This document shows, piece after piece, positions 1 through 64,000 of a stretch of 64,000 bases of DNA. The notes beneath the pieces were generated by a model. It worked only from the letters and a program-made list of their open reading frames with translations, was not told the DNA's origin and did no database searches. The position numbers were made by a program, and so were the translations under genes. The DNA is from an uncultured Gammaproteobacteria bacterium (GTDB lineage: Bacteria > Patescibacteriota > Patescibacteriia > UBA9934). Position 1 is the first letter of the stretch. Each line of letters begins with the position of its first letter. The stretch spans positions 291,009-355,008 of the forward strand of contig CAYVLY010000001.1 of assembly GCA_964452565.1 (NCBI GenBank). The letters run 5' to 3'.

Positions 1-2010
1 TAAGAACGCAATCGTACCTGTCGGAGCCAAAACCGAAATCTGAGCGTTGCGAAGTCCGTGTTTACGCGCACCGTCTACGACATTATCCCAAGACTTTCGA
101 GCTTCAAAAAGCAAATCGGCAGGAACTCCCTCTGGATCAATATCATATGCTGCAGTTCGATGCATTTGCATAACTTCAAGCGCTGACTCTTCATCTGATT
201 CATAGCCTTCAAATGCACCAACTTTCTCAGCGATCTTTGTTGACTGATAGTAGGTCTGTCCGCTCAAAAGAGACATAACAGCACCAGCAAGGTTTCGACC
301 CTCATCTGAGTCATATGGAAGCCCGCGGCTCATCAAAAGTGCTCCCAAGTTTGCAAATCCGATTCCCAATGGCCGATATCTATGTGAGTTGTGCTCAATC
401 GCTGGTGTTGGGTAGCTTGAGTTTCCTACAGCAATCTCCATTGCAGTAATAACAACCTCTGAAGCTTTCTTAAACGCCTCGGCATCAAACTCCATCACAC
501 CATTCTTCTCTTTTCTAAACGCCATTAAGTTAAGTGACGCCAGGTTGCAAGCAGAATCATCTAAGAACATGTACTCAGAGCATGGGTTTGATCCATTGAT
601 TCGTCCTGATGTCTTACATGTGTGCCACTTGTTGGTTGTTGTGTCGTACTGGATACCAGGATCTCCACAATCCCAACCAGCTTGTGCCATCTTTCTAAAC
701 AAATCACGCGCCTGATAACTTACAGAGTCATTTCCTGTTGTAACTTCCTTTGTCACCCAAGGGGCATCTGCCTCAACCGCTTCCATAAATGCATCTGTTA
801 CTCGCACTGAGTTATTTGCATTTTGGAAGAAGATCGACGCATAGGCATCACCATCCATTGACGGATCGTATCCCGCATCAATCAAAGCCCAAGCCTTTTG
901 CTCTTCCTTTACCTTACATTCGATAAACTCTTCAATATCTGGATGTTCAATATTCAAAATGACCATCTTTGCTGCACGCCGCGTTTTTCCACCTGACTTT
1001 ACAACTCCTGCAAAAGCATCAAATCCCTTCATAAATGACACTGGCCCTGATGACTTTCCATTAGATCCGCCTAAAAACTCTTTTGATGATCGGAGGCTAC
1101 TCAAGTTTGACCCAGTTCCAGAGCCTTGCTTGAAGAGCATGCTCTCAGTCGTTGCTAATTGCATGATTGAACGCATATCGTCCTCTACAGAGTTTATGAA
1201 ACACGCTGAGCACTGTGGGTGCGGATTTACGCCAACATTGAACCAAACAGGGCTATTGAAAGCAGCCTTTTGATTTATCAAAATCGATGTTAGCTCATCC
1301 TCAAACACCTGAGCATCCTGAGCAGAATAAAAATACCCATCCTGACGCCCCCAATTCGCCATAGTGGTAGCAACACGTCCGATGAGCTGCTTCATTGATG
1401 ATTCCCGCTCTGGAGTTCCTACCTTTCCGCGGAAATACTTTTGAGCAACAATGTTAGTCGCAGTTTGTGACCATTTCTTTGGAGCTTCAATATCGTGCTG
1501 TTCAAATAACACTTCTCCATTTGAATCTTTGATTGATGCAGTTCGCATCTCCCACTCAAGCTCATCATATGGGTGAATACCCTCCTTAGAAAAATATCGA
1601 GAGAACCGCAGACCATTTCCATAAAGCGGTGTCTTTGATCGTAGAGGTACCAAAGTTTGCTTGTGACGAATGTACTTCATTGCAACATGCATGAGGTTAT
1701 TGTCGATCAAAGTCATATTTACAACCTCACGGATATCACCTGAGTTTGGAACAGTGTGTCCATCATAAATTCGCTGCAGTCGAGAGATAACTTGAGTAAC
1801 AACCTTATCAAGTTTTGCTAGATCATCGATTCCAGCATCTCCAAGAGATTTTTGAATAGAAGAAAAAAGCTTCCTTGAATCAAAAGGCTGCTCCTGCCCA
1901 TCACGTTTACGTATGGCTTTAAGTGAAGTCATATATTGCCAAACAGCATCGCTAATTGTTGCTGTCTCTTCTTCCACGCGCTGCGTGAGTTGGGGTGTCT
2001 TGTGATCCAT
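1..2010 (-). CDS. nrdJ: Adenosylcobalamin-dependent (class II) ribonucleotide reductase with N-terminal ATP-cone; 3' end runs off the window
   Basis: Manual translation of the minus strand from the ATG (complement) at 2008-2010 gives MDHKTPQLTQRVEEE...QEQPFDSRKLFSSIQKSL (ATP cone), then ...NSPVWFNVGVNP...CSACFINS...GSGTGSNLSSLRS...NPCSEYMFLDDSACNLASLNL, all typical RNR catalytic-core motifs. The frame is open to position 1. It is absent from the ORF track only because it is partial. Confidence 0.88.
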   Translation of the reverse strand, partial: MDHKTPQLTQRVEEETATISDAVWQYMTSLKAIRKRDGQEQPFDSRKLFSSIQKSLGDAGIDDLAKLDKVVTQVISRLQRIYDGHTVPNSGDIREVVNMTLIDNNLMHVAMKYIRHKQTLVPLRSKTPLYGNGLRFSRYFSKEGIHPYDELEWEMRTASIKDSNGEVLFEQHDIEAPKKWSQTATNIVAQKYFRGKVGTPERESSMKQLIGRVATTMANWGRQDGYFYSAQDAQVFEDELTSILINQKAAFNSPVWFNVGVNPHPQCSACFINSVEDDMRSIMQLATTESMLFKQGSGTGSNLSSLRSSKEFLGGSNGKSSGPVSFMKGFDAFAGVVKSGGKTRRAAKMVILNIEHPDIEEFIECKVKEEQKAWALIDAGYDPSMDGDAYASIFFQNANNSVRVTDAFMEAVEADAPWVTKEVTTGNDSVSYQARDLFRKMAQAGWDCGDPGIQYDTTTNKWHTCKTSGRINGSNPCSEYMFLDDSACNLASLNLMAFRKEKNGVMEFDAEAFKKASEVVITAMEIAVGNSSYPTPAIEHNSHRYRPLGIGFANLGALLMSRGLPYDSDEGRNLAGAVMSLLSGQTYYQSTKIAEKVGAFEGYESDEESALEVMQMHRTAAYDIDPEGVPADLLFEARKSWDNVVDGARKHGLRNAQISVLAPTGTIAFL

Positions 2011-2315
2011 AGGGAAACAAAAATTAGGGGTTACTCAATCGACTATTAGCCTCACAATTTTAAGGCATAAATTAAAGGCCGTGAAGCTTGCCTGTATAAA
2101 ACTTCGGGAACGAGAGAATCCTCAGCAAAATATTCAAATTTGAGTGCAATGCTAGGAAGAATCAAGGCTTTGCTTGAGGCGTACTAGAGGGTACGACGAG
2201 AGCAAAACGCAGATTCTGACACCGCAGTGCGCCAAAGATGGATGTTTTGCGGGTAAATCAAAAATCCCAGTTGAGTGGGATTCCACTTCTCCCTCTTCGA
2301 AGTTACATTTTTGAC

Positions 2316-2367
2316 GAACACTATATCTTGTGCTGCCAATGAGAATTGTACCACTACATCTTGTGTT
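2316..2367. promoter_or_regulatory. Two NrdR-box-like imperfect palindromes (acactatatcttgtg and ccactacatcttgtg), about 34 bp apart, in the nrdJ / sigma-factor divergent intergenic region
   Basis: Resemblance to the NrdR box consensus acacTATATATAGTGt; tandem arrangement upstream of a ribonucleotide reductase gene. Confidence 0.3.
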
Positions 2368-2407
2368 TGCCAAAACCCAAAACTGTGGATAAAACACGTT
2401 AAAAAAC

Positions 2408-3307
2408 ATGATTTCACAACTACTTCTAATTTTGCTAAGCTTTTCACGTACCTTTCATGGAGATGAGACATTGGAAGAGATTATTCTCGTAGACAATGGG
2501 CTCATCATTAAGTGTGAGCTCTGCCCTGGCGGGCTTGTGTACCCTAACGGTAGTGAAAATCCCATTGCAGATAGCGTGGCCGGTAAGGACTACTGCCCAT
2601 CAGTAGACCTGATAGCACAAACGGTTCATGTTAGAGTCGGCCCAAGATGGCAAATATTCGAGTTTGACACACCTGACGCCTTTGGTAGATTCTGGACAGA
2701 AGAAAAGAAGAGTGCCATTCGCGCTGTAGCCCTCTGCGCTCAGCTGGGCAATCAACAAGCAATCCAGGAGCTTTACAAGGTCCTGAAGCCCTTCATGCTA
2801 AAAACAGTCCTTAGTCTACAGGTGAATACAGAGGATGCAGAGGACATTGTCCACACAGCATTTATGAGTGTGCTGAGAAGGCTACCGAGCATAGACGTAA
2901 CAAACATCTCGGCCTACGCAACTAGAGCAGCTCGTAACGCGACTTTCAACCTAAAGCGCAACAGAAAGCGTCGTACAGGCCTGCTGCAAGAGGATTTTGA
3001 GCGCAACCAGGGCTCACATAGAAGAAACGGAAATCCGATAAACGGTGCGGTGCGTGCGGATCCGACAGATCGCATCCTTGATGAGCAAAGAGCCGATGCT
3101 ATGGATCGACTGCTTGCACAGCTGACACACGATCACAGGCAGGTACTGATACTCCGGTACAGACAAGATCTGACATATGCAGAAGTCGCCGAAGCGCTCG
3201 GTGTAAAGCTTGGGACCGTAATGAGCCGGCTCAGTCGAGCACACGCCTCTCTTGCTAAAATCATCAGAGAGCGGGGGTCGGAAGAAACAGCACTTCGACT
3301 TACATAG
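2408..3307 (+). CDS. ECF-type RNA polymerase sigma factor (sigma-70 regions 2 and 4) with an N-terminal extension of about 130 aa that contains a CxxC motif
   Basis: C-terminal half has DAEDIVHTAFMSVLRRL (region 2) and LTYAEVAEALGVKLGTVMSRLSRA (region 4 HTH). An alternative start at MLKTVLS would give a canonical ECF sigma of about 170 aa. Confidence 0.75.
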   Translation: MISQLLLILLSFSRTFHGDETLEEIILVDNGLIIKCELCPGGLVYPNGSENPIADSVAGKDYCPSVDLIAQTVHVRVGPRWQIFEFDTPDAFGRFWTEEKKSAIRAVALCAQLGNQQAIQELYKVLKPFMLKTVLSLQVNTEDAEDIVHTAFMSVLRRLPSIDVTNISAYATRAARNATFNLKRNRKRRTGLLQEDFERNQGSHRRNGNPINGAVRADPTDRILDEQRADAMDRLLAQLTHDHRQVLILRYRQDLTYAEVAEALGVKLGTVMSRLSRAHASLAKIIRERGSEETALRLT

Positions 3308-3440
3308 GTACGCCATATACTCACTCCCCCGCGCTACTCGTGCGGGGATCATGCTTTAAAAACAAAATCCCGCCGGGGACGCCGCGCGGGACCGTGCCCT
3401 ACACCAACTGGTGTGGGGCTTCATGCTTTTTAATTAGACC

Positions 3441-3788
3441 CTATTCAATCTTACCCTTTATCTCCTCAGCCTGTGCTTTAGATACATCCTTTGAAACTTG
3501 CTCTTCAATGTCATCAACCTCTCGATCAACCTCTTCTATACCCTTTTCAAACTCAACCTTTGCGGCTTCAACATCATCAATCATCTTTTTGCGGGCAGCT
3601 TCGTACTCCTCGCCTTCAAACAATCCCGCCTCTTTCATCTTAGATTCGATGAGCCCATGATTCTCAACAAACAAATCATTAAGTAGGGTCTCAGTAACCC
3701 CTTCTTGATCAACACGACCTAGGAAGTGCTTTTTCCGATCTTCAGCGATTTGCAATTCGCCGATTAGTTTCGCAACTTTGTCTTTCAT
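3441..3788 (-). CDS. hypothetical acidic coiled-coil protein
   Basis: Complete ORF with coding-like composition; no recognisable domain. Confidence 0.5.
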   Translation of the reverse strand: MKDKVAKLIGELQIAEDRKKHFLGRVDQEGVTETLLNDLFVENHGLIESKMKEAGLFEGEEYEAARKKMIDDVEAAKVEFEKGIEEVDREVDDIEEQVSKDVSKAQAEEIKGKIE

Positions 3789-3798
3789 ATACTATGAA

Positions 3799-4761
3799 TT
3801 ATGCCTCAGCAGCTTTCATTTCACGGCTTCTTAAAACAAACTTATTTGACCTCGGATCCATTGCTTTATAAACCCCATGACTTATACCATTAACATTAAC
3901 GATAGTTACCTTGGGCCCCTCTATCAAATCATCCCTTTTACTTAAGCTATCTATATCATCAGGGTCTGAATCCTGGGCATCAATCGCAGCCCATAACAGA
4001 TCCCTGGAAAGGCTTTGTTCGTCACTATAACCCTCAGGACTCAAGCCTTCACCCAAACGAATAATCACTGCCTGTTCCAAACGCAATTTATCCTCTCGTC
4101 TACGTGATTCTGAAAGCTCATCTTGCAAATCATATATTCTTTGTTGCTGTTCAAGGCCGATTCTTATGGCTTCATAATCGACTGGCTCGACCTCTTTCAT
4201 CTTGGGACCTTGATCTATAGTTTCTGCAAAAGTTTTCCCAGCCTCTCGGACCGCTGACTCAAAATTCAAAGTTATTCTTTGAACTTTATCAAGTGTATTC
4301 CCTACTCTTGTAGCTACTGCCTCAACACCCATGATAGCGACATCTTTTAATGCGCCTCCAACAATTCCTGGTACATCAATGAGCCCTGGCTGGTCTTCGG
4401 TACCAAACACCAAATCACCTGTAGCTACTATACCCCTCTCTGCAAGCTTTGCTGCACCCACCACACCCTTTACTCCAACACCAAGTACTGAATAGCCACC
4501 GACAGCCTTAAATAATCGTCCAATTGTTGCACCGGCCGCTTTTCTACCAACACCCATTGCACCCTCCATTAACTGGTCACCGGCAGCTTCAAAGGTATCT
4601 TCTCTTTCAGGTTGAGCGCCTTCTGGGCCTGGTACCTCAATAGTTGGCTCATCGCCTACGTCCTCATCCGGCCTTGGCTTTTCAAATGATTTTACGCCAA
4701 GGTCTTCAACACCCCTCTTTGGAAGCTTAGCAGTAGTAGCTTTATTAACCATATGTTTCAT
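3799..4761 (-). CDS. hypothetical protein (Gly/Val-rich central region, acidic C-terminal half)
   Basis: Complete 320-aa ORF; no recognisable family. Confidence 0.5.
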   Translation of the reverse strand: MKHMVNKATTAKLPKRGVEDLGVKSFEKPRPDEDVGDEPTIEVPGPEGAQPEREDTFEAAGDQLMEGAMGVGRKAAGATIGRLFKAVGGYSVLGVGVKGVVGAAKLAERGIVATGDLVFGTEDQPGLIDVPGIVGGALKDVAIMGVEAVATRVGNTLDKVQRITLNFESAVREAGKTFAETIDQGPKMKEVEPVDYEAIRIGLEQQQRIYDLQDELSESRRREDKLRLEQAVIIRLGEGLSPEGYSDEQSLSRDLLWAAIDAQDSDPDDIDSLSKRDDLIEGPKVTIVNVNGISHGVYKAMDPRSNKFVLRSREMKAAEA

Positions 4762-4770
4762 TATCTGATC

Positions 4771-5352
4771 TTAAAACCCCATTGTCAAATTAAGTGCTGC
4801 TTTGTCTTCTGGAAAGTCAAAGTCGACTTTTACCATCTGTCGCTCCCCCATTCGGTCATCAAACAGGATATAGCCGTTCTTTTGACCGAATTCGAGCACC
4901 TCTTTAGTTACTTTAACGTCTTGCATACAGTAATCAATAATTTCCTGAACCTTACCCTCTTTCCACCAAGCAACAGCTTGAAGTCCATGAGCGCTCTTTT
5001 TAGTACCAAGTGTTGCAGCAGCAACATCATCAAGCTTTATTCGATACCCAAGACTCAAACGAATCTGCTCAAGCATGTCGAGCTGAGGAATCTTAAGAAG
5101 ATCACCAGGATAATATTTATTCAAGACTGGAACATCGAATCCGACGCTATTGTAGCCAATCAAACAATCAGCTGATTCAAGATCCTTGAGAAGTTCCTGC
5201 ATCTGATCATGTTTATACGACCTCCAAGAATCATCACCATAAAAATATGCACAAACAACAGATACATCTAACTTTTCAGGAAAATACCCCCCTACATCAT
5301 CAAATGTATTTTGCGTTTCTATATCAAAAACAACTGGATTTTTCATAACCAC
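4771..5352 (-). CDS. DEDD-family 3'-5' exonuclease (DnaQ / RNase T-like)
   Basis: Motifs FDIETQN (Exo I), YNSVGFDVPVL (Exo II), YCMQDV (Exo III). Confidence 0.75.
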   Translation of the reverse strand: MVMKNPVVFDIETQNTFDDVGGYFPEKLDVSVVCAYFYGDDSWRSYKHDQMQELLKDLESADCLIGYNSVGFDVPVLNKYYPGDLLKIPQLDMLEQIRLSLGYRIKLDDVAAATLGTKKSAHGLQAVAWWKEGKVQEIIDYCMQDVKVTKEVLEFGQKNGYILFDDRMGERQMVKVDFDFPEDKAALNLTMGF

Positions 5353-5437
5353 AACATTGTATCACATGCAGCGCCACACCGTTGACATAACACAAAAATT
5401 CTGCTAAGTTCGTTGAGAACCTTTCACGGAGGGACCT

Positions 5438-5959
5438 ATGCGGCCCATACTCATGCTTCTCTTGGCGAGTGGATGCTCGTCGTCAGTGGGAAAGCCGGTC
5501 AGCAGCGTTCCCCTTCCCATAGAGTGTTATATCGAGACTTGCAAACACAGCAGTGTTGAGACCTCGATCTACCTAGATAGCCTCATCCAGACTGAGTGTC
5601 CCCAGGGACATGTGTTGCTCGAGTTTGATGTACTGGATGGTCAGTTCTCTGGTGACAGAATCCGCTTCTTCTGCCTACAGCAAGATGAGGTGCAGTGCGA
5701 CATTATGGTAGATCCCGGCATATCATACTCGCTTCTGGTTGGAAACCAAGAAAACGAGCACAGCATCAACATCCAGGGATCAGGCAATGGGATGCTCGAA
5801 TGTGGAGATGGTATCTACCGACTCTGGCTACGACGACCACTCAGGGCCATTGATTCGTATTGCCATTTCACGTATATGACCAATGCAATCGCACCCGTTG
5901 GCACCTTCGCGAATCCACACCCGGAAGGCTGTGCATTCAGAATCAACTTCCGCTACTAA
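5438..5959 (+). CDS. hypothetical lipoprotein (signal peptide with lipobox LLASGC); locally elevated GC
   Basis: N-terminus MRPILMLLLASGCSS; followed by a GC-rich hairpin (gcgccaccc/gggtggcg) at about 5963-5990. Confidence 0.5.
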   Translation: MRPILMLLLASGCSSSVGKPVSSVPLPIECYIETCKHSSVETSIYLDSLIQTECPQGHVLLEFDVLDGQFSGDRIRFFCLQQDEVQCDIMVDPGISYSLLVGNQENEHSINIQGSGNGMLECGDGIYRLWLRRPLRAIDSYCHFTYMTNAIAPVGTFANPHPEGCAFRINFRY

Positions 5960-6008
5960 AAGCGCCACCCTCTCGGGGTGGCGTATCGTGCTTTAGTTAA
6001 ACTTATTC

Positions 6009-6031
6009 AGTTGAACTAAAATAGTTCAACT
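6009..6031. repeat. REP-like palindrome AGTTGAACTAAAATAGTTCAACT (copy 1, immediately 3' of RAYT); part of a roughly 45-nt conserved unit tagttaaactt..agttgaactaaaatagttcaact
   Basis: Perfect 9-bp arms AGTTGAACT/AGTTCAACT around AAAAT; same unit repeated at about 6692 and 15896. Confidence 0.8.
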
Positions 6032-6598
6032 GAAATCCAGCGGCACACCAAATCTAATCCAATCTTCTAGAAATCTTTGATATTCTGAATAATCTCTGAA
6101 CTCATCTTCTATAATAGAATTATCTATAATATCGGAATCTCTAAAAACCGACCTAAGACTCGACCATTTATAATCACGCACAAATCTAAGTGCATCTTCG
6201 ACATCTAAACCACCGCCTTTCCAATTATTTGAAATAAATTTTAGAGGATTCAAATGGATATAACGAAACAGATGCAATAAATAGCCATCACGGTCGACTA
6301 ATTTGCGCTTATATCGTGTCTCAAACAAACTACCGGAACGCTGATTTCGCTTATTGAAATATAATGTGTAAGTAGTCCCTATCTTATGCATAAATGTTGC
6401 AATCCCACCTTCAGACGATTCTTCCAACAAAAAATGGAAATGGTTGTCCATGAGGCAAAAAGCATGGAACCTTACTAACTTTTTACCGTCTTCATATGCA
6501 AAACGCCGCATCTGAGAAATAAACCTTTTGCGATCCTGGTCGTCGTCATAGACTGAACGTTTATCAACGCCACGATTATAAATATGATAATAAGACAT
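6026..6598 (-). CDS. REP-associated tyrosine transposase (RAYT), IS200/IS605-like Y1 transposase (TnpA_REP)
   Basis: HUH motif in ...FCLMDNHFHFLLEE... and catalytic Tyr region ...FETRYKRKLV...; flanked on both sides by the same palindromic repeat. Confidence 0.8.
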   Translation of the reverse strand: MSYYHIYNRGVDKRSVYDDDQDRKRFISQMRRFAYEDGKKLVRFHAFCLMDNHFHFLLEESSEGGIATFMHKIGTTYTLYFNKRNQRSGSLFETRYKRKLVDRDGYLLHLFRYIHLNPLKFISNNWKGGGLDVEDALRFVRDYKWSSLRSVFRDSDIIDNSIIEDEFRDYSEYQRFLEDWIRFGVPLDFS

Positions 6599-6691
6599 AA
6601 AACTCCCATTACGGGAGTGTTTATATACTCATCACATCATCTTCAAAAGCCTTAGTCAACCTTAGCTGTATATAACTTGTTAAACTTGGTT

Positions 6692-6714
6692 AGTTGAACT
6701 AAAATAGTTCAACT
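6692..6714. repeat. REP-like palindrome AGTTGAACTAAAATAGTTCAACT (copy 2, immediately 5' of RAYT)
   Basis: Identical palindrome in direct orientation to copy 1; preceded by the same gttaaacttggttagttgaact leader. Confidence 0.8.
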
Positions 6715-6718
6715 AAAA

Positions 6719-8122
6719 TCAGACAGCCGCGATTGCTTCGGAATACGTGGGAAATGCATGCAACATACTTTCGACCTTATCGAAGCTTACATTCAAATGC
6801 ATCGCAAGCGCCAGCTCGTGAATAACATCTCCAGCATGCTCGCCAACCATCTGCGCTCCCAAAATCCTTCCTGTTCGTTTTTCGATAATCACTTTTAGCA
6901 AACCTTTACGCTTATTCTCTGCGACTGCGCGTCCCAAGGCCCCAACTGGAAATGATCTACTTGCAGCCTTCAGTTTCTTGCCCTTAGCATCTTTCATTGT
7001 AATACCAACCGAGGCAACCTCTTGATGCGCAAATGTCACACATGGCACCACTCTATTATCAATCGACCTCATCTTTCCTGCAGTTGTACACATATTCCAT
7101 GCAACAACCTCCCCATCTCTATGCGCCGTGTGCGTCAACCGTAAAGCACCAGAAACATCTCCTGCTGCAAAAATATGCTTCTGCGAAGTCTGAAGCTTCT
7201 TATTCAAAACTAATTGCCCGCGATCACTTACCCTTACTTTTGCCTTTCCCAACTTCAAATCTTTGATGTTAGATCGCTTTCCTGCTGCAACGATCAGTTT
7301 ATCAACTACTATCCTATTACGAGCTTTTCGACCCTCCTGATACACTAACTCAACTTTTGATCCGATTTTCTTAACTGACAAAACCTTTGACTTAGTCAGG
7401 AGATTCACACTCCGCTTTTTCATATCAGCCTGCACAAGCATTGCTATCTCCTCATCTTCATATCCGAGAATATGAGGCGCTATCTCAAATAAATGCACCT
7501 TTGTACCAATCATGCTAAAGAAGGTCGTGAATTCTACACCAACAGGACCACCGCCTATAATCGCGACTGATCTTGGTTGACTCTTAAGCGATACAACCTG
7601 CTTGTAAGTCAAATACGGTACCTTATCGATTCCATCAACCGGCGGCACCCAATCAACTACTCCGGTTGCTATAACAATCTTCTTTGCCTTGTACTTCTTT
7701 TTACCGATCTTAATCGTATGTGGATCAACAAACTCTGCCGAACCTTTTACATATTCAACACCCTTGTCTAGTAATAACTTTTTCAGCCTTTGACCCTTGC
7801 CAGTCACCGTACTCACAACGGCCCGCTTATACTTCATTGCCTGGGAAAAGCTAAACCCAAGTTCACGTGCGGACACGCCATAAGTTGGAAACTCAAACTT
7901 AGCAGCATGATATGCCTTTGCTGATGTGATCATGGCCTTTGTGGGTATACATGCATAGTTTGAACACTCACCTCCAAGCTTGTCTTTCTCAACCAAAATA
8001 ACACTCTTGCCACGCTCGCGCGCACCCAAAGCAGCGCTCAATCCAGCTGAACCGCCGCCGATAACCAAAACATCAGTTACTATCGCCTTTGATCGAACTA
8101 ACTGTTTTTTCCTCCTTTTCAT
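6719..8122 (-). CDS. Class I pyridine nucleotide-disulfide oxidoreductase (dihydrolipoyl dehydrogenase / mercuric reductase-like flavoprotein)
   Basis: FAD-binding VLVIGGGSAGLSAALGA; redox-active disulfide GGECSNYACIPTK; NAD-binding IIGGGPVGVEF; C-terminal dimerisation HAFPTYSEA. Confidence 0.8.
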   Translation of the reverse strand: MKRRKKQLVRSKAIVTDVLVIGGGSAGLSAALGARERGKSVILVEKDKLGGECSNYACIPTKAMITSAKAYHAAKFEFPTYGVSARELGFSFSQAMKYKRAVVSTVTGKGQRLKKLLLDKGVEYVKGSAEFVDPHTIKIGKKKYKAKKIVIATGVVDWVPPVDGIDKVPYLTYKQVVSLKSQPRSVAIIGGGPVGVEFTTFFSMIGTKVHLFEIAPHILGYEDEEIAMLVQADMKKRSVNLLTKSKVLSVKKIGSKVELVYQEGRKARNRIVVDKLIVAAGKRSNIKDLKLGKAKVRVSDRGQLVLNKKLQTSQKHIFAAGDVSGALRLTHTAHRDGEVVAWNMCTTAGKMRSIDNRVVPCVTFAHQEVASVGITMKDAKGKKLKAASRSFPVGALGRAVAENKRKGLLKVIIEKRTGRILGAQMVGEHAGDVIHELALAMHLNVSFDKVESMLHAFPTYSEAIAAV

Positions 8123-8124
8123 AA

Positions 8125-9126
8125 TTATTCACAGAAACTCATTCCCTTATCCCATAGTCGCGACTCCCCCTGCTCTTTCATATAATACCACCATTCAACT
8201 CCCCACAAATAGATCTCATCTGCGCCAATCTGCTTTGCAAAGGCTAAGTTTGCCTCCATGTCCTCAACTGGAAATAATGCGTAAAGATCTTCTGTGGATT
8301 CATCAATATCCTCAATGTCTTCTGGAATCCATGGCTCCATCTGCAGCTCCGAAATAATCACCATATCCACAAATGGCTCTGAGAGAATCCTTTGAACTGT
8401 GTAAACCATTGGTGAATGTGGGAATACAAATGCTCCAAGTGTTTTATTCCAAACTTCACGATATAAACTCACGCCAAGCACATCAAGATTCCATGTTTTC
8501 AAAAACCATAGTGACTGCTCTCCACTTGTTGTCGATTGGATCTGATGTTCTGGATCAAGAAGACGCACAAACCTGACTGTTTGCTCAAATCTATCTACAT
8601 CAGGCGTTGGACAATCACCAAATGGAAAGAATGGTTCGTTTTCAACTTGCCAACGATCTAGAGCTGGGTGATCCCGATATCGTTCAACAACTGTCTCAAT
8701 CATTGAGAAAAAGCCAGCCTTATAGGTTGAATTATCCACCTTTCCAGCCCAATGTGGAATAAAGCATTCAGGCCATCTTGGTACCTTCATCCCCACAACA
8801 AGGGTGACATCGATGCCCTCCTCAGCTGCTCTATCCATCAAATAATCAATAGTATCGAGGTCGTATTCACCTCGATCCTGCTCAATCTCGTCCCAATATA
8901 CTGGGATTCTTAATCGCTCAAGCTGATCAAAGTCTTGCAAAAGCGCCTCATATGTCTCACTAACATCTAAGCCTAAGTACTCGGTATAGTGAGTCGAAAA
9001 CGAAGCGCCGATTCTTGGACTCCTTTCATGAGTCAAAAATCCAAACACTGTGCCAAGCATTACAATAACTAAAACAAAAACAGCCGTGATAGCAACTAAT
9101 CGCTTAAGCTGTTTTTTATCCTTCAT
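8125..9126 (-). CDS. membrane-anchored glycoside hydrolase, TIM-barrel (GH5/GH42-like)
   Basis: N-terminal TM helix after MKDKKQLKRL; NEPF catalytic motif (QVENEPFFP). The start is chosen at the internal Met to avoid overlap; the ORF-track start is 9192. Confidence 0.55.
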   Translation of the reverse strand: MKDKKQLKRLVAITAVFVLVIVMLGTVFGFLTHERSPRIGASFSTHYTEYLGLDVSETYEALLQDFDQLERLRIPVYWDEIEQDRGEYDLDTIDYLMDRAAEEGIDVTLVVGMKVPRWPECFIPHWAGKVDNSTYKAGFFSMIETVVERYRDHPALDRWQVENEPFFPFGDCPTPDVDRFEQTVRFVRLLDPEHQIQSTTSGEQSLWFLKTWNLDVLGVSLYREVWNKTLGAFVFPHSPMVYTVQRILSEPFVDMVIISELQMEPWIPEDIEDIDESTEDLYALFPVEDMEANLAFAKQIGADEIYLWGVEWWYYMKEQGESRLWDKGMSFCE

Positions 9127-9145
9127 ATCCTCCTCTGGCCTATTA

Positions 9146-10720
9146 TCAAATATCCTCCTTTTTCTCGCGGATGAATGCCAACCACTCCTCAATAAATCTC
9201 ACCGCAACCTTAAATGGCGACTCAATGATGAAGTCAAAGAAATAGATGAATACATTGATCTTCGATACTTTCAATGAGAGCCAGCGGCCAAAGTGAACAA
9301 TTGGCAGTACAATTATGTCGAAAAGTGATCCAAACACTCCGCGGCGTTGAGGTGATAAAACAATATCACGTGTTGAGCTTCTGATACGGATTCCAAAGAA
9401 TGTTACTAATGACAAGAAGAATAGGAATAGTCCGATTGAAAATGCATTGAAGTTGAGCTGATATAACATTGTCCCAATCGCAGTATAGACCAACACAAAC
9501 ACAAGAGCGTAAACTGAACTGAATATTGTAGACCATGTTCCAAATCGACTCTTTCCAATGCGCACATTCAAATAATCGTGATTAGATCCCACTACTAATG
9601 CGCGCACTGCGGCTTTATAATCTTCGGCATTACGCCGCTCTGCAACCACAACAGTCATTCCAATAAATGCTAGGAATAATGGGTGGAACAAAATGTTGAT
9701 CGCTAGTGGTATTGGGAATAACTCACCATGCATAAGTAAGTCGTACGGGACTTCGAGAATCACAGCTAAAGCCATCTTGGTTATAAACAAGAATAGTACT
9801 GCTCTGATTGTTGTCCTTCGAAGCCTTGTTCTAAATATCTTAGTGCGTTTCTTTAATGCTTTCCAGATTGAACGTCCAAGCAGATCTGGCTCAGATTCAA
9901 CAAATACCTGGAAGTCAGTCGGGTTGTCCTCAATTACATCTTTAATCACCCTAAAGACGCCAGCTTGACGCCTTAACTTTTGTGAAAGTTTTTCGATTAA
10001 TGGATGTTCAATCTGGCCATCAATTGATGCAATCACAGTATCAAGCTCCTCGGAAATCTCTGCAATACGCGATGGAGTAGATGCCCCTGGCCAATCTGGA
10101 TAATACAAGGCCAGCGTTCGATATCGAAGCGTAGCAAGATCTGATTTAAGAAGCGTCTTATGAACCGCAATGTAAAGAAGCAGATCTTTTTGCTCATCAG
10201 TAACTACAATGCTTGGATCCCACTCTGTTCTCGAACGCATCTGCTCATACATGTAGCCCACCATGAGCTCCTGGTTTTGATGAGACACAATCGCATAATC
10301 TAGCTCGGTCGAGATAACATCTAACAAAAACTGAAATGAAAACTCTGGCTTCCTTGTCTTATCAACTGCCTCTAGCAAAGGCCCATATTTAAGGAATACA
10401 GGTTGCAGTTCATTGATAAACTTTACTGGAATCTGCTTATTGGGAAGATACTTTGCCCACACTAGCTCGCGTAGTAAGTTCTCCGCCATGTCTTCAAGTG
10501 GCATGTCACTACCCAAAAATCGACGCAAGATGCGCGAGATAGCATTTCTTCTAAGTAAGTGATCTTCCTGATACTCAAGTGTTGTGCGGACTTTTTCATA
10601 AAGTGAAGCTGCAGTACTTGCCGGAACGCTAACCTCAATAGTCTCTGCACCTTCCTCAAATGGCAATGCACCTTTTGAAGATTGGATGGCTTGAGCAAGT
10701 TGTAACATTCTTTCAGACAT
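9146..10720 (-). CDS. hypothetical multi-pass membrane protein with a roughly 280-aa soluble N-terminal domain
   Basis: 524-aa ORF; C-terminal half strongly hydrophobic with several helices. Confidence 0.5.
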   Translation of the reverse strand: MSERMLQLAQAIQSSKGALPFEEGAETIEVSVPASTAASLYEKVRTTLEYQEDHLLRRNAISRILRRFLGSDMPLEDMAENLLRELVWAKYLPNKQIPVKFINELQPVFLKYGPLLEAVDKTRKPEFSFQFLLDVISTELDYAIVSHQNQELMVGYMYEQMRSRTEWDPSIVVTDEQKDLLLYIAVHKTLLKSDLATLRYRTLALYYPDWPGASTPSRIAEISEELDTVIASIDGQIEHPLIEKLSQKLRRQAGVFRVIKDVIEDNPTDFQVFVESEPDLLGRSIWKALKKRTKIFRTRLRRTTIRAVLFLFITKMALAVILEVPYDLLMHGELFPIPLAINILFHPLFLAFIGMTVVVAERRNAEDYKAAVRALVVGSNHDYLNVRIGKSRFGTWSTIFSSVYALVFVLVYTAIGTMLYQLNFNAFSIGLFLFFLSLVTFFGIRIRSSTRDIVLSPQRRGVFGSLFDIIVLPIVHFGRWLSLKVSKINVFIYFFDFIIESPFKVAVRFIEEWLAFIREKKEDI

Positions 10721-10729
10721 AGTTCGATA

Positions 10730-11458
10730 TTAGAAAAATGTTCGCTCCTTCGAGTCTTTAATCAAATCGTATGCCTCCTGTGCCGTGTCAACAACCTTAA
10801 AGATATCTAAATCTTCTACAGCAATGGTGCCATATGTATCTAGCTGCGTTGCTTTTACCCAACTCATAAGCCCTTGCCAATAATCCTTTCCAACCAGGAT
10901 AACTGGAATCTTTTCCGACTTTCCTGTCTGAATCAATGTCAAAATCTCGAACAGCTCATCCATTGTTCCAAATCCACCTGGGAAGTACACATATGCCTGT
11001 GCTGATGCAGCAAGAATAACCTTTCGAGTGAAGAAATAGTGAAACGCCCTGGATGACTTTACATATGGATTAATTCGCTGTTCCATTGGCAATTGAATGT
11101 TGATTCCAACAGACTCTCCCCCAGCTTCATAAGCACCTCGGTTAGCGGCCTCCATTATTCCTGGACCGCCACCAGTTACAACGGTAAAGTCACCATTTGC
11201 TAAAAGTGCACCAAGTTCGACAGCCTCCTGATACCACTTATTATCAGGCGTCAATCGGGTTGATCCAAAGATTGTAATCTCACGATTGGTCTCAGATAAA
11301 AACTGAAAGCCCTCCACAAACTCGGCCATAATACGGAATATCCTCCAGGTTATGTCGGACATTCTTGGAGCCTCACCTGCAAGCTTACACATCTCTGCCT
11401 CCTCATGTGTTAATGGAATTCTTGCGGTCTTTTTTGGTTCTTTTTTTCTTGCAATCAT
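10730..11458 (-). CDS. LOG-family protein (Rossmann-fold nucleotide-binding, TIGR00730 / cytokinin riboside 5'-monophosphate phosphoribohydrolase-like)
   Basis: VVTGGGPGIMEAANRGA ... PGGFGTMDELFE (PGGxGTxxE motif). Confidence 0.8.
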   Translation of the reverse strand: MIARKKEPKKTARIPLTHEEAEMCKLAGEAPRMSDITWRIFRIMAEFVEGFQFLSETNREITIFGSTRLTPDNKWYQEAVELGALLANGDFTVVTGGGPGIMEAANRGAYEAGGESVGINIQLPMEQRINPYVKSSRAFHYFFTRKVILAASAQAYVYFPGGFGTMDELFEILTLIQTGKSEKIPVILVGKDYWQGLMSWVKATQLDTYGTIAVEDLDIFKVVDTAQEAYDLIKDSKERTFF

Positions 11459-11504
11459 AAAAATCTCATTTGCTCTATTTTACCACGAATCCGCACATAT
11501 ACAT

Positions 11505-11535
11505 ACGGATTAATCCCGAGGTCCAACCTCCTGGA
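11505..11535. repeat. Tandem direct repeat GGAGGTCCAACCTC x2 in the LOG upstream region
   Basis: cgaggtccaacctcctggaggtccaacctcg seen directly. Confidence 0.6.
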
Positions 11536-11551
11536 GGTCCAACCTCGATAT

Positions 11552-11580
11552 TGACAATATGTGTTTTTTGATGTATGTTG
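11552..11580 (+). promoter_or_regulatory. sigma-70-like promoter TTGACA-17 bp-TATGTT on the plus strand
   Basis: Near-consensus -35/-10 with a 17-bp spacer, directly upstream of a GC-rich small ORF. Confidence 0.45.
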
Positions 11581-11610
11581 ATCGCCACCCTAAACGTCAT
11601 TGGAGGAGAC

Positions 11611-11763
11611 GTGGATATCCTACTACCGCCCGCGAGAAGCGCTTCGACAGATACGCCTGACCCGTTCCTGGTGCTTGGCGCACTGATCGTCGTGTTCGTG
11701 CCCATTAACTGGGCGTTCATCACTATCTGCGAGTACTTCGGCTGGGGCATCACGCCCACGTAG
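11611..11763 (+). CDS. small hydrophobic protein (about 50 aa from the GTG start; the ORF track gives 11575) in a locally GC-rich segment
   Basis: GGAGGA Shine-Dalgarno 4-5 nt before GTG; product ...PDPFLVLGALIVVFVPINWAFITICEYFGWGITPT; followed by a ccccgcac/gtgcaggg hairpin. Confidence 0.35.
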   Translation: MDILLPPARSASTDTPDPFLVLGALIVVFVPINWAFITICEYFGWGITPT

Positions 11764-11900
11764 CCCAGAAATGCTCTCGCAACTCGTAAACCCCGCACCT
11801 CGTGCAGGGTTTCAAGCATCTAAATTCTCAATTCTGCCACTACCCTTCGACTCGCCTGTGGCTCGCTCAGGATAATAGCCATTGCATTCTTCGCTGGCTA

Positions 11901-13601
11901 TTACCATGACCCCCCACCTCCCCCACCAAATCCGCCGCCAGAAAATCCACCTCCGCCAGAACCTGATGAACTAGGCATTGGTGTTGCTGCAGCAGACTGA
12001 ATAGAACTTGCGATAGAATCAAAGCCACCAGTCATTGCCAAAGCCATAAATGCAGTATCCCCTGCATACCAATCTGGCGCTGCTTGATGAACGTCTTTAA
12101 ATGTCTTTGCCCACTGATCAACATCATCGAATGCAATTGCATACGGCAAGTAATCCGCAAATATATGCTCTTTTTCATGCCATGCAGATCGATATCGTTC
12201 TGCTGTGTGCATGAAATCCTTGAACCCGAGCACTTTTCGACGCATCTCTACGCCCTCCTTTGTCAAAGCCGGCATCAAATATCCAAACACGATAATTGCG
12301 ATCCCTGAAGTTGTTCCAACGAATGAAGTAAACAACCCCAGCACTGCCCCCAACACCACACTAAAAGCAAAGACTGCGACCCCCAAAAAGATGAACAACA
12401 CCTGATAAACAAACGACCGCTTCACATAGTATCCATCACTAACTATCTTTTTGCGAAGTTCGGATTTCATCCTATTCATCTTCTGAGCCGGGATAGTGTT
12501 TTTCAACTTCTTGAGTGGTATCTCAGCCATCTTTCCTTTGAAAATCATTTTGTGAAATTGAGCATGAGCTTTATCAAGGCCCTGAGACCCCTTCAAAGGA
12601 ATCAATGTGACCAAAGGCTTGCGTCGATCTTTTCGATTTTTCTTTTTTGTTTCTGCTTTAATCTTTAAATACCCATCTACTGCCATCTGAATAATCATCG
12701 AGGTTAGATGGTCCCGCTTAAGCCGACCATGCACCAACATGCCAGCATAAACTGATTTGATGCCATTAGGTGGTTCATACTCAGCAATAACAGTCTTGTT
12801 CATCTTTGGATCTTTACCACGCGTGTACCACATCCAAAACGTAAATCCGAGGACTAACAACGGGATCAATGCATACCAATTATCAAACACTAACCAAACA
12901 AATCGATCCCACAGAGTTGGCTCGTAAATCTGACCCTTTGTAAACGCAACTGCAACTGTTAGAAAATCATTTGCTTCGAACTGGGCAACGTCACCCGCAT
13001 CATTTTTCGTACAATTCTGCGCAGTTGATCCGTAATAGCCTGTGTAGCAAGAAAACTGCTCAACCTGCGCCCCATCAGGCAAAATCACAGTGGCACTTGA
13101 GCGATCAATCGGAACCTCCCAATCAGTTCCTGTTACATTCCAATACAACTCATCGTACTCATCAAAGTACAAAAAAACTCGATCAACAGTGTAAGTGATC
13201 TCATAAGTATGCGTTCCTGAGATGTATCTATCTGGATCCCCAATACGTAGGCTTACATCGCTATATCCATACGAATAGTTCACCTGCGCGGGCTGTCCAT
13301 CCTGTTGGATATTCAAAACATCAAAATCAGTCTTAAAGCTATTGCCATACGTATCTGTGTATCGCACTGGTATCTCTCGATAGATCCCATGCTTTTGAAT
13401 ATCAAAAGTTACATCAATTGTCTCAGTAACAGTTATCGATGCATCCTCATGGATCTCGATAACTGAATCGAAAGAATCAATCGACCATGTATAAGCTTGA
13501 GCGTCCGATGTTAATCCAAAAGCGAAAAGTATCGCAAGGAATGCGATACTAATACATGTAATTTGCCTTGTTTGAAACATGCTCTTCAAAAGTTGTAGCA
13601 T
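11901..13601 (-). CDS. DUF2207-family membrane protein with a C-terminal Gly-rich tail
   Basis: Signal or TM helix, large extracytoplasmic domain, TM segments, and the C-terminus ...SSSGSGGGGFSGGGFGGGGGGSW typical of DUF2207. Confidence 0.7.
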   Translation of the reverse strand: MLQLLKSMFQTRQITCISIAFLAILFAFGLTSDAQAYTWSIDSFDSVIEIHEDASITVTETIDVTFDIQKHGIYREIPVRYTDTYGNSFKTDFDVLNIQQDGQPAQVNYSYGYSDVSLRIGDPDRYISGTHTYEITYTVDRVFLYFDEYDELYWNVTGTDWEVPIDRSSATVILPDGAQVEQFSCYTGYYGSTAQNCTKNDAGDVAQFEANDFLTVAVAFTKGQIYEPTLWDRFVWLVFDNWYALIPLLVLGFTFWMWYTRGKDPKMNKTVIAEYEPPNGIKSVYAGMLVHGRLKRDHLTSMIIQMAVDGYLKIKAETKKKNRKDRRKPLVTLIPLKGSQGLDKAHAQFHKMIFKGKMAEIPLKKLKNTIPAQKMNRMKSELRKKIVSDGYYVKRSFVYQVLFIFLGVAVFAFSVVLGAVLGLFTSFVGTTSGIAIIVFGYLMPALTKEGVEMRRKVLGFKDFMHTAERYRSAWHEKEHIFADYLPYAIAFDDVDQWAKTFKDVHQAAPDWYAGDTAFMALAMTGGFDSIASSIQSAAATPMPSSSGSGGGGFSGGGFGGGGGGSW

Positions 13602-14574
13602 ATATTGTCTCTCCGTCAGGAGTTGCTAAAAAGTAGTAGTAGCTGTTTGGTGTTGGTGAGATAACTGACTCAATTGCAGCAAGTCCTGGATTGGCAATTG
13701 GCCCAGGTGGTAGACCTGCATACATATAAGTATTATACGGTGAATCGATCTCTAGGTCTTCGGCCGACGCTGCTGGATCATCCTTACCTGTCACATAATT
13801 AATGGTTGAACAGGCCTGCAACGCCATACTTATCTCAAGGCGTTTTAGAAAGACGTCGGCAACAATCTTCATTTCTTCAGAAGACGGGACTTCTTTTTCG
13901 ATAATTGATGCTAGCGTCAGAAGCTCATGGATTGACTCAACGTATCGCACGTTTTCGATCCCCTCGATAAACTCAACATTTTCTTGCATCTCGTCGACGA
14001 GGGTCGTCACGATCGTCTCAGCAGTCGAGTCTGGATAAAAACGATACGTATCTGGGAAAAGATATCCCTCAAGGTCAACATCATCTGGCTTTCCGGCACT
14101 AATGATAAATGCGTGACTCTCTAACGGCGAGTTTATTCCAGTCCAATAGTCCCAATCTTCTGGCGTAATTTCGAATTGCGATATAACAACCTCTCCAATC
14201 TGATCAAGATTGTAACCTTCCGGAATAGTAATCGATATATCCTGACCAGCTGTGTACTCAGTCATCATGTCAATGAGATGAGCGTAGCTAATCCTTGGTT
14301 GCAACTGATAAACACCCGCACGGATCGATCCAGCAGAACCATTAAGCTTTGCATAGAACGTGAACCAAAAATCTGATGCAATAAAACCCTGTTCTTCAAG
14401 GTCATCAGCGACTTGTGAGAAACTAGCTCCCTGCTCTACAGTAAACAAAACTGGATCGATCTTGTCAGATGGATCCTGGATCCAAAACCGATACGATTGT
14501 GTGATTATCGTTATAAAGATAATCGCAACCAATACAGCTGCAGCAATCAAACATGCAATAAGTTTTTTTATCAT
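13549..14574 (-). CDS. mltG: endolytic murein transglycosylase MltG (YceG-like)
   Basis: N-terminal TM helix; hallmark YMYAGLPPGPIANPG motif. Confidence 0.85.
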   Translation of the reverse strand: MIKKLIACLIAAAVLVAIIFITIITQSYRFWIQDPSDKIDPVLFTVEQGASFSQVADDLEEQGFIASDFWFTFYAKLNGSAGSIRAGVYQLQPRISYAHLIDMMTEYTAGQDISITIPEGYNLDQIGEVVISQFEITPEDWDYWTGINSPLESHAFIISAGKPDDVDLEGYLFPDTYRFYPDSTAETIVTTLVDEMQENVEFIEGIENVRYVESIHELLTLASIIEKEVPSSEEMKIVADVFLKRLEISMALQACSTINYVTGKDDPAASAEDLEIDSPYNTYMYAGLPPGPIANPGLAAIESVISPTPNSYYYFLATPDGETIYATTFEEHVSNKANYMY

Positions 14575-14673
14575 ATATCAGATACCTCCATCCCGAGCAA
14601 AGTCGAGGGATCTCACGAATCTAGTTTCGAGAGATCTTTCGACTCGCTTTGCTCGCTCAAGATGGAAAAATAT

Positions 14674-15084
14674 TTAATCAATCTTAACTGGCTGCCACGA
14701 GTCATTAAGGGGCAACAGCTCGGAAAGTGTTTTAGTCTCTGTTTCTGAAATTAGAACTTCCGCATTTAGATTATCTTTACTGACATGCTTCATGAACTGC
14801 CTGCAGGCACCACAAGGTGAAACAACAAAAATCCCTCCCTTGTCATCTTTCCAAACAGCAACGATCTTACTTATCTTCTCCTCACCTGCTTTGATCATTT
14901 CCGCAATTGCAGCCTGCTCTGCGCACATGCCGAGCATTGCTGGTAGATCAATACAGACACCAGTGAAAACATTGCCTTGCTCAGTTTCTAAAGCGCAGCC
15001 AATATTACCGGCCTCACTTTCGCTTTCAAGCTTTCGATAATTAATGACGCTCGCTGCTTTTTTAATTAACTCAATGTCAGTCAT
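14674..15084 (-). CDS. cdd: cytidine deaminase (CDA family, zinc-dependent)
   Basis: CAEQAAI (H/C-A-E) and PCGACRQ zinc-binding motifs. Confidence 0.8.
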   Translation of the reverse strand: MTDIELIKKAASVINYRKLESESEAGNIGCALETEQGNVFTGVCIDLPAMLGMCAEQAAIAEMIKAGEEKISKIVAVWKDDKGGIFVVSPCGACRQFMKHVSKDNLNAEVLISETETKTLSELLPLNDSWQPVKID

Positions 15085-15086
15085 AT

Positions 15087-15839
15087 TTAATTATCTAATA
15101 AATTATCTTCAATATGCTTTGCAACACGATCAAGACGTGTGTGGGTTCCAGAGTCAAACCAAGACTCAGTAGCATGATAAAAGCCAAGATCGTGATTGCT
15201 CTTATCTAATAGCGGCCAGATGTCTGTCTCGTTTGAGATCGGTGACTGTTCAGGAATCAAATCTTTGACCTTTGGAGTCATAATATACCAACCAGATGAA
15301 ACAAAGATCGAATCTCTGTTTTTGACATGAGGTTCACATTCGCTTCGGTCAATATAATTTGTTAAACGCTCCTTTTCATCATCATGCAACAAAACTTCGT
15401 ATGCCGAATTCTTATCGACTGGAATCTGAATCGCCGCGATCGTTGCAGCGCCGTCGATATTTTTCTGACGGTTCATGAACTTATCAATATCAATCCAGAA
15501 GAGATTGTCGGCATTCGCTAGAATAAATTGATCATCAAGCTGATCCCAATCAACAAGCTGTGACCAACCACCTGTTCCCATTGGCTCAGGCTCTTCAAGA
15601 TAAGAAATGTTCATTCCAAAATCTGATCCATCGCCAAAATAATCCTTAATCTGATCACCCATGTGTGCAATCGACAAAGCCACGTTGGTTATCCCGTGTG
15701 CCTTAAGATGATCAAGGACGTATTCGATCATTGGCCGACCGTGAATCGGAACCATTGGCTTTGGGCAATTATCAGTCAAAGGCGCTAGCCTTGTCCCCCT
15801 TCCTCCTGCTAGCAAAATCGCTTGAATCTTGTCGTTCAT
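15087..15839 (-). CDS. sugar-phosphate nucleotidyltransferase (NDP-sugar pyrophosphorylase family)
   Basis: N-terminal LAGGRGTRLAPLT signature. Confidence 0.8.
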   Translation of the reverse strand: MNDKIQAILLAGGRGTRLAPLTDNCPKPMVPIHGRPMIEYVLDHLKAHGITNVALSIAHMGDQIKDYFGDGSDFGMNISYLEEPEPMGTGGWSQLVDWDQLDDQFILANADNLFWIDIDKFMNRQKNIDGAATIAAIQIPVDKNSAYEVLLHDDEKERLTNYIDRSECEPHVKNRDSIFVSSGWYIMTPKVKDLIPEQSPISNETDIWPLLDKSNHDLGFYHATESWFDSGTHTRLDRVAKHIEDNLLDN

Positions 15840-15881
15840 AATAGGAATATTGTATCGATTTGAGGGTATTCTGTCGAATTC

Positions 15882-15930
15882 TTAAGTTAGTTGAACTAAG
15901 TTAGTTGAACCAAAATAGTTCAACTAACTT
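15882..15930. repeat. REP-like element, dimeric copy (gttagttgaactaagttagttgaaccaaaatagttcaactaac)
   Basis: Same AGTTGAAC...AGTTCAACT palindrome family, 9 kb from the RAYT, between two convergent or tandem genes. Confidence 0.7.
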
Positions 15931-15963
15931 TTTAGGATCGATTTATTTCGAATACGGAATGCA

Positions 15964-15991
15964 AAAAACCCTGCACCAGACGGCACAGGGC
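15964..15991 (-). terminator. rho-independent terminator (ccctgcacc..ggcacaggg hairpin followed by a T-run on the minus strand)
   Basis: Plus strand reads aaaaaaccctgcaccagacggcacaggg; it lies directly 3' of the 16016..16351 ORF. Confidence 0.55.
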
Positions 15992-16015
15992 ACGAAACGA
16001 ATCCATCTTTGACTA

Positions 16016-16351
16016 CTACCCCCAAATAGCCCTTGCAACAAGTCGATTTTGATCAGTACGCTCTCTTCCCGCATCGGTACGTCTATATCGATTAACATTC
16101 CCACTTCTACCCTGCGGTGGCCACGAAGAAGATCTTCGACATGTCAGCAACCCCTCTTGAACCATTTTACGAGCCTCTCTTTGCAAGCTTGGCTTACTTG
16201 GGATGCTATTTTCGTCACAGCCCCTGTTCCTAAGTCTTGCAATTATCTGATCAATACTCAGCGAACTGCCCGTGGCAGCAAGCGCTCCGAGTATCAATGC
16301 ATCGGCCCGAATTATCACATTTGTTTTGCGAGCGCTCTTCTTCTTGGACAT
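16016..16351 (-). CDS. hypothetical small basic protein; GC-rich segment
   Basis: Complete ORF followed by a terminator hairpin; local GC well above the genomic background. Confidence 0.4.
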   Translation of the reverse strand: MSKKKSARKTNVIIRADALILGALAATGSSLSIDQIIARLRNRGCDENSIPSKPSLQREARKMVQEGLLTCRRSSSWPPQGRSGNVNRYRRTDAGRERTDQNRLVARAIWG

Positions 16352-16479
16352 CTCAAACCTCCTTGAACGATTCTAAAAATAGATAATCACACTTCTCTCT
16401 TTGAGTCAATGCAATAAGCCCTGCACCAGGTGGTACAGGGCGCAGACCGCTCTCCAAGGCCGTCGGTCGAATTGTTGAA

Positions 16480-16770
16480 TCATCCACAGCGGCTGGCGAG
16501 CAGGGCAAAGAGAAAGATGCCAGTGACGAAGCCCCATCCGGCCAGGTCGTAGCGACCACCCTTCTTGTAGAGCAATTCGGACCGCTTGTGGATCCCTTCG
16601 AGCTCAGGAGTGATCTTCTGCCCCTCTGCCTTTGCTGCACGATACGGTCGGTCCATGACGAGCGACCTGTCTTTCGCACGCCCGCCCAACCACACCATGA
16701 GCACGAAGCCGACAACGCAAGCACCAGTGAGTGCGGCCAACACAAGGAACATAACGCTCATTCTTTTCAC
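16480..16770 (-). CDS. hypothetical small membrane protein (2 TM); GC-rich segment
   Basis: MKRMSVMFLVLAALTGACVVGFVLMVWLGG ... GWGFVTGIFLFALLASRCG. Confidence 0.4.
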   Translation of the reverse strand: MKRMSVMFLVLAALTGACVVGFVLMVWLGGRAKDRSLVMDRPYRAAKAEGQKITPELEGIHKRSELLYKKGGRYDLAGWGFVTGIFLFALLASRCG

Positions 16771-16856
16771 CTCCCGCAGTTATGAGAATAAGTCGTTCAA
16801 ATTAAAGCAGATCGAAAACAAAAAATCAACCCTCACTTCTCAGGTTGATCATTAAA

Positions 16857-17357
16857 CTAACTCAAATAGAAAAATGCAACCGAAATCAGCACTCCTAGAA
16901 TTGATCCAGCGATAACGTCTACAAAGTAATGAACCCCCACCACGATTCTGGACCAGGCAATATACAAAGCTAGTAGATAAAATGCGATCACAAACGCCCA
17001 GGCATGCTCCAGACTAGACTGACAAAATGCGTATGACAATACTGTCGAGAACGAAAAACTCGCTGCTGCATGTGCTGATGGAAAAGAATATGTTTTGATC
17101 GCCAGATGATACACAGTGTTATGCTCTGGTGGTCTATGCCGCTTAACCAAAAATTGAAGTAAGAGCGTCAAACCAGTTGCAATGATCACGGGCGACAACC
17201 AATAAAATACCTTTGAGGTATCGTTAACCACAAACAAAAGTCCAATCATCACAAGGCCGTACAAATACAAACCAAGTTCTGAAATATGCGACCAGAACGA
17301 ATACTCAGGATGAAAAGCTTTTTGAATCTTTGCAGAAACTTTCTTATCCCACTTCAT
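16857..17357 (-). CDS. PAP2-family phosphatase (undecaprenyl-diphosphatase / BcrC-like)
   Basis: PAP2 motifs KRHRPPE (KxxxxxxRP), SFPSAH (PSGH), SRIVVGVHYFVDV (SRxxxxxHxxxD). Confidence 0.8.
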   Translation of the reverse strand: MKWDKKVSAKIQKAFHPEYSFWSHISELGLYLYGLVMIGLLFVVNDTSKVFYWLSPVIIATGLTLLLQFLVKRHRPPEHNTVYHLAIKTYSFPSAHAAASFSFSTVLSYAFCQSSLEHAWAFVIAFYLLALYIAWSRIVVGVHYFVDVIAGSILGVLISVAFFYLS

Positions 17358-17478
17358 AGAAAGTCAACTATAGCTCACTTTTTACTTCAAGGTTCAACCT
17401 CCGAGGTTTAACCTTAGAATTAATATGTAATAGTATAACAAAAAACCGCGCGATTAACCCGCACGGTTTTTAAATCAA

Positions 17479-18342
17479 CTATTCAACAGGAATATATTCA
17501 CGATCACAACTAAATTCAAACACATCAGAATCAAATTCCGAATATCCTGCGCAATGTTCAATTAGATCAGTTGCTCCGGAGTCAATATCAAGATAATAAC
17601 CACTCCAACCTAAATACCCCATGTCCCCATAACCTTTCACGAAAATCACGCCTAACTCTGGTGCATTAACAAGATTATAGCTGAAATCCATGACTTCACT
17701 GATCGGCTGATGAACCAACCAATGTACTTCGTCTTGATTCAAGTCGGTTGTGAGAACAAACATTTCATGAGTTCCGCTTGATCCCACCAGGTAAACAACT
17801 CCGTCATGAAAACAAAGCTCGCGATAGTAATCAATGTAATCTGTCATGATCTGGTTATCAAGTAAACCGATTAGCTCGTCCGAACCATCCACGCTATCCA
17901 TATAGTCATAGACTAGACCATGAAAACTATCAAGAAAAACAATTGAATCTTGAACTTCCTCAACTGTCAACAAAGTTTGACCGCCAACAGCAGTGTTAGC
18001 CATATCAGCAACCATCTGACATGACTCTATACCATCGTCATCAGCAGAATTAAGAGAATAGATATATGTCACCTGCGATAGATCTGATATTAATTCTGAT
18101 CCTGAAGTATTCTTTACTACAGGTATTCCAGCCGCACCCTCTGCTACAACAATTTCGCACTCCTCACACTTTTCGCACTCTTCATGATCGCATGGTGCGG
18201 GCCAGTAGAGATATCCTGCCACAGCGCCAGCTGCAACAACCAATAATAATACGATCGAGACAATCACCCATGGAAGTGATGATTTGTGGCACACGTGAGC
18301 CTCTGGCTGCACTTGCGGCTGCTCTGGAATTTGTTCAGGCAT
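17479..18342 (-). CDS. hypothetical membrane-anchored protein with a Cys-rich juxtamembrane stretch (CDHEECEKCEECE)
   Basis: Single N-terminal TM helix; no recognisable domain. Confidence 0.5.
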   Translation of the reverse strand: MPEQIPEQPQVQPEAHVCHKSSLPWVIVSIVLLLVVAAGAVAGYLYWPAPCDHEECEKCEECEIVVAEGAAGIPVVKNTSGSELISDLSQVTYIYSLNSADDDGIESCQMVADMANTAVGGQTLLTVEEVQDSIVFLDSFHGLVYDYMDSVDGSDELIGLLDNQIMTDYIDYYRELCFHDGVVYLVGSSGTHEMFVLTTDLNQDEVHWLVHQPISEVMDFSYNLVNAPELGVIFVKGYGDMGYLGWSGYYLDIDSGATDLIEHCAGYSEFDSDVFEFSCDREYIPVE

Positions 18343-18377
18343 AATAAATGTTTAAAATGTTTAAATTATTTTCTTTT

Positions 18378-18491
18378 TGTCATCCCGGCCCCTGAGCCGC
18401 CTGCCGGCAGGCAGGGGATCCATCGTTGCTGTCATCCTGAACGAAGTGAAAGATCTACTCGAGTAGATTCTTCGCTACGCCCAGAATGACA
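18378..18491. repeat. Structured multi-hairpin element, family TGTCATCC...GAATGACA (diverged, longer copy D)
   Basis: Shares the terminal inverted repeats tgtcatcccggcc...ggggatccatcg...gaatgaca with copies at 50289, 55439 and 58811. Confidence 0.6.
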
Positions 18492-18502
18492 AACAAGTAT
18501 AG

Positions 18503-20095
18503 CTATTCAACCAACACACTTCCGGTCATCTCATCTGGTGCATCAAGGCCCATCATTGATAAAAACGTTGGCGCTATATCTGCAAGCATTCCAACTGGAG
18601 GAACACGCGACAAATCCTTACTAGGGATATCACCCGTGACTCCTGACTTTCCTTCAAGCCGGTTTGCAACGACCCAAAGCGGAACTGGGTTTGTACTATG
18701 TTCCTTATCGATTCCTCCTGTTTGCAAGTTCTTTACTTCCTCTGCGTTACCATGATCTGATGTAATCATTACCATCCCATCTTTTTTCAAAACTTCTTTA
18801 ACGATCTTCCCGAGGCAATCATCAACAACTTCAACAGCTTGAATCGTAGCGTCTAGATTGCCAGTATGCGCAACCATGTCTGGATTTGCAAAATTAACAA
18901 AAATCGCATCATAGTTATCAGTTTTGACTTCTTTGATAATCCTATCAGTAAGTTGATATGCAGACATCTCTGGCTGCTGGTCATAACGCGGCACATGCGG
19001 CGACGGAATAATTATATGATCTTCCTGATCAAACGGCTGCTCCTGTTTACCATTCAAAAAATAAGTAACGTGTGCGTATTTTTCAGTCTCTGCAATGTGC
19101 AGCTGTACCAGCTTCTTTTTTGCAATAACTTCACACAAAGTGTTGCTAACCTTTTCTGGTGGAAATGCAACTTCAACTGGTAGCCCCTTTTCATACTCTG
19201 TCATGCAAACAAAATGCAAATTTTCAACATAGTCTCGATCAAACTTATGAAAGGTTGGTAAAGTAAATGCCTTTGTAAGTTGACGTGCACGATCTGACCG
19301 ATAGTTATAAAAAATCATTGCATCACCATCATTAACTTTTGCAACTGGCTCGCCACGTTTGGTTATTACAACAGGAACAAACTCCTCATCAAAAACTTCT
19401 TTAGCATAAGATGCTTTTAATGCCTCGAGCGGATCCTCAAATGTCTGAGTTGACGAACCGTCGACCATTGCTCGATACGTCTTTTCGGTCCTATCCCATC
19501 GATTATCACGGTCCATTGCGTAATAACGTCCAGATATGGTCGCGATCTGACCGATCCGGAAATCAGAGATCTTCTGCTGTAAAGCACCAACAAAATCAAT
19601 TCCAGAATTATAAAGTGAATCACAGCCATCCAAAAAAACATGGATTGCCAGGTTTTCAACTCCCCGCTGCTTAGCGAGCTCCATCAGTTCATAGCAATGC
19701 CGATTAAATCCATGCACTTTCCCAGCTGAGAGCACCCCCATCAGATGCAATGTTCCGCCAGTTTTTTTTACATGCTCTGCTGCTGATACTAACTTTTCAT
19801 TTTCAAAAAAACTCTTGTCTTCAATTGCATTGTCAATTCGCGGCAAGTCTTGATAATGAACTCTGCCAGCACCAATTGTTAAATGACCAACCTCAGAATT
19901 ACCCATCTCTCCCCAAGGCAGACCAACTGTCTCGCCAGCAGCACGCAGAATCATGGTTGGATAGCGCTGTGTTAGCATGTCGAGCGTTGGGGTTTTTGCT
20001 TTGGTAATAGCGTTTCCAGAAGCGTCGGGCGCAATACCAAAACCATCCAATACTATCAGTACAGCTGGCCGCGGGCGTTTTTTATTATCTGGCAT
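18503..20095 (-). CDS. gpmI: 2,3-bisphosphoglycerate-independent phosphoglycerate mutase
   Basis: N-terminal RPRPAVLIVLDGFG, metal-binding TSDHGN, overall length of about 530 aa. Confidence 0.85.
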   Translation of the reverse strand: MPDNKKRPRPAVLIVLDGFGIAPDASGNAITKAKTPTLDMLTQRYPTMILRAAGETVGLPWGEMGNSEVGHLTIGAGRVHYQDLPRIDNAIEDKSFFENEKLVSAAEHVKKTGGTLHLMGVLSAGKVHGFNRHCYELMELAKQRGVENLAIHVFLDGCDSLYNSGIDFVGALQQKISDFRIGQIATISGRYYAMDRDNRWDRTEKTYRAMVDGSSTQTFEDPLEALKASYAKEVFDEEFVPVVITKRGEPVAKVNDGDAMIFYNYRSDRARQLTKAFTLPTFHKFDRDYVENLHFVCMTEYEKGLPVEVAFPPEKVSNTLCEVIAKKKLVQLHIAETEKYAHVTYFLNGKQEQPFDQEDHIIIPSPHVPRYDQQPEMSAYQLTDRIIKEVKTDNYDAIFVNFANPDMVAHTGNLDATIQAVEVVDDCLGKIVKEVLKKDGMVMITSDHGNAEEVKNLQTGGIDKEHSTNPVPLWVVANRLEGKSGVTGDIPSKDLSRVPPVGMLADIAPTFLSMMGLDAPDEMTGSVLVE

Positions 20096-20238
20096 AGTGG
20101 ATTGATTATATCAAATGTAGGCGGTATGCAGTAGGCGGTATGCAGCAATAAAAAACCCGCCCCAGTTGGGACGAGCGCGCACAAAGAAATGTGCTGTATC
20201 CGCGATGTTTGGACCTACGTCAGTCCAATCGCGACTTG

Positions 20239-20700
20239 TTACCCGTTTTCGGGCGAGCGCCCCGGTGGTGTCCAATTTTTCACCACAATAAGATCCTTGA
20301 TAACCTTTTCCAGGTCATTTACACCATAAACCACAGTATGCCTCTCGTCCTTCTCGAGCTCTGGAGGCATGTCTGGACCGCGAACAATGCAAAGGCGTTC
20401 ATGTGTACAATTCTGCAACGCCTGATGGACCTGAGGGTTAGGAATGCCTTGCGCAATCTCACACCAGGTCAAAACGGCTGGCCAATCACTGACGCTAAGA
20501 ATGATCAGGTCAACCGGGCCATGCCTATACAGGCTATACGTAGCATAGAACAGGTAATTCCCACTTGTTGCAATGATCCATCTAAAGGACCCCTTGTGCT
20601 GCTCTGCGCAACTTGACACTTGCTGAATCTCTTCATGGCTCAGCGGCCCATCGTGCTCGATGAACATCACGTCAACGCCCTTGATCTTACCGCCGCTCAT
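20239..20700 (-). CDS. hypothetical protein, member D of a tandem paralog quartet
   Basis: Shares VRGPDMPxE...V..DL(E/V) block with member C. Confidence 0.5.
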   Translation of the reverse strand: MSGGKIKGVDVMFIEHDGPLSHEEIQQVSSCAEQHKGSFRWIIATSGNYLFYATYSLYRHGPVDLIILSVSDWPAVLTWCEIAQGIPNPQVHQALQNCTHERLCIVRGPDMPPELEKDERHTVVYGVNDLEKVIKDLIVVKNWTPPGRSPENG

Positions 20701-21257
20701 GAATCACCCCCTTGCTGCTGCTGGATCTTGGCGTAGTGTAGTTCAGTAAGGTGATGGACAAGATGATCATAGCCATCGACGATCGTGATGCGCTCTACCG
20801 CTCGAATCTCCTCCTCGGGCATGTCTGGACCACGTACAGCCACCAGCTGTGGGCTTTGTACCTCCCTTTTTCTACTAAGCCCACCGATGTCTGCGTCAGC
20901 CCTTCTGAATTCACGCCAAAAGTAGAAAACATTCTGCCATCTTGACACATCCAAGACAATCACATGAATAGTCCTCTCGGACTCATCAAGGCTACGACCC
21001 CTCTTCCACTTCCATGCCAAAACCTCATATGCGCGAGTAGCGTAACACGGAACGCGGCCGATGGTATATGGCATGAGGCTACCACCAATCTCAGACATGT
21101 GTGCCCCCAATGTCTCCCATTGCTGAACACTGAGCACGCCACCATCGAGAATCAAAAGAACGTTCAGTCCACTCATGGTTTTTCTCCTTTCATTCCACTC
21201 GTGGAGATTTAATGTACTAGCCATGGCCAATTTTGTCAAAAGCAAAGAGCCCTGCAC
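20697..21257 (-). CDS. hypothetical protein, paralog quartet member C (alternative start MASTLNLH at about 21224)
   Basis: N-terminus identical to member B through the 147-bp repeat; ORF-track start is a GTG inside the hairpin. Confidence 0.5.
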   Translation of the reverse strand: MQGSLLLTKLAMASTLNLHEWNERRKTMSGLNVLLILDGGVLSVQQWETLGAHMSEIGGSLMPYTIGRVPCYATRAYEVLAWKWKRGRSLDESERTIHVIVLDVSRWQNVFYFWREFRRADADIGGLSRKREVQSPQLVAVRGPDMPEEEIRAVERITIVDGYDHLVHHLTELHYAKIQQQQGGDS

Positions 21258-21347
21258 CTTATTGGCACAGGACCACGAATAGCATGGGCTATGAGACTAG
21301 CCAAGTTCTGGATCTGTGAGGATCTTGCTGAGTGCAGCCTCGAGCTC
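21201..21347. repeat. 147-bp direct repeat copy 1 (100% identical to 21788..21934). It spans the 3' end of one paralog, the intergenic hairpin and the 5' end of the next.
   Basis: Direct sequence comparison: gtggagatttaatgtactagccatggcc...gcagcctcgagctc is identical in both copies. Confidence 0.85.
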
Positions 21348-21833
21348 CTCAGTCGTATTGACCACAATCGCATCGCCATAGTCACCAGGGGGCGGATTAA
21401 CCAGGATAATTGGCATGGCTTGTACCTCGTCCCTGCCAATATAGCGACTCTGCGCGTTCGCTACAGCTTGGTCTGATTGATACCCCTTCATAAGATGCAT
21501 ACCCCTAGGTCCGAAATCAATCAGAATGGCTATCAGGGAACCACCTCCGCCAAGCTCCTTACGTCCAGCATGGCGGCATATTTCAATTTCTATCATCTCC
21601 CGCAGACATGCCTGTTTTGGGAGCTTGGGCTTCACCCAAAGCTGCACCTCGAGTCGATAGCCCACATCTACCAAATCTTCAGGAGCAAAGTAATAACCTC
21701 TCAGATTCGTTACCTTATCTTCAAGGTAAATCACAACGTATCTTTCCTGCATTTTGAACCCTTCCTTCTCATTACAGTGGAGATTTAATGTACTAGCCAT
21801 GGCCAATTTTGTCAAAAGCAAAGAGCCCTGCAC
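21297..21833 (-). CDS. hypothetical protein, paralog quartet member B
   Basis: N-terminus identical to C; C-terminus ...PPPGDYGDAIVVNTTEELEAALSKILTDPELG nearly identical to member A. Confidence 0.5.
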   Translation of the reverse strand: MQGSLLLTKLAMASTLNLHCNEKEGFKMQERYVVIYLEDKVTNLRGYYFAPEDLVDVGYRLEVQLWVKPKLPKQACLREMIEIEICRHAGRKELGGGGSLIAILIDFGPRGMHLMKGYQSDQAVANAQSRYIGRDEVQAMPIILVNPPPGDYGDAIVVNTTEELEAALSKILTDPELG

Positions 21834-21934
21834 CTTATTGGCACAGGACCACGAATAGCATGGGCTATGAGACTAGCCAAGTTCTGGATCTGTGAGGATC
21901 TTGCTGAGTGCAGCCTCGAGCTCTTCGGGCGTGT
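21788..21934. repeat. 147-bp direct repeat copy 2
   Basis: Identical to 21201..21347. Confidence 0.85.
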
Positions 21935-22385
21935 TGACCACGATTGCCTCGCCATACTCACCCGGCGGCGGGCAGATGAGGACGATCGGAATCGGTGACA
22001 GGATCAAGTCCAATGGCAGTTGCTGGAGCTGCGCTTCGAAAAACCTACCGGCAAGCCTCATGATGTCCTTGGCTTTTGGATAGCGCCTCAGAGACTCGCC
22101 GGCGCAAACCAGATCACCAAAGACCAGCAATGCCTTATAGCCTCGTCCACTCGCCGACCACTCCCAGATCGCATCGAGTGCGATCAACTGGATAGCGATA
22201 CTGACGGGACAAATAAGCCCATGATATGCGGGGCCTGGACAACCTTCAGGTGACCCAACAACCGCGAAGCTCGGCCCGACTGATCGCCTTAGAGAATAAC
22301 TCAGATCCTCAAGGGCCCGATACATCTCATTACGTCTGCTCCAGATCGAATAGTCGCATACAACATAAACGCTGGGAATCGGCAT
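21873..22385 (-). CDS. hypothetical protein, paralog quartet member A
   Basis: C-terminus ...PPPGEYGEAIVVNTPEELEAALSKILTDPELG shared with B. Confidence 0.5.
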   Translation of the reverse strand: MPIPSVYVVCDYSIWSRRNEMYRALEDLSYSLRRSVGPSFAVVGSPEGCPGPAYHGLICPVSIAIQLIALDAIWEWSASGRGYKALLVFGDLVCAGESLRRYPKAKDIMRLAGRFFEAQLQQLPLDLILSPIPIVLICPPPGEYGEAIVVNTPEELEAALSKILTDPELG

Positions 22386-22596
22386 CGAACCTCCTTCATC
22401 ACTTTCTGGTGGTGACTGAGATTAACAGAAGATTCAGATTCTGTCAATAACAAAACACCCCTTTGTCTTTCAAACAAAGAGGTGGTCAACCCTTTTGGTG
22501 ATTGTTTAATCGCTCGGGCTGGGCCCTCGCTTGTCCAAAATGTCTAAAATGTTTATTTCTAAATAAACAACTTGGACACTTTCAACATCTTAAACA

Positions 22597-22950
22597 TCAT
22601 CTATTAACTGCCATTGAATCATCTGGATTTATATATCGCACATCATCTACTTTCACAAGTCCGAGCATTTGCACACGTGTCATCACACTATCGATTGAAC
22701 GAAGGGATGAGACCTGTTGCTGCAATTGTTCGTTCTCGTGTTCAAGATCGGCAATCTCATGTTCCATATCCCGCACAGCATAGCCTTGAGTAGCTGACAT
22801 GTTTACTTGCCAGATATAGAGCGCTCCGACAACTGCCACACAGGCTAGTAAACAATATCCGAACCACTTTGTGGATGTAAAATTGAGAGTCATGGTTGTA
22901 ATAGACGGGATCGTCATAGTCCTCCGAGTCGGCTTCCCCAGTCGGCGCAT
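22597..22950 (-). CDS. FtsL-like cell-division protein (single TM plus coiled coil), downstream of rsmH
   Basis: Position in the mraZ-rsmH-ftsL order; TM helix WFGYCLLACVAVVGALYIW; heptad-like EHEIADLEHENEQLQQQV. Confidence 0.55.
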   Translation of the reverse strand: MRRLGKPTRRTMTIPSITTMTLNFTSTKWFGYCLLACVAVVGALYIWQVNMSATQGYAVRDMEHEIADLEHENEQLQQQVSSLRSIDSVMTRVQMLGLVKVDDVRYINPDDSMAVNR

Positions 22951-23060
22951 TACTGCGTCAGAAACTTCGTTTTGCCCTCATCGTACGTTTTAGTACGCCT
23001 CGGCCAAAGCCTTGTTTCTTCCTTGTATTGCATCCAACTGTGAAAACCTTTAGTTAATTC

Positions 23061-23912
23061 TTAAGTCTTTTGCGCGATGCGCAGTTTTGCGCTTCTTGCG
23101 CGCGGATTATCTTTTGTTTCTTCGAATTCTGGTTTAATTGGCTTTTTTGTGATGATCTCCAGATCCTCTCGGTCTTTGAAAAAGTTCTTCACAATTCGAT
23201 CTTCTAATGAATGGAAACAGATTACTACGAGTCGTCCTCCTGGTTTTAGAACTTTGACAGCGGCCTCAAGTCCTTTTTCAAACTCACCTAGTTCATCATT
23301 CACTGCTATACGAAGTGCCTGAAAGATCTTTGTTGCAGGATGATGCTTGCCAGTTCGTCGAACTGCGTTTGATACAACTTCTGCAAGTTCTGAGGTCCGG
23401 GTGATGCGATTCTTTCTGCGGGCATCGAATATTGCTTTTGCAATCTGTAGTGCGAATTGCTCTTCTCCCAGCTTTCGAAAGAGTTCTGCAAGTTCGTCTT
23501 TTGACCAACTGTTGACAATAACTTCGGCAGTTAACTCCTGCGACTGATCGTAGCGCATGTCCAGAGGTCCATCTTTCATGAATGAGAACCCTCTTTCAGG
23601 ATCATCAACATGTAGTGATGAAAATCCTATGTCGAACAATACGGCATCAATCGGCTCCTTAACGTGCGTTTCTATCGATGAGAATGAATCTTTAATGAAT
23701 TCGACTCGATCTGCAACATCTTTGAGCTGCTCTTTAGCTAACTCTAGGTTGCGATTGTCGCGATCAAAACCTATTACACGTCCGTTTGGAGCTGTTCGAT
23801 CAAGGATCTCACGAGTGTGCCCACCTAGTCCGAGCGTTGCGTCGATAATTACAGCGCCAGAATCTAGGGATAGCCCCTCCATGACCTCCTTGAGTAAAAC
23901 TGGTTTGTGCAT
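23061..23912 (-). CDS. rsmH: 16S rRNA (cytosine1402-N4)-methyltransferase RsmH (MraW)
   Basis: MHKPVLLKEVMEGL...DATLGLGGHT SAM-binding signature; adjacent to mraZ. Confidence 0.85.
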   Translation of the reverse strand: MHKPVLLKEVMEGLSLDSGAVIIDATLGLGGHTREILDRTAPNGRVIGFDRDNRNLELAKEQLKDVADRVEFIKDSFSSIETHVKEPIDAVLFDIGFSSLHVDDPERGFSFMKDGPLDMRYDQSQELTAEVIVNSWSKDELAELFRKLGEEQFALQIAKAIFDARRKNRITRTSELAEVVSNAVRRTGKHHPATKIFQALRIAVNDELGEFEKGLEAAVKVLKPGGRLVVICFHSLEDRIVKNFFKDREDLEIITKKPIKPEFEETKDNPRARSAKLRIAQKT

Positions 23913-23921
23913 ATGTTCTTT

Positions 23922-24353
23922 TTAAATTCCGAGCTCGCCAAGTTCTTCTGCAATGTCGACTGCGTTATTCTCAGTCTGCTCGCGGTAGGCATTCCACTTA
24001 TCCTCGTCCCAAATCTCGAGACGTGTATGGATTCCTACAATCACCACTTTCTTTCCCAACTCCGCGTATTTACGCAAGTAGTCAGGAAGGACAAACCGTC
24101 CCTGCTTATCAAGCTTCACATCCATGGCGCCCGCAAGCATGAGCCGGGCGAATGCACGTGACTTGGCCTGCCCCAGGGGTAAACTCGCCAACTTCTCGGA
24201 AAGCTTCCCCCACTCCTCCAAGGGGAGCAGGAACAACGAAGAATCAAGACCCCGCGTCACTACTGCGCCTTTTGCGAGATCTACTCTAAACTTCGTTGGT
24301 ACGGCAAGCCGTCCTTTTTCGTCGATTGAGTGATGATATTCCCCTATGAACAT
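23922..24353 (-). CDS. mraZ: transcriptional regulator MraZ
   Basis: MFIGEYHHSIDEKGRLAVPTKFR; duplicated SpoVT/AbrB-like halves; first gene of a dcw-type cluster. Confidence 0.85.
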   Translation of the reverse strand: MFIGEYHHSIDEKGRLAVPTKFRVDLAKGAVVTRGLDSSLFLLPLEEWGKLSEKLASLPLGQAKSRAFARLMLAGAMDVKLDKQGRFVLPDYLRKYAELGKKVVIVGIHTRLEIWDEDKWNAYREQTENNAVDIAEELGELGI

Positions 24354-24568
24354 ATGGAAATATTCAGAAGGTACAGGCAGTAGCGACCCAACATCACAAG
24401 CTATTCAAGACACACAAGCGCGATCTTGGATGAATTATGATGAGGGGAAGTTTCCTGAACCTTCTGGAAAGTTACCCGCCGTCGCTCCTGCGGAGCTATG
24501 TCGGGTGTTCAAAGCAGGTGCTTTGAACAAAAAACGAAGTGACATGCGAATTAGGCTCATCGCCTAAT

Positions 24569-24641
24569 TCCCCACTTCGTGCCATTACATCTCCACTTTA
24601 CCCCACCAATCACCTCTGGTCAACCTGAATTCCCCACTTTT
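24569..24641. promoter_or_regulatory. Four direct CCCCAC(T) repeats (GTGGGG on the coding strand), about 220-290 bp upstream of mraZ: candidate MraZ boxes
   Basis: tccccactt / ctccacttt / ccccacc / tccccactttt. MraZ is known to bind GTGGG direct repeats in its own promoter. Confidence 0.35.
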
Positions 24642-24804
24642 ATACACGGATTCAATACGCACTTTGCGCTTTATTTGCAACTCAAACTCGTGTTCGGTAT
24701 TTGTTCTTGTTAATAACATACAAACAAAATAACCAACACCTGGGGTTGGTAATTAATTATCCACATGATCAAATCTGATTAAAACAACGTATAATACAAA
24801 TACT

Positions 24805-25383
24805 ATGCTTCATAAAAAACGATCACAGAAAAAACGCGCTCTCAATATTCTTGTTTTAACAAACGCCCTGATACTTATCGCAGGTGCGATGATGGGTCCG
24901 ATCTATGCCCTGTTTGTTGAAGAGATCGGGGGCAGCCTACTTGATGCCAGCTTAACTGGTACAGTCTTTGCGCTTGCTGCAGGAATCACTGTACTTATTG
25001 TTGGCCGCATAACTGACAAAATCAAACAACAACGCTATGTTGTAATCTTCGGCTACCTGATGATGGCGCTTGGATTCTTCTTGTATCTTTTTGTAGACTC
25101 AATCTGGTTCTTATTTATCATCCAAATCATCATCGGATTTGGTGAAGCAATCTACTCCCCTGCTTTTGATGCTATCTACTCACGCCATACAACTGATCAT
25201 CATGAAGGAAGTGAATGGGCACTATGGGAATCAATGATGTATTTCACTACAGCAGCCGGAGCATTTGTTGGAGGATTGCTTGCTTATCGTTTTGGATTTG
25301 ATACAATCTTCGTAGTTATGACAGCACTTTGCCTCATCAGCGCCGCATATCTAGCACTAATCCCGAAAAAGATCTTGAAATAG
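24805..25383 (+). CDS. MFS-like half-size transporter (6 TM); possibly a truncated MFS gene
   Basis: Six predicted helices; motif-A-like GRITDKIKQQR between TM2 and TM3; only 192 aa. Confidence 0.5.
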   Translation: MLHKKRSQKKRALNILVLTNALILIAGAMMGPIYALFVEEIGGSLLDASLTGTVFALAAGITVLIVGRITDKIKQQRYVVIFGYLMMALGFFLYLFVDSIWFLFIIQIIIGFGEAIYSPAFDAIYSRHTTDHHEGSEWALWESMMYFTTAAGAFVGGLLAYRFGFDTIFVVMTALCLISAAYLALIPKKILK

Positions 25384-26078
25384 AAACCGAAACATAAAAA
25401 ATTTGTCGCATGCGATGTCCGATCGGACAACATATGCGACATTTTGATTTTATCGTGATCTTGTTGTAACCTTACAGCGAGCCCCTTGCTAAAAAGGAGA
25501 CAGATCGTTGTCAGATTCTTCTTCACCTTCAGCCGAAACTCTCACGCTAGATGCTGACACCCACAGGGAATCCAGTCAGTGGATCCTGACCATCGCTGTA
25601 GTCTGTGCTGGTAAGCGAATACACGAAGAGATCATGCCTACAAAGCCCGTGCCCTCTCTGCTGGCCCCTGAGGTCGCAGGCGTTCTGCGTGAATGGACCA
25701 ACAACGGAGCACCCAGACTCCACATCGACAAACAATCGGCTGAAACCATCAGAAGAACCTCTGGAATACATCTTCGACTCGACGGAAGACGGATCACCGG
25801 CATGCGTGATTCATTCCACGTTCCGTTCGAAGACCTCCAGTGATGATCAGCTCCCCCTCCCCGTACCCGCCCACCTCAGGGCGGGCTTCGCTTTTCAAAA
25901 GCACGAAACCCGCCGGCCCGATATGATCGAGGGCGGGTGCTAGGCGTTGCAAAACGCGATCAAATTGGCCGCAACCAGTGCGACAATGACCACGGTCCAT
26001 CTGAGAAGGTCTGATCCTCTCACGATAACCTCCAAGGAAAGGGCTTACTTCTAGATTATCGCGTTCTGATTCAATTGT

Positions 26079-26573
26079 CTATTCTGGGCTAAATTTGTTA
26101 TCTACTACTTCCATTGTTCCACCAGGAACTTTTTCGCGCCAGGTTTTATTACCTGACTCAATCATCCCCCGAATCTCTGTGCCATTAAATCCAGGAACTG
26201 GTGAAATATTCTGAATCTCAACATTGTGCTTTTCAAACAACGCCTTCATATCATCATCACCACTCCAAAGCTTTGGACTCTCAGGCGCGCCTGCAGCCTC
26301 CAAAATTTTATCAACCCACTCATCATCTGATTCACAATCAGAAACATCAACGATCGTCGCATCAGCTATATTCTCAGAAAGTAGCGACGCGCTAATCATC
26401 TCCCGCACTTCTTCAACAGAAAACAGATCGTCCTCACGGGCATTGCCGTGGCAAATAACTACTACTGGCTTTGCGCATGACTTTGCCATACCTTGAACAA
26501 CCATGAGCTGACCTGTGTGGAACGGCTGAAACCGTCCGGGAAAAATACATGTAGACATATTACATCTCCCCAA
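26079..26573 (-). CDS. cytidylyltransferase-like nucleotidyltransferase (NMNAT / archaeal NadM-like), with an atypical HxGQ in place of HxGH
   Basis: FPGRFQPFHTGQL near the N-terminus (alternative start MSTCIFPGRF at about 26558). Confidence 0.5.
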   Translation of the reverse strand: MGRCNMSTCIFPGRFQPFHTGQLMVVQGMAKSCAKPVVVICHGNAREDDLFSVEEVREMISASLLSENIADATIVDVSDCESDDEWVDKILEAAGAPESPKLWSGDDDMKALFEKHNVEIQNISPVPGFNGTEIRGMIESGNKTWREKVPGGTMEVVDNKFSPE

Positions 26574-26636
26574 CCCCGAGAAGCGAAGCGACGAGGGGTC
26601 TTCTTAAGAAGACTTCTCACTTAGTTCGAAGTGGGA

Positions 26637-27545
26637 TTAATTTATTATAAGTTTCTCATCTAAACCAAATGGTCTTTGCAATTGCTTTGTGAACTCTGCC
26701 ATCTGCATTGGAGGGACATTTATCTGACTCATCTCTATTGATCCAAGCCCTTCCTTATGACACATCTTCAAATATCCCATCTCTGATGGATCAAATCCGA
26801 TCAAAGTTGCAGCTACTGTATCAACTGCCACTGGATCAAACCCTGCAAGCACAACACCCATCTCCACAGCAGTACCTTGGACAGGGCCATCCCCTTGCAT
26901 TGCCATCATACCATCAACCACAGCAACATCGCACGGAACTTGTCGATAAAGCTCTACAACACTTTGATGATGTGCCTTCACACCCTCTTCCTCAAGCCAT
27001 GGCCAGCGCGCCCATACTCTTCCTGTAGCGCTTATTCTCGATGGAACGATCCATGTTCCAGTAGTCCACGAATAGATCGATGCTGATAAGCCAACTTCCT
27101 TATGAACCTTGAGAGGCGCGAGCGAGATCTTTAGCCCTGCTTGGGCTGCGACTTTTGATCGACGAATCGGATTCTTTGATCCATCTAATCGAACTGTCTC
27201 ACCATCAACAAAATCATCATCGTTCAGATCAACAAGTTCAACCTGGTGATACTCGTCAAGTAGTCTTTCATATCCGAAATGCTCAAACGCAACTTTTGTG
27301 CCACGATATGCTGCATCCCCAATCTTAACTGGAGTTTTTGAATAAGTCTGAATCACGTCGAGTAATCCACGCACAGCATCTACATGCGTACAGGCAAGCT
27401 GATATTGATTATCGATCAGATTAACATGCACGAAAATCTCATCCACCTCACGGCATTTGTGAATAAAATCATCCCCAAGATCCTCAATAACTTTGCGCAC
27501 TGCCAGCCTTCGATCATTGCCTGTTTGTAGCTTTACCTCAATCAT
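26637..27545 (-). CDS. DUF362 domain protein
   Basis: Length and the conserved ...VVDGMMAMQGDGP... block typical of DUF362. Confidence 0.55.
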   Translation of the reverse strand: MIEVKLQTGNDRRLAVRKVIEDLGDDFIHKCREVDEIFVHVNLIDNQYQLACTHVDAVRGLLDVIQTYSKTPVKIGDAAYRGTKVAFEHFGYERLLDEYHQVELVDLNDDDFVDGETVRLDGSKNPIRRSKVAAQAGLKISLAPLKVHKEVGLSASIYSWTTGTWIVPSRISATGRVWARWPWLEEEGVKAHHQSVVELYRQVPCDVAVVDGMMAMQGDGPVQGTAVEMGVVLAGFDPVAVDTVAATLIGFDPSEMGYLKMCHKEGLGSIEMSQINVPPMQMAEFTKQLQRPFGLDEKLIIN

Positions 27546-27633
27546 GCGATAAGTTTAGCATACCAGAACACAGAATGCAGAACCCAGAACTCAGACAAGC
27601 TGTGGATAGAGGTCGGACCTCTGTCTACAGGCG

Positions 27634-28695
27634 CTAACCTATCTTACGCGCTATATAAAATAATGACTCTCCTTTTTTGATACGGCTAGGTATAGATGGA
27701 AATACAATTCGGCCGTCTATTTCGGCAATCTCCCGTTCACCATTTTCATAACTCCCAACAACCTCCCCCTTTTTTACAGGCTGCCAGTTTAAAGCTTCTC
27801 CATTCTGATAACTGAATACGCCATGCTTAGCAATAACTTTCTTATCAAACGCATACACATCTTGATGATATTCTGCATCATCAACCTTCACATTAATGAC
27901 GCCAAGTAAAGCTTCACTGACAACGCCAATCTCTTTTAAAATACGGGATGCAACAACATATCCTTTTTGATGTACCGGTATGTCATCTTTGTTCATCGCT
28001 TCATAGATGATACCGATGCCACCATACAAACCTACATAGGCATCCATTGTTGGTGTTACTTTTAGGTCAAGCTTTGTAAGCCGCCGATCTGGATCTGTGA
28101 GGATAAATTCAGCTGGAACAAATTTACATAGCTCCCGACGCTGCTTATTATCGTCAACAGACATGCCAATATATGGCACAGTCTGGCTGCTAGTTGTGTG
28201 AATATCGATAAAGTAGTCAATCTTCCGAAGTAATGGCGCTAATTCCCTAGCGCGCTTCAAATCTTCAGAATCGTCATCTTTCGGCTTTGAATCGATAAGC
28301 TCAGGATACATTATCCGATTAAGATCATCTGCAACGCAACGTTTGTCTAATTCAATGGCCTTTGGATTTCCAAAACCAAGATACAAATTTCCAATAACAT
28401 CATCGCGTTCATAAACACCTGGTCGATCTGCGATACCCAACTTTTCCAAAAAGTATTTAATACTTTTGATCGCTGCTTTTTCATTTCCATGTACTGCGCC
28501 GAGAACCAAAACATTCGGACCGCTTTGATCAGATCCTTTCAAATGCCATATCTCACTCGGAAGAGCTTTATCGTTTGTCATAGTATTTAAATTCGGCAAC
28601 ACTCTATCATAATTATGGTCAAACAAAAAACCAAGGAGCTTCTTGGCCTTTTTTAGATAAAAAACTAAATATACCCGCCAGCCTGGATTGTCCAA
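27634..28695 (-). CDS. succinylglutamate desuccinylase / aspartoacylase (AstE/AspA) family zinc hydrolase
   Basis: LGAVHGNE zinc-binding motif; second His in FIDIHT; probable real start at MTNDKALPSEIW. Confidence 0.65.
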   Translation of the reverse strand: MDNPGWRVYLVFYLKKAKKLLGFLFDHNYDRVLPNLNTMTNDKALPSEIWHLKGSDQSGPNVLVLGAVHGNEKAAIKSIKYFLEKLGIADRPGVYERDDVIGNLYLGFGNPKAIELDKRCVADDLNRIMYPELIDSKPKDDDSEDLKRARELAPLLRKIDYFIDIHTTSSQTVPYIGMSVDDNKQRRELCKFVPAEFILTDPDRRLTKLDLKVTPTMDAYVGLYGGIGIIYEAMNKDDIPVHQKGYVVASRILKEIGVVSEALLGVINVKVDDAEYHQDVYAFDKKVIAKHGVFSYQNGEALNWQPVKKGEVVGSYENGEREIAEIDGRIVFPSIPSRIKKGESLFYIARKIG

Positions 28696-30449
28696 TACTC
28701 GCGATACAAGCCGCTCTTTTTAACTAGTTCCTCATGTGTACCTCGCGCTACAATGTTGCCTTTGTCCATTACGATTATCTGATCTGCCTCCATAACAGTT
28801 GAAAGTCGATGTGCGATAACCAAAGAAGTACGCCCTTTCATTGCTTCCTTGAGCGCCCTCTGAAGTGCATGCTCAGTCTTTGAATCAAGCGCACTAGTAG
28901 CCTCATCCAAAACAAGGATCGGTGGATCTTCCAAAAATATCCTTGCAAGCGCAACGCGCTGCTTTTCTCCACCTGATAACTTTACACCACGCTCTCCCAC
29001 GACTGATTTGTAACCACCAGGAAGCTTTTTGATGAAATTATGAGCCTGAGCTCTACGCGCAGCCTTCTCAACCTCCTTAATCGAGGCTGACGGCTTTGCA
29101 AGTCGAATGTTATTGATTATTGAATCATGAAAAAGCAGGTTCTCCTGCATAACAAACCCAACATTTCCACGTAAGCTCTTCAACTTCAAATTCCGAATAT
29201 CATGACCATCGATCGTTATGTTGCCTTTGTTTGGATCGTAATAACGCAAAAGCATTTGAGCCAAAGTCGACTTCCCTGCTCCAGACTCACCCACCAGCGC
29301 GTACATCTGCCCATCTGGAATAGTAAATGCAACCTTCTTAAGTACATTCTGGCCTTTAGTGTAACCAAATGTGACTTTATTAAATCCCACCCGACCTTCA
29401 ACATTCCGAAGTCCAGCAGCGTCTTTTTTCTCACGAATAAGCGGTACCTCATTCCAGTCTTTCAAAGTTCGATCTAATGAAACTAACGACTTCGATATGT
29501 TCGGCAGCGTACTCATAATCATCTGCACTGAACCAAACAGGAAGTTTGCAAACCCCAAGAACATAATCATAGTTCCTAGAGTTGTGTCGCCACTCAATAC
29601 AAACCAGGTACCAAAAGTAAAGATCAACAATCGACCTGTAATATAAATTGCGCCATATCCCGCCTCAGTCGCGGCCCAACGTCTATTCACCTTTCGTTGA
29701 TACTTCCAGCTACTTGCATATAGTTTTTTAAACTGCTTAGCAAGATTAGTCTCCTTTGAAAAACTCTTTACTGTTGCTATATTCGCATATGAATCCCCCA
29801 CAAGCCCAGTGACCCTTTCCCATATCTTATCGACCCCGTGCTGATTTTTAGCTGCTGCTTTCATTTGTATGGCACCAACTATAACTGTCACCGGGATTGG
29901 TACTAGCGCAACAATGGTCAAACGCCAATCAATATATAGACCAACGACAAGAGCTGCGCCAAATCTAGTAATCGCCTCTATGTATGTTTTGCTGAAGTTA
30001 TAAGAAACGTGCCACATGGCATTCCATACATTGTCAAATCTACGTAGCATCTCTCCAGATTTTTCACTCTTAAATTTCTCTACATCAAGATGCAAAACTC
30101 GCACAAAAAGATCTCGCAAGTAGCCCCCTAAAGCCCAATTACCAAAGTACCAGGAGATATACATGTACAGAGCTGTAAATGAGGTTTCAAAAATAACAAG
30201 CCCTCCCCAGATCAACAAGAATGGAATGATAATCCCAAAACCTTCTTCAACCGTTACTGACAAACCGACCATTTCCACAATAGAATCAACAATCGATCCG
30301 TAGATATATGGCTCCGCTACTGCCAAGATCGCCAACAGACTTGCGATAATCAAAAACACTGGCCAGAAATACCATCTAGCTTTCAGTGTTGGCCAAAGCA
30401 TCTTTACGATGTTCTTGAACCGAATTTTCCGCTTTTCCTCCTTAGACAT
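28665..30449 (-). CDS. ABC transporter, fused permease/ATP-binding exporter (MsbA-like)
   Basis: 6-TM N-terminal domain; Walker A GESGAGKST; signature LSGGEKQRVALAR; Walker B LVLDEATSALD. Confidence 0.9.
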   Translation of the reverse strand: MSKEEKRKIRFKNIVKMLWPTLKARWYFWPVFLIIASLLAILAVAEPYIYGSIVDSIVEMVGLSVTVEEGFGIIIPFLLIWGGLVIFETSFTALYMYISWYFGNWALGGYLRDLFVRVLHLDVEKFKSEKSGEMLRRFDNVWNAMWHVSYNFSKTYIEAITRFGAALVVGLYIDWRLTIVALVPIPVTVIVGAIQMKAAAKNQHGVDKIWERVTGLVGDSYANIATVKSFSKETNLAKQFKKLYASSWKYQRKVNRRWAATEAGYGAIYITGRLLIFTFGTWFVLSGDTTLGTMIMFLGFANFLFGSVQMIMSTLPNISKSLVSLDRTLKDWNEVPLIREKKDAAGLRNVEGRVGFNKVTFGYTKGQNVLKKVAFTIPDGQMYALVGESGAGKSTLAQMLLRYYDPNKGNITIDGHDIRNLKLKSLRGNVGFVMQENLLFHDSIINNIRLAKPSASIKEVEKAARRAQAHNFIKKLPGGYKSVVGERGVKLSGGEKQRVALARIFLEDPPILVLDEATSALDSKTEHALQRALKEAMKGRTSLVIAHRLSTVMEADQIIVMDKGNIVARGTHEELVKKSGLYREYWTIQAGGYI

Positions 30450-30486
30450 GGTGTGATTATATCATAATGAGATACAATCATTTTGT

Positions 30487-30990
30487 ATGAATATTATTGA
30501 AGAAGCTAAACGAATCTGGAATTGGCTGTTTGCCAAACGCAGTGAGTTAGCGCAGCTCGGATACAAGGATGCATTCATGGCGCACATCGTGATCGAGATT
30601 ATGCAGAAAAACAGAGGTCATGAGTTCAAGTATTGCCCACTGTATAGCCTTGATCCAATCCATCCAGTTGATAATCGTGAGAACGCTTTAAAGGCTACGA
30701 AGCAGCGTGCAGATGATATTCGGCCACACAAATCAAAGCTTCTAAAAATGGGAAGGCTTTCAAAAGAAGTCCTTGCAGAATATCTACCTTCAGCAACCTA
30801 TGCTCGAGTAGTACCGATGAGCGAAGATCGATTTGTAACATTTGAGGGTAACGGACGCGTGGCTGCGCTTAAAATGGTCTTTGCCCCTGAAGATAATATC
30901 GAAATCGAAGTTGATGTGTACTATCCAAAGCGTCCAAGAAGGATCAGACGAAAGATCAAAAAACTCCGTGCGATGCATGGGATGAAGTAA
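30487..30990 (+). CDS. hypothetical protein with a basic C-terminus
   Basis: Complete ORF; no recognisable motif. Confidence 0.45.
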   Translation: MNIIEEAKRIWNWLFAKRSELAQLGYKDAFMAHIVIEIMQKNRGHEFKYCPLYSLDPIHPVDNRENALKATKQRADDIRPHKSKLLKMGRLSKEVLAEYLPSATYARVVPMSEDRFVTFEGNGRVAALKMVFAPEDNIEIEVDVYYPKRPRRIRRKIKKLRAMHGMK

Positions 30991-31092
30991 CAAAAAACCG
31001 GTTAACATCTCCATCTCGAGCGACCGAAGGGAGTCGAGAGATCCCTCGGCTACGCTCGGGATGGAAAGGCTTGACCGGCTTTTTTTAATTTC

Positions 31093-33144
31093 CTAGAAAT
31101 TATCCTCAAGCGAACTTACCGAATCATACACATCATCAACATCATAGTCGCCTGCATCGTCAATATCGCTACCAAACGAATAGTTTGAGAAGAACGCATC
31201 AGAAATATCATCGATCTGTTGATTCCAATCGGATCCATACAGATCTTCAGCAATATCCTCCGAGGCAATCGCGCGCAATACTCCGCCCTGCTCTACAGCA
31301 TAAACCGTGTTAACAGTTTGGAACTTAACCATCTTAACTCCCGGTCGATAGGTCACGTTTGATCCAAGTGGCGCATCAGCCATTACAGTTGAATCTATAA
31401 TCACAATATCATCAAAACTTTCAAACCAGGTGAAATAAACTTTTGAGTTTGGAAATGCATGACGCTCACCACTGCTGTCATAGTAATACACGGCACGGCA
31501 TGGATCATTCACATCTGTTGAATCAATACATTGTGATTTGATTAATACCTCTGTATCCAGATCAGCAATATCAGTTATCACGCCTGATGGGTCATCACTG
31601 TAAGTAGTTTCGTCTGGTTCAGTGGGCTCAGTAGATTCGGACGCGACACCAACAGTAATCGAACTTGTTGATCCAGTTGTCGAATTGCCAACTTCATCCT
31701 CACAGACTACATATGCGGAATATGTTCCATCTGAACCAAATGTGTAGCCACTTGAGAATGTACCATCACCTAAATCAGACATTGCGCTATGCAATGTGCC
31801 ATTCAGATATAGGTAGCAGAGATCAATACTTGTCAATGCATCTGTAGCAGTAACAGTCAATGTAGTTGCTACTCCCTCTGTAGCTGATATTGGACTAACT
31901 GTCGAAACAGTCGGCCCTGTTTGATCAGAAACAACGGTCACCGAAGATGCCTCGCTAGAATTTCCAACAAGATCAACCGCCTTAACGCTCACCTCATGAG
32001 ACCCCTCTGTAACTGATAGTACATAACTTTCACTCGATCCAACATCTACATATCCATCTCCATCTTGGTCAACCTCATAATGATCAATTCCGGTATCATC
32101 TGTTGCCGCATCCCATGTTAGTTGGATTGATGAAGTTGCCGTGGGGGAGTTTGATGACAGATTACTTACCGCAGACGGCCCCTCTTCATCTTGTAAGTAT
32201 AAAAAGCCAACTCCCTCTGAGTTGAATCCGACTATCTTCAAAGGATCACTAGGAGAGATTTCAACGTCATAGATAAAGTACATAAGGCTCTCATCTGGCA
32301 GATCAACACTTGTCCAAGTAGCTCCCTGATCATCAGTCGTATAAACAGCACTTAAACCAACAGCTGCACCAAAATAGATTGAGTAGAAATCAAACGTACT
32401 TAGATTAGCTGACTCCAGACCACTAACATCTGACCAGTTTACTCCACTATTAGTCGTATAAAGGAGTCCATCGTCAGATGCGATGAATCCTCTGGCAGTA
32501 TTTATAAAATATACATCTGAAAAATCATCAGTGCCGCCAGGACTCTCATCAACCCAGGTCGAGCCACCATCGATAGTCATAATAAATGTTCCATTATCTC
32601 CAACAGCGTACCCGTAATTTGAGCTCAAGAAATAAGCACCATTAAGATCCTCTGTAACACCTGAGCCCTGCGGGGTCCATGAATCTCCACCATCACCAGT
32701 TACATATATGACTCCCGATTCTCCAACTATCCATCCATTATCTGAATCGTACATCTCTATTCTTCTAAAATCATAACTGCCAAGAATGGACGCTTTGCTC
32801 CATGAATCTCCAAAGTCATCTGTTTTATAAACTGCACCATTCTCACCAATAACAATCACTGTGTTCTCATCAATTATCTTAATGTCCCAAAGAACATCGG
32901 TTGTTGGAGCATGTTCAGTGGTGCTTTCCCAGCCGTCCTGTGTTAATAGCACATTTGAAAAAGCCATGGCTGGATCATCTACCACGACTGCACCAATATC
33001 ACTACTGTAGTGATCTAAGCCTATAACATAGCCATCTGATGACTCATATAAACCAGCCCAATCTGCTGCATGGGCGCTTGATACACCTACGGCGCAGAAT
33101 AATAGTGCTACAAACAGCACTGAAAAATACTTAAGTAATCTCAT
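31093..33144 (-). CDS. large secreted BNR/Asp-box repeat protein with a conserved roughly 170-aa C-terminal domain shared with 42459..44873
   Basis: Signal peptide MRLLKYFSVLFVALLFCAVGVSSAHA; repeated S/DxDxGxxW boxes (DFGDSWS, DGGDSWT, DGGSTWV, NSGVNWS, DQGATWT); Ser/Thr-rich linker; the C-terminal domain aligns with its paralog. Confidence 0.7.
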   Translation of the reverse strand: MRLLKYFSVLFVALLFCAVGVSSAHAADWAGLYESSDGYVIGLDHYSSDIGAVVVDDPAMAFSNVLLTQDGWESTTEHAPTTDVLWDIKIIDENTVIVIGENGAVYKTDDFGDSWSKASILGSYDFRRIEMYDSDNGWIVGESGVIYVTGDGGDSWTPQGSGVTEDLNGAYFLSSNYGYAVGDNGTFIMTIDGGSTWVDESPGGTDDFSDVYFINTARGFIASDDGLLYTTNSGVNWSDVSGLESANLSTFDFYSIYFGAAVGLSAVYTTDDQGATWTSVDLPDESLMYFIYDVEISPSDPLKIVGFNSEGVGFLYLQDEEGPSAVSNLSSNSPTATSSIQLTWDAATDDTGIDHYEVDQDGDGYVDVGSSESYVLSVTEGSHEVSVKAVDLVGNSSEASSVTVVSDQTGPTVSTVSPISATEGVATTLTVTATDALTSIDLCYLYLNGTLHSAMSDLGDGTFSSGYTFGSDGTYSAYVVCEDEVGNSTTGSTSSITVGVASESTEPTEPDETTYSDDPSGVITDIADLDTEVLIKSQCIDSTDVNDPCRAVYYYDSSGERHAFPNSKVYFTWFESFDDIVIIDSTVMADAPLGSNVTYRPGVKMVKFQTVNTVYAVEQGGVLRAIASEDIAEDLYGSDWNQQIDDISDAFFSNYSFGSDIDDAGDYDVDDVYDSVSSLEDNF

Positions 33145-33330
33145 AGAAATTTAATTTATTATTATTTTTAGTATAGAACACTTTTTCTTTTAACGAAACA
33201 ATAAATACCCCTAGCTGTTGCTAGCGGTATTTATTGGTTCCCCTGAAGTAGATGCTCTGCATCACTTCAGGAGTAAACCATGAAGTGTGATCTTACCACA
33301 AAGTAAAGATCCCACCATAGTGGTGAGATC

Positions 33331-33404
33331 TCTACTTCATGGTTCCCGGACAGGGATTCGAACCCCGATTTCCTGGACCAAAACCAGGCGTCCTGCCATT
33401 AGAC
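33331..33404 (-). tRNA. tRNA-Gln (anticodon TTG) with encoded CCA
   Basis: Manual fold: 7-bp acceptor tcccgga/tccggga, U8, D-stem gtct/ggac with a GG loop, anticodon stem cctgg/ccagg around loop ttTTGgt, 4-nt variable loop, T-arm cgggg-TTCGAAT-ccctg, discriminator A then CCA. Confidence 0.8.
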
Positions 33405-33518
33405 GATCCGGGAGTGTAGCGAGTGGACTGAAAATCTACTTGTATATTTTTCAGTCCCGAGCGCAACGATACGGATACCAAAGTATCCGGGAGTGATCGC
33501 GCGAGGATAATACCGAAT

Positions 33519-34064
33519 TTATTGGATTTTGTCAATGTATGAACATAGCTTCTGGGCCTCTCTACGGGAGCTTATATGAACAACCTTTGACGAATGTTGC
33601 TCGAGTATTTCCTCCCAGGTCTTTTTGCCTCGCTGATACCCAATACCGTAGCGCTTGTAGATCGAATGTAATACTAATTTGCACAGCTCCGCAAACGTAC
33701 TCTCTCGCTTTTTCAGGTGTCTCCAAACAAGGTGAGTGACCTGACCGATAACAGTTCGATGTTGGAAATGATAAATGACATGAGCCCGGTCAAAACCATA
33801 CTCTGCTAAATATCGCGTCGTGCCTTCAATGATCCAGGCATCACCCGATACAATGTCTTTTATCTTACCAATCGCCGCAGGTCGATTCTCAATCTCAGAA
33901 TACTTCTCTTTCCAAAGGATGTCATCTAAAGAATACATCGGTATCCCAAACTCATCAGATGCATATTGCGCAAATGTGGTCTTCCCTCTCCCAGCATCAC
34001 CAATAATCACAATGCGGCTGGCATTGATGTTCTCGATCGACGATTTCATAAGATCTTCTTGCAT
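33519..34064 (-). CDS. P-loop NTPase (AAA / topology-modulation-protein-like kinase fold)
   Basis: Walker A IIGDAGRGKTTFA close to the N-terminus. Confidence 0.55.
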   Translation of the reverse strand: MQEDLMKSSIENINASRIVIIGDAGRGKTTFAQYASDEFGIPMYSLDDILWKEKYSEIENRPAAIGKIKDIVSGDAWIIEGTTRYLAEYGFDRAHVIYHFQHRTVIGQVTHLVWRHLKKRESTFAELCKLVLHSIYKRYGIGYQRGKKTWEEILEQHSSKVVHISSRREAQKLCSYIDKIQ

Positions 34065-34081
34065 GTTATTCTATACGCGTT

Positions 34082-34783
34082 ATGCAGATTATTCAAACTA
34101 TTCAAAAAGAGCTGAAAAAGCACATTGACCTTGAATACAAGAAAGGAGCCAACAACTTTTTCAAAGAGCCTATTGAGCTTTACGGAATTCGTACCCCTGA
34201 AGTGCGGCGTATATCACGAGAGCTTTATCGTGAAGTCGAGGACTTATCGAAAACCGAGTTATTCATGCTCTGCGAGCAACTTATGAAATCCGGAATGCAA
34301 GAAGAATTCCTAATCGGATCAGCCTGGGCATTTCGGCGACGCAAGGAATTAGATAAATCAGATTTCGATATCTTCGAACGCTGGGTTAATAAATACATAT
34401 CAAACTGGGCAACATGTGATGACTTTTGTACCAAGTCGCTTGGGTATTTGATTTACGACTTCCCCGAGCTTGTACCCAAAATCAAAACATGGACAAAATC
34501 TGAAAATCAATGGGTTCGTCGAGCCTGTGCAGTTAGCCTTATTATTCCAGTTCGACGAGAGAAGTATCTTAAGGATATATTCGATGTGGCACTCGATCTG
34601 CTCGAGCACCCTGAGGATATGGTTCAAAAAGGATATGGCTGGATGCTTAAGGAAGCCGCTAACATCTACCTACAAGAAGTCTTTGACTTTGTGATAAGAC
34701 ACAAAACCAAAATGCCACGCACAGCACTACGATACGCTATTGAAAAGATGCCGCCAGCAAAGAAAAAGCAAGCCATGAGCTAA
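34082..34783 (+). CDS. DNA alkylation repair enzyme (AlkD/AlkC-like HEAT-repeat glycosylase family)
   Basis: Characteristic ...WVNKYISNWATCDDFC...WVRRACAVSLIIPV...GYGWMLKEAA pattern of the DNA_alkylation family. Confidence 0.65.
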   Translation: MQIIQTIQKELKKHIDLEYKKGANNFFKEPIELYGIRTPEVRRISRELYREVEDLSKTELFMLCEQLMKSGMQEEFLIGSAWAFRRRKELDKSDFDIFERWVNKYISNWATCDDFCTKSLGYLIYDFPELVPKIKTWTKSENQWVRRACAVSLIIPVRREKYLKDIFDVALDLLEHPEDMVQKGYGWMLKEAANIYLQEVFDFVIRHKTKMPRTALRYAIEKMPPAKKKQAMS

Positions 34784-34809
34784 AGAACCAGCACTAAGCT
34801 GGTTCTTTA

Positions 34810-35082
34810 TCACTCCAAAGCTTCATCACTCCACTCACCCAATTCATCCAAAACCCGACTAAAATCCTCAGCGCTCCATCCGGGGTACTTTTTTGCTACT
34901 TCCTCACGTAGCTCACCTCCTGCCATTGCAGCAAAGTCTTCGATTAGCGTCTGATACATTGGTGTATCTCTGTACTGTTCGAAAGCAGCAACAGCACTTT
35001 CCAAGTCCTGTTGACTTGGTCGTGTTTTAGCCTTGTCCTCCCCCCTACCAGCGCTTGATAGCGCCGGACTTTTAGCAGACAT
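34810..35082 (-). CDS. small hypothetical protein, paralog of 35123..35533
   Basis: Shared ...KYPGWSAEDFSRVLDELGE / ...MYPGWTDEEFAALYKDGEE block. Confidence 0.45.
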   Translation of the reverse strand: MSAKSPALSSAGRGEDKAKTRPSQQDLESAVAAFEQYRDTPMYQTLIEDFAAMAGGELREEVAKKYPGWSAEDFSRVLDELGEWSDEALE

Positions 35083-35122
35083 AAGCCTTTTGTTATGTGA
35101 CCATTAATGTTGGTCTTTGTTT

Positions 35123-35533
35123 CTATTCAAAAATATCATCTAAATACTTCTGTTCCGTAACCTTTCCGCGAATCAACTCTTCTCCATCTTTATACAAAGC
35201 AGCGAATTCTTCATCAGTCCAACCAGGATACATTTCACGTAGGTTGTCAGGATTACCACCCTTGGCCAATTCCCCCAGTTGCAGCATGATATCTCTTGCT
35301 CTTCTATAAGCTGAAAAACTAAAACGCTTAGGATCGTTACCTGTTGCTTCTTTTATATTCAACTCACTTGTGGCGTCATCAAGCCAAAAATCGATATTTT
35401 CTAAGACTTGCTTATGATGCCCTTCTTTGGTGTATTCTTGCTCTTCAGCTTGAAAATCTCTTTCTGGTCCTTTATATCCCTCAAACGCCCCTCCCGGGGG
35501 TCCTTCAGAACCGATCTTAATTTTTGCTCCCAT
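35123..35533 (-). CDS. small hypothetical protein, paralog of 34810..35082
   Basis: See above. Confidence 0.45.
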   Translation of the reverse strand: MGAKIKIGSEGPPGGAFEGYKGPERDFQAEEQEYTKEGHHKQVLENIDFWLDDATSELNIKEATGNDPKRFSFSAYRRARDIMLQLGELAKGGNPDNLREMYPGWTDEEFAALYKDGEELIRGKVTEQKYLDDIFE

Positions 35534-35543
35534 ATTTTTCTTA

Positions 35544-36230
35544 TTAATTATCTTTTTTAGAACTTAAATCTTTAGATAGTTGATCCAGAATCCTTGCTGC
35601 ATAAGATCGGCCGCCAAGTCCAAAAGCCAGACCTCCAGCAAGTGCAATCATTGCAACAAACCCAGTAAATAGAACTTGAATCAATGCTTCCGCAATCCCA
35701 AGTTGCACAAGGGCTGCCATAAAACTGAACACGATAATAGCCCAACGTGCGACCCCTGCTAAAAAGCAGGCGCTATGCATCTTTGCAGCCTCAAGCCCTG
35801 TCTTGATGATCTCTTGAACAAAGTTTGCAAGAATCATTCCAACAAGCAGTATTATCACAGCGATCAACACATTTGGAATATATTCAACAATCGTTGTAAG
35901 GAAAAAAGTGACTTGATCCCACTCAAGGATGTCGGCTGCTGCGATCAATGCGAAAATAATAATAAACCACTTCACAAGCCAGCCAAGAGCCTTTCCAAGA
36001 TCAAGCTTAAGTCCTGCTCGTCTAAACATGTCGTCCAGCTCTAGCTTTTTCATCAGCTCGTCAATGTGCAGAACCTTTGCAAGTCGGATTACGACCTTGT
36101 TCAGAACGCCGGCGATTATCAATCCAAGAATAAAAATGATTACTGCAAAAAGCAGCTTGGGAACAAATAGCACCATTCCTGCCCATAAATCAACAAAGGC
36201 AGAACGTAGTACTTCTATATATTCAGGCAT
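35544..36230 (-). CDS. membrane protein with conserved TM-helix repeats (MscS-N-terminal-like)
   Basis: Four or more hydrophobic helices; repeated KxxxxL(A/I)xxxxD... pattern. Confidence 0.45.
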   Translation of the reverse strand: MPEYIEVLRSAFVDLWAGMVLFVPKLLFAVIIFILGLIIAGVLNKVVIRLAKVLHIDELMKKLELDDMFRRAGLKLDLGKALGWLVKWFIIIFALIAAADILEWDQVTFFLTTIVEYIPNVLIAVIILLVGMILANFVQEIIKTGLEAAKMHSACFLAGVARWAIIVFSFMAALVQLGIAEALIQVLFTGFVAMIALAGGLAFGLGGRSYAARILDQLSKDLSSKKDN

Positions 36231-36331
36231 AGTAAAAAGGTTATAGAGGTGATCAAAAGTGATCAGAGGTGGTTGTCACCTTTCATCACTTCTAATCACT
36301 TTTAAAACCTTTCACTGCCTTTATTGTACCG

Positions 36332-36763
36332 CTATTCCACCTTTCGTCTCAATGCATCCTTTGTGGACACAGTGATTCGCGGTTTGTGCTCATATTTCGG
36401 CATGAGCACATTTTTTACATCAAAACTGGACAATCCCTGTTCAATCAACTTTTTGGTTGTATCAATATCTTGTTCATCCTTTTCCTTTTCAACACCGACG
36501 AGATCAATAGCCTTTGAATATCCCAGTATATTAATAATTGCAAGCGAACTACGCAATGCAGTTGCAGAACCTGGCCCGATCACTGCGAATATTTTTTCGA
36601 TCTCATCAAGTTCGCTATCAGCTTTATCTAAAAAATCACGGAAGGCTTTCAAATAGCCTTCCGGTCCTGTTTCTTCTATAACAATATCTCTGTCCTCAAT
36701 TCCCTCCTGAAGATTTGCAAAAATGATTTTATGTATGTCTTGGCCGTTTATATAAACGATCAT
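36332..36763 (-). CDS. TsaB (YeaZ)-like, inactive Kae1/TsaD homolog N-terminal domain
   Basis: ...FAVIGPGSATALRSSLAIINILG... resembles the TsaB GPGSFTGLRIG motif; short length of 143 aa. Confidence 0.5.
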   Translation of the reverse strand: MIVYINGQDIHKIIFANLQEGIEDRDIVIEETGPEGYLKAFRDFLDKADSELDEIEKIFAVIGPGSATALRSSLAIINILGYSKAIDLVGVEKEKDEQDIDTTKKLIEQGLSSFDVKNVLMPKYEHKPRITVSTKDALRRKVE

Positions 36764-37461
36764 ACTGTTAGTTGAACATTGTTAACAAGTACCACCTTAT
36801 CTGACTGAAGAAGTGACATAAGGAATCGATCTTTCACCTCATAGCGATAGGTGTACTCATCCTTTGGCATAAATGTATAATTGATCTCACGCGCCAACTT
36901 GGTCTCTAGAGCTTCCATGGCCTTTGATAGCTTTTTCTCACTTATGTCACCCACAATCAGCACATCTGATGCAACGTCGTTATTATCAATGAATCGTCCA
37001 GTTAAGAGTAGGAGGTGTAATGCTCCAGCATCTTGAAGCTCTGCAACGAGCGACTGATTCATAAGAATTGCCATCTTCTTCATCATCCCACGAAGCTCGT
37101 CAAAAAATGGACACTCCTTATTTGCTGTGTAATACTTTTTCTTATCTTTTGTTTTCTTTTTTGGAGCATCATTCTCTGTTGCAATAATCTTGCCCTCCAC
37201 CTCTTTTAGCACTTTTAGCTCGATAAGGTTCTGGAGCTCGCGACGAACAGAGTTAAGCTGTGCGTCTACCTTGCGCGTGATCTCACGGACATAAAAAGGT
37301 CTATCTGGATGCTCCAGAAATAGATTTAGAAGGCGAACTCGAGTCTTTGATCCAAACAAACTCTCTGGTGTAAAAAGCTCGATTACATCGCTTTCAACCT
37401 TAGGATCTGTCTTTTTCGAAACTTTCTGAGGCATAAAATATGTATTCAATGTGTATATCAC
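36760..37461 (-). CDS. winged-helix transcriptional regulator-like protein
   Basis: ...PFYVREITRKVDAQLNSVRRELQNLIELKVL... HTH pattern; overlaps the start of the downstream gene by 4 bp (operonic). Confidence 0.5.
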   Translation of the reverse strand: MIYTLNTYFMPQKVSKKTDPKVESDVIELFTPESLFGSKTRVRLLNLFLEHPDRPFYVREITRKVDAQLNSVRRELQNLIELKVLKEVEGKIIATENDAPKKKTKDKKKYYTANKECPFFDELRGMMKKMAILMNQSLVAELQDAGALHLLLLTGRFIDNNDVASDVLIVGDISEKKLSKAMEALETKLAREINYTFMPKDEYTYRYEVKDRFLMSLLQSDKVVLVNNVQLTV

Positions 37462-37527
37462 CTCCTTCCACTCTTTATATTCATATAGTAAACTGAATGG
37501 CAGGAGGTGTAAAGGACACCTATTTAT

Positions 37528-39693
37528 ATGCTCTCAATCAAATCTTCTACAGAAATCCTAAATCCTAAATCAGAAAAGGCTCATATTTCGAGCACACTGA
37601 TTCCTCTTCCAGATAAAAAAGGCTCTATCTTTGGCCTTATTCGGTTTTTAGGCAAGACAGACCCAACAAGAGAACTTATTTCAGAGGCCATTCATGAACG
37701 ACTGGTGCGATTTAAAGATACTCTTGAGGGAGATGTGCACATAGCTCGCCGTTTCGAACAACTATTGCAAGCACTCAACGAGGACATTGCACACATTATT
37801 TCTGAACAAAAAAGGCTGCCGCTTTCTGATGCCCACATTGTCATAGGTGTTGTTTTCGAAAATAAGGTTTTCATTAGTGGCCTTGGAAATCTTTCAGCAC
37901 TCTTCATGCATCGCACCGCGCAACAGCGCTATGTGATCTATGAACTATCTGACCAGTTCAAAGACAAGGATGAACAAACCTGGAATAAGGTTTTTGCTAC
38001 TGTGTTGGACGGCGAGCTACACCCTGGCGATATCTTCTATGTTGCGACAAGAGTATCAGCCCGAGAAATAACTCTAGCCGAACTTCAGGACATACTCACA
38101 ACTCTTCCAGCTTCTGGATCACTCAAACGCATACAACAATACCTAAATCGAGACACAGTCTATGGTGGCATCTGTTTTCAAATATCAGATAGACCAGAAC
38201 AAGGGCCTCCGAAAAAGGTCAACCCAATGCATTCAATGGAGCATCTTGATGAAACTCATGACAAGACATCAACACTACTTGGAGACCAAGCCCCAGATGT
38301 AGGTGGCTTTGTATCAAAACTAACAGCACCTCTCATCAAAAAGCTATCAGCGCCTGGAACGCGTGGGTACAAGAGCCTAGCTAAAAGAGTTGCAAAGGTT
38401 ATCCTGCAAATATTGACTATTCTGATTGCTTGGTTCATAAGAATCATTGGCTTTATCCTTAAATATGCAATCATCGGGCTACACAAGCTACCTTCCCTCA
38501 TTCGCAGAGGGAAACATGTTGTGAAAGAGCAGCCTCATCCAAAAGAAAGGATTAATGCTGGAATAGATTGGTTTAATAAACTCCCAGCATTTACAAAATA
38601 TGCAGGTCTAACAATAGCTGTACTGGTGATTATCTTTGTAACAACTATAACCATATCAAATCGACATCAAGCTAAACAGGAACAGGAAGAAACATTCAAT
38701 ACGATTGTCTCTCATATTGAAGAAAAGGTGAGTGCCTCGCAAGCAAGCTTAATATATGACGATGAGGAGCAAGCACGCCTTCACTTGCAAGAAGCAACAG
38801 CGCTTCTTGAAACACTTGATGCAAGTAGTCGGTCACAAGAAAGTACAACAGATGAACTTCGCGAGCGACTACAGGAAGTGCTTTATGGCATACAAAAAAT
38901 AACTCCTGTCGAACTTACAACAATGGCGGTGATTGAGGATACTGACATGGTCAGTTCAACTCAGGTTGGTGATACAATGTATTCGATAGATTCGGAAAAC
39001 AATCTTTATAGACTGAATTCACTTGAATCAAGTTGGCAGTTAATTGAAACTAGTTCGGGAACGATTGGAAGTATTGAACACATAACTTATACAGAAGATG
39101 GGGATATACTTTTTGTTGATTCTGATCAGCAGCTTGGTCGACTCTCTATCGATAGCTCAACCCTAAATCCTATTGTAAGCGGTATCAATGAACTATTAAG
39201 TGTTGAGGATCTTATTGAATACAATGAGAGCATTTATGTACTTTCAGCTTCTGGTGAGCAAATCATCAAGATGCGCGAACGTGGAGATGGGTATGAGGCT
39301 GGAACACCATGGATAAGCTCAACAGACGCAGACACTGATCTAAGCAATGCAAGAGCTATCGCGATTGATGGAAATGTATATATACTGGCAGACAACAATA
39401 TCCTAAGTTTCCTTTCTGGAAGGCAGCAAGGCTTTGAACTTGATTCAATCTCGCCAGTACTAAATGATCCGATCGACATCTGGACTCATCCAGATGGAGA
39501 ATACATATATATTCTTGAACCAGCAGAATCCCGTATTATTGTAGTTGATAAAGAAGGGGCCCTTGTTTCGCAATACACAAACAGCTTAATTGAAACAGCG
39601 CACTCAATGATTGTGCAGGAGGAAAATAACTCGATTATCATAGTATCAGGCAATGCCGCCTATACCTTTGCAGCTGAGCACTTGCTGCAATAA
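37528..39693 (+). CDS. large hypothetical protein with a central TM segment and a C-terminal beta-rich (propeller-like) domain
   Basis: 721-aa ORF; TM helices around residues 290-370. Confidence 0.5.
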   Translation: MLSIKSSTEILNPKSEKAHISSTLIPLPDKKGSIFGLIRFLGKTDPTRELISEAIHERLVRFKDTLEGDVHIARRFEQLLQALNEDIAHIISEQKRLPLSDAHIVIGVVFENKVFISGLGNLSALFMHRTAQQRYVIYELSDQFKDKDEQTWNKVFATVLDGELHPGDIFYVATRVSAREITLAELQDILTTLPASGSLKRIQQYLNRDTVYGGICFQISDRPEQGPPKKVNPMHSMEHLDETHDKTSTLLGDQAPDVGGFVSKLTAPLIKKLSAPGTRGYKSLAKRVAKVILQILTILIAWFIRIIGFILKYAIIGLHKLPSLIRRGKHVVKEQPHPKERINAGIDWFNKLPAFTKYAGLTIAVLVIIFVTTITISNRHQAKQEQEETFNTIVSHIEEKVSASQASLIYDDEEQARLHLQEATALLETLDASSRSQESTTDELRERLQEVLYGIQKITPVELTTMAVIEDTDMVSSTQVGDTMYSIDSENNLYRLNSLESSWQLIETSSGTIGSIEHITYTEDGDILFVDSDQQLGRLSIDSSTLNPIVSGINELLSVEDLIEYNESIYVLSASGEQIIKMRERGDGYEAGTPWISSTDADTDLSNARAIAIDGNVYILADNNILSFLSGRQQGFELDSISPVLNDPIDIWTHPDGEYIYILEPAESRIIVVDKEGALVSQYTNSLIETAHSMIVQEENNSIIIVSGNAAYTFAAEHLLQ

Positions 39694-39918
39694 CTCCCCC
39701 GGTTCTATCCATCCTGAGCGAAGTGAGCTATAAGCGAACGAAGTCGAAGGATCTCTTAAAGCTTACTTCTTGAGATCCCTCGGCTCACCTCAGGGCTCAC
39801 TCGGGATAGAATGGTGAATAATGAAACAAAATCGTTGTAATAGCGTATAATGAAGTAGTAAGCATAATACGCGCTTATACCAAAACTAACTGACGCAGAG
39901 CTTGTTGAACGTGCTCTT

Positions 39919-40446
39919 GTGTACCCATATTACTTTGGAAACATAATGCGTCGCTATGAGGCAAAACTCAAGCGATATATTTTGCGTTTGTCTAACGTTT
40001 CCCCAGAAACTGCTGATGATATTCTTCAAGAGGTTTTCATTAAGACCTACACGAATTTACAAAGCTTTGATCCGTACTTGAGCTTCAACTCCTGGGTCTA
40101 TCGAATAACACGCAATGAGGTAATCAGCCACTATAGAAAACAAAAACGCCGCCCACAAGGTCATACGATTGACATTGAACAACGCATACTTGAAAACATT
40201 CGATCAGAACTCAACGTCGAGTCTGAGATCGACGTATCACTGCAGGCCGATCAGGTCGCTGAGGTAATCAACACTCTTCCGGATAAATACCGCGAGGCTA
40301 TGATTCTACGATTCCTTGAAGAAAAAAGTTATAAAGAAATTTCTGATATTTTACGAAAACCAGTAGGAACAGTATCTACTCTTCTAAATCGCGCCAAGAA
40401 AAAATGTTTAGAGAACATTGAACAAAGCTATGAAAAAGCAAAGTAA
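39919..40446 (+). CDS. ECF RNA polymerase sigma factor
   Basis: Region 2 DDILQEVFIKTYTNLQSFDP...SWVYRITRNEVISHYRK and region 4 ...KEISDILRKPVGTVSTLLNRAKKK. Confidence 0.85.
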   Translation: MYPYYFGNIMRRYEAKLKRYILRLSNVSPETADDILQEVFIKTYTNLQSFDPYLSFNSWVYRITRNEVISHYRKQKRRPQGHTIDIEQRILENIRSELNVESEIDVSLQADQVAEVINTLPDKYREAMILRFLEEKSYKEISDILRKPVGTVSTLLNRAKKKCLENIEQSYEKAK

Positions 40447-41137
40447 GCCAACTCAAGAGGTTCTTGAGCAAATCAAGAAAAAAGAGCTGCAGGTTAAACC
40501 AAGGTGGCACTTCACACTCAAGCGAATACTTCGTTGGAGTCTTATTGCGCTTCTCTCCATTTTTGCAGCATTAAACTTCTCAATCGCATACTTCTTCTTC
40601 ACATCTGAATCAATGCCAATGTTTAAGGAGCTGGACATCGGAACGTGGAAGTACTTATTGCTTATAATGCCAACGATCTGGCTCATAATCTTTGCAGTAC
40701 TTATCGTAGTGGCCTATAAACAGTTCCATGCAACAAAGCATGGTTATCGATATCAATTCTGGGCTGTGATTGCGGTTCTTTTCTTCCTAACATTGATTCC
40801 TGGAATTGGACTCAGCCGTGCGGGCTTTGCCTTCAAGACATACGACTTTGCACGAGAGCATATCCCAGGATATGAAAGTATTGATATGCATGGCCTGTTC
40901 TGGGACAGACCGGATAGTGGATTCTTAACCGGACGCATAGCAACACTAGAGGATCAGACTCGATTCGAGCTACGCTATCATGGTGAGAGTTGGCAGATTA
41001 ATGCATCGAACGCAGAACTTATCGAAACCGATAAATTGCTGGAGGGTGACCATGTGCGTCTACATGGTGAGCTTCAAGGTGATGATCATTTTATTGCAGA
41101 CGCTATTCTATTGCTGAACCCACGATTTGCTCGTTAG
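40418..41137 (+). CDS. putative anti-sigma factor (membrane protein), co-transcribed with and overlapping the ECF sigma gene
   Basis: Overlaps the sigma gene by 29 bp; cytoplasmic N-terminus, 3-4 TM helices, extracytoplasmic C-terminal domain. Confidence 0.5.
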   Translation: MNKAMKKQSKPTQEVLEQIKKKELQVKPRWHFTLKRILRWSLIALLSIFAALNFSIAYFFFTSESMPMFKELDIGTWKYLLLIMPTIWLIIFAVLIVVAYKQFHATKHGYRYQFWAVIAVLFFLTLIPGIGLSRAGFAFKTYDFAREHIPGYESIDMHGLFWDRPDSGFLTGRIATLEDQTRFELRYHGESWQINASNAELIETDKLLEGDHVRLHGELQGDDHFIADAILLLNPRFAR

Positions 41138-41203
41138 TGAAACAAAGATTGGTTGGGCGGCGTATAAATATACAGAAGCGCTTCCTTACTAATAAAACAC
41201 ACT

Positions 41204-41650
41204 ATGACAAAGGGTAAAGCAAAGAAAAACAAACTAAGTAAAGCAGTGATGATTCCTCTTCTAGGAGCTGTTGGGCTAGTTGGCGCAGTGTCAATTGCAT
41301 ACGCATGTGATGATGCAGAAGCAACACAGGCTGCAAACCAGGAAGATCAGTCAAAGGCTCATGAGCACGAAGGTGAGAGAGAGGCTAATCAGGCTAACCG
41401 AATGCGACAAGGTGAAAACAGTCAGCGTCGTGAGCCTGCAGCAGGTCATCGAGCACTATTTGAAGGTCACGCTAATGAGATGAAGGCTATAATGGAAAGT
41501 GGAGACTTTGATGCGTTTATCGCACTAATCTCTGAGAACCTTCCAGAAGATGTTGAGCTAACTGATGAGCGACTTGAGCGAATGGAATCACATTTCTCTG
41601 ACATGTCAGAACGATTCCAAAGCGGAGAGTTCTCAAAGTCAAAGAAATAA
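41204..41650 (+). CDS. small secreted hypothetical protein
   Basis: Signal peptide MIPLLGAVGLVGAVSIAYACDD. Confidence 0.5.
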   Translation: MTKGKAKKNKLSKAVMIPLLGAVGLVGAVSIAYACDDAEATQAANQEDQSKAHEHEGEREANQANRMRQGENSQRREPAAGHRALFEGHANEMKAIMESGDFDAFIALISENLPEDVELTDERLERMESHFSDMSERFQSGEFSKSKK

Positions 41651-41678
41651 AAGGCCAAACAAACTGCCATAGAAAAAA

Positions 41679-41716
41679 CCACCCTGAGCGTAGTCGAAGG
41701 GTGGTTTTTATTTTTA
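41679..41716 (+). terminator. rho-independent terminator (accaccct...agggtggt hairpin plus T-run)
   Basis: accaccctgagcgtagtcgaagggtggtttttatttttat. Confidence 0.7.
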
Positions 41717-41720
41717 TCAA

Positions 41721-42335
41721 TTATGAAATCTCGCGGTATGCCTTTGTTGTTGCGATCATTGCTGCTGGAACAGAGAACAGTGCTCCAACATACAAACAGA
41801 TAAATCCAAGGAAACTTACAACACCAGTTGTAAGGTGTAGCCCCAGAACATCCCACTTCAAGCCCATTGTCATTTCAGAACTCTTCTTCATCGCCTCAAT
41901 TGGCCCCATCTTTTTATCTACCACTAACATTGGAGCAAAGTAGTACTTAAGCATCCAAATCACTCCAGGAAAAACCAAAAGCATAAATCCGACATACACT
42001 ACTATTCCGTATATGATCATAACTGCTAAGTACTTGAAGAACACGTCCCACTCTGTGAACAGTGTTGCAAGTGACGGTCTCTTGCCATCTGTTGCATCAA
42101 GCATAATTTTAATAAACCCAATACCCATAATTGTCCCAAGGGCAATGTATATCAAAAATATCAATAAACTCAGATACCAATAATCTTGAGGTATAAAAGC
42201 AGCCAAGATTGCAGGAACAATACTAGCGCCAATCATGACTAGGAACATGAGGACAAAGAACCCCATGTGCTCCTTCATCTTTTCCCAACCAAAATGGATG
42301 ACAGCGCCATCACTAAAAGTCTTTTTACTTAACAT
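41721..42335 (-). CDS. hypothetical integral membrane protein (5-6 TM)
   Basis: Hydrophobic throughout. Confidence 0.5.
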   Translation of the reverse strand: MLSKKTFSDGAVIHFGWEKMKEHMGFFVLMFLVMIGASIVPAILAAFIPQDYWYLSLLIFLIYIALGTIMGIGFIKIMLDATDGKRPSLATLFTEWDVFFKYLAVMIIYGIVVYVGFMLLVFPGVIWMLKYYFAPMLVVDKKMGPIEAMKKSSEMTMGLKWDVLGLHLTTGVVSFLGFICLYVGALFSVPAAMIATTKAYREIS

Positions 42336-42458
42336 AATCTAAGTGATTAAAGGTTATTAAAAGTGATTAGAGGTGGTTAGAGGTGATAAGAAATAATTCA
42401 AAGACTACTTAAACCCTTTTATCACTTCTCATAACCTCTTTTACCTTTATCACCTCCA

Positions 42459-44873
42459 TTATAACGAATCATCAACAGATTCTGCAGAGCTCTTGTGGAC
42501 GTCAATATCATAGTCATCTGCGTCATTGATATCTGATCCAAGGGTATAGTTTGAATAGAACGCATCAGATATGTCATCGATCTTGGTATTCCAGTCCTCA
42601 CCATAAAGCTCCGCCGCAATCTCCTCAGTTGCAATTGCATGCAGCACCCCACCCAAGCTTACAGCATAAACAGTATCAACGGTCTGGAACTTCACCATCT
42701 TCTGTCCCGGTCGGTATGTAATATTTGACCCAAGACTTATCTCTGACATCACCTGTGTTGTTACAAATGCAATATCATCAAAGTCATCAAACCATGTGAA
42801 GTATACTTTTTCATTTGGAAACGCGTGTCTGACCCCATCTTCGCTATAGTAGTAAACAGCACGACACGGAGCGTTTATATCTACTTCTGAGTCCCCGCAT
42901 GAAGTTTTAATCAAGATGCTGGTATCAAGATCGTCAATATTAGATACGATCGTAGCCCCAGTCTCAGGCGCGATTGTTGGCTCATCGGTTACTGTAACCG
43001 GCGTTGGCGTCTCTTCAGATGATGTAGAAGTAACGGTTATAGTGAATTCCCCACTGGATCCAGTATTTCCTGCAATATCTGTACATCGAATCTCTGCAGT
43101 ATAAGTACCTGCTTGAGAATACGTCTTTGAATATGTCGCAGTCCCATCTGCCGCCCCCCAGCCTGCCGAAATAGTTGTTGGTGCAACAAATTCACCATCC
43201 TCATAAAATCGGCACTGCGCTACGTAACCCTCGTCATAATATGAAACCTCCATGGAAACCTCGGTTCCCTCTGTAACTGATATATCTCCAAGAGATCCAA
43301 CTGTTGGCGATGTTATATCACCCGGCCCCTCACCCTCATAACTGATTGTTAACTCAATTGTTTCTCCTGTTGTTGAATTACCTGCCCTGTCCTCGCATGT
43401 TGCATAAAGGTACAATGTATCGCCCCACATTGTAATCATGTCTTTTGAAAAGTATGTGCCATTGTCAGTCATCTCCATGTCAGATGTTGTTTCATAAGTC
43501 GGGTCATAAACATACATTGTGCACGTTTCAACCTCATTATTGTCTGACACGTACGTCTTGTATTCATTTGCCCCACTTTCAACACTTGTTGGAGAGATCT
43601 CAGAGACAACTGGCGCCTCTGTATCAATAACAAAAACAAGCGACGACACTTCACTCACGTTTCCCTCCGAATCAACAGCTCGAAGATATGCGGTGTGAGA
43701 TTCTTCAGAAAGATCTGATTCAACTGTGTACGATGTGACATTTCCGATGTTTGTGTAATCGTCATCATCAATCTTAATCTCGTAATAACTCACATCGTCA
43801 TCTGAATCAACTGCTGCATCCCAGCCAAGTTCTGGGGTTAGATCACTTGTTGCCTCACGACCGCTGCTGAGCGCCAAGTTCGCAGGTGCCTCTGGATTCT
43901 CATTTGAATCACTCATGAGCTTTATTGATCCAGCTGATCCAACAAGAAAAGCAGCTTCAGTTGATGGATAGTACACGCCATAATATGTCTCCAAAGCATC
44001 AACTCCAGCATCTTCCCAGGTCTCACCTCCATCCTCAGTAATCAAAACCTCCAAAAAGAATGTTGTTAAAATCCCATTATCCTCATCTGCAAATGAGATG
44101 TCACTAATAATGTCTGCTGGATCAATCAAATCAGTCACGCCAATATCCTCCCAGTTTGTACCGCCATCCTCGGTCCGTAAAAGTGTAGCGTTGTCTCCAC
44201 CAGCCCATGCAATATCAGTGTTATCCTCAATCACATGAACTGTATAGAGATATTCTGATGTGCCTGAAGTTTGGATTTCCCACTCTTCTCCACCAACATC
44301 TGTATACAGAATCACACCAGAAGCACCCACAGCCCAACCAGTCAATGACTGTACTATATCGATTGAATGCAGCGTTGTGCTTACTCCACTTTCTTGCTCA
44401 TCCCAAAACTCGCCATCGCTATCTGAGTATTCGATAATACCGCCAGTTCCTACAACCCAACCAAACGTCCCAGTGCTCTCATCAAAATCAATATCATAAT
44501 AAGTTGTCGCGGTGCCAGGTGAATAGTCTAGCCAGGAATCACCATAGTCCTCTGTCCAAATAATAGTTGAATCTTCACCACAAACAAATGTGCCGCCATT
44601 TGTCACAGAAACTCCATGATAGTCTATTGAGCTTTCTGTGACGTTAAACCAGTTCTGGCCGTAATCCGATGAGTATGTGACTGCTCCGTTCTGACCTACT
44701 GCAAAGATTACTTCATCATTGATACCATCAACAGCGTTTAAGTCTTCAGTCATCACAGAATCTGCATCTTCCCAAGTTATTGTTCTGGCGATAACAAAAA
44801 ACGGCGCAAAGGCTACAAAGAATATAAAAGCAAAAATTGTTAATGTATGAAACACTCTTTTTGTCATAGGCAT
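42459..44873 (-). CDS. large secreted BNR/Asp-box-type repeat protein, paralog of 31093..33144 with the same conserved C-terminal domain
   Basis: N-terminal signal/TM; repeated xxDxGxxW boxes (DYGQNWF, DYGDSWL, TEDGGTNWE, EDGGETWE); C-terminal roughly 170 aa about 65% identical to the paralog. Confidence 0.7.
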   Translation of the reverse strand: MPMTKRVFHTLTIFAFIFFVAFAPFFVIARTITWEDADSVMTEDLNAVDGINDEVIFAVGQNGAVTYSSDYGQNWFNVTESSIDYHGVSVTNGGTFVCGEDSTIIWTEDYGDSWLDYSPGTATTYYDIDFDESTGTFGWVVGTGGIIEYSDSDGEFWDEQESGVSTTLHSIDIVQSLTGWAVGASGVILYTDVGGEEWEIQTSGTSEYLYTVHVIEDNTDIAWAGGDNATLLRTEDGGTNWEDIGVTDLIDPADIISDISFADEDNGILTTFFLEVLITEDGGETWEDAGVDALETYYGVYYPSTEAAFLVGSAGSIKLMSDSNENPEAPANLALSSGREATSDLTPELGWDAAVDSDDDVSYYEIKIDDDDYTNIGNVTSYTVESDLSEESHTAYLRAVDSEGNVSEVSSLVFVIDTEAPVVSEISPTSVESGANEYKTYVSDNNEVETCTMYVYDPTYETTSDMEMTDNGTYFSKDMITMWGDTLYLYATCEDRAGNSTTGETIELTISYEGEGPGDITSPTVGSLGDISVTEGTEVSMEVSYYDEGYVAQCRFYEDGEFVAPTTISAGWGAADGTATYSKTYSQAGTYTAEIRCTDIAGNTGSSGEFTITVTSTSSEETPTPVTVTDEPTIAPETGATIVSNIDDLDTSILIKTSCGDSEVDINAPCRAVYYYSEDGVRHAFPNEKVYFTWFDDFDDIAFVTTQVMSEISLGSNITYRPGQKMVKFQTVDTVYAVSLGGVLHAIATEEIAAELYGEDWNTKIDDISDAFYSNYTLGSDINDADDYDIDVHKSSAESVDDSL

Positions 44874-45613
44874 AGATTTTTATAAGTATAACTCAAAATG
44901 CACAAAGAAAAACCAAAACTGTGTATGCCCCCATCAGAAAACACTTGGAATCGAGGTCAGTTTGGACGCATGGGAAGGTGGCGCCGGAGCCGTACTAGAA
45001 TGTACGGTGACTAGCCAGCAGGGACCCATAAGTTCAAAATGGTCCGATTCCAAATGTTTTCATCAAAACAAAAACCTGTGCACTCTTGGATACACAGATC
45101 TTCATTGGGATCACGAGAGGAAAAGATCGGGCTTGCAATGAATCGCACACCGTTGCCAAGAGACAGCCGCGGACTCTCACCGCGTTCCAGAACTCATCCC
45201 GTCAAACGGGACTCGTGACAACGGTATTTACTCATAGTTCGATCAAATTGTCAACAGCAGCAAGCTCTCACCCACACCACGGATGCTTAAACTTGAATTC
45301 GGTCCCCAGCCAATTTTTCCCAGCTAATCTTTACCTCGGGCCTGTCACGAGCACATTCATGCTTACCCCCGGGCAGAAAGATGGAATAGCATTTTGATAT
45401 CCAATTTCTCCTTAGATAAAAATTGGATCTCCAAAATGCCCGTTCGTATGCCTGAGGTATACCTGGACGAGCGCAGTATGGGCCAACACCCTTTCTTTCC
45501 CCGGTTTCTTTGGGTGAACAAAGAAACCGGGTCTGGGGGTCCAGGGGGACGAAGTGCCCCCGGGTGCAACCTGGCTTCGAGAGATCCCTCGGCTACGCTC
45601 GGGATGGATAAGG
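44874..45613. other. 740-bp gene-free region with elevated GC and many local hairpins: candidate structured RNA (identity unresolved) plus a terminal long palindromic repeat
   Basis: No ORF with coding character; GC clearly above the neighbouring genes. A gaaaagatcgggcttgc stretch loosely resembles the RNase P P4 strand, but the other RNase P motifs are not found. Confidence 0.3.
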
Positions 45614-46042
45614 CTACTTGGGCACCCACCAGTATCTCAACATTTTCTTACATTCTTTTTCGAACTTGTCAGGATCTAAACCAAACTCCTTAGCCACTGC
45701 ATGTAACTTATGCTTTTTTCTTGGATTACGCACAATGCGAACATCACTAGCTGGATCAACTTTTTTAGCTACCCGGCGGAAAAACAGCCAACGCACTGTG
45801 TACTTCACGAACATATAAATTGAGCCCCAAACAAACTTCCACATCGAATAAGGAAACGCAATTTTATACCCAGACCACTTTGCCCGTGTGCATGTATAGA
45901 CTACATCTGAGAGCTCGGCCCACAGATCAAAAAATCCACTTGCTTCTTCATACTCTTTTACTTCGTCAGCAAGGTCTTGCAGATGCCATTGAAGGTCGTA
46001 TTTTGGCATTCCCAACCAAGAATGCCACCATTTTATAATCAT
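45614..46042 (-). CDS. hypothetical protein (Trp-rich)
   Basis: ORF; start chosen at the internal MIIKWW to avoid overlap; no recognisable family. Confidence 0.4.
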   Translation of the reverse strand: MIIKWWHSWLGMPKYDLQWHLQDLADEVKEYEEASGFFDLWAELSDVVYTCTRAKWSGYKIAFPYSMWKFVWGSIYMFVKYTVRWLFFRRVAKKVDPASDVRIVRNPRKKHKLHAVAKEFGLDPDKFEKECKKMLRYWWVPK

Positions 46043-46827
46043 AATAATTTTGTTTGAATACCAGCGCGTTTTTGAAGCTCTTGACCCGCTGACTGACGAT
46101 ACACGCAATAATCGCAATCTGAATCAGCATCTGGAATCCCATCATTATCTAGACAATCCTTAGCGCTCAACAGAGTCGGCTCAACCCATCCATCATCACC
46201 CTTATAATCAAACACCTCAACATCAAACTCTAACTTGCCATCAAAGGCTGCACGATCGGTCCGCCCATTGCAATACACAAAATAACCAACATCACTTACC
46301 TTGAATCCATTTCGTCGAAGCAACCATTGATAAACCTCCATCTGCCGCTTGTATGATATCTGCCATGGTGCACTGATTCCGACACCGGATTCTTTTGCTG
46401 TTGCTTTGTAGTCAACCACGATCAACTCTTCTTCCGGATTGACCCAAATATCATCTACTGCTCCTGTTACGATAAAGTTAGACGACTCGTGATGGAACTG
46501 CACACCTTTAAAGTTCTCGCGCCATTCATCCATCATCTCATGTCTGTATGGCACAGCATCAATCTTATACTGCTTCATTAAAGGATGTGTTGCCTGATCT
46601 GCACGGTGCATATCAAACTCTTTTTTCAAAAGTGTATCAACTGCCGTGTTGAGATTAAATGGAAATCCAGGTGGTCGCCCAACGCCTAAGCGGCGATCTA
46701 AATAAAAACACCGCGGACAGGCAAAGAAAAGATCAATCTTTGATCGACTTAACCTAAACGGTGTCTTTGACTTTGGATTATATAAATTCCGTGTTCGTTT
46801 GGGGTTGTACCATTGGCTCATACTCAC
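46039..46827 (-). CDS. PD-(D/E)XK nuclease with N- and C-terminal Cys clusters (Cas4-like / RecB-family fold), standalone
   Basis: N-terminal CPRC, core ...LIVVDYKAT... (D-x-K), C-terminal C-x12-C-x2-C (CLDNDGIPDADSDCDYC). No CRISPR array or cas genes nearby. Confidence 0.5.
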   Translation of the reverse strand: MSMSQWYNPKRTRNLYNPKSKTPFRLSRSKIDLFFACPRCFYLDRRLGVGRPPGFPFNLNTAVDTLLKKEFDMHRADQATHPLMKQYKIDAVPYRHEMMDEWRENFKGVQFHHESSNFIVTGAVDDIWVNPEEELIVVDYKATAKESGVGISAPWQISYKRQMEVYQWLLRRNGFKVSDVGYFVYCNGRTDRAAFDGKLEFDVEVFDYKGDDGWVEPTLLSAKDCLDNDGIPDADSDCDYCVYRQSAGQELQKRAGIQTKLL

Positions 46828-47279
46828 CGTATTCTATCATACCTCCCCATTAACACAGATTCTTCGATGATATGATCACGCATTGCGTCTTCGACTTCAG
46901 TTTTCGATACTCCGGCCGGTAGATCAAGCTCAGCATCAAGCGCGTAAAGCTTGAAATAATATCTGTGTTCACGGTCTGGTGGGCACGGGCCTTGATAAAC
47001 CGGTTCACCGCTTGTATTCACTCCTTGAACACTCTGAGGAACTGATCCTTCGAGAATGTCTGTTGTACTTATCTGAACATTGAAAAGCACCCAATGGTCC
47101 CACATACCATCTGGTCTGATGTGCTTTGGAACGTCTGGGTCATCCATAAGAAGAACAAGGCTCTGAGCTCCTTCAGGCACGTCTTCGATATGCAACGGTG
47201 GGCTTATATTTTGACCATCACAAGTATACTTTGATGGAATTGCGCCTTCATGCTCAAAGGCCGGACTAGTTAGTTTCAT
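46824..47279 (-). CDS. YbhB/YbcL-family PEBP (Raf kinase inhibitor-like) protein
   Basis: Hallmark ...HRYYFKLYALD... and DPD.P motifs. Confidence 0.8.
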   Translation of the reverse strand: MKLTSPAFEHEGAIPSKYTCDGQNISPPLHIEDVPEGAQSLVLLMDDPDVPKHIRPDGMWDHWVLFNVQISTTDILEGSVPQSVQGVNTSGEPVYQGPCPPDREHRYYFKLYALDAELDLPAGVSKTEVEDAMRDHIIEESVLMGRYDRIR

Positions 47280-47526
47280 ACCCTTCTTGTTTTAATATTC
47301 GATACTTTTGATCCTTGCTGCGGTTGTAGCCGCCAAGCTTACCATCTGATCGGATCACACGGTGGCATGGGATCGCGGGATCATAGTTCTTATTCAAAAT
47401 ATTCCCTACTGCTCGCGCCGCCTTGGGTCGTCCAGCTTTGATCGCAACCTGCTTATATGTCATCACATCACCCTTGGGAATCTTTCGAACTATGTCGTAG
47501 ACCTTCTGAGCAAAGTTAGAGGACAT
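47266..47526 (-). CDS. methylated-DNA-protein-cysteine methyltransferase, DNA-binding domain (MGMT/Ogt)
   Basis: Active site PCHRVI; helix-turn-helix YKQVAIKAGRPKAARAVGN; start chosen at MSSNF (ORF-track start 47571). Confidence 0.75.
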   Translation of the reverse strand: MSSNFAQKVYDIVRKIPKGDVMTYKQVAIKAGRPKAARAVGNILNKNYDPAIPCHRVIRSDGKLGGYNRSKDQKYRILKQEGYETN

Positions 47527-47527
47527 A

Positions 47528-48415
47528 CTACTTAATAACACCCTCAAGCGTCTTACGTGCATCAGCTCCATCCTTGAATATCCCCTTCACAGCCATTAAG
47601 AATGGTAAGTCTGATGCATCACCTAGGCGGCCGATGATGTTGTCGATGTTTTTGATGCCTTCGACCGTCTTCCCCTCTTCAACATCCCCGGTGGCAAACC
47701 CAAGCCCATAAGAATAGTTTCGAGACGATGAACTGTATCCTGTTGCAAGAAAATCTCCCATCCCAGCTGGCGTTTGCATTGTTTCGCGATGTGCGCCAAG
47801 GCGATGGATAATTTCTTTCATTTCGATCTCTGCCCTCTGGACTAAACTAGCTTTGAAGTCTGCTCCCATCTTAAGCCCATCTGACAAGCCAAGCGCCAAC
47901 ACATAAACATTTTTCAAAACTCCCAAAAGCGCAGTGCCGATCATGTCATCGCTTTCCTTAAGAGATACCTGCGTGCCTTCAAACAATGCCTTGAGCCTTT
48001 TAATTGAATCACTAGAGTCTGATGCGATTGTAGCGGTTGTTGGCAGACCTTCATTTAGCTCATCTGCAAGCATTGGGCCTGATAGAACTGCGATCTTGTT
48101 ATTCGAAAAATGATCTTGAAGAACCTCAAACGGTAGCTTATTTGTTTCTGGGTCCATGCCCTTTGTGCCTGTCACAAGAATCGCGGATTCAGGAATTCCC
48201 TCAATCTTGCTGACACATTGAACAAAAAACTGACTCGGCACAGCAAAGAAAATCACCTCCGCGTCCTTGATTGCGTCTGATACCTTGTCCACCTGACACT
48301 CTTTACCTGTGTCTTGAACGTCCCAAGCTTTTATATCAATCCCCTCCTTTTTTTCTAGAACTCCAGCCAAGGCCTGACCAAACGCCCCAAAGCCGATAAA
48401 TGTGATGTTTTTCAT
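47528..48415 (-). CDS. gpsA: NAD(P)H-dependent glycerol-3-phosphate dehydrogenase
   Basis: ITFIGFGAFGQALA dinucleotide-binding motif; ...GMGDFLATGYSSSSRNYSYG... matches the GpsA substrate loop; likely start MKNITFIG. Confidence 0.75.
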   Translation of the reverse strand: MKNITFIGFGAFGQALAGVLEKKEGIDIKAWDVQDTGKECQVDKVSDAIKDAEVIFFAVPSQFFVQCVSKIEGIPESAILVTGTKGMDPETNKLPFEVLQDHFSNNKIAVLSGPMLADELNEGLPTTATIASDSSDSIKRLKALFEGTQVSLKESDDMIGTALLGVLKNVYVLALGLSDGLKMGADFKASLVQRAEIEMKEIIHRLGAHRETMQTPAGMGDFLATGYSSSSRNYSYGLGFATGDVEEGKTVEGIKNIDNIIGRLGDASDLPFLMAVKGIFKDGADARKTLEGVIK

Positions 48416-48785
48416 AGTGGATTGATTATATCGCAGAACACAGAACCCAGACAACAGAACCCAGGCTCAGCAAGTTTGCTACGAGCAAACACGGGTGTGT
48501 CCCCAGGTAAGAAAACCGGATAAAGAGAAGACCGCCACGAAGACGATCTTCGCGGCGGGAGCCGTGCACTAAGAGTGAGGACGTCGGTTCGCTCTTACCG
48601 TACCCAGGAGCCGAGCAAACGGCCACCAAAAGTCGGGAATAACCTCGTATTTCTACTTGGTTAGCATTTTTTCGCCATTGCCCAAACCGGTTGTGCACAT
48701 TGAAATATGCCACAAATTCCAATTCTTGTCAACCCAAAACAAAACAACGCCTCTTTTGAGACGCTGCTTTGATCGAATGAATCGA

Positions 48786-49214
48786 TTACTTCAAGTTTAC
48801 AGTTGCTCCTGCATCCTCAAGCGTAGTCTTCATAGCCTCAGCTTCGTCCTTTGCAAGCTTCTCCTTGATCACTGTAGGTACTCCATCGACCATATCCTTA
48901 GCCTCCTTTAGGCCTTGACCCGTGATCTCTCGAACAGCTTTGATCACATTGATCTTGCTGTCTCCTGCAGCAACAAGCTCGACATCGAACTCAGTCTGCT
49001 CTTCTGCTGCAGCCTCACCTCCTGCTGGAGCTGCTGCTACGGCAACTGGTGCTGCAGCTGAAACTCCAAACTTATCTTCAAGAATCTTTACCAAGTCTGC
49101 TAGGTCAATAACAGACATTTGTTCAATCTGCTCTACAAGAGCCTTGAACTTTTCAGGAACTTCAACAGTCTTTTCCTCAACTGCCTCATCCTGAGTTTTC
49201 TTTTCATCACTCAT
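48786..49214 (-). CDS. rplL: 50S ribosomal protein L7/L12
   Basis: ...[51 protein letters not shown]...; start at MSDEKK. Confidence 0.9.
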
Positions 49215-49239
49215 ATTATGAAAGTTAATCAAATGAATC

Positions 49240-49770
49240 TTATGCGGCTGGCTTCTGCTCTTTGATTGCATCAAGAACCGTTACAAGTCCGCGTAGGTTA
49301 CCGGCAAGAACGTTAACAAATCCTGAGACTGGCGCATTAAGCGAACCAACCATCTTGGATAGCAACTCTTCCTTGCTTGGAAGTGACGCCAAATGGGTTA
49401 CTTCCTCTGCTGTAAGTCCCTTTCCTTCAAGAACACCAGCAGCAAAGACAAACTCTTCATTCTCCTCAGAGAAATCCTTGAGTACCTTTGCGGCAGACAC
49501 CTCGTCGTCATAGGACACGGCAGTTAGGATAGATCCTTCGAACGATTGTGGATCAACATCCTCAAGTCCGGCTTCTTTGGCAGCAATTGCTAGAAGTGTC
49601 TTCTTTGTAATAAAGATTTCAACTCCCTGCTCTTTTGCACGCTTTCGAAGCTCATCGGCTTGAGCCATGGTGAATCCAGAAATCGATGTGAAGGCTGCAG
49701 ACTTCATGGTCTTGAACTTATCAGCGACCGAAGCTACAATATCCTTTTTTTGCAATCTGGACTTTGCCAT
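49240..49770 (-). CDS. rplJ: 50S ribosomal protein L10
   Basis: [20 protein letters not shown]...; directly upstream of rplL. Confidence 0.9.
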
Positions 49771-50262
49771 ATGTGAATGAGTTAGTCCCGTGGGGTTTAA
49801 AAAACCACGGCCTTAACGCCGTGAAACAATGAGATCTGATCAAAAGTTCGATCAAATAGCCTCGATAGGACTTACGCTCTTGCAAGCAACCTATTGTCTT
49901 TAGCATTAAGTTGTCAGAAGTATAGAATATTGGCCAAATTATGTCAAGAAGCAGAACGCTCGCCCTTTCGGACGAGCAGTACGTGTACGTGTGGCGCTGA
50001 GGCTACTCAGAGCAGTACTAGCTTTTGATGCCAAACAGCTCAGTGATGATGCCGACAGCCTCTACCTTGGCCCGTTCCAGGTCCCCATGCAGTGTATACT
50101 GCTCCCAGAAAAGCCGCATCAACAAGCAACGCAAGCACATATTTTCATGACCACAAGCCATGTCTCTTTCCTTTCCCTGTGACAAGTAACACTAGAGGTG
50201 GCAATTAAAATAGCACCTATCCCCTTTCTTGTCAATTATCTGAGGTCTAAGTGCTTATCAAT

Positions 50263-50390
50263 CCGACCAAAGGCTTCGACTTTCCTCTTGTCATCCCTGG
50301 CTACGACCAGGGATCCATCGATTATCGAACTCTATAGTTGATGGATTCCCGCTTTTGCGGGAATGACAATAGATCAAAAACTTTGGTCAG
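50263..50390. repeat. Island hairpin repeat, long form (the structured element at 50289..50368 is inserted in the repeat loop)
   Basis: atccgaccaaaggcttcgactttc[ctcttgtcatcc...gaatgaca]atagatcaaaaactttggtcag. Confidence 0.7.
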
Positions 50391-50467
50391 AGCGGCGCGT
50401 TTTCCTTGCGCCGCACGTGACTATTCTCGCGCGGGAGGGAGAATAGTGTCGCTAGGCCTCTTGGGGC

Positions 50468-51652
50468 CTAGAAGAAGACTGTTGGTCCAACCATCTCATC
50501 GTGCGCGATCATATGGTAGTCAACGCCATCATCGGAAACCATGATCGAGTCTTCCGGAACCGTGACAGTCACTCGATCATCACCACTCGCAGCAGTCGCT
50601 CCAGTGCCGTCCACCGAGAACGTGACTCCGAGGATATCTTCGGCATCTACATTGATCGGCGCGTACGAAACGCCATCAAAGCTTGCGGTATGCGTACAGA
50701 TCGTTAGGATGCAAGTATCGCCGGGATAGCACGGGCCATAGCCATCCTCCATACATGCACCGCTTTCTACCGCTGCCTCACCAAGCAAGGCGCCGGAGTC
50801 GGTGTCGTACATGTACACAGAGCTCAGCCCTGCACACCATCCAGTGTCATCGTAGCTCCAGCAATCGACAAACACGGATGTGGGACTGATCTGGAGGTCA
50901 GAGCATTCATGCAGAGTGCTGAAGTTCGTATTGAGCGCATCGACGATTCCGGGAGTGGTTGAGGTATCGATCGTATACACATCGTCGACGACCAGCTCAT
51001 TGCTCATCTCGACCTCGGTCCCATCAGCCAATTCGACATCCCACCGGCAGGTGTTGTCCACATAGTTCATGAAGTCCGGGCTTTCACCGCCGTTGTTGGC
51101 CAGGATCACGACTCTGTCTGCAGTTGAGACGATATCGGATGGATCCAGGATGTCGAATGCGAATCCGACTTCGACACGGATGAACTCTGTGACGTCCTCA
51201 GAGATGTCGCACACCAGGTTGAGTGCTGTGGCGCGACGTCCAACGTTGAACCCACTATCAAGCAACAGGTGCTCATCAAGGATTATCTCAGTTGGCGGCT
51301 CGACAGTGCTGCCAGTCATGGCGTTGGACAGACGACAGCGCTGAACATACTGACTCAGATCAGTGAAGCCACGGTCGACTCCATCCATGCCGTAGTCGAT
51401 CAGTGCCGTTGGGCTCACGCTGAACACGTGGATGGGCCTTGGGTCTCCTGACCCAACCTCTGCTCCACGTTCTTCAACCTGCCGCAAGGTCAATGTACCG
51501 AAGTACACATTCTCCTGACCGGGCTGCACCTCTACCAATCCAGACCCCGGGCCCTCGAACTTGACCTTGAGGATCGAAGCATGCGAGCTGTGTGGCAAGA
51601 GATAGCCCATGAGGGCAACGATGAGAACAAACAGAATATTTGCGAAACGCAT
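50468..51652 (-). CDS. secreted Cys-rich hypothetical protein (island cassette)
   Basis: Signal peptide MRFANILFVLIVALMGYLLPHSSHA; 394 aa with diverse composition. Confidence 0.55.
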   Translation of the reverse strand: MRFANILFVLIVALMGYLLPHSSHASILKVKFEGPGSGLVEVQPGQENVYFGTLTLRQVEERGAEVGSGDPRPIHVFSVSPTALIDYGMDGVDRGFTDLSQYVQRCRLSNAMTGSTVEPPTEIILDEHLLLDSGFNVGRRATALNLVCDISEDVTEFIRVEVGFAFDILDPSDIVSTADRVVILANNGGESPDFMNYVDNTCRWDVELADGTEVEMSNELVVDDVYTIDTSTTPGIVDALNTNFSTLHECSDLQISPTSVFVDCWSYDDTGWCAGLSSVYMYDTDSGALLGEAAVESGACMEDGYGPCYPGDTCILTICTHTASFDGVSYAPINVDAEDILGVTFSVDGTGATAASGDDRVTVTVPEDSIMVSDDGVDYHMIAHDEMVGPTVFF

Positions 51653-52014
51653 AGCGTTTCCTTCCGGCCTTAGCGGCCTTGCATAGTACGGAATGCACTA
51701 CATCGGACGCGATGTCCGATCAAAGAGTTCGATGATAGTTGAAATGTCTAATCGTTCGGCCAAAGGCCTCACTTGTTGAAATTGTTGACGTTGCTTATCG
51801 CACCGTAAACATCTTCAACAACTTAAACAGTTTAAACATTCCTATCAAACACTTAAATCAGACCCCCTGCACTGGAGAGAGACCGGTGCAGGGATTCTGT
51901 AGTACTAGATAATTAGTACGTCCAAAAGACTCGAAATTATTCAAATACTTTGGATGAACCCCCTGCCGACGAAATTCGGCAGGGGCCAGGACTTGGGTTT
52001 CACGGATTTGGAAT

Positions 52015-52054
52015 CCGACCGAAGGGTTCAAGTTTGCTTAAACACTTTGGTCGG
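52015..52054. repeat. Island hairpin repeat CCGACCGAAGGGTTCAAGTTTGCTTAAACACTTTGGTCGG
   Basis: 10-bp stem CCGACCGAAG/CTTTGGTCGG (one G-U pair if RNA); loop carries the T-loop-like GGTTCRA. Confidence 0.75.
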
Positions 52055-52101
52055 ACGATGCGCTCAGATGAACGCACCGTAGAACGGTGTGAGTAGTCGG
52101 C

Positions 52102-52293
52102 CTAGCCGTCTGCGAACACCAGGCACCTGTCCTTGGTGGCGTCGGGGTTGAGGTGCTTCCGCAGCGCGGGATCGAAGGCCACATTCTCGCAACCTTCCGG
52201 GATCTCGTACTCGCCCAGGCTGACACCGGTGCACCCCGTCGCGGAGAAGCATGCGATGAAGGCCAGGGCCAGGCTGATGATGGTCTTACGCAT
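52102..52293 (-). CDS. small lipoprotein, 4 Cys (island cassette)
   Basis: MRKTIISLALAFIACFSATGC lipobox. Confidence 0.5.
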   Translation of the reverse strand: MRKTIISLALAFIACFSATGCTGVSLGEYEIPEGCENVAFDPALRKHLNPDATKDRCLVFADG

Positions 52294-52349
52294 GATGAAC
52301 TCCGTGGAGGCGCGGCAAAGCCGCTAGGGTTGAAGGTATCACTCTCGAA

Positions 52350-52389
52350 CCGACCGAAGGGTTCGAATTACTTCAAACACTTTGGTTGA
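52350..52389. repeat. Island hairpin repeat (ccgaccgaagggttcgaattacttcaaacactttggttg)
   Basis: Same family. Confidence 0.75.
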
Positions 52390-52454
52390 CCCCCTGCCGC
52401 GTATGTTGGCAGGGGCGCTCACGCGAGTCGCGTGGCGTCGTAGTAGTTGTGGGC

Positions 52455-52886
52455 CTACCAGCCCTGGAGCTGCTTGATCGTGAGAGCGGTTTCCTGTGCG
52501 CACACCAGATGAGGGTGCGTGATGAACGAAGCGGTACTCTGGTCCATGATCCTCATGAGCGCCGCCAGCAGATCGCACGGCCTGCCACCGAAGTGCAGAC
52601 CCACAGGACTCACGGCAGCCAGGAACATGCCCAGCAGCCACACCTCGCCGTCAGCGGTGCTGGCACTGTAGGTGATGGTCCAGGAACGTGGATCGTCCAG
52701 GTGTCTCACCACCCGGAGGCGTGATTCACCGGAACCTAGGTACGTCCTCCGGTCACTGGATCCTGACCAGGTGTCCCGCCCCATCAGCTCGCTGAGCCTG
52801 GCGATGTCTTTGGACAACACCACCGTGCTTATCTCGATCTGGCGGGCAAGGAATCCCCCGAAGAGCCTCTCAAAGATACCGAACAT
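52455..52886 (-). CDS. hypothetical cytoplasmic protein (island cassette); start at MFGIFERLFGG
   Basis: ORF between two repeat copies; ORF-track start 52931. Confidence 0.45.
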   Translation of the reverse strand: MFGIFERLFGGFLARQIEISTVVLSKDIARLSELMGRDTWSGSSDRRTYLGSGESRLRVVRHLDDPRSWTITYSASTADGEVWLLGMFLAAVSPVGLHFGGRPCDLLAALMRIMDQSTASFITHPHLVCAQETALTIKQLQGW

Positions 52887-52942
52887 GGCATCTCCTCTCA
52901 CCTGGCTCTGGGGCCAGGGCTCTGGTTTCACGGATTTGGAAT

Positions 52943-52982
52943 CCGACCGAAGGGTTCGATATTCATCAAACGCTTTGGTCGG
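52943..52982. repeat. Island hairpin repeat (ccgaccgaagggttcgatattcatcaaacgctttggtcgg)
   Basis: Same family. Confidence 0.75.
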
Positions 52983-53197
52983 TCCCGCCCAGACATTATG
53001 CGGGAGACGAAGAAAAGGGACTACAGGCCAAGCAATCTACAGATACACTCGACGATGACCAACCCAACCAGTATACCAAGGCCCAGGCAAACCAGATCTC
53101 TGTAGAAATTGGTACGGGTGCGACTATCAAACAAAGATACCTACTTCCACCTGGCGTCAACCAGGAGTTATGGGGTTTCAAGAATGGACACAGCGGC

Positions 53198-53374
53198 CTA
53201 CTTGGGCTTCCATTCTCCAGGACAGACACCCTGACGCTCGTACAAGGTGATTGCAGTGCTGCAGTACTCCGCCAACTCCTCCTTATTCATCATGATCGGA
53301 GGCTTGGGAAGGTACCACAACGCAAACACCGCCAGCGCCAACAGCGCACATCCAGCCAGCAGTTCTCTCGACAT
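53198..53374 (-). CDS. small secreted protein of about 58 aa (island cassette; below the ORF-track size cutoff)
   Basis: Manual translation MSRELLAGCALLALAVFALWYLPKPPIMMNKEELAEYCSTAITLYERQGVCPGEWKPK. Confidence 0.4.
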   Translation of the reverse strand: MSRELLAGCALLALAVFALWYLPKPPIMMNKEELAEYCSTAITLYERQGVCPGEWKPK

Positions 53375-53448
53375 TCCAACTCTCTTTCACCTAGTAAAAA
53401 CCGGGGTCAGAGGTGAGGGTTCGGATTTGCGATCCTATTTGACGCATA

Positions 53449-53488
53449 CCGACCAAAGGCTTCGAATTGTTTCAAAAACTTTGGTCAG
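53449..53488. repeat. Island hairpin repeat (ccgaccaaaggcttcgaattgtttcaaaaactttggtcag), followed by a shared roughly 45-nt module gtaggtgaggcttgtcgtcaattcgacactacctc
   Basis: Same family; the extra module is also present after the 54067 copy. Confidence 0.7.
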
Positions 53489-53541
53489 ACCCCCCGCCCA
53501 GACATTATGCGGGGGACGTAAGACGTAGGTGAGGCTTGTCG

Positions 53542-54012
53542 TCAATTCGACACTACCTCGAGGGTGGGATCTTCGGATTCGTGTTCTTCTCCATGGCGTG
53601 GCATGATCGCCATACCCAGGAGAATCCACGCGATCCACGGGAAGAGCCACTCGAACGGCCAGAGCACCCAATCCGCCAGGAACTGACGAAAAGGAGTCCG
53701 ACTCGGACAGCCCTGAGTGAACCACTCGATGGCGAAGAACCGAGGTTCCGTATCCCGATTCATCTTGCCCTGATAGTGAGAATCAGCCCATCCGCATTGC
53801 CACCACACACCACCACGATCACGTTCTAGGCGGCAGCTGGCGTAGCGGTCGTAACCAAGCATGAGCGAGGTTATGGTAGCTGCGTTCTTCTCGCCATCAC
53901 CATCGATGTCGAGGATAGTCCTATCCACACAGCCAACTGCACACGACCCAAGGGACAATCCAAGGGCGATGAAGAAAGCTACATTGAAGATGATTCCTCT
54001 GAGTCGCTCCAT
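53542..54012 (-). CDS. lipoprotein with a C-terminal TM helix (island cassette); start at MERLRG
   Basis: MERLRGIIFNVAFFIALGLSLGSC lipobox; Trp-rich C-terminal helix. Confidence 0.5.
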   Translation of the reverse strand: MERLRGIIFNVAFFIALGLSLGSCAVGCVDRTILDIDGDGEKNAATITSLMLGYDRYASCRLERDRGGVWWQCGWADSHYQGKMNRDTEPRFFAIEWFTQGCPSRTPFRQFLADWVLWPFEWLFPWIAWILLGMAIMPRHGEEHESEDPTLEVVSN

Positions 54013-54066
54013 AGCAACTCCTTCCACCAGATTTCTCTGGGTTGAAGATTGGAGTTCGGATTGGAT

Positions 54067-54107
54067 CCGACCGGAGACTTTGAAATACTTTCAAAATCTT
54101 TGGTCAG
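54067..54107. repeat. Island hairpin repeat (ccgaccggagactttgaaatactttcaaaatctttggtcag)
   Basis: Same family, diverged loop. Confidence 0.7.
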
Positions 54108-54175
54108 ACCCCCCACCCGAAAACAATGTGGGGGTCAAAGACGTGGGTGAGGCTTGTCGTCAATTCGACACTACC

Positions 54176-54643
54176 TCAGGGGCTGGTGCTGGTCCTGCAC
54201 TGCATCGAATAGACGATGAAGGTGAACAGCGCTGATACCAAGACGCAGACCTGGCAGGTCCTGCCCAGGAAAGTCTCAAACGGCATCGTGCTTGGAACGT
54301 AGATCACGAGGCCAGGGTAGATGGCTACCACCAAGCACGTGAAGATGCCAAGTGCCATCACAGTAGTGTACATGGCGCAGAACATACACATCACGTTGCT
54401 GGTGAAGGACTTGCGTACGCCATCCACGAACAGCAAGCCTGTTCCGAGAAGGCAAAGCACGACGCCAACAAGGAACGATACGAAGTACACGAGATACATC
54501 GGTATATCTTCCACCTGGCTGTAGCCAGGAGTTAAGGGTTCAAGCTCGGATTCATGATCCGACCAAGAACCTCGAGAGAGTTCAAGATTCTTGGTCGGCG
54601 GCGGCCTGTCGAGAGTATCGACTTCCGCCTTGTACGTACTCAT
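54176..54643 (-). CDS. 4-TM membrane protein (island cassette)
   Basis: Four hydrophobic helices; Cys-rich. Confidence 0.5.
   Translation of the reverse strand: MSTYKAEVDTLDRPPPTKNLELSRGSWSDHESELEPLTPGYSQVEDIPMYLVYFVSFLVGVVLCLLGTGLLFVDGVRKSFTSNVMCMFCAMYTTVMALGIFTCLVVAIYPGLVIYVPSTMPFETFLGRTCQVCVLVSALFTFIVYSMQCRTSTSP
54559..54598. repeat. Island hairpin repeat, diverged copy lying inside the 5' end of the 54176..54643 ORF (ccgaccaagaacctcgagagagttcaagattcttggtcgg)
   Basis: Same stem; loop variant. Confidence 0.5.
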
Positions 54644-54649
54644 ACGTAG

Positions 54650-54757
54650 TCAACAGCCCTGCAGGAAAAGCAAGGGGAAAATCATGGCGACTATCACCAC
54701 GCCCATCATAATCAGTGCCCAGCTCACCTCATCCATTCCACTTTTTTGGGAGTCCAT
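54650..54757 (-). CDS. putative 35-aa membrane peptide (island)
   Basis: Manual translation MDSQKSGMDEVSWALIMMGVVIVAMIFPLLFLQGC. Confidence 0.25.
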   Translation of the reverse strand: MDSQKSGMDEVSWALIMMGVVIVAMIFPLLFLQGC

Positions 54758-54828
54758 AGGACTCCTTTCCCCGGCTTATTGCCGGATGCGTCTCTAGGAC
54801 GCCTTCTGAATTGACTCTTTTACTATAA

Positions 54829-54869
54829 CCAACCGAAGGGTTCGATTATTCATCAAACACTTTGGTCGG
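54829..54869. repeat. Island hairpin repeat (ccaaccgaagggttcgattattcatcaaacactttggtcgg)
   Basis: Same family. Confidence 0.75.
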
Positions 54870-54915
54870 ACGATGCACCCGGGTGGTGCATCGTACGGGA
54901 CGAGGGGGTTGTTGG

Positions 54916-55362
54916 CTACCAGTGCATGAAGTCGTGGATGCTCTGGGCCCCTGTGCGAACGTGTGTGAACAGCTGCAGGAGATCGCCATTCTCACAGCGC
55001 ATCCAGCCCGAGATCAAGCTCCTGAGCCTGGACATACGCTGACTAGACATATTCGTGGGCTTGGTGTCTCCCAGGGCGTTGAGCAGCACGGGCAGCACGG
55101 GCGCTTCATATACAGTCGGCTGGCCCCACAGGAAGTACTCTAGCTTCCAGGTGCCATCGGGCTGCTGCTTGGCCTCGAGGAACTCGAATCCCTGCGGCCA
55201 CGCGAACCTGAGCGCCTCCTGGCCGTCTTCCTGCTCAGACTCGATGGTCATGCGGCGCTTGGCGCTCTCATGGGCTCGGGCCATGGCCTCAGCCGAGACG
55301 GTCGCCTCCACTTGAACTGACCGACTCTTCCGCTTCGCGCTTGGACGAGTAATCACACTCAT
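54916..55362 (-). CDS. hypothetical protein (island cassette)
   Basis: ORF between repeat copies. Confidence 0.45.
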   Translation of the reverse strand: MSVITRPSAKRKSRSVQVEATVSAEAMARAHESAKRRMTIESEQEDGQEALRFAWPQGFEFLEAKQQPDGTWKLEYFLWGQPTVYEAPVLPVLLNALGDTKPTNMSSQRMSRLRSLISGWMRCENGDLLQLFTHVRTGAQSIHDFMHW

Positions 55363-55413
55363 CTCCTCTCACCTGGCTCTGGGGCCAGGACTCTGGTTGA
55401 ACGGATTTAGAAT

Positions 55414-55537
55414 CCGACCGAAGGGTTCAACTTTCTCTTGTCATCCCAGCCGTAGAGCCGGGATCCATCGTTTATCGAACTCGATAGTTGATGGATTCCT
55501 GCCTACGCAGGAATGACATATTAAACACTTTGGTCGG
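55414..55537. repeat. Island hairpin repeat, long form (the structured element at 55439..55518 is inserted at the same loop position as in 50263..50390)
   Basis: ccgaccgaagggttcaactttct[cttgtcatccc...ggaatgaca]tattaaacactttggtcgg. Confidence 0.75.
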
Positions 55538-55582
55538 ACGATGCACCCGGGTGGTGCATCGTACGGGAACGGGGAGTTGGGG

Positions 55583-55906
55583 CTACCGCTGGGCCTTGGC
55601 GTGGGCCTTGCGGTCGGCGCCCTGGCGCGGCTGCTGGCCGGACTTGCCGGGCTGGCGATCGGGGCTCTGGGCCTTGCGACCCTTGGGCTGGTTGCCCTGC
55701 CTCGGCGCCTGTGCCCTGGTCTTCGGCTCGGGCTTCTGCACCTCAACCTCCACCTCGACCCGGTCCGTGATGGACTCGGGCTCGGTGAGCTGGTCGACGA
55801 TGCCGTAGACCACGAGGCCGGTGATCGAGGTGATGCCGAGGCCGATGGCCAGCAGGATGCCAGCCACGATGGCTATGGCAGATGCGGTTCTCTGGTTCCT
55901 GGTCAT
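55583..55906 (-). CDS. small membrane-anchored protein with a basic Gln/Pro/Lys-rich tail (island cassette)
   Basis: TM helix AIAIVAGILLAIGLGITSITGLVVYGIV. Confidence 0.45.
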   Translation of the reverse strand: MTRNQRTASAIAIVAGILLAIGLGITSITGLVVYGIVDQLTEPESITDRVEVEVEVQKPEPKTRAQAPRQGNQPKGRKAQSPDRQPGKSGQQPRQGADRKAHAKAQR

Positions 55907-56043
55907 TTGAGTTCCTTTCTCTTGACCGGGTTGTACTCGCTCGAGAATCTCGATACTGGATCAAGAGTCTTGAGCGAGCGGCACATTCGATGCACCACAC
56001 GGAAGTTGGTTGTGAAGAAGGGACGGAGGAGGTTGATGTGGGG

Positions 56044-56823
56044 CTAGTCGATGAAGAACAAACGCTGACCCGGGGTGGGCAGGCCATCCACGGTGAGGCC
56101 ATCGAGGAGCTGGCCCTCTGCGGTCTCCCAGTGGAACTCGGCCGGCCAGCTGATGCTGGTGACCGTGTCGTCCTGGCAGTCCTCGGAGGTACAGGGGCTC
56201 GGAGCCGCCTCATAGGCCATGCGGAACCACTTGGTCTCACCGGCCACGAGCTCCACATCGATCTCGGCAACTGCCTGCTCGACGTCCAGGTTGGGACCGT
56301 AGCTGCAGTCCACCCACTCGGCCTCATCGTCGTCGATGGTGTAGAAGTCCCAGTTGGCTTCCAGCGTCATCCACTGGTCGTAGCCGTCCTGGTCCTCACC
56401 CATGTACTCGTAGAAGCCGAAGTAGAGGGAATCGCCCTGGTTGGAGCAGGAGTTCCAGTCCGTGTAGCCATAGTCCGTGGTGCCCATGCGGAACGGCACC
56501 TGGGTGAGGTAGGCATCCACGTTGGCAGTGAGGCTGAACTCGATGACCGGGACCCTGTGGCCCAGTGCGAAGTACTCGCCCTCGACCTCGATGTAGTCGA
56601 GCTCGATGCGAGGCGAGACCTCCTCTTCTTCGACACCCTCTGTCTCCTGGCTCTCCTCTTCACTGCTGCCGATGTCGTCGACGTCCTCGTCGTACTCGTA
56701 GACGTTGGCATCGTTGTCCTCGATCTGTTCTTCCTGGCTCTCGACTTCCGGGCACTCGCAGGGAGCGCCGCAGGCGATGGAGAGGAACAGGGGGGCGAGG
56801 ACGGAGGGGGTGGAAAAACGCAT
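56044..56823 (-). CDS. acidic lipoprotein (island cassette); start at MRFSTPSV
   Basis: MRFSTPSVLAPLFLSIACGAPC lipobox; long Glu/Asp-rich linker; aromatic-rich C-terminal domain. Confidence 0.5.
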   Translation of the reverse strand: MRFSTPSVLAPLFLSIACGAPCECPEVESQEEQIEDNDANVYEYDEDVDDIGSSEEESQETEGVEEEEVSPRIELDYIEVEGEYFALGHRVPVIEFSLTANVDAYLTQVPFRMGTTDYGYTDWNSCSNQGDSLYFGFYEYMGEDQDGYDQWMTLEANWDFYTIDDDEAEWVDCSYGPNLDVEQAVAEIDVELVAGETKWFRMAYEAAPSPCTSEDCQDDTVTSISWPAEFHWETAEGQLLDGLTVDGLPTPGQRLFFID

Positions 56824-56887
56824 TACGCGCTCCTTCTTGCTTGGGAAATGCGGATGAGCCGCTTGGGAAAGGTAGTTTCTATCGTAT

Positions 56888-56927
56888 CCGACCGAAGGGT
56901 TCAAGTTTACTTAAACGCTTTGGTCGG
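56888..56927. repeat. Island hairpin repeat (ccgaccgaagggttcaagtttacttaaacgctttggtcgg)
   Basis: Same family. Confidence 0.75.
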
Positions 56928-56972
56928 GCGGCACATCAGAGACGTACCGCGTAGACGAAGGGGGTTGAAGGT

Positions 56973-57131
56973 TCACTGTACCCTCTCGAACCGGGTGGTC
57001 GAGTGGGTGATGTCGTTCACGACTGCATCGATCGCTGCACTTGCCCTGCTCACGCCCTTGAGGGCGCAGATCAGAAGCACCGCGATGAATGCAAGACGGA
57101 AAAATGGAACTTCGACGATATTTTCGAACAT
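56973..57131 (-). CDS. putative 52-aa membrane peptide (island)
   Basis: Manual translation MFENIVEVPFFRLAFIAVLLICALKGVSRASAAIDAVVNDITHSTTRFERVQ. Confidence 0.3.
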   Translation of the reverse strand: MFENIVEVPFFRLAFIAVLLICALKGVSRASAAIDAVVNDITHSTTRFERVQ

Positions 57132-57265
57132 GGGACTCTCCGGTTGGTGGGTTGTTCTCTTCCCAGACCTTTACAAAGTTCTTGAACTAATGTTCCAGGT
57201 CTTTGCTAAGGTGCGGCGCGTCGATCAGATCAACGCGCCGCAACGAGGATGAAGGGACGGTATCG

Positions 57266-57727
57266 CTACAGCCCCATCTCCTTCAGCTCCCGCTGGTACT
57301 CGCGGCACTGGCGACGCTGGGCCTTCTTCTCGAAGTCGCGACAGCTGAGCTGCGCGAGCTCCGTAGTCCAGGCGCTGAGCTCCTCCTCGAGGGTGGGTTC
57401 GGGCTGGGCCAGGGTCTCGGGGCCGATGCTGTCGGTGCGGTACACGCCGACGGCCTCGATCTCCTTGGCCAGCTGCGCATCCTTCCAGGCCTGCCAGGCC
57501 TGGATCTCGGCGGCCGTGGGGCCCTCCTCCTTCTGCACCTCGACCTCGACGGTCTCGGCGGGCAGGAAGTCGGAGAGGGTGGCCAGCGGGGCTTCGACCA
57601 GCTCGGGCGCTGCCTCGGCCTTGCCACCGTGCACCAGGTGCATGACACCCAGACCGGCGGTGAAGCCGATGGTGAGCAGGACGAGCAGGGCGGCGAGCAG
57701 GGCGGCGGCGATGGCGATATACTTCAT
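57266..57727 (-). CDS. secreted hypothetical protein (first island cassette at the right border)
   Basis: Signal peptide MKYIAIAAALLAALLVLLTIGFTAG; alternative overlapping minus-frame ORFs are Arg/Pro-rich GC artefacts. Confidence 0.5.
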   Translation of the reverse strand: MKYIAIAAALLAALLVLLTIGFTAGLGVMHLVHGGKAEAAPELVEAPLATLSDFLPAETVEVEVQKEEGPTAAEIQAWQAWKDAQLAKEIEAVGVYRTDSIGPETLAQPEPTLEEELSAWTTELAQLSCRDFEKKAQRRQCREYQRELKEMGL

Positions 57728-57961
57728 GATGTACTCCAGGATTCTCGAATTGGGGTTGGGGACTTGGTAGACGAGATCTGAACACTTTTTATATTCAGGT
57801 CTCGTCTACCAAATGTAGCTTGTTAAAGAAAACCGGCTATCTTTCTTGATTTAAGAGAGATAACCGGTTTTCCACCACAGATCACCATATAACAGGATCA
57901 CTGTGATAATGCTTCTTAACCCAGAAGCTGGGGCTCTCTCTGATTGTGAAGTTCCTTGATC

Positions 57962-58050
57962 TTTACATGTAGTACTATAGCACAAAATCGACCTTTTGTC
58001 AAGGCCTAAGGCCGGATTTTAGGCTAATTTTAGTCTATTTTAAAAGGCTG
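57962..58050. repeat. AT-rich conserved motif actatagcacaaaatcgaccttttgtcaagg... at the right edge of the GC-rich island (paralogous copy at 63822..63900)
   Basis: About 27/31 identical core with the copy at the window end, plus shared ttttagGCTAattttag blocks. Confidence 0.55.
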
Positions 58051-58088
58051 CCAAATGACAGCCAATCATCAATTTTTCATCAAAATCA

Positions 58089-58799
58089 CTAGCTCAAAAC
58101 GGTCCCCTTAAACCCCTTATTTTGAACTAATTTCCCTATATTCCCAAAATCTTTACCATTAACAATAGCCACCTGCATCTTATCACGCTGACAAAGCCTT
58201 GAAGCCACTGGATCAAATGGTGCAGATTTGCCTGGATGCCAGTCATCTCCCACCATTTTTCGATAATCGCCCCAAGAAAGCTCATCTAAAGGCTTTGCCT
58301 TTGGATTCTTGCGTGGATCCTCAGTATATACATAATCAATATCTGAAGCATTGATCACGCTTTTAACCCCCAATCTCTTTGCCATTCGGCACGCGACATA
58401 GTCTGTGCTCCACCCAGGCTTCCAGCCAGCTCCGATCAGCACTTTACCCTTCCACCTCTTTGGCAACCTGGTCGGATCCTTGATGACCACTGGGTGTGCC
58501 ACTTCTCGAAAAATAGTTCGAAGCAAGTGTGCATTAAGCCGTGTTCCATGAATACCAAGCCAGTCAAGGTCCTCTGCTTCTATTGATTTTCGAACTCCGC
58601 GTGCTGCATCAATATAGTGCCTAGCAGTCTTCCCTCCTCCTGTCACAATCAACAGCTTTCGACTCTTCTTAACCTGCGAATCTACAAATCTCTTTAACTT
58701 TTTTAAAAACTCAACATCTGGTCCTCCATTAGGAACTATCAGCGATCCACCAACCGAAATTATGATTGGTTTGTTGTTTTGGAGTGTGAGTTTGGGCAT
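58089..58799 (-). CDS. pyrH: UMP kinase (amino-acid kinase family)
   Basis: ...IIISVGGSLIV... and ...LLIVTGGGKTARHYIDAAR...; start at MPKLTLQ. The ORF-track start at 58898 would read through the repeat element. Confidence 0.75.
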   Translation of the reverse strand: MPKLTLQNNKPIIISVGGSLIVPNGGPDVEFLKKLKRFVDSQVKKSRKLLIVTGGGKTARHYIDAARGVRKSIEAEDLDWLGIHGTRLNAHLLRTIFREVAHPVVIKDPTRLPKRWKGKVLIGAGWKPGWSTDYVACRMAKRLGVKSVINASDIDYVYTEDPRKNPKAKPLDELSWGDYRKMVGDDWHPGKSAPFDPVASRLCQRDKMQVAIVNGKDFGNIGKLVQNKGFKGTVLS

Positions 58800-58810
58800 A
58801 TTCACTTTCT

Positions 58811-58893
58811 TATCATCCCGGCCATAGAGCCGGGATCCATCGTCATACCAAATTCGATAGTTGATGGACCCCCGATTGGGGTCGGGGTGACAG
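58811..58893. repeat. Structured multi-hairpin element, TGTCATCC...GAATGACA family, copy C, immediately upstream of pyrH
   Basis: tatcatcccggccatagagccgggatccatcg...cgatagttgatgga...ggggtgaca. Confidence 0.65.
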
Positions 58894-58906
58894 AGCAACG
58901 AGCCAA

Positions 58907-59266
58907 TCAGGCTCGCTTTTTTGGTTTAATTGTTTTCAACAGGTAATTCGTGATTACAGATACTGCCCAGAGCACCACTGCTGCAGCCAGGGCCGTCCAG
59001 AATCCTTCGATCTCCACACCTTTCACCATTGTTCCCATCAGCAAAATCATTAAAGCATTTATCACAAACGTGAACAATCCAAGCGTCAGAATATTAACTG
59101 GCAAAGTTAGTATCAAAAGCACTGGTCGTATTATCGCGTTGATCAACCCAAGTATCAAAGCGGCGATCAAGGCATGATAGAACGTATCTACACTAAAACC
59201 TACGAGTAACTCTGTTACAAGTAGTAATGCTAAGGCATTGATAAGCCATCGAAGTAGTAGTTTCAT
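58907..59266 (-). CDS. 4-TM small membrane protein (DUF360 / phage-holin-4-like)
   Basis: MKLLLRWLINALALLLVTELLVGFSVD... pattern typical of that family. Confidence 0.45.
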   Translation of the reverse strand: MKLLLRWLINALALLLVTELLVGFSVDTFYHALIAALILGLINAIIRPVLLILTLPVNILTLGLFTFVINALMILLMGTMVKGVEIEGFWTALAAAVVLWAVSVITNYLLKTIKPKKRA

Positions 59267-59269
59267 AAG

Positions 59270-59731
59270 CTAAGCAAGAAAATAATATGGTTGATAATAT
59301 TGAATAAGCATCCACAACAAAGCACTTTCCACTCCCAGTGCAACAAGAGTTTCAAACCATGCAGTCTTCTCTTCTTTCCAGCCCATAAATCCAAAGCCAA
59401 CCAATGGGAAGATTACTAGGTTCAAAAACAACCAGAACAAAGCTGCCACAATAATCATCGACAGTATCGAATACGGTGAATGCGTGATGATCAACCAATC
59501 CTGTTTTACAAATAAAACATAAATCGCTCCATAGGCAGCGCTGGTAATCAAATGAATCAAAAGCCCTACAACAAAAACCTCCCTTTCGTTTAGCTTATAA
59601 CCACGCCAGATATGAACATCTAAAAGTAATGGCAGGTTTTTAACTCGGTGAGAAGTCTCTAAAATAATCGCTGGAAGCGCGATTAAAAAACCAACTAAAG
59701 TTCCAAGTGTAGCTGCTAGTAGGTAGTCCAT
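59270..59731 (-). CDS. hypothetical membrane protein (4 TM)
   Basis: Hydrophobic ORF. Confidence 0.45.
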   Translation of the reverse strand: MDYLLAATLGTLVGFLIALPAIILETSHRVKNLPLLLDVHIWRGYKLNEREVFVVGLLIHLITSAAYGAIYVLFVKQDWLIITHSPYSILSMIIVAALFWLFLNLVIFPLVGFGFMGWKEEKTAWFETLVALGVESALLWMLIQYYQPYYFLA

Positions 59732-59733
59732 AT

Positions 59734-60594
59734 TTATCTAATTGGCTCAACGAAAATAACTACTTTTGCCCCGTTTGCAGGATTGCCATTATTCCAGTCT
59801 CCCATTGCGTTCATTATAACATCAATTTCATACACATACCCTTGTCCATTGCGAGTTCCGGGATCATTGGTAATCCACATGTCATCTGTATACCCACGCA
59901 AGACCAGCATGTGATAAAGCGGCCCTTGTCCTGTAAAATTCGGATTTCCCAACTCACGTCCTGCTGCGGGAACTACGACTGGATACCCTGCTGCGATCTG
60001 ATCTTTAATCTGATCAACTGTTGGGTATTCAACAACATAGGCATCAAGCCCGTAAAATCCCTCGATAAAATCAACTGTTTCTTGTGCAGTAGTATCTAGA
60101 TAATCTCCCAATGTTTTATTTTGATAATCTATGACCTCTAACAAGGCTATATCTGCGACTTCAGCATCAACCAAGCCAGATGCATAACCTTCAAAGTAAA
60201 GCCAAACCATGTAAGCTGAGGCCTCCTCGCAAGCTTCCTGATATGGCAAATCCCAATTCGCATGTGGAGCCTGAGGAGTAAAAGGCACTGCCAGGTTGAT
60301 CTGATCTGGAGTTAGATCCTCAGATTCGATCGAATCCTCGATCATCTCGACGTTAGGAGGGATCTCGGACGACTCTTGGTCGTCCGGCGTCTCAGCCTCA
60401 GCAGATCCTTCGACTCGTCCTTCGGACTCGCTCAGGATGACGGCTTCTGGAACGCTACTATCCCCTGCCGTAACCTCCTCAAAACTAACCTCCTCAACTT
60501 CAACTACTGGTTGCTTATCAAAATCAAGAACAATAAAAGCGCCAACCACCAAAAAGATGATTATAAAAACTCCGACTAAAAGTCTATTACGCAT
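59734..60594 (-). CDS. membrane-anchored C39-like cysteine peptidase domain protein (Peptidase_C39_2-like)
   Basis: N-terminal TM; ...VPFTPQAPHANWDLPYQEACEEASAYMV... resembles the C39_2 catalytic Gln/Cys region. Confidence 0.45.
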   Translation of the reverse strand: MRNRLLVGVFIIIFLVVGAFIVLDFDKQPVVEVEEVSFEEVTAGDSSVPEAVILSESEGRVEGSAEAETPDDQESSEIPPNVEMIEDSIESEDLTPDQINLAVPFTPQAPHANWDLPYQEACEEASAYMVWLYFEGYASGLVDAEVADIALLEVIDYQNKTLGDYLDTTAQETVDFIEGFYGLDAYVVEYPTVDQIKDQIAAGYPVVVPAAGRELGNPNFTGQGPLYHMLVLRGYTDDMWITNDPGTRNGQGYVYEIDVIMNAMGDWNNGNPANGAKVVIFVEPIR

Positions 60595-60944
60595 ACGCCA
60601 GTATCTTCAATATATTCATCACAATGATGGTCATGTGGGCACTCTCCATCATGTGTGCAATAACAATACTCAGTGCAGAGCTCCATACATGCGGTGTCAG
60701 GATCTATAGCCTCGTTTTCCCGACAAGCTGATCCGCACGGCTCCCACTCACCACCTGAGTCATCACACATGGCTTCAGTTAGGCTCTCACTTTGATCAAT
60801 GAACTCTTGGAATTCTTGCGGCCCCTCTTGATTCATCTGATCAATCTTTTGAACAATGCCAAGTACAATAGCAACAAACAACACAGCCAAGACTAATGTC
60901 ATTCGCCAAGGCTTGTATTCGATCTCTTTTCGAAGGTATTTCAT
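60576..60944 (-). CDS. small membrane-anchored Cys-rich protein
   Basis: TM helix, then 13 Cys in about 60 aa. Confidence 0.4.
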   Translation of the reverse strand: MKYLRKEIEYKPWRMTLVLAVLFVAIVLGIVQKIDQMNQEGPQEFQEFIDQSESLTEAMCDDSGGEWEPCGSACRENEAIDPDTACMELCTEYCYCTHDGECPHDHHCDEYIEDTGVCVIDF

Positions 60945-60945
60945 A

Positions 60946-62328
60946 TTATTGTTCGCGTGCCCACTTGATCATATGCCAAGTTGCAAGCACGTCATCTTCA
61001 TTATAATCCATTATCTTTTGTAATTCTGCTCTATCCTCTGAAGCCTGATAGTCATGGAACCATAAAACAGAATTAAGTCCAGATGCATCAGCAGTACGCC
61101 ACTCAAATCCTAAGTGCTTTGCAATGTCTTTGAGGGAATAAAACGGAAGCGGGAATATAACCGACTCCCGGAAAGCTGGCAGAATATCAAACATCTTATT
61201 TGTTAGCTGCTCACGAACTGAATCAGGTGCCTCAAACTCATCCATCATCCTTCGAAATACATCAGTTTCATACCATCCATAGTGATAGATCGGTGATTCT
61301 GGATATTTTTGAACAAAGCTTATAAAGTCATGCCACATCCCTTCTACTTCTGATTCATCTTTTGCAAAAAAACTATGATATGTCTCTTCGCCATCTGCAA
61401 TTTTTAAAACTCCGATTAGATAATGCAAATCTCGCAACGGGTCACTTTCGATATCAATAACAAGTTCAACGTCTTGAGGTTCTGGAAGTTCGACTGGATG
61501 TAATTTAATCACCCTTTCCTCTTTCATGGCCTTAGCTTGCTGCTGTAAAAAGTGAAGTCGATCTGACGTTAGGCCTGAGACTGATGAGATCTGCTGATCG
61601 CTTGCCATTGCTAGAGTTGATAAAGTCGAAAGTCCAGCCTCTTTTAGTGAGTCTGCCTCGCTTCTCCATAAACGATTCAAAAGTGATAGATTGTCACATC
61701 CACGTGCTTGAGCTTCGCATTCTGAAAAGTATGGTGATTGTTTACAGGCAGATGTAAGAAACACTGGCGGCTCATGGCCTTCAAGAATATTCTCAATCTG
61801 ATCAAGCGTTAGTCGAAAGTCTGCCAAAATATCATCAATCAAATAACCCTCAATCTCACCGTTCGTGTGGAGCACATATCCTTGAACTGGACGAATGCCC
61901 TGGATCCTTTCAAGGATCTCAGCATAAAACGCACCCTGGAATCTATACTCATCTTTCAGATGCGATGATCGCTTAACATCGCATGCCACATAGTACCAGC
62001 CTCCCAATTCTGACTTGCCCTCAACGCGTTCAAGAATATCAGGCCGTCCAACCCAGTGGCCGTGGATTAGCGCGCCGCGATAGATAGTCTGAATCCCCTG
62101 TCCCATGAGCTCAAGTGTGCGCTGAGCTGCCTCATCTACATCATCAAAATCAACTTCTACATAATCACGATCCTTTAGAAGCTCAAGTTCACGTTCGCGC
62201 AAAAGCCCCTCATCCTGAAGTTTACGCATTAAAGGCTCGCGAACATCCTCACCATCACGAAGCTCATGCATTATCCAATGCGGGCATTTGAGATACTTAT
62301 AAAATGTTTGTTCAGTGATCTTATTCAT
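60946..62328 (-). CDS. RecB-family (PD-(D/E)XK) nuclease, TM0106-like, with a C-terminal RNase-H-like domain
   Basis: N-terminal YKYLKCPHW...; ...YYVACDVKRSSHLKDEY...; C-terminal ...LVIDIESDP... DEDD-like block. Confidence 0.5.
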   Translation of the reverse strand: MNKITEQTFYKYLKCPHWIMHELRDGEDVREPLMRKLQDEGLLRERELELLKDRDYVEVDFDDVDEAAQRTLELMGQGIQTIYRGALIHGHWVGRPDILERVEGKSELGGWYYVACDVKRSSHLKDEYRFQGAFYAEILERIQGIRPVQGYVLHTNGEIEGYLIDDILADFRLTLDQIENILEGHEPPVFLTSACKQSPYFSECEAQARGCDNLSLLNRLWRSEADSLKEAGLSTLSTLAMASDQQISSVSGLTSDRLHFLQQQAKAMKEERVIKLHPVELPEPQDVELVIDIESDPLRDLHYLIGVLKIADGEETYHSFFAKDESEVEGMWHDFISFVQKYPESPIYHYGWYETDVFRRMMDEFEAPDSVREQLTNKMFDILPAFRESVIFPLPFYSLKDIAKHLGFEWRTADASGLNSVLWFHDYQASEDRAELQKIMDYNEDDVLATWHMIKWAREQ

Positions 62329-62426
62329 ACATGCTGATAGTATAGCAAAATTGATGGAATTAAGGGGGAAGCATGAAGCCCGCGACCAGATGGATCGCGG
62401 ACTGACGGATGAGACGAACGGTTGAG

Positions 62427-63026
62427 CTAGAAGCTCAGGGCGAACACGCCACGCATGGCGTGCAAGTAGTCATCGCCCTCGAAGTCCATGTAGTACTGAA
62501 GTTCGAGGTGGAACGGACCCTGTGTGAAGCCGATGTGCGGGCCGTAGTCGATGTCGGAGTTGACCTGCTCAGCCTGGGCCCCGAAGTTCATGCATGGCTG
62601 TTCGGAGTTGTAGTCAGCGGCATAGTAGCCGTAGACCACTTGACCAGCGTCACCCTCTCCAGCCACGAAATCACCCTCGAGGAACAGGCTCAATGACTCG
62701 TACCCGAGCACCATCCACAGCGAGCCGCCAAAGGCATCTGCCTCCTCGAACCAGTCGAGGAACACTGCAGCCTGGGGGGAGATCCAGAGGCTCACATCAC
62801 CGAGCTGAGCAGTGAACGTCGGCCCCACATAGATGACCGTGGGCGAGAACTGAGCCTTCGGGATGTCGAACAGGTGCAGACTTGCACGCGCCCCAGAACC
62901 GTCTACCGTGGGCAACTCACCACCGATGATGGCAACCGCCTGCGTGCCAGTCCAAGTCCCGGCGCGAGCGGCAGTTGGAAGGCCCAGAATGGACAGGAAG
63001 AGGATCAAAACGATCGGATTCCGCAT
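62427..63026 (-). CDS. secreted hypothetical protein in a second GC-rich segment
   Basis: Strong RBS aaggaggtg 8 nt before ATG; signal peptide MRNPIVLILFLSILGLPTAARA; roughly 60% GC. Confidence 0.5.
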   Translation of the reverse strand: MRNPIVLILFLSILGLPTAARAGTWTGTQAVAIIGGELPTVDGSGARASLHLFDIPKAQFSPTVIYVGPTFTAQLGDVSLWISPQAAVFLDWFEEADAFGGSLWMVLGYESLSLFLEGDFVAGEGDAGQVVYGYYAADYNSEQPCMNFGAQAEQVNSDIDYGPHIGFTQGPFHLELQYYMDFEGDDYLHAMRGVFALSF

Positions 63027-63151
63027 GACAAACACCTCCTTGTTGGGGTCAGTACGGATAAGGAACTTAGCATGGATCAACACCTTGGTCAATCATGCAT
63101 TCACCGAATTCTGACAAAAATCCCCTCATCTCTTTTTGATCTTTTCTATAC

Positions 63152-63189
63152 AAAAAAAGCACCCCCGCAACGAGATGCTGGCGGGGGGC
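63152..63189 (-). terminator. rho-independent terminator on the minus strand (gccccccgc...gcgggggtgc hairpin plus T-run)
   Basis: Plus strand reads caaaaaaagcacccccgcaacgagatgctggcggggggc. Confidence 0.55.
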
Positions 63190-63821
63190 AAGATGTTGTG
63201 GCGCCCCCGGCCGATCGGCGCTTGATGGCCGTATGCGGGGGTGCCCTCGTATTTCGCTGCTAGGGATTGGGAAAGCCCATGATTACAGCTAGTACTCAGT
63301 GCCGACGAATCAGCACTGGAGAGTGAGGGGTCCAACGGTCGAACCCAGCGACTCACTCCACGTATTTAATCGGTTTAGAGAACTTATACCATCCCTCCTT
63401 CTTGTCTCGAATCTTGGTATAAGTCGGTCCATTATGACCTATATTACGTTCCCTTCTCCCTCTAACGTTCGATTCGTCGGGAGCGCGCGGCCGCGATGGG
63501 CCAATTCCGCATTTCAGGTGCCTTTCGATATCTACTCGGCTGTCTGCAGGTTGGGATCTCCGGATTGGCATCCGAAGTCCTGCATCCTTATTTCCACCGC
63601 GGACCCGGTGGAACCTGTGTCATCTTTCACTCATTACAGCCCTATGTTTTTGGGACCAACCTTTTGGGGTTGATTAACGATGACTCTCAACTGCGTGCTA
63701 GTAGCTACGCAGCCTGGGCCGGGCCTGGGTGACGCCGCGCGGGCTACCACTCTTGGGGTCACACTCAGTAACCGCCTGGTAACCGGCCGCGTCGACGTTG
63801 AACGCCTCGGCACTTCAGGAC

Positions 63822-63900
63822 TGAAACTATAACACAAAATCGAACTCTTGTCAAGTGCTTGCTTGACTTTTTAAACTAAAATTAGCCTATTTTTAGCCTT
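63822..63900. repeat. Second copy of the AT-rich conserved motif (actataacacaaaatcgaactcttgtcaagtg...) at the right edge of the second GC-rich segment
   Basis: See 57962..58050. Confidence 0.55.
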
Positions 63901-64000
63901 AACTACCAACGTGTAACGTTGGTAGTTTTACAAAAAATCAGCCGCCTCTCAGCGTCTGATTTTCGTTTTATCTTGTTTTTAAAGGCTATTCTGTGCTCTC

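Follow-up and report, generated by a model that had tools for sequence, protein, structure and literature searches.

Why should the orphan genes of one array all be separated by the same small hairpin, and does that hairpin act in RNA or in DNA? We addressed this question in a 64-kb stretch of DNA (the window), whose organism is placed by its L10 homologues in Candidatus Uhrbacteria, within the candidate phyla radiation (CPR). How CPR bacteria, with their tiny genomes, acquire and express new genes is poorly understood. The locus described here is fixed beside a ribosomal-protein operon and holds fast-turnover orphan genes for secreted or membrane proteins, of non-host codon composition, on a conserved non-coding scaffold. 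If the hairpin, denoted element B, is an RNA processing signal, it would represent a new cis-acting RNA family that organizes accessory-gene expression; should it be a recombination site instead, the integron problem would have been solved a second time, independently, and in a lineage, the Patescibacteria, that the IntegronFinder 2.0 survey does not mention (PMC9024848). In the literature on integrons and cassette arrays in Patescibacteria or Uhrbacteria, we found no description of B or of the array.

A high-GC island of orphan genes next to rplJ

The array occupies an island with a GC content of 0.52-0.61, against about 0.43 in the flanks and the genome, and the GC3 of its ORFs is 0.61-0.93, against 0.38-0.45 in the flanking host genes (Table 1). 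All plausible island genes lie on the minus strand and, judged from their sequences, many encode small proteins with signal peptides or transmembrane segments. Pfam, PHROG and PADLOC returned nothing meaningful for ten island proteins, and a Pfam scan of the island found no transposase. Homologue searches recovered no relative of the 148-aa protein besides itself among 5.8 billion clusters, and just four relatives, all distant, of the 394-aa protein. On one side, the array is flanked by rplL-rplJ with an L10 leader (a weak Rfam match), and on the other by a pyrH-like kinase gene.

Promoter-like sites are found at both ends of the locus, one at the head of the array and one belonging to rplJ. 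In the related locus L035, the strong head promoter leads directly into the array; in the window, about 110 nt and a canonical terminator (57828-57872) separate it from the first gene. Between array genes, the promoter scan predicted no sigma-70-like promoter on the sense strand, and its sole match within the array (51156-51129) sits inside the 394-aa ORF.

Table 1. Positions of the island, its promoter-like sites and the components of its spacers in the window.
Feature	Positions	Strand	Basis and remarks
High-GC island, co-oriented array of ~14 orphan genes	50200-57760	-	A + B hairpin spacer between genes
Promoter-like site, array head	57974-58002	-	TTGACA-17-TATAGT, extended TG; conserved in L035
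Promoter-like site of rplJ itself, downstream end of locus	49919-49947	-	TTGACA-17-TATACT; conserved in L035, L045 and other loci
Element B	52015-52054	-	Exact pattern match; covariance model 66.1 bits
Element B	52350-52389	-	Covariance model 61.1 bits
Element B	52943-52982	-	Exact match; covariance model 68.3 bits
Element B	53449-53488	-	Covariance model 60.3 bits
Element B, 41 nt	54067-54107	-	Covariance model 54.5 bits
Element B	54559-54598	-	Covariance model 51.9 bits; pair table
Element B, 41 nt	54829-54869	-	Covariance model 59.6 bits
Element B	56888-56927	-	Exact match; covariance model 64.5 bits
Long-form B, 87-nt cloverleaf insert (50282-50370) at loop tip, arms normal	50263-50390	-	Repeat family D8
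Long-form B, cloverleaf insert (55432-55520)	55414-55537	-	Repeat family D8
Degenerate long-form B, AT-rich ~100-nt hairpin insert in loop	51716-51861	-	Repeat and half-site searches
Degenerate B, spacer unit minus its ORF	51918-51957	-	Covariance model 53.7 bits; sequence
Diverged/degenerate B separating array genes 1 and 2	57166-57209	-	Covariance model 44.4 bits
GC-rich hairpin A, 3' end of gene 52102-52293, abuts B	52055-52082	-	Fold
Hairpin A, GCCCCTGCC...GGCAGGGGG	52391-52417	-	Fold
Hairpin A, same type as 53490-53516	52983-53007	-	Repeat family D15, 96% identity; fold
Hairpin A	53490-53516	-	Repeat family D15; fold
Hairpin A	54109-54134	-	Fold
Hairpin A, type ACGATGCACC...GGTGCATCGT	54870-54894	-	Repeat family D7; fold
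Hairpin A, same module as 54870-54894	55538-55562	-	Repeat family D7; fold
Hairpin A	56928-56952	-	Fold
5'UTR module type A, small hairpin + GAGAGGAG ribosome-binding site	52889-52942	-	Repeat family D5
5'UTR module type A, second copy	55360-55413	-	Repeat family D5
Shared 3'UTR module overlapping stop codon	53520-53562	-	97.5% identical to 54138-54177
Shared 3'UTR module, second copy	54138-54177	-	97.5% identical to 53520-53562

Element B is an irregular hairpin that covaries

Thirteen copies of B lie within 7.7 kb, all intergenic and in one orientation; three are degenerate and three carry large inserts in the loop. The ten copies listed by the initial annotation are all real, and their positions and common orientation are confirmed. 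Only three of them have exactly the stem that it ascribed to all, the others differing by one to three bases. The further copy that it noted near 51745 is degenerate, as it said, but represents the interior of a long form with a loop insert of about 100 nt (51716-51861), and two more degenerate copies accompany it. The exact pattern CCGACCGAAG-N-CTTTGGTCGG occurs three times where 0.00 occurrences are expected, and searches for the two half-sites, allowing up to one mismatch, gave 19 and 23 occurrences for 3.2 and 5.5 expected, the excess being confined to 50.26-56.93 kb. A repeat search aligned 9-11 copies in a single orientation. A covariance model (R1), built from B copies and run on the 64-kb window, scored them at 44-68 bits (E 1e-16 to 1e-9; regular copies 52-68 bits) and detected no further B there or in the searched flanks of other loci.

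Each element forms a 17-bp irregular hairpin closed by a loop of 4-6 nt: a 10-bp outer stem is followed by a U/C mismatch, 3 bp, a U-G wobble, three covarying base pairs and the loop. The arms are of equal length, with one symmetric mismatch, one U-G wobble and no bulged bases. By contrast, the initial annotation had drawn a 10-bp stem with a long loop, and the motif GGGTTCGAwT that it placed in that loop is mostly paired. In an alignment of 16 copies from three lineages, 94.1% of cells are paired, both sides have changed in 10 of the 17 pairs, and none of 500 shuffles performs as well; when the register is slid, pairing falls to 18-61%. The inner-stem wobble is kept in 14 of the 16 copies, and the innermost three pairs vary freely in concert (AAG/CUU, GAA/UUC, GAU/AUC, AAA/UUU). 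In the copy at 54559-54598, two outer-stem pairs are compensated, A-U to G-C and G-C to A-U. The hairpin and its covariation are thus evident, and they support selection for pairing in this family. Selection on structure had already been proposed, with a covariance model as the means to check it; the covariation is present, and the earlier argument stands except for its variable, motif-bearing loop.

The two strands of B do not pair equally well. The gene-sense strand contains 33 G-U cells, against 13 on the opposite strand, and its summed folding energy is -474 kcal/mol, against -443 kcal/mol for the antisense strand; for the adjoining hairpin A the corresponding sums are -303 and -272 kcal/mol. 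L035 shows this bias clearly; among the window copies the picture is mixed. At one outer-stem pair, the sense strand has an A/C mismatch in 8 of the 16 aligned copies (6 of the 8 regular window copies), where the antisense strand has G-T.

Neither a tRNA-like (T-loop) element nor an intrinsic terminator of the classical type is credible as an identity for B. Some copies do carry GGTTCGAAT on the plus strand, and the resemblance of GGTTCGA to a T-loop or B-box had been remarked on. That motif, however, is the plus-strand, non-coding side of the inner stem: it is paired, variable and antisense to the genes. ARAGORN finds a single tRNA in the window (33340-33413) and none in the island, and Rfam, at gathering thresholds and at E<=5, returns just the L10 leader and noise, with no match in the island. 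As for termination, neither A nor B is called on the sense strand by a terminator scan, and no T-run (no U-tract in the transcript) follows either hairpin, in agreement with the initial annotation.

A two-hairpin spacer with B as its conserved half

Read in gene direction, the order is gene, hairpin A, 0-2 nt, B, a 5'UTR of 50-100 nt and the next start codon, so that the hairpins do lie after the island genes, as first described. Hairpin A is GC-rich and variable in sequence, and lacks a U-tract. B, gene-oriented throughout, sits between it and the 5'UTR of the following gene. Variable hairpin A and conserved hairpin B together form a two-hairpin spacer, of which the 40-nt unit is the conserved half. 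Most 5'UTRs appear to have a small hairpin immediately ahead of their strong ribosome-binding site, with weak support from z-scores of +0.3 to -2.7.

Several pieces of this spacer recur beside different genes. A 60-nt 3'UTR module (D7, 92% identical up to the stop codon), which includes the hairpins A at 54870-54894 and 55538-55562, is common to two unrelated genes. The 5'UTR module type A spans the 54 nt from B to the start codon; its two copies are 92.6% identical up to the ribosome-binding site, and the proteins behind them are unrelated (E=0.32). The 45-nt module over the stop codon that the initial annotation had described was recovered as 40-45 nt, and touches the stop codons of the minus-strand genes 53542-54012 and 54176-54499. 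Where units are homologous, the similarity ends at the start and stop codons and not at B. The non-coding framework is modular and much better conserved than the ORFs.

The locus is hypervariable in related lineages

B is not restricted to this contig. A pattern scan of metagenomes found it in three contigs, and further arrays came from rplJ loci located by means of L10 homologues. At the same pyrH-like-to-rplJ locus, B lies between different orphan genes in three other metagenomic lineages. The syntenic locus L028 of a related organism has the order rplL, rplJ, leader, island, promoter and pyrH-like gene; its small high-GC genes, entirely different from those of the window, are separated by four B copies. 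Loci L035, L036 and L037 (L10 identity 80%) have five B copies; since L035 has these five for six ORFs, B there is strictly between genes and the last gene has none after it. L045 (L10 identity 90%) contains one long-form B and a degenerate terminal copy, and the overlapping contigs L027 and L029 make up one array of five spacer units with two long forms. None of the other arrays compared contains a homologue of any window cassette. The locus is hypervariable, and the outer stem of B is near-invariant across lineages with L10 identities of 80-90%.

Two comparisons trace individual units. One cassette gene is common to L045 and L027, with an ORF identity of about 80% at the DNA level and 65% at the protein level. 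Its 3'UTR, including hairpin A, is identical over 54 aligned columns; its 5'UTR is unrelated in the two arrays, as is the loop insert of the preceding B, and the upstream neighbour is a different one. The four units of L028 and the five of L035 are related by an unequal homologous crossover that took place within paralogous ORFs and away from the hairpin; this difference is the only structural polymorphism resolved.

In the more distant Uhrbacteria loci L039, L047, L049, L050, L031 and L032, the region from the kinase gene to rplJ also holds variable, often high-GC orphan genes, and B is absent from it. The locus therefore represents a general hotspot, within which B marks a subclade. A scan of genome contigs with the arm pattern yielded chance singletons and an unrelated palindromic repeat of Planctomycetota that shares the selected arms. 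No B was found in the viral contigs scanned.

Inserts at the tip of B

In the long forms, inserts of 87-105 nt leave the B stem intact, and they have been retained in four lineages. The 87-nt insert folds into a closing stem and three hairpins, with five compensated pairs among only four copies. It also occurs alone at 58808-58895, upstream of the pyrH-like gene; the AT-rich insert (L027:689-790; window copy 51716-51861) likewise occurs alone at 22496-22605. Given these solo copies, both inserts are small independent repeat elements that are tolerated at the tip of B. We had considered the loop as an insertion hotspot, which would imply extrusion of the hairpin in DNA, and dropped the idea: the long forms reflect two ancestral insertion events, and the solo copies do not reside in hairpin loops.

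The inserts bear directly on whether B is a binding site in duplex DNA, be it an operator or silencer, or a promoter for each gene. A palindrome with conserved outer half-sites, located 50-100 nt upstream of each start codon, would suit such a role. However, the central inserts alter the spacing of the half-sites, and their tolerance excludes sites that depend on half-site spacing in duplex DNA, namely operators, promoters and dif-like core sites. Moreover, the half-sites change together in a manner that preserves pairing, and the promoter scan, which detected no sigma-70-like hexamers in or beside B, rules out a sigma-70 promoter. Overall, a role as a duplex operator or per-gene promoter is very improbable. 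Among the functions initially offered for B, RNA processing or stability and a recombination hairpin are the two leading readings, whereas a protein-binding site is unlikely.

A proposed function in RNA

We consider that B most likely acts in RNA. Under this proposal, which we rank first, ahead of an integron-like platform as its main rival, the array would be transcribed along the minus strand of the window as a multi-gene transcript in which B folds into its 17-bp irregular hairpin. An RNase III-like enzyme specific for double strands, or a protein that binds RNA, may recognize the folded element, and cleavage at B would yield single-gene mRNAs. Each released mRNA would end in hairpin A as its 3' cap, in a presumably stabilizing role, and would begin with the small 5' hairpin before the ribosome-binding site. 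The conserved spacers would incidentally provide homology for unequal crossing-over and gene conversion, by which units could be reshuffled, duplicated and deleted. The spacers do act as substrates in homologous recombination, and this would explain the duplication, loss and exchange of cassettes without a dedicated recombinase. Of the accounts considered, that of a hairpin between cistrons which serves mRNA processing or stability, and whose copies also offer homology for the shuffling of cassettes, is the most plausible, and we hold it tentatively.

Several observations argue for this reading. The covarying hairpin pairs better on the sense strand, by both G-U cells and folding energies, and is placed strictly between genes and in their orientation. 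A strong promoter at the head with no predicted promoters between genes is what a multi-gene transcript would call for, and the layout of the flanks, with a 3' hairpin, B, and then a 5' hairpin with its ribosome-binding site, is consistent with processing at B. Loop inserts of 87-105 nt can be tolerated by a hairpin and not by a site in double-stranded DNA. The non-coding modules are better conserved than the ORFs, and the change between L028 and L035 is a homologous crossover within ORFs.

Stable irregular hairpins that end released messages have precedents in the RNase III processing hairpins of T7 early mRNA and in the REP-type 3' stabilizer hairpins of operons. Like these, B is an irregular intercistronic hairpin without a U-tract, and its roughly two-turn stem (17 pairs, one mismatch) between genes has the structure of an RNase III-type site. 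Unlike RNase III sites, B has a far stricter stem sequence and lies in a hypervariable array of foreign composition, and cleavage is here only proposed.

Other features count against a function in RNA. Transcription and cleavage are steps that we infer; the near-invariant outer stem exceeds what RNase III-type recognition needs; the sense-strand hairpin has the A/C mismatch in half of the aligned copies; and in the window a terminator intervenes between the head promoter and the first gene. Nor does processing explain why every newly gained gene should have a spacer. Finally, the overall layout (promoter, co-oriented orphan cassettes, hairpins, turnover and non-host composition of the ORFs) is that of an integron. 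The limits of unit homology at start and stop codons are explained by neither leading model.

Comparison with integrons

Under the main rival explanation, B would be a site at which single-stranded DNA recombines in an integron-like platform for gene cassettes: a tyrosine recombinase or HUH/Y1 enzyme encoded elsewhere would recognize the folded element, and cassettes, each an ORF plus hairpin, would be excised from and inserted at the fixed pyrH-like-to-rplJ locus, downstream of the resident promoter. We consider this a rather unlikely alternative, albeit one with substantial points in its favour. Integrons and the B array alike have a resident promoter followed by co-oriented, mostly orphan genes, without predicted promoters among them and with an imperfect palindrome after each, repeats that are homogeneous within an array, content that varies between relatives, and units without an ORF. 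Here, about 14 co-oriented orphan genes of foreign GC3, without predicted internal promoters, follow the head promoter, each with its hairpin, and the content at the same locus is wholly different in related genomes. The clustering of B, with 13 palindromes in one orientation after co-oriented ORFs, is that of attC arrays and CALINs. Conserved unpaired and wobble features are found in the hairpin, and the cassette found in both L045 and L027 is preceded by a different neighbour in each. The array edge is a breakpoint in many assemblies. The stem sequence is kept beyond what an RNase that reads structure only would need, and there is a spacer on every gene. Moreover, the genome does encode an enzyme of the kind that acts on hairpins, a Y1 (IS200/RAYT-like) protein (6026-6598); its gene, however, is flanked by a different hairpin, AGTTGAACTATTTTAGTTCAACT, which is unrelated to B.

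Sites of the attC type are recognized by an R box with a conserved AAC (RYYYAAC/GTTRRRY), extrahelical bases, an unpaired central spacer and a variable terminal structure, and their bottom strand folds better, with more G:T pairs on it (PMC5027507). The conserved stem of B with its variable, even branched, tip resembles that variable terminal structure (PMC5027507), which together with the array layout is all that B shares with attC. The RYYYAAC...GTTRRRY core is absent: the base of B reads CCGACC/GGTCGG, and a search for RYYYAAC-N30-130-GTTRRRY produced one match on each strand, both at one position within the 394-aa ORF of the island. B also lacks extrahelical bases and an unpaired central spacer; its strand bias is the reverse of that of attC, with the sense strand folding better (33 against 13 G-T cells); and at 40 nt it is shorter than a typical attC. 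Thus, although the array resembles an integron cassette array, B is not a canonical attC site.

Evidence for a dedicated enzyme was sought in the neighbourhood of the arrays. No Phage_integrase domain (Pfam) was found among 40 ORFs of the 64-kb window, ten of them from the island and the others of at least 140 aa and from the first 44 kb, apart from six of more than 500 aa (for example 9146-10720 and 31093-33144). Nor was a tyrosine recombinase found among the array neighbours in L035, L036, L037 and L039. No IntI gene, required in a complete integron though not in a CALIN, is adjacent to the array, which at all loci is flanked by the pyrH-like gene and rplJ. The comparisons between units also argue against recombination at B: homology ends at start and stop codons rather than at the hairpin, the single rearrangement that could be resolved arose by homologous crossover within an ORF, and the last gene of L035 has no B after it.

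The array further differs from an integron in that its repeated framework includes a separate GC hairpin and conserved 5'UTR modules, and in its CPR host. B could define an integron-like cassette platform in CPR bacteria, either independent of an integrase or served by a new recombinase, in which a fixed chromosomal site upstream of rplJ captures, expresses and reshuffles foreign orphans. Its hairpin site would be unrelated to attC in sequence, and the UTR framework could form part of the capture unit. We regard such a platform as improbable, somewhat more so than the integron-like reading in its general form.

Comparison with mobile and neutral repeats

An insertion sequence or MITE is poorly matched by B. 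The initial annotation had raised the possibility that B is a fragment of an IS terminal repeat; the whole island has no BLASTN match in 72,556 plasmids or 50,697 phages, so that B is not an IS end, and neither a target-site duplication nor a transposase is visible in the island.

More generally, B could be a REP- or MITE-like palindromic repeat without a dedicated function, selfish or neutral, which is carried along as gene units duplicate in tandem and is kept uniform by gene conversion; any effects, as recombination homology or as a weak stabilizer of RNA, would then be incidental. We judge this explanation unlikely, more so than either a function in RNA or recombination of folded DNA. REP/BIME repeats and B are alike in being imperfect palindromes of 20-40 nt, intergenic and located at gene 3' ends. 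Unlike REP elements with their RAYT enzymes, however, B is confined to a single locus and a single orientation and lacks the GTAG head. Whereas REP and MITE families are dispersed, B is found only in the arrays, in one orientation and at one position between genes, and has no terminal inverted repeats with target-site duplication. Compensatory changes preserve the stem in diverged copies, and B is kept across L10 identities of 80-90% while the ORFs turn over completely. A selfish or neutral repeat therefore fits the covariation and the restriction to one locus poorly. On the other side, unequal crossover is documented in these arrays, and the same genome contains other families of small palindromic repeats. 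B copies are also more alike within an array than between arrays: those of L035 share CTGACC...CCTTTTGGTCGG and the loop region AAAGAAATTT, and the window copies have CCGACC...CCCTTCGGTCGG.

Spacers that depart from the common plan and elements inside the B loop

Two elements of the array at 50200-57760, in which a variable GC-rich hairpin (hairpin A) directly precedes the conserved 40-nt hairpin (element B) between genes, also occur alone elsewhere in the window (table). A solo 87-nt three-hairpin 'cloverleaf' is the same element as the B-loop inserts at 50282-50370 and 55432-55520; it carries five compensatory pairs across four copies and has no match in Rfam. An AT-rich long-hairpin element of ~100 nt is likewise found both solo and within the B loop, with 85% identity over 67 nt between copies.

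Two parts of the array depart from the usual spacer plan. Between genes 56044-56823 and 55583-55906, B is replaced by a second type of intercistronic hairpin, which is ~80% identical to a spacer (L029 1277-1325) of a B-bearing array from another lineage. In the ORF-less units, a remnant of 5'UTR module A (the hairpin and ribosome-binding site that lead from B to the start codon) is joined directly to hairpin A via a common GCCCC and followed by a degenerate B; the arrangement looks like a gene deletion by microhomology.

Positions of the features (window coordinates unless a contig is named)
Feature	Position	Remarks
Cloverleaf, solo	58808-58895	immediately upstream of pyrH-like gene
AT-rich element, solo	22496-22605	3' of a gene stop (22.5 kb)
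AT-rich element in B loop	51739-51840; L027 689-790	two arrays
Second-type hairpin	55934-55979	CTCGCTCAAGACTCTTGAT...ATCGAGATTCTCGAGCGAG in gene direction; in place of B
Two ORF-less spacer units	51862-52014	
19-bp near-perfect hairpin	57764-57812	after terminator hairpin, before first array gene
IS200/RAYT-like Y1 transposase gene	6026-6598 (region 5995-6718)	minus strand; Pfam Y1_Tnp 5e-10
Hairpins AGTTGAACTATTTTAGTTCAACT either side of Y1 gene	6009-6031; 6692-6714	identical to each other
Third copy of AGTTGAACTATTTTAGTTCAACT, solo	15903-15925	9 kb from Y1 gene
Planctomycetota nested palindromic repeat	L004, L005, L007, L013, L016-L018, L021	

Array head and rplJ locus

At the head of the array in this genome (57764-57998), the conserved promoter-like site is separated by about 110 nt from a canonical terminator hairpin (57828-57872) downstream. 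The same promoter leads straight into the array of another lineage (L035), and the segment between promoter and first array gene could represent either a gene for a small RNA or a further inserted element. Two more distant Uhrbacteria contigs without B, L031 and L032 (1-9710), carry rplJ genes identical to each other and also encode the same 437/438-aa protein, a probable transposase whose gene is bordered by repeats of TGACATTTCTATTTTGCC. Farther upstream their gene content is completely different; therefore, the region upstream of rplJ is a hotspot in B-less lineages as well.

Y1 transposase and other repeats

The putative Y1 protein, encoded in the B-carrying genome, belongs to a class of enzymes that act on DNA hairpins. 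It scores 45 bits against the NCBIfam REP-associated tyrosine transposase model, below the cutoff of 80, and its flanking hairpin differs from B.

A second block of raised GC content (about 50%; 20200-22400), devoid of B, contains four minus-strand orphan genes. At their ends, two of these share the sequence that encodes the C-terminus, the hairpin of the 3'UTR and a promoter-like TTGACA downstream. Two intergenic regions (14590-14670 and 31005-31070) carry a further family of palindromic repeats, CTCCATC...CGAGCRAAG..TCGAGRGATC...GATGGAAA. Among contigs from the pattern scan, an unrelated nested palindromic repeat of ~100 nt, TTGTGGCCGGTCTCTGACCGAGCC...CCGACCGAAGGTCTCC...GGAGACCTTTGGTCGG..., recurs across several contigs of a single Planctomycetota MAG and is also present in other members of that phylum.

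Follow-up and report, generated by a model that had tools for sequence, protein, structure and literature searches.

The element that recurs in the window (the whole stretch of DNA analysed here, 64 kb from a Candidatus Uhrbacteria (Patescibacteria) bacterium) is a pair of hairpins of a kind already described. Judged by its sequence, each half is an NTS/SRM-type hairpin, the local member of a known and widespread repeat family, and the two halves face each other in inverted orientation. That this might be a new or orphan family was considered and rejected, each half being of the type described as a single-stranded DNA target of Ssn GIY-YIG nucleases (Chenal et al. 2025, PMC11893778). The family, the hairpin, and the enzyme are already published, and what is new is the Patescibacteria host, the doublet as the usual form of this subtype, and the existence of natural pairs of filled and empty sites. 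I propose that the doublet is a REPIN-like element that acts as DNA and has no gene of its own, its single-stranded form being recognised by an Ssn nuclease whose gene lies elsewhere, a reading that I consider somewhat probable.

A profile built from the copies finds three full copies of about 80 nt and one partial copy in the 64-kb window, and no further ones. The full copies match at 55439-55518, 50289-50368, and 58811-58892, with E values of 1e-21 to 1e-24, and the partial match, at 18378-18427, covers model positions 1-34 (E 0.012). Exact matches to the core word GGGATCCATCG fall at these four sites and nowhere else, and when one mismatch is allowed there are five matches where 0.9 are expected, a number reached in none of 100 shuffles. 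All three full copies are inverted doublets read on the plus strand. The reference copy, at 55439..55518, scores 81.7 bits against the profile; that at 50289..50368 is 83% identical to it; and the third, at 58811..58893, lies outside the GC-rich island that holds the other two, between a holin-like gene and the start of pyrH. So it is that all four sites put forward in the preliminary description hold real related sequence, as judged by the word count against shuffles and by the profile, but only three of them (50289-50368, 55439-55518, and 58811-58893) are full copies. The fourth, 18378-18491, was taken to be a diverged copy. Since it matches the profile only partially, at 18378-18427, it is better seen as a mosaic, something more than diverged. 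It begins with half an element (18378..18429, plus strand), namely a left unit with a 15-nt CCTGCCGGCAGGCAG hairpin breaking up its own, and then GGATCCATCGTTGC; past the CCATCG junction, and fused to this half, comes a doublet of 62 nt (18430..18491, plus strand) whose hairpins are of a second subtype (TGTCATCCTGAACGAAGTGAAAGATCTACTCGAGTAGATTCTTCGCTACGCCCAGAATGACA).

The second subtype, GTCATCCTGAGCGAAG...CGAAGGATC, is found at other places in the window: 11830-11910, 31000-31070, 39705-39815, 45577-45608, and 60395-60445. It often comes with a GCGAAGC mini-hairpin and occurs as singlets, doublets, and nested forms. The copies at 31034-31065 and 45577-45608 are identical, and the copy at 60395-60445 lies within the called N-terminus of a Peptidase_C39_2 ORF (59734-60594).

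Each full element consists of two hairpin units, inverted with respect to one another, with their TGTCAY heads outward. The layout of a unit is (T)GTCAY, an 8-bp stem starting with AT, a loop of 4-6 nt, the return stem, C, and finally CATC. The sequence of the left unit is TGTCAT-CCCNGS-loop-SCNGGG-ATC-CATCG on the plus strand; that of the right unit, taken on the minus strand, is TGTCAT-TCCYGC-loop-GCRGGA-ATC-CATCA. The two are connected by a short linker, itself palindromic, CG-TTTATCGAAYTCGATAG-TT, and the junction of the units in this subtype is GGATCCATCG...GATGGATYC. In the reference copy, the left unit occupies 55439-55469 (TGTCAT-CCCAGC-cgtaga-GCCGGG-ATC-CATC, plus strand), the palindromic linker 55470-55489, and the right unit 55490-55518, where the minus strand reads TGTCATTCCTGCgtagGCAGGAATCCATC. 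The heads of the six units in the full copies are TGTCAT in four cases, TATCAT in one, and TGTCAC in one, and in all six units there is a C directly 3' of the palindrome (...GGGAT-C-CATC, ...GGAAT-C-CATC, or ...GGGGT-C-CATC). Facing units and a palindromic linker make the whole a near-palindrome, and each DNA strand presents one forward unit. The pseudo-palindromic character of the element can be seen also in the profile search, since every full copy matches the profile on the reverse strand as well, with E values of 1e-8 to 1e-11.

The preliminary description gave the element a fold of three hairpins closed by a terminal stem. That is indeed the minimum-energy RNA fold of the copy at 50289-50368 (-41.6 kcal/mol, z -7.3 relative to shuffled controls), but the copy at 55439-55518, because it is a pseudo-palindrome, folds as one long near-palindromic hairpin (-43 kcal/mol, z -8.5). 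The terminal stem TGTCAT/ATGACA does pair, but its makeup requires correction: each inverted unit contributes its conserved 5' head as one side of the stem. With DNA parameters, the inner doublet and the outer hairpin of the island are predicted to fold, as single strands, into a nested structure in which the outer stem is kept.

How closely do these units resemble what is known? The NTS of Neisseria is CGTCATTCCCGCGMAVGCGGGAATCYRG, and the Ssn-related motif (SRM) has the pattern HGTCWYN(0-2)YYVSBRHN(0-5)WNVSBRGN(0-2)RNCYNB (PMC11893778). Units in the window depart from this pattern at 0-2 positions, as compared with 3-8 for 300 random 39-nt windows. One of the six units, the right unit of the copy at 50289 (50341-50368, minus strand), matches the published pattern exactly, where 0.29 exact matches are expected, and the other five miss by one or two positions (the two units of the reference copy by 1 and 2). 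SsnA is a GIY-YIG protein of 94 aa that binds the hairpin as single-stranded DNA only, does not bind RNA, and makes its cut upstream, at a distance of a few bases; binding depends most on the C that directly follows the palindrome, and cleavage depends critically on the three bases that precede it (PMC11893778). Both features, the three bases and the 3' C, are present in every unit of the full copies, the one with the TATCAT head included.

The likeness to NTS/SRM extends from the GTCAT head, the 8-bp stem beginning AT-YCC, the short loop, and the C after the palindrome to the habit of the repeats, which are multi-copy and intergenic and which flank small GIY-YIG genes (in the present case in two metagenome loci, L065 and L143, discussed below). 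There are differences as well. The host is a member of Ca. Uhrbacteria (Patescibacteria), a phylum without mention in the main text of PMC11893778; fusion into inverted doublets is nearly the rule for the units, with CCATCG...GATGG as the conserved junction; five of the six are off the published pattern by 1-2 positions; and no ssn gene is seen within the 64 kb. I found no report in the literature of SRM repeats or of integron-like arrays in Patescibacteria. There is also a resemblance to the dRS3 and NIME sequences of Neisseria, which share the core palindrome ATTCCC-N8-GGGAAT (the right unit of the copy at 50289 is ATTCCCGCAAAAGCGGGAAT) and which likewise form intergenic repeat mosaics. NIMEs are segments of 50-150 bp bounded by dRS3, whereas the element in the window is two facing units around a 20-nt palindromic linker.

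A scan of metagenomes with the left unit returned at least 120 loci, mostly of 60-70% GC. Among the 116 complete matches listed, 94 have an inverted partner no more than 120 nt away, as against 22% of control positions, which shows that for the SRM subtype considered here the inverted doublet is the usual form and the single hairpin is not. When a consensus was folded from the four close copies, the hairpin on the right came out misaligned, and for that reason covariation was counted by position from the base of the stem. Positions 6, 7, and 8, left free in the search pattern, form Watson-Crick pairs in 58, 61, and 64 of the 70 distinct units listed, and in 33, 50, and 28 of 70 when partners are shuffled; position 9 is at the random level. 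Second units that were located by their flanks alone behave in the same way: of 55, the numbers paired at positions 3, 6, and 8 are 47, 45, and 50, compared with 25, 29, and 23. Expressed as a range, the free stem positions are Watson-Crick in 83-91% of cases compared with 40-71% after shuffling, several pair types are represented, and the stem ends exactly at position 8. In the four close copies themselves, two stem pairs are changed on both sides. The stems of the structure that the preliminary description supposed to be shared do, then, covary, from which it may be concluded that the hairpin is under selection as a structure. The unpaired bases of the junctions are conserved as sequence.

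Species-representative genomes searched with the pattern GGGATCCATCGN{10,25}GTTGATGGA gave 40 matches, of which about 36 are chance occurrences within genes. The other four are true doublets of the same tripartite architecture, from Halioglobus, Dongiaceae, and two genomes of Elusimicrobia; they share the junctions but not the stems. Patescibacteria are absent from these 40 matches, and the doublet pattern found no match in viral contigs. Scanning loosely for any hairpin preceded by GTCAT lacked the specificity to be of use. Contigs that are Proteobacteria-like, from Elusimicrobia, or of other kinds thus far apart show the doublet architecture again, and with the window the range of the SRM/NTS family now extends to Patescibacteria.

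Then there is the matter of the linked gene. Two of the metagenome loci (out of at least 120), both with a GC content of 42-43%, carry an ORF of about 95 aa that belongs to the GIY-YIG family (Pfam PF01541, E 6e-16 for L065 and 1e-16 for L143). In L065 the order between 778 and 1197 is unit, GIY-YIG ORF, inverted unit, with terminal repeats that extend 19 nt past the hairpin, and, so arranged, the block has the look of a doublet that carries a gene. In L143, full doublets stand on both sides of the ORF. The protein has at least 7,983 homologues, and NCBIfam offers no informative family for either of the two. A motif regex found no GIY-YIG ORF in the 64-kb window (about 9% of the 709,517-bp contig), in the loci of relatives (about 30 kb in the case of GCA_018644925.1), or in the four genome loci that contain doublets. 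Short tandem repeats border the block in L065 (740-780 and 1195-1290), CTCGCTGC at one end and GATGACAGTGAGGCCGTG at the opposite end, and one more hairpin unit adjoins it.

I propose that events may proceed in the following way. Whenever replication, repair, or the uptake of DNA leaves the region single-stranded, its hairpins would fold and be bound by a single-strand endonuclease of the Ssn family, a GIY-YIG protein of about 95 aa, which would nick a few bases 5' of GTCAT. The cognate nuclease would be encoded elsewhere in the genome. The doublet would then be the gene-less counterpart of SRM-ssn-SRM units, with two extended terminal repeats abutting without cargo. Copies would be gained and lost in intergenic DNA, and one lodged at the tip of a hairpin in the island would persist because it leaves the stem of that hairpin intact. 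This DNA-level reading is favoured because the conserved bases are those that the enzyme needs, the motif is present on both strands, and a GIY-YIG gene is the sole gene found between such units. Against it stand the absence of GIY-YIG ORFs, by the motif regex, from the window and from about 30 kb of the relative, the exact match to the published pattern of just one unit in six, the co-orientation of all copies with transcription, and a purine tract, AGAGAAAG, that is conserved to one side of the copies and for which this reading does not account. For Ssn itself, cleavage and an effect on transformation have been demonstrated, and a likeness to insertion sequences raised (PMC11893778); I infer the presence of an Ssn protein in this genome, its part in moving doublets, and the biological role.

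A bolder version of the idea is that SRM doublets are truly mobile miniature elements, driven by an Ssn-type GIY-YIG protein, which would amount to a second, enzyme-independent invention of the REPIN lifestyle, and that in this lineage of Uhrbacteria they enter the single-stranded apical loops of attC-like hairpins in a cassette array. I put this forward as a tentative suggestion, one that I think doubtful. If it is true, then the filled and empty paralogous hairpins described below would be the first mapped insertion junctions for this class of element. Whether NTS/SRM repeats spread as mobile DNA was left open in PMC11893778, and the present loci supply clean natural comparisons of two kinds: filled and empty copies of one hairpin repeat within one genome, and presence and absence at two orthologous spacers between relatives.

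The alternative that survives best is that the element acts at the level of RNA, either as a cis-acting structure in transcripts (a stabiliser, a processing site, or an attenuator between cassettes or upstream of pyrH) or as a small RNA gene. The strong folds predicted for the two island copies (-41.6 and -43 kcal/mol, z -7.3 and -8.5) speak for this, and all copies, including that of the relative, are oriented the same way relative to co-directional genes. Copies in the island are probably transcribed, since there is a sigma-70-like promoter at the head of the island (58002 to 57974, with 11 matches out of 12). There is also the example of FtrB of Francisella, an sRNA of 115 nt visible on Northern blots, which has an SRM-like hairpin (probe GAGATTCCCGCCTACGCGGGAATGACTACCGACG; PMC3091763). 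But the unpaired bases that are conserved are exactly those needed by a nuclease confined to single-stranded DNA (SsnA, as noted, does not bind RNA), and the inverted doublet keeps the motif on both strands, as one expects of a signal in DNA and not in RNA. The element has neither promoter nor terminator of its own. A search of Rfam gives nothing at gathering thresholds, and at relaxed E-values FtrB (RF02748) alone appears, with scores of 24.8 bits (E 1.4) and 24.5 bits where 66 would be required. That sub-threshold match is explained by FtrB itself having such a hairpin, GTCATTCCCGCGTAGGCGGGAATC; otherwise FtrB is a Francisella-specific transcript, and its deletion is without phenotype (PMC3091763). 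With the motif on both strands, no promoter or terminator, and FtrB so far below threshold, the small structured RNA gene family suggested in the preliminary description finds no direct support, and I judge a role in RNA to be unlikely. The RNA-level and DNA-level readings can, in any case, coexist.

Two of the full copies reside within a GC-rich island (window 50200-58050) that lies between rplJ and pyrH, with 52-59% GC in a genome of 43%. It is an array of small ORFs separated by hairpin repeats of 17 bp with two conserved mismatches. That the host belongs to Ca. Uhrbacteria is indicated by its proteins: the L10 cluster contains one named from that taxon, and the nearest gpmI with a name is 82% identical. 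In a related Ca. Uhrbacteria genome, GCA_018644925.1, whose host genes show 77-82% identity at the DNA level, the same GC-rich island is found at the same locus, between pyrH and rplJ (L166, 3600-9800), and hence the island is resident in the host lineage. The preliminary description had seen in the presence of the element both inside the island (50289 and 55439) and outside it (58811 and 18378) a link between island and host, and both the distribution and the link hold. The relative's island has the same family of hairpin repeats and mostly different small ORFs; one ORF is common to both (window 56075-56525 with L166 5817-6243, 66%). Pfam has no matches for the ORFs of the island, nor for a 344-aa gene beside the island in L166.

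Empty hairpins in the island have a 17-bp stem with two 1x1 mismatches and a 4-nt loop. Two hairpins of the window carry the doublet at the apex, as had been noticed, in the same apical position: that at 55412..55540, with arms at 55412-55431 and 55522-55540, and the last in the island, at 50259..50390, of the arm subtype CCGACCAAAGGCTTCGA...CAAAAACTTTGGTCAGA. When filled and empty paralogous hairpins are compared, the difference is a single apical block of 86-92 nt, without target duplication. The flanks of the filled hairpin at 55412 are 91-92% identical to those of the empty hairpins at 52941 and 54828. The filled hairpin at 50259-50390 differs from it in arm subtype and has a closer empty relative of its own. 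The flanks shared with empty hairpins and the separate arm subtypes together favour at least two insertions.

These same comparisons bear on a second alternative, that the filled hairpin is an inherited long form, a variable apical structure passed on by duplication and descent. One of the hairpins in L166 has a doublet at its apex, in the same orientation and 83% identical to window 55410-55536 (over 128 nt), and its stems differ from those of the window copy in compensating ways. There are thus three filled hairpins, two in the window and one in L166, sharing position and orientation, and the identity of 83% is near the 77-82% of the host genes, as descent would have it. Other hairpins in the island also have long apical extensions, of unrelated sequence. 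Against common descent stand the occurrence of the same element outside any hairpin at pyrH and in unrelated phyla, the flanks just described, and the two filled hairpins in the window, which are of different arm subtypes, each with a closer empty relative. It is possible that there was one long form with later homogenisation of the arms, especially for the pair shared by the window and L166, but as a general account the inherited long form seems to me quite improbable.

Is the element, then, site-specific, as the preliminary description suggested? Insertion is favoured by island paralogues that differ by one block, but specificity for such a site is not general. Among doublets from other metagenomes, four of 93 (4.3%) have outer stems of at least 8 bp running from flank to flank, compared with 0.75% of re-paired flanks. 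With just four of 93 inside an outer palindrome, a general preference of doublets for the tips of hairpins was rejected. It is more economical to suppose that the insertions seen at the apex are those that the island hairpin tolerates.

Apical blocks of other kinds occur in the same array. A second insert of about 100 nt, unrelated, AT-rich, and palindromic, is found at 51743-51854 of the window, at the same apical position of other hairpins, and again at L166 5287-5397 and 8704-8790, with 76-78% identity between the two genomes. A third kind of long apex is found at L166 9627-9745.

The boxes R'' and R' of integron attC sites are RYYYAAC and GTTRRRY, and the base of the island hairpin, GTCCGAC...GTCGGAT, is one compensated change away from attC boxes. 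The identification of the island hairpins as integron attC sites was nonetheless rejected, as the boxes are off consensus and no integrase was found nearby. The arrangement recalls the IS1111-attC group and the group IIC-attC introns, mobile elements that target the attC hairpins of integrons, in that an element sits inside a hairpin-forming repeat, resembling a recombination site, of a cassette array. Those elements have an enzyme or ribozyme of their own and recognise attC, whereas here there is an 80-nt gene-less doublet in a host hairpin that is only attC-like and has no integrase nearby.

Outside the island, the element is absent upstream of the relative's pyrH (L166 1560-1640), and it is absent from the relative's spacer between gpmI and the membrane protein gene, where the surrounding AT-rich sequence can still be aligned; the whole 114-nt block of 18378-18491 is missing from the orthologous spacer in L173. 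In L176 (5594-5693), from a relative whose gpmI is 83% identical, the spacer between gpmI and the membrane protein gene contains a different palindromic element of about 85 nt, CAGTATGCAGTAGGCAG...CTGCATACTGCATACC, which occupies the spot of the hairpin mosaic of the window. The Logan assemblies of SRR8146440 and SRR8146441 end at 18384, 52025, and 57959. These points coincide with the element near gpmI and with the two borders of the island, and repeats that break short-read assemblies behave in this way.

Differences of this sort might be expected also of a classical MITE, with terminal inverted repeats and a DDE transposase to move it. The element does have inverted ends (TGTCAT...ATGACA, which extend further if imperfect pairing is allowed), it is 80 nt and intergenic, its presence varies between relatives, and independent assemblies break at its copies. 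Yet the borders of the four copies and of the filled hairpins show no target-site duplication, not even a direct repeat as short as 2 bp; the ends are SRM heads, conserved across phyla together with internal junctions, unlike those of a MITE specific to an IS; and the sole gene-carrying unit found with such ends encodes a GIY-YIG nuclease. With neither a target-site duplication nor a DDE transposase, the label of MITE given in the preliminary description is apt in the REPIN-like sense only, and a MITE of the classical kind is highly improbable. The head of a REP is a tetranucleotide of the GTAG type. A strict REPIN, moved by a RAYT (a Y1 HUH transposase), has in its favour the two inverted palindromic units and spacer by which REPINs are defined (PMC3116915, PMC3337134), but it is scarcely credible here given the GTCAT head in place of a GTAG-type tetranucleotide, the linked gene in related contigs, which is GIY-YIG (PF01541) and not Y1, and the lack of any Y1 transposase in Pfam tables for about 40% of the window (8.5-21.1, 45.6-52.0, and 58.0-64.0 kb). 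The lack of target duplication and the different enzyme family are what disfavour both the DDE-type MITE and the RAYT-moved REPIN.

The gene-less, REPIN-like DNA element proposed here nevertheless has much in common with the REPIN/RAYT system (Bertels and Rainey 2011, PMC3116915). In both, an inverted palindromic pair with a spacer forms a long hairpin, the element is non-autonomous, and the gene for the enzyme is itself flanked by units. The differences are the enzyme, Y1 HUH there and GIY-YIG here, the head motif, and the mobility, which for SRM doublets is putative.

There is a practical side to these repeats, which seed spurious ORFs in gene calls as well as breaking short-read assemblies. 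The clearest case is pyrH, for which the preliminary description had recognised a spurious N-terminal extension of 33 aa, and correctly so: the ORF at 58089-58898 starts at a TTG inside the copy at 58811-58893, and the true ATG (MPKLTLQ...) is at 58799, minus strand. The relative's pyrH product is 236 aa. On the plus strand, spurious ORFs at 50338-50544 (MMDSRFCGNDN...) and 55488-55808 (MMDSCLRRNDI...) begin in the right-hand unit, and their peptides, of the 'RFCGND' type, exemplify the false gene calls to which these hairpins give rise.

Two other repeated words were seen in the window. A 30-nt promoter-like word on the minus strand, CTTGACAAAAGGTCGATTTTGTGCTATAGT, occurs at 57974-58003, which is the head of the island, and at two further intergenic places, 63826-63855 and 48704-48733, with copies 90% and 70% identical. 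A palindromic word, AGTTGAACTAAAATAGTTCAACT, is found in three intergenic regions, 5996-6037, 6679-6734, and 15876-15931, and has the look of an operator.

Follow-up and report, generated by a model that had tools for sequence, protein, structure and literature searches.

A repeated AT-rich motif beside two GC-rich segments of a Candidatus Uhrbacteria genome reads as a strong sigma-70-type promoter module

Why should the same AT-rich motif stand at the same edge of two GC-rich blocks of DNA? The window, the 64-kb stretch of DNA that was analysed, contains two segments that stand out in a composition profile, at about 50.2-57.8 kb (GC 0.50-0.68) and at 62.2-63.8 kb (0.51-0.61), in surroundings of about 0.39-0.47. 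This bears out an earlier note on this DNA, which had described both segments and placed a conserved motif at the right edge of each. The note offered an attachment site, an attI-like site or a promoter/operator driving the island as explanations. Our analysis points to the last of these. We give a probability of about 0.8 to the reading of both motif copies as minus-strand promoter modules, strong and of the sigma-70 type.

The motif core (CTTGACAARAGKTCGATTTTGTGYTATAGT on the minus strand) was found at 57974-58003 and 63826-63855 and nowhere else in the 64-kb window, with up to 3 mismatches allowed. The two cores are identical at 27 of 30 positions, and a repeat finder gives them as a pair at 90% identity. 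The 30-nt degenerate core pattern had no match in 100 dinucleotide shuffles, and 0 matches are expected by chance, so the repetition of the core at two places is confirmed. The blocks that the earlier note reported beside the core ('ttttagGCTAattttag' and GCTAattttag) are confirmed as well. They are 18-nt near-palindromes, TAGGCTAATTTTAGTCTA at 58020-58037 and TAAACTAAAATTAGCCTA at 63872-63889, which lie in identical register in both copies, and the block has 3 matches against 0.15 expected. Since both blocks are nearly palindromic, that of one copy is 94% identical to the reverse complement of the other. The elements of the two copies are as follows.

58003-57974, minus strand: core of copy 1, reading CTTGACAAAAGGTCGATTTTGTGCTATAGT
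57974-58003, minus strand: promoter of copy 1, with -35 TTGACA at 58002-57997, a 17-nt spacer, TGTGc and -10 TATAGT at 57979-57974
58020-58037, no strand assigned: upstream near-palindrome of copy 1, core CTAATTTTAG at 58024-58033
63855-63826, minus strand: core of copy 2, reading CTTGACAAGAGTTCGATTTTGTGTTATAGT
63826-63855, minus strand: promoter of copy 2, with -35 TTGACA at 63854-63849, a 17-nt spacer, TGTGt and -10 TATAGT at 63831-63826
63872-63889, no strand assigned: upstream near-palindrome of copy 2, core CTAAAATTAG at 63876-63885

On the minus strand, both cores have the form cTTGACA-17 nt-TGTGnTATAGT and point into GC-rich DNA. Ten promoters of this type from six genomes were aligned: the two window copies, four from the relative L005 and one each from L127, L132, L139 and L140. 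They align without gaps from -62 to +22, with TTGACA, an A, TTTgTG and TA...T invariant and with TAA..TTAG and AAAT at fixed upstream positions. The -35 hexamer TTGACA matches the consensus at 6/6 positions in both copies and is invariant across the ten family promoters. The -10 hexamer TATAGT matches TATAAT at 5/6 in both copies after a 17-bp spacer, and TGTGn, an extended -10 element, stands directly upstream of it; TTTgTG is kept in the family. Between 49 and 64 kb, the two copies are the only sequences that match 11/12 hexamer positions and carry the TG. The -35 and -10 elements that the note proposed to look for within the motif are present in both copies, and these copies have the two top sigma-70 scores in the 64 kb, above the promoters of the L10 operon (49947) and of tRNA-Gln (33535). 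All ORFs downstream of both copies and the closing terminators lie on the minus strand, the same as the promoters. Each immediate transcript is closed by a terminator, at 63179-63158 for copy 2 and at the hairpin 57873-57827 for copy 1. The consensus -35 and extended -10, the agreement in strand, the register of the ten promoters and the closing terminators support the suggestion that the motif is a promoter/operator driving the island.

The module would consist of a consensus -35, a 17-bp spacer, the extended -10 TGTGnTATAGT and an upstream element at a fixed distance. RNA polymerase would start about 7 nt beyond the -10, near 57967 in copy 1 and near 63819 in copy 2, and run leftward into the GC-rich DNA. 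Both promoters are predicted to be active and strong. Sigma-70 extended -10 promoters with an UP element or a class I site likewise have TTGACA, a 17-bp spacer, a TG set one base ahead of a TATAAT-like hexamer, and A/T-rich DNA upstream; the dyad is centered here about 61.5 bp upstream of the predicted start. The differences are the dyad sequence (cTAAnnTTAG / TTAGCC) and the host, Candidatus Uhrbacteria (Patescibacteria), in which activity and start site are predictions. Our verdict is that the motif is a promoter/operator module, and as such a commonplace type of element, although its surroundings are uncommon. It would mark the right edge of each segment simply by being the 5' limit of that segment's transcription, and its AT-rich block would be conspicuous because an AT-rich promoter contrasts with GC-rich DNA. 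The claim that the motif marks the segment edges holds for copy 2, which directly adjoins its GC-rich segment. It fails in part for copy 1, which is not flush but about 190 nt outside the island, with an AT-rich conserved leader between the promoter and the GC-rich boundary near 57790.

A separate repeat occurs elsewhere in the window. Two direct copies of 216 nt, at 21201-21416 and 21777-21992 (91% identity, 576-nt spacing), lie across the points where tandem ORFs meet, in a region of slightly higher GC (20-22.4 kb). These ORFs have only their first ~20 codons in common, and the repeat contains a promoter-like TTGACA-17-TACATT.

A RecB-like protein is encoded in the DNA between the two copies, and relatives were ranked by its identity, which is 88% in L005, 87% in L127, 76% in L132-135, 72% in L140, 69% in L139 and 60% in L138. 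Five related Uhrbacteria contig sets (L005, L127, L132, L139 and L140) have the same promoter, each time downstream of the AA_kinase gene. In L005, L127, L132 and L139 it is followed by GC-rich DNA with the same hairpin family and different cassette sets; the L140 contig ends within the leader, and the array comparison covers the other relatives only. At the position of copy 2, L005 has three tandem units, in each of which the upstream block and the promoter are followed by a GC-rich body that is closed by a terminator. These units and the window unit have only the 5'-terminal ~85 nt and the 3'-terminal ~100 nt in common. L138 keeps the synteny (isomerase, RecB-like, ..., AA_kinase, L10, L12) and has intergenic regions of 134 nt and 186 nt at the two sites, without the motif and without GC-rich DNA. 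Since the relatives whose contigs reach far enough have both and L138 has neither, the motif and the GC-rich DNA are present or absent together.

The neighborhood of these sites holds other elements in some relatives. In L139, an IS with an rve transposase (6394-7302) also lies at the AA_kinase-to-L10 intergenic site. L127 has a bAvd-family gene within the operon (5292-5648), and L138 has a reverse transcriptase and bAvd pair a few kb upstream (588-1688) that is diversity-generating-retroelement-like. Logan short-read contigs from this organism break exactly at the repeated promoter (end of L001, window ~57960) and in the hairpin array (start of L004, window ~52025). Such breaks mean that the repeats fragment assemblies and could hide arrays of this kind from binned genomes.

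If the motif is a promoter, it must be asked how much of the likeness between the copies belongs to this locus and how much to strong promoters in general. The pattern CTTGACAARAGN6TTTGTGNTA matches at least 120 metagenome contigs from many environments, mostly unrelated; the motif has 0 matches in GTDB species genomes. Among the core matches listed, the downstream-minus-upstream GC difference has a median of +0.03 and reaches at least +0.10 in 12/104, and the attC-like hairpin family was absent from the listed metagenome contigs with the core. The two copies are not a unique signature of foreign DNA. Many copies across the genome with no GC-rich neighbor had been named as grounds against a link to foreign blocks. 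In the metagenome contigs, the core proved generic and free of GC association; the window pair additionally shares the upstream block.

Much of the 27/30 identity is generic promoter consensus, so the residual similarity is modest but real. The two window copies agree at 5 of the 6 free spacer positions, and at least this much agreement is seen in 1.9% of pairs among the 123 unrelated occurrences listed (P = 0.019). The worry that the similarity would dissolve under proper statistics was justified for much of the identity, which is generic consensus, and unjustified for the residual similarity, which has a P of ~0.02. With the core generic, a special tie between the copies rests on the upstream block, the register and the 5/6 spacer positions (P ~0.02). 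TTAGCC/GGCTAA occurs upstream in 11/123 of the generic matches listed versus 0/111 control windows, and by this enrichment the upstream element seems a wider lineage feature. At metagenome loci L007-L126, an inverted repeat flanks the -35 in many strong promoters that are unrelated and read CTTGACAAAAG-N6-TTTGTGnTATAAT, for example CACAAAAGCC-CTTGACAAGAG-GGCTTTTTTGTG.

These numbers raise the possibility that the two copies are independent strong promoters that converged on a lineage consensus, with no common descent, regulator or link to GC content. We consider this rather doubtful. The wide occurrence of the core on at least 120 contigs without GC association agrees with convergence, as does the tRNA-Gln promoter, which is likewise headed by TTGACAAAA; the 11/123 versus 0/111 enrichment also suggests a lineage-wide rather than a locus-specific element. 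Convergence does not predict that cTAAnnTTAG would keep the same 21-nt register in 9/10 family promoters or that the copies would share 5/6 free spacer positions. It also sits poorly with spacers that covary within genomes, where TCGA is found in both window copies and TCAG in the L005 island promoter and unit 2, and with both modules being missing together from L138. The two copies are probably members of one promoter family, related by descent or by a shared factor.

The upstream element could itself be the functional part. In both copies, cTAAnnTTAG ends exactly 21 nt upstream of the -35, with its center near -61.5, and copy 2 has an additional overlapping half-site at 63883-63900. The palindrome, together with an A-tract near -50, could provide an UP-like contact or a site for a dimeric regulator; a dimeric regulator may bind the palindrome near -61.5, or the palindrome and the A-tract may act as an UP-like element. 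Class I activator sites, for instance those of CRP in E. coli, have their center at this position. We know of no nameable regulator site that matches the dyad cTAAnnTTAG / TTAGCC. A stronger version of this idea holds that the palindrome and the inverted repeats around the -35 form an operator that co-regulates or silences the GC-rich units, with the hexamers incidental. The fixed position of the palindrome near -61.5 in 9/10 promoters speaks for it, and inverted repeats (AAATCAGCC...GGCTGATTT) surround the -35 in copy 1, L139 and L132. Such -35-flanking repeats are enriched, with at least 8/10 complementary positions in 8% of the generic matches listed versus 0.5% in a control of shuffled partners. 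This version is nevertheless unlikely, since the palindrome tolerates changes among the ten promoters while the hexamers are invariant, a similar upstream element precedes ordinary protein-coding genes in other contigs, and no candidate regulator was identified.

With the promoter module as the preferred reading, the two copies can be followed into the DNA that they face. Copy 1 lies between the end of an upstream operon and a structured leader.

58045-58064, minus strand: terminator-like hairpin ggctgtcatttggcagcc followed by tttt, the end of the upstream AA_kinase operon as read from sequence
57827-57873, minus strand: terminator-like hairpin (16+4 bp) followed by UUUUCUUU, at the 3' end of the ~150-nt conserved leader from copy 1
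57762-57814, minus strand: second near-perfect leader hairpin, just ahead of where the GC-rich DNA begins and of the first cassette ORF (57727-57266)
50260-57790, minus strand: GC-rich cassette array of minus-strand ORFs, with ~13 attC-like hairpins as separators
56930-56885, 55980-55934, 55540-55411, 54872-54826, 54598-54557, 54109-54065 and 53491-53446, minus strand: attC-like hairpins 1-7
52985-52940, 52392-52347, 52057-52012, 51960-51915, 51863-51714 and 50393-50260, minus strand: attC-like hairpins 8-13

The AT-rich leader of copy 1 contains two strong hairpins and folds with z = -7.5. The hairpin at 57873-57827 shows compensatory changes at 10/26 pairs across 4 genomes and is preserved in L005, L127 and L140. 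It is therefore a conserved terminator or attenuator, and since it lies between copy 1 and the cassettes, expression of the array from copy 1 is conditional at best. Copy 1 would produce a conserved, structured leader of ~150 nt that ends at the intrinsic-terminator-like hairpin, and read-through past this hairpin would express an integron-like array of largely promoterless ORF-plus-hairpin cassettes. Copy 1 would then take the role of an integron Pc promoter with an added control point. We infer that it feeds the array only via this read-through.

The leader RNA (57968-57762, minus strand) has further structure near GAGAGCCCCAGCTTCTGGGTTAAGAAGC, where two small hairpins, CCCAG/CTGGG and GCTTC/GAAGC, overlap. 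Both are kept in L140 through altered bases. The leader RNA looks like a switch or a small RNA, and it has no counterpart in L132 and L139.

The array behind the leader is 7.5 kb long, and the description of the island as cassette-like was accurate: it is an ORF-plus-hairpin array with ~13 attC-like sites. Each cassette has one largely promoterless ORF and one site, all in one orientation. The cassette ORFs have GC3 values of 0.60-0.93 versus 0.36-0.45 in flanking genes, and the GC1/GC2/GC3 pattern supports their coding status. No Pfam family was found for them, and a homologue search with the 394-aa cassette protein returned 0 homologues. Despite this foreign-like codon usage, cassette genes occupy the same locus in species down to 69% identity. 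In the relatives, array sites were located at 12.8-16.4 kb in L005, 8.7-10.9 kb in L127, 7464-7921 in L132 and ~5990-6030 in L139. The L132 version is minimal and consists of the promoter, ~40 nt, a hairpin site, a lipoprotein ORF, a second hairpin site, a small ORF, a terminator and the L10 promoter.

Each attC-like hairpin begins with an outer box, continues with CAAAG and nTTTGA, has a loop that measures 6-7 or 90-103 nt, and returns through TCGAAcc and CTTCG to an outer box complementary to the first. Between sites and between genomes, these two boxes covary (CCGAC:GTCGG, TCGCT:AGCGA, TCAAC:GTTGA, TCGTT:AACGG and TCACT:AGTGG). As single-stranded DNA, the sites form three stacked helices with two 1x1 mismatches, and the more stable fold is that of the strand complementary to the ORFs, the bottom strand. 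Paired R/L-type boxes, unpaired spacers and a variable terminal structure are present as a matter of architecture. The outer boxes (YCRAC/GTYGR) deviate from RYYYAAC/GTTRRRY, and the likeness to attC is judged by architecture. The hairpin family is restricted to the island, with 0 occurrences elsewhere in the 64 kb, and the attC-like site had 0 matches in viral contigs.

Several smaller features were observed in and around the array. One cassette recurs in L005, where it takes another place in the array (66% identity across 452 nt). An ~85-nt element occurs at 58808-58877, 55432-55518 and 50282-50368 of the window and at ~15390-15460 of L005. It folds into three hairpins closed by GTCAT/ATGAC, a four-way junction, with covariation in the outer hairpins and a conserved central arm, TCCATCAACTATCGAnTTCGATAAACGATGGA. 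The element lies inside the loops of long attC-like sites and also alone between the holin-like and AA_kinase genes, and it has no Rfam match. The 9-mer (A/T)TGTTTAA(A/G) forms short tandem repeats in the long loop of one attC-like site (~51790-51835, minus strand) and is also found just after the last RNA unit in L005 (5136-5165).

An array of this kind invites the other two readings of the motif, in which it is a recombination site, serving an integrated element as its att site or cassettes as an attI-like point of insertion. The island is truly an array of ORF-plus-hairpin cassettes, and the cassettes vary between relatives behind a conserved promoter and leader. In L132, an attC-like hairpin begins ~40 nt past the -10, and the plus-strand sequence ATCGAAC-TCTT-GTCAAG loosely resembles the L'-spacer-R' half of the array hairpins, with the spacing off by 2 nt. 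We nevertheless judge recombination at the motif to be highly improbable. An attachment site was not borne out, because the motif stands at one edge only, with no copy at 50.2 or 62.3 kb. Direct att repeats at both insert ends are absent in the 64 kb, where each segment has a single, right-edge copy and the far edges have none. An att site left intact in an empty relative is not what L138 shows; the empty sites there have no motif copy, which speaks against an attachment site. No integrase (Pfam Phage_integrase) was found among window ORFs of at least 230 aa, the neighbors of either copy or the flanks of L001, L005 and L127. The attI-like reading fared no better. The hairpins are a different sequence family from the motif, the conserved motif positions are exactly the promoter hexamers, and the loose half-site is on the opposite strand, the wrong one for the attI of a leftward array. 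The nearest attC-like hairpin lies between 40 nt (L132) and ~1 kb (window) downstream of the promoter, and attC-like sites are entirely missing from the second GC-rich segment, the one downstream of copy 2. If the motif is a promoter, the AT-rich block at one edge of each segment is explained and an attachment site is not needed.

The promoter module of copy 2 faces a different kind of unit.

63932-63963, minus strand: intrinsic-terminator-like hairpin with a T-run, the end of the upstream peptidyl-prolyl isomerase gene (identified through L001)
63901-63929: 9-bp perfect hairpin after the isomerase terminator
63150-63819, minus strand: GC-rich (57%) non-coding RNA unit of ~660 nt from copy 2, with a terminator at 63179-63158 and a T-run
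62427-63092, minus strand: 199-aa secreted-protein gene (62427-63026) with its promoter, TTGACC-17-TAAGTT at 63092-63064

Copy 2 would direct a structured, GC-rich non-coding RNA of ~660 nt that stops at its own terminator. The unit folds better than shuffled sequences on the sense strand (z = -3.95; antisense z = -1.43) and has no long ORF and no codon-position GC periodicity. Decayed coding genes were rejected as the origin of the RNA bodies because this periodicity is absent. Structured RNAs in AT-rich genomes are often GC-rich, as are the RNA bodies here. A focused Rfam search with the unit at E <= 10 gave chance-level matches only, and Rfam 15 has no family for the leader, the RNA units or the hairpins (window at gathering threshold; 50000-64000 and L001, L005 and L006 at E <= 1). 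The unit had no match in phage and plasmid collections, and the RNA 3' module had 0 matches in viral contigs.

The RNA-unit family (window 63150-63819; L005 3286-5135) shares the promoter, the 5' end GTCCTGAAG and a ~100-nt 3' module. The bodies of ~250-750 nt are GC-rich and unrelated to one another. In the 3' module, CCCCCGC occurs twice upstream of GCGGGGG, so alternative pairings are possible.

The remainder of the second GC-rich segment is the 199-aa gene, which has its own promoter and is not driven by the motif. Gene and promoter are conserved in L127 and L139, and a word-index search of 5.8 billion proteins found one homologue of the protein (L127, 49% identity). The protein has a signal peptide, and its C-terminus (...GVFALSF) is reminiscent of outer-membrane beta-barrel proteins. 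An outer-membrane-type C-terminus would be odd for a Patescibacteria cell. The L139 copy of the gene is broken by a stop codon.

The arrangement at copy 1 was compared with known systems. In integrons, the Pc promoter lies upstream of the cassette array (Cury et al. 2016, PMC4889954). Here, too, a single promoter heads same-orientation ORFs that are each followed by an imperfect hairpin site, and the cassettes are ORFan and variable in content between relatives. Unlike in integrons, the promoter is neither in nor beside an intI gene, and no attI was identified. The conserved leader, with its terminator-like hairpin, also separates promoter and cassettes, and at least one downstream unit has its own promoter. 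Clusters of attC sites without an integron-integrase are known as CALIN (PMC4889954), and the array, with no nearby integrase, matches this category. CALIN have at least 2 attC sites (here ~13 attC-like sites), no nearby integrase and cassettes without homologues. The likeness extends to an R-like box, a spacer, an L-like box, a variable loop (6-7 or 90-103 nt) and a bottom strand that folds more stably. The outer boxes differ, however (YCRAC/GTYGR, not RYYYAAC/GTTRRRY), the sites were matched by architecture, and the cassettes have a GC3 of 0.60-0.93 versus 0.36-0.45 in the genome's own genes. REP/BIME palindromes are also short imperfect palindromes between genes of one transcription unit. 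In contrast to these, the palindromes here are confined to the island (0 elsewhere in 64 kb), occur once per ORF in a single orientation and travel with variable cassettes between genomes. Our literature search found no report of integrons or attC sites in CPR, Patescibacteria or Uhrbacteria, or of CPR promoter motifs. In the literature searched, we likewise found no description of this cassette array, of the leader RNA, of RNA units whose ends are conserved, or of the 85-nt junction element.

A broader reading, which we offer tentatively and regard as the less likely outcome, is that Uhrbacteria, and possibly other Patescibacteria, have a cassette system of their own, for which the promoter module provides an unchanging platform of expression. 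An ultra-small genome would then capture and express DNA with an unknown recombinase, both as an integron-like array and as tandem 'RNA cassettes'. The array part would comprise non-canonical attC-like hairpins (GTYGR boxes; 46-nt and ~130-nt forms, the latter with a four-way-junction loop) and GC-rich ORFan secreted proteins. In the 'RNA cassette' part, the promoter, 5' end and 3' terminator module would be conserved around structured GC-rich bodies that are unrelated to one another.

The motif itself is ordinary, and what is unusual is the pair of blocks that it would drive, an integron-like cassette array and an unclassified structured RNA. It serves as a handle that anchors a variable cassette array with foreign codon usage and an unclassified family of GC-rich RNAs, and several Candidatus Uhrbacteria genomes have both at the same chromosomal positions. 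Should the array prove active in recombination, integron-like capture of genes would reach into the Candidate Phyla Radiation, and an unidentified recombinase and site consensus would be implied.
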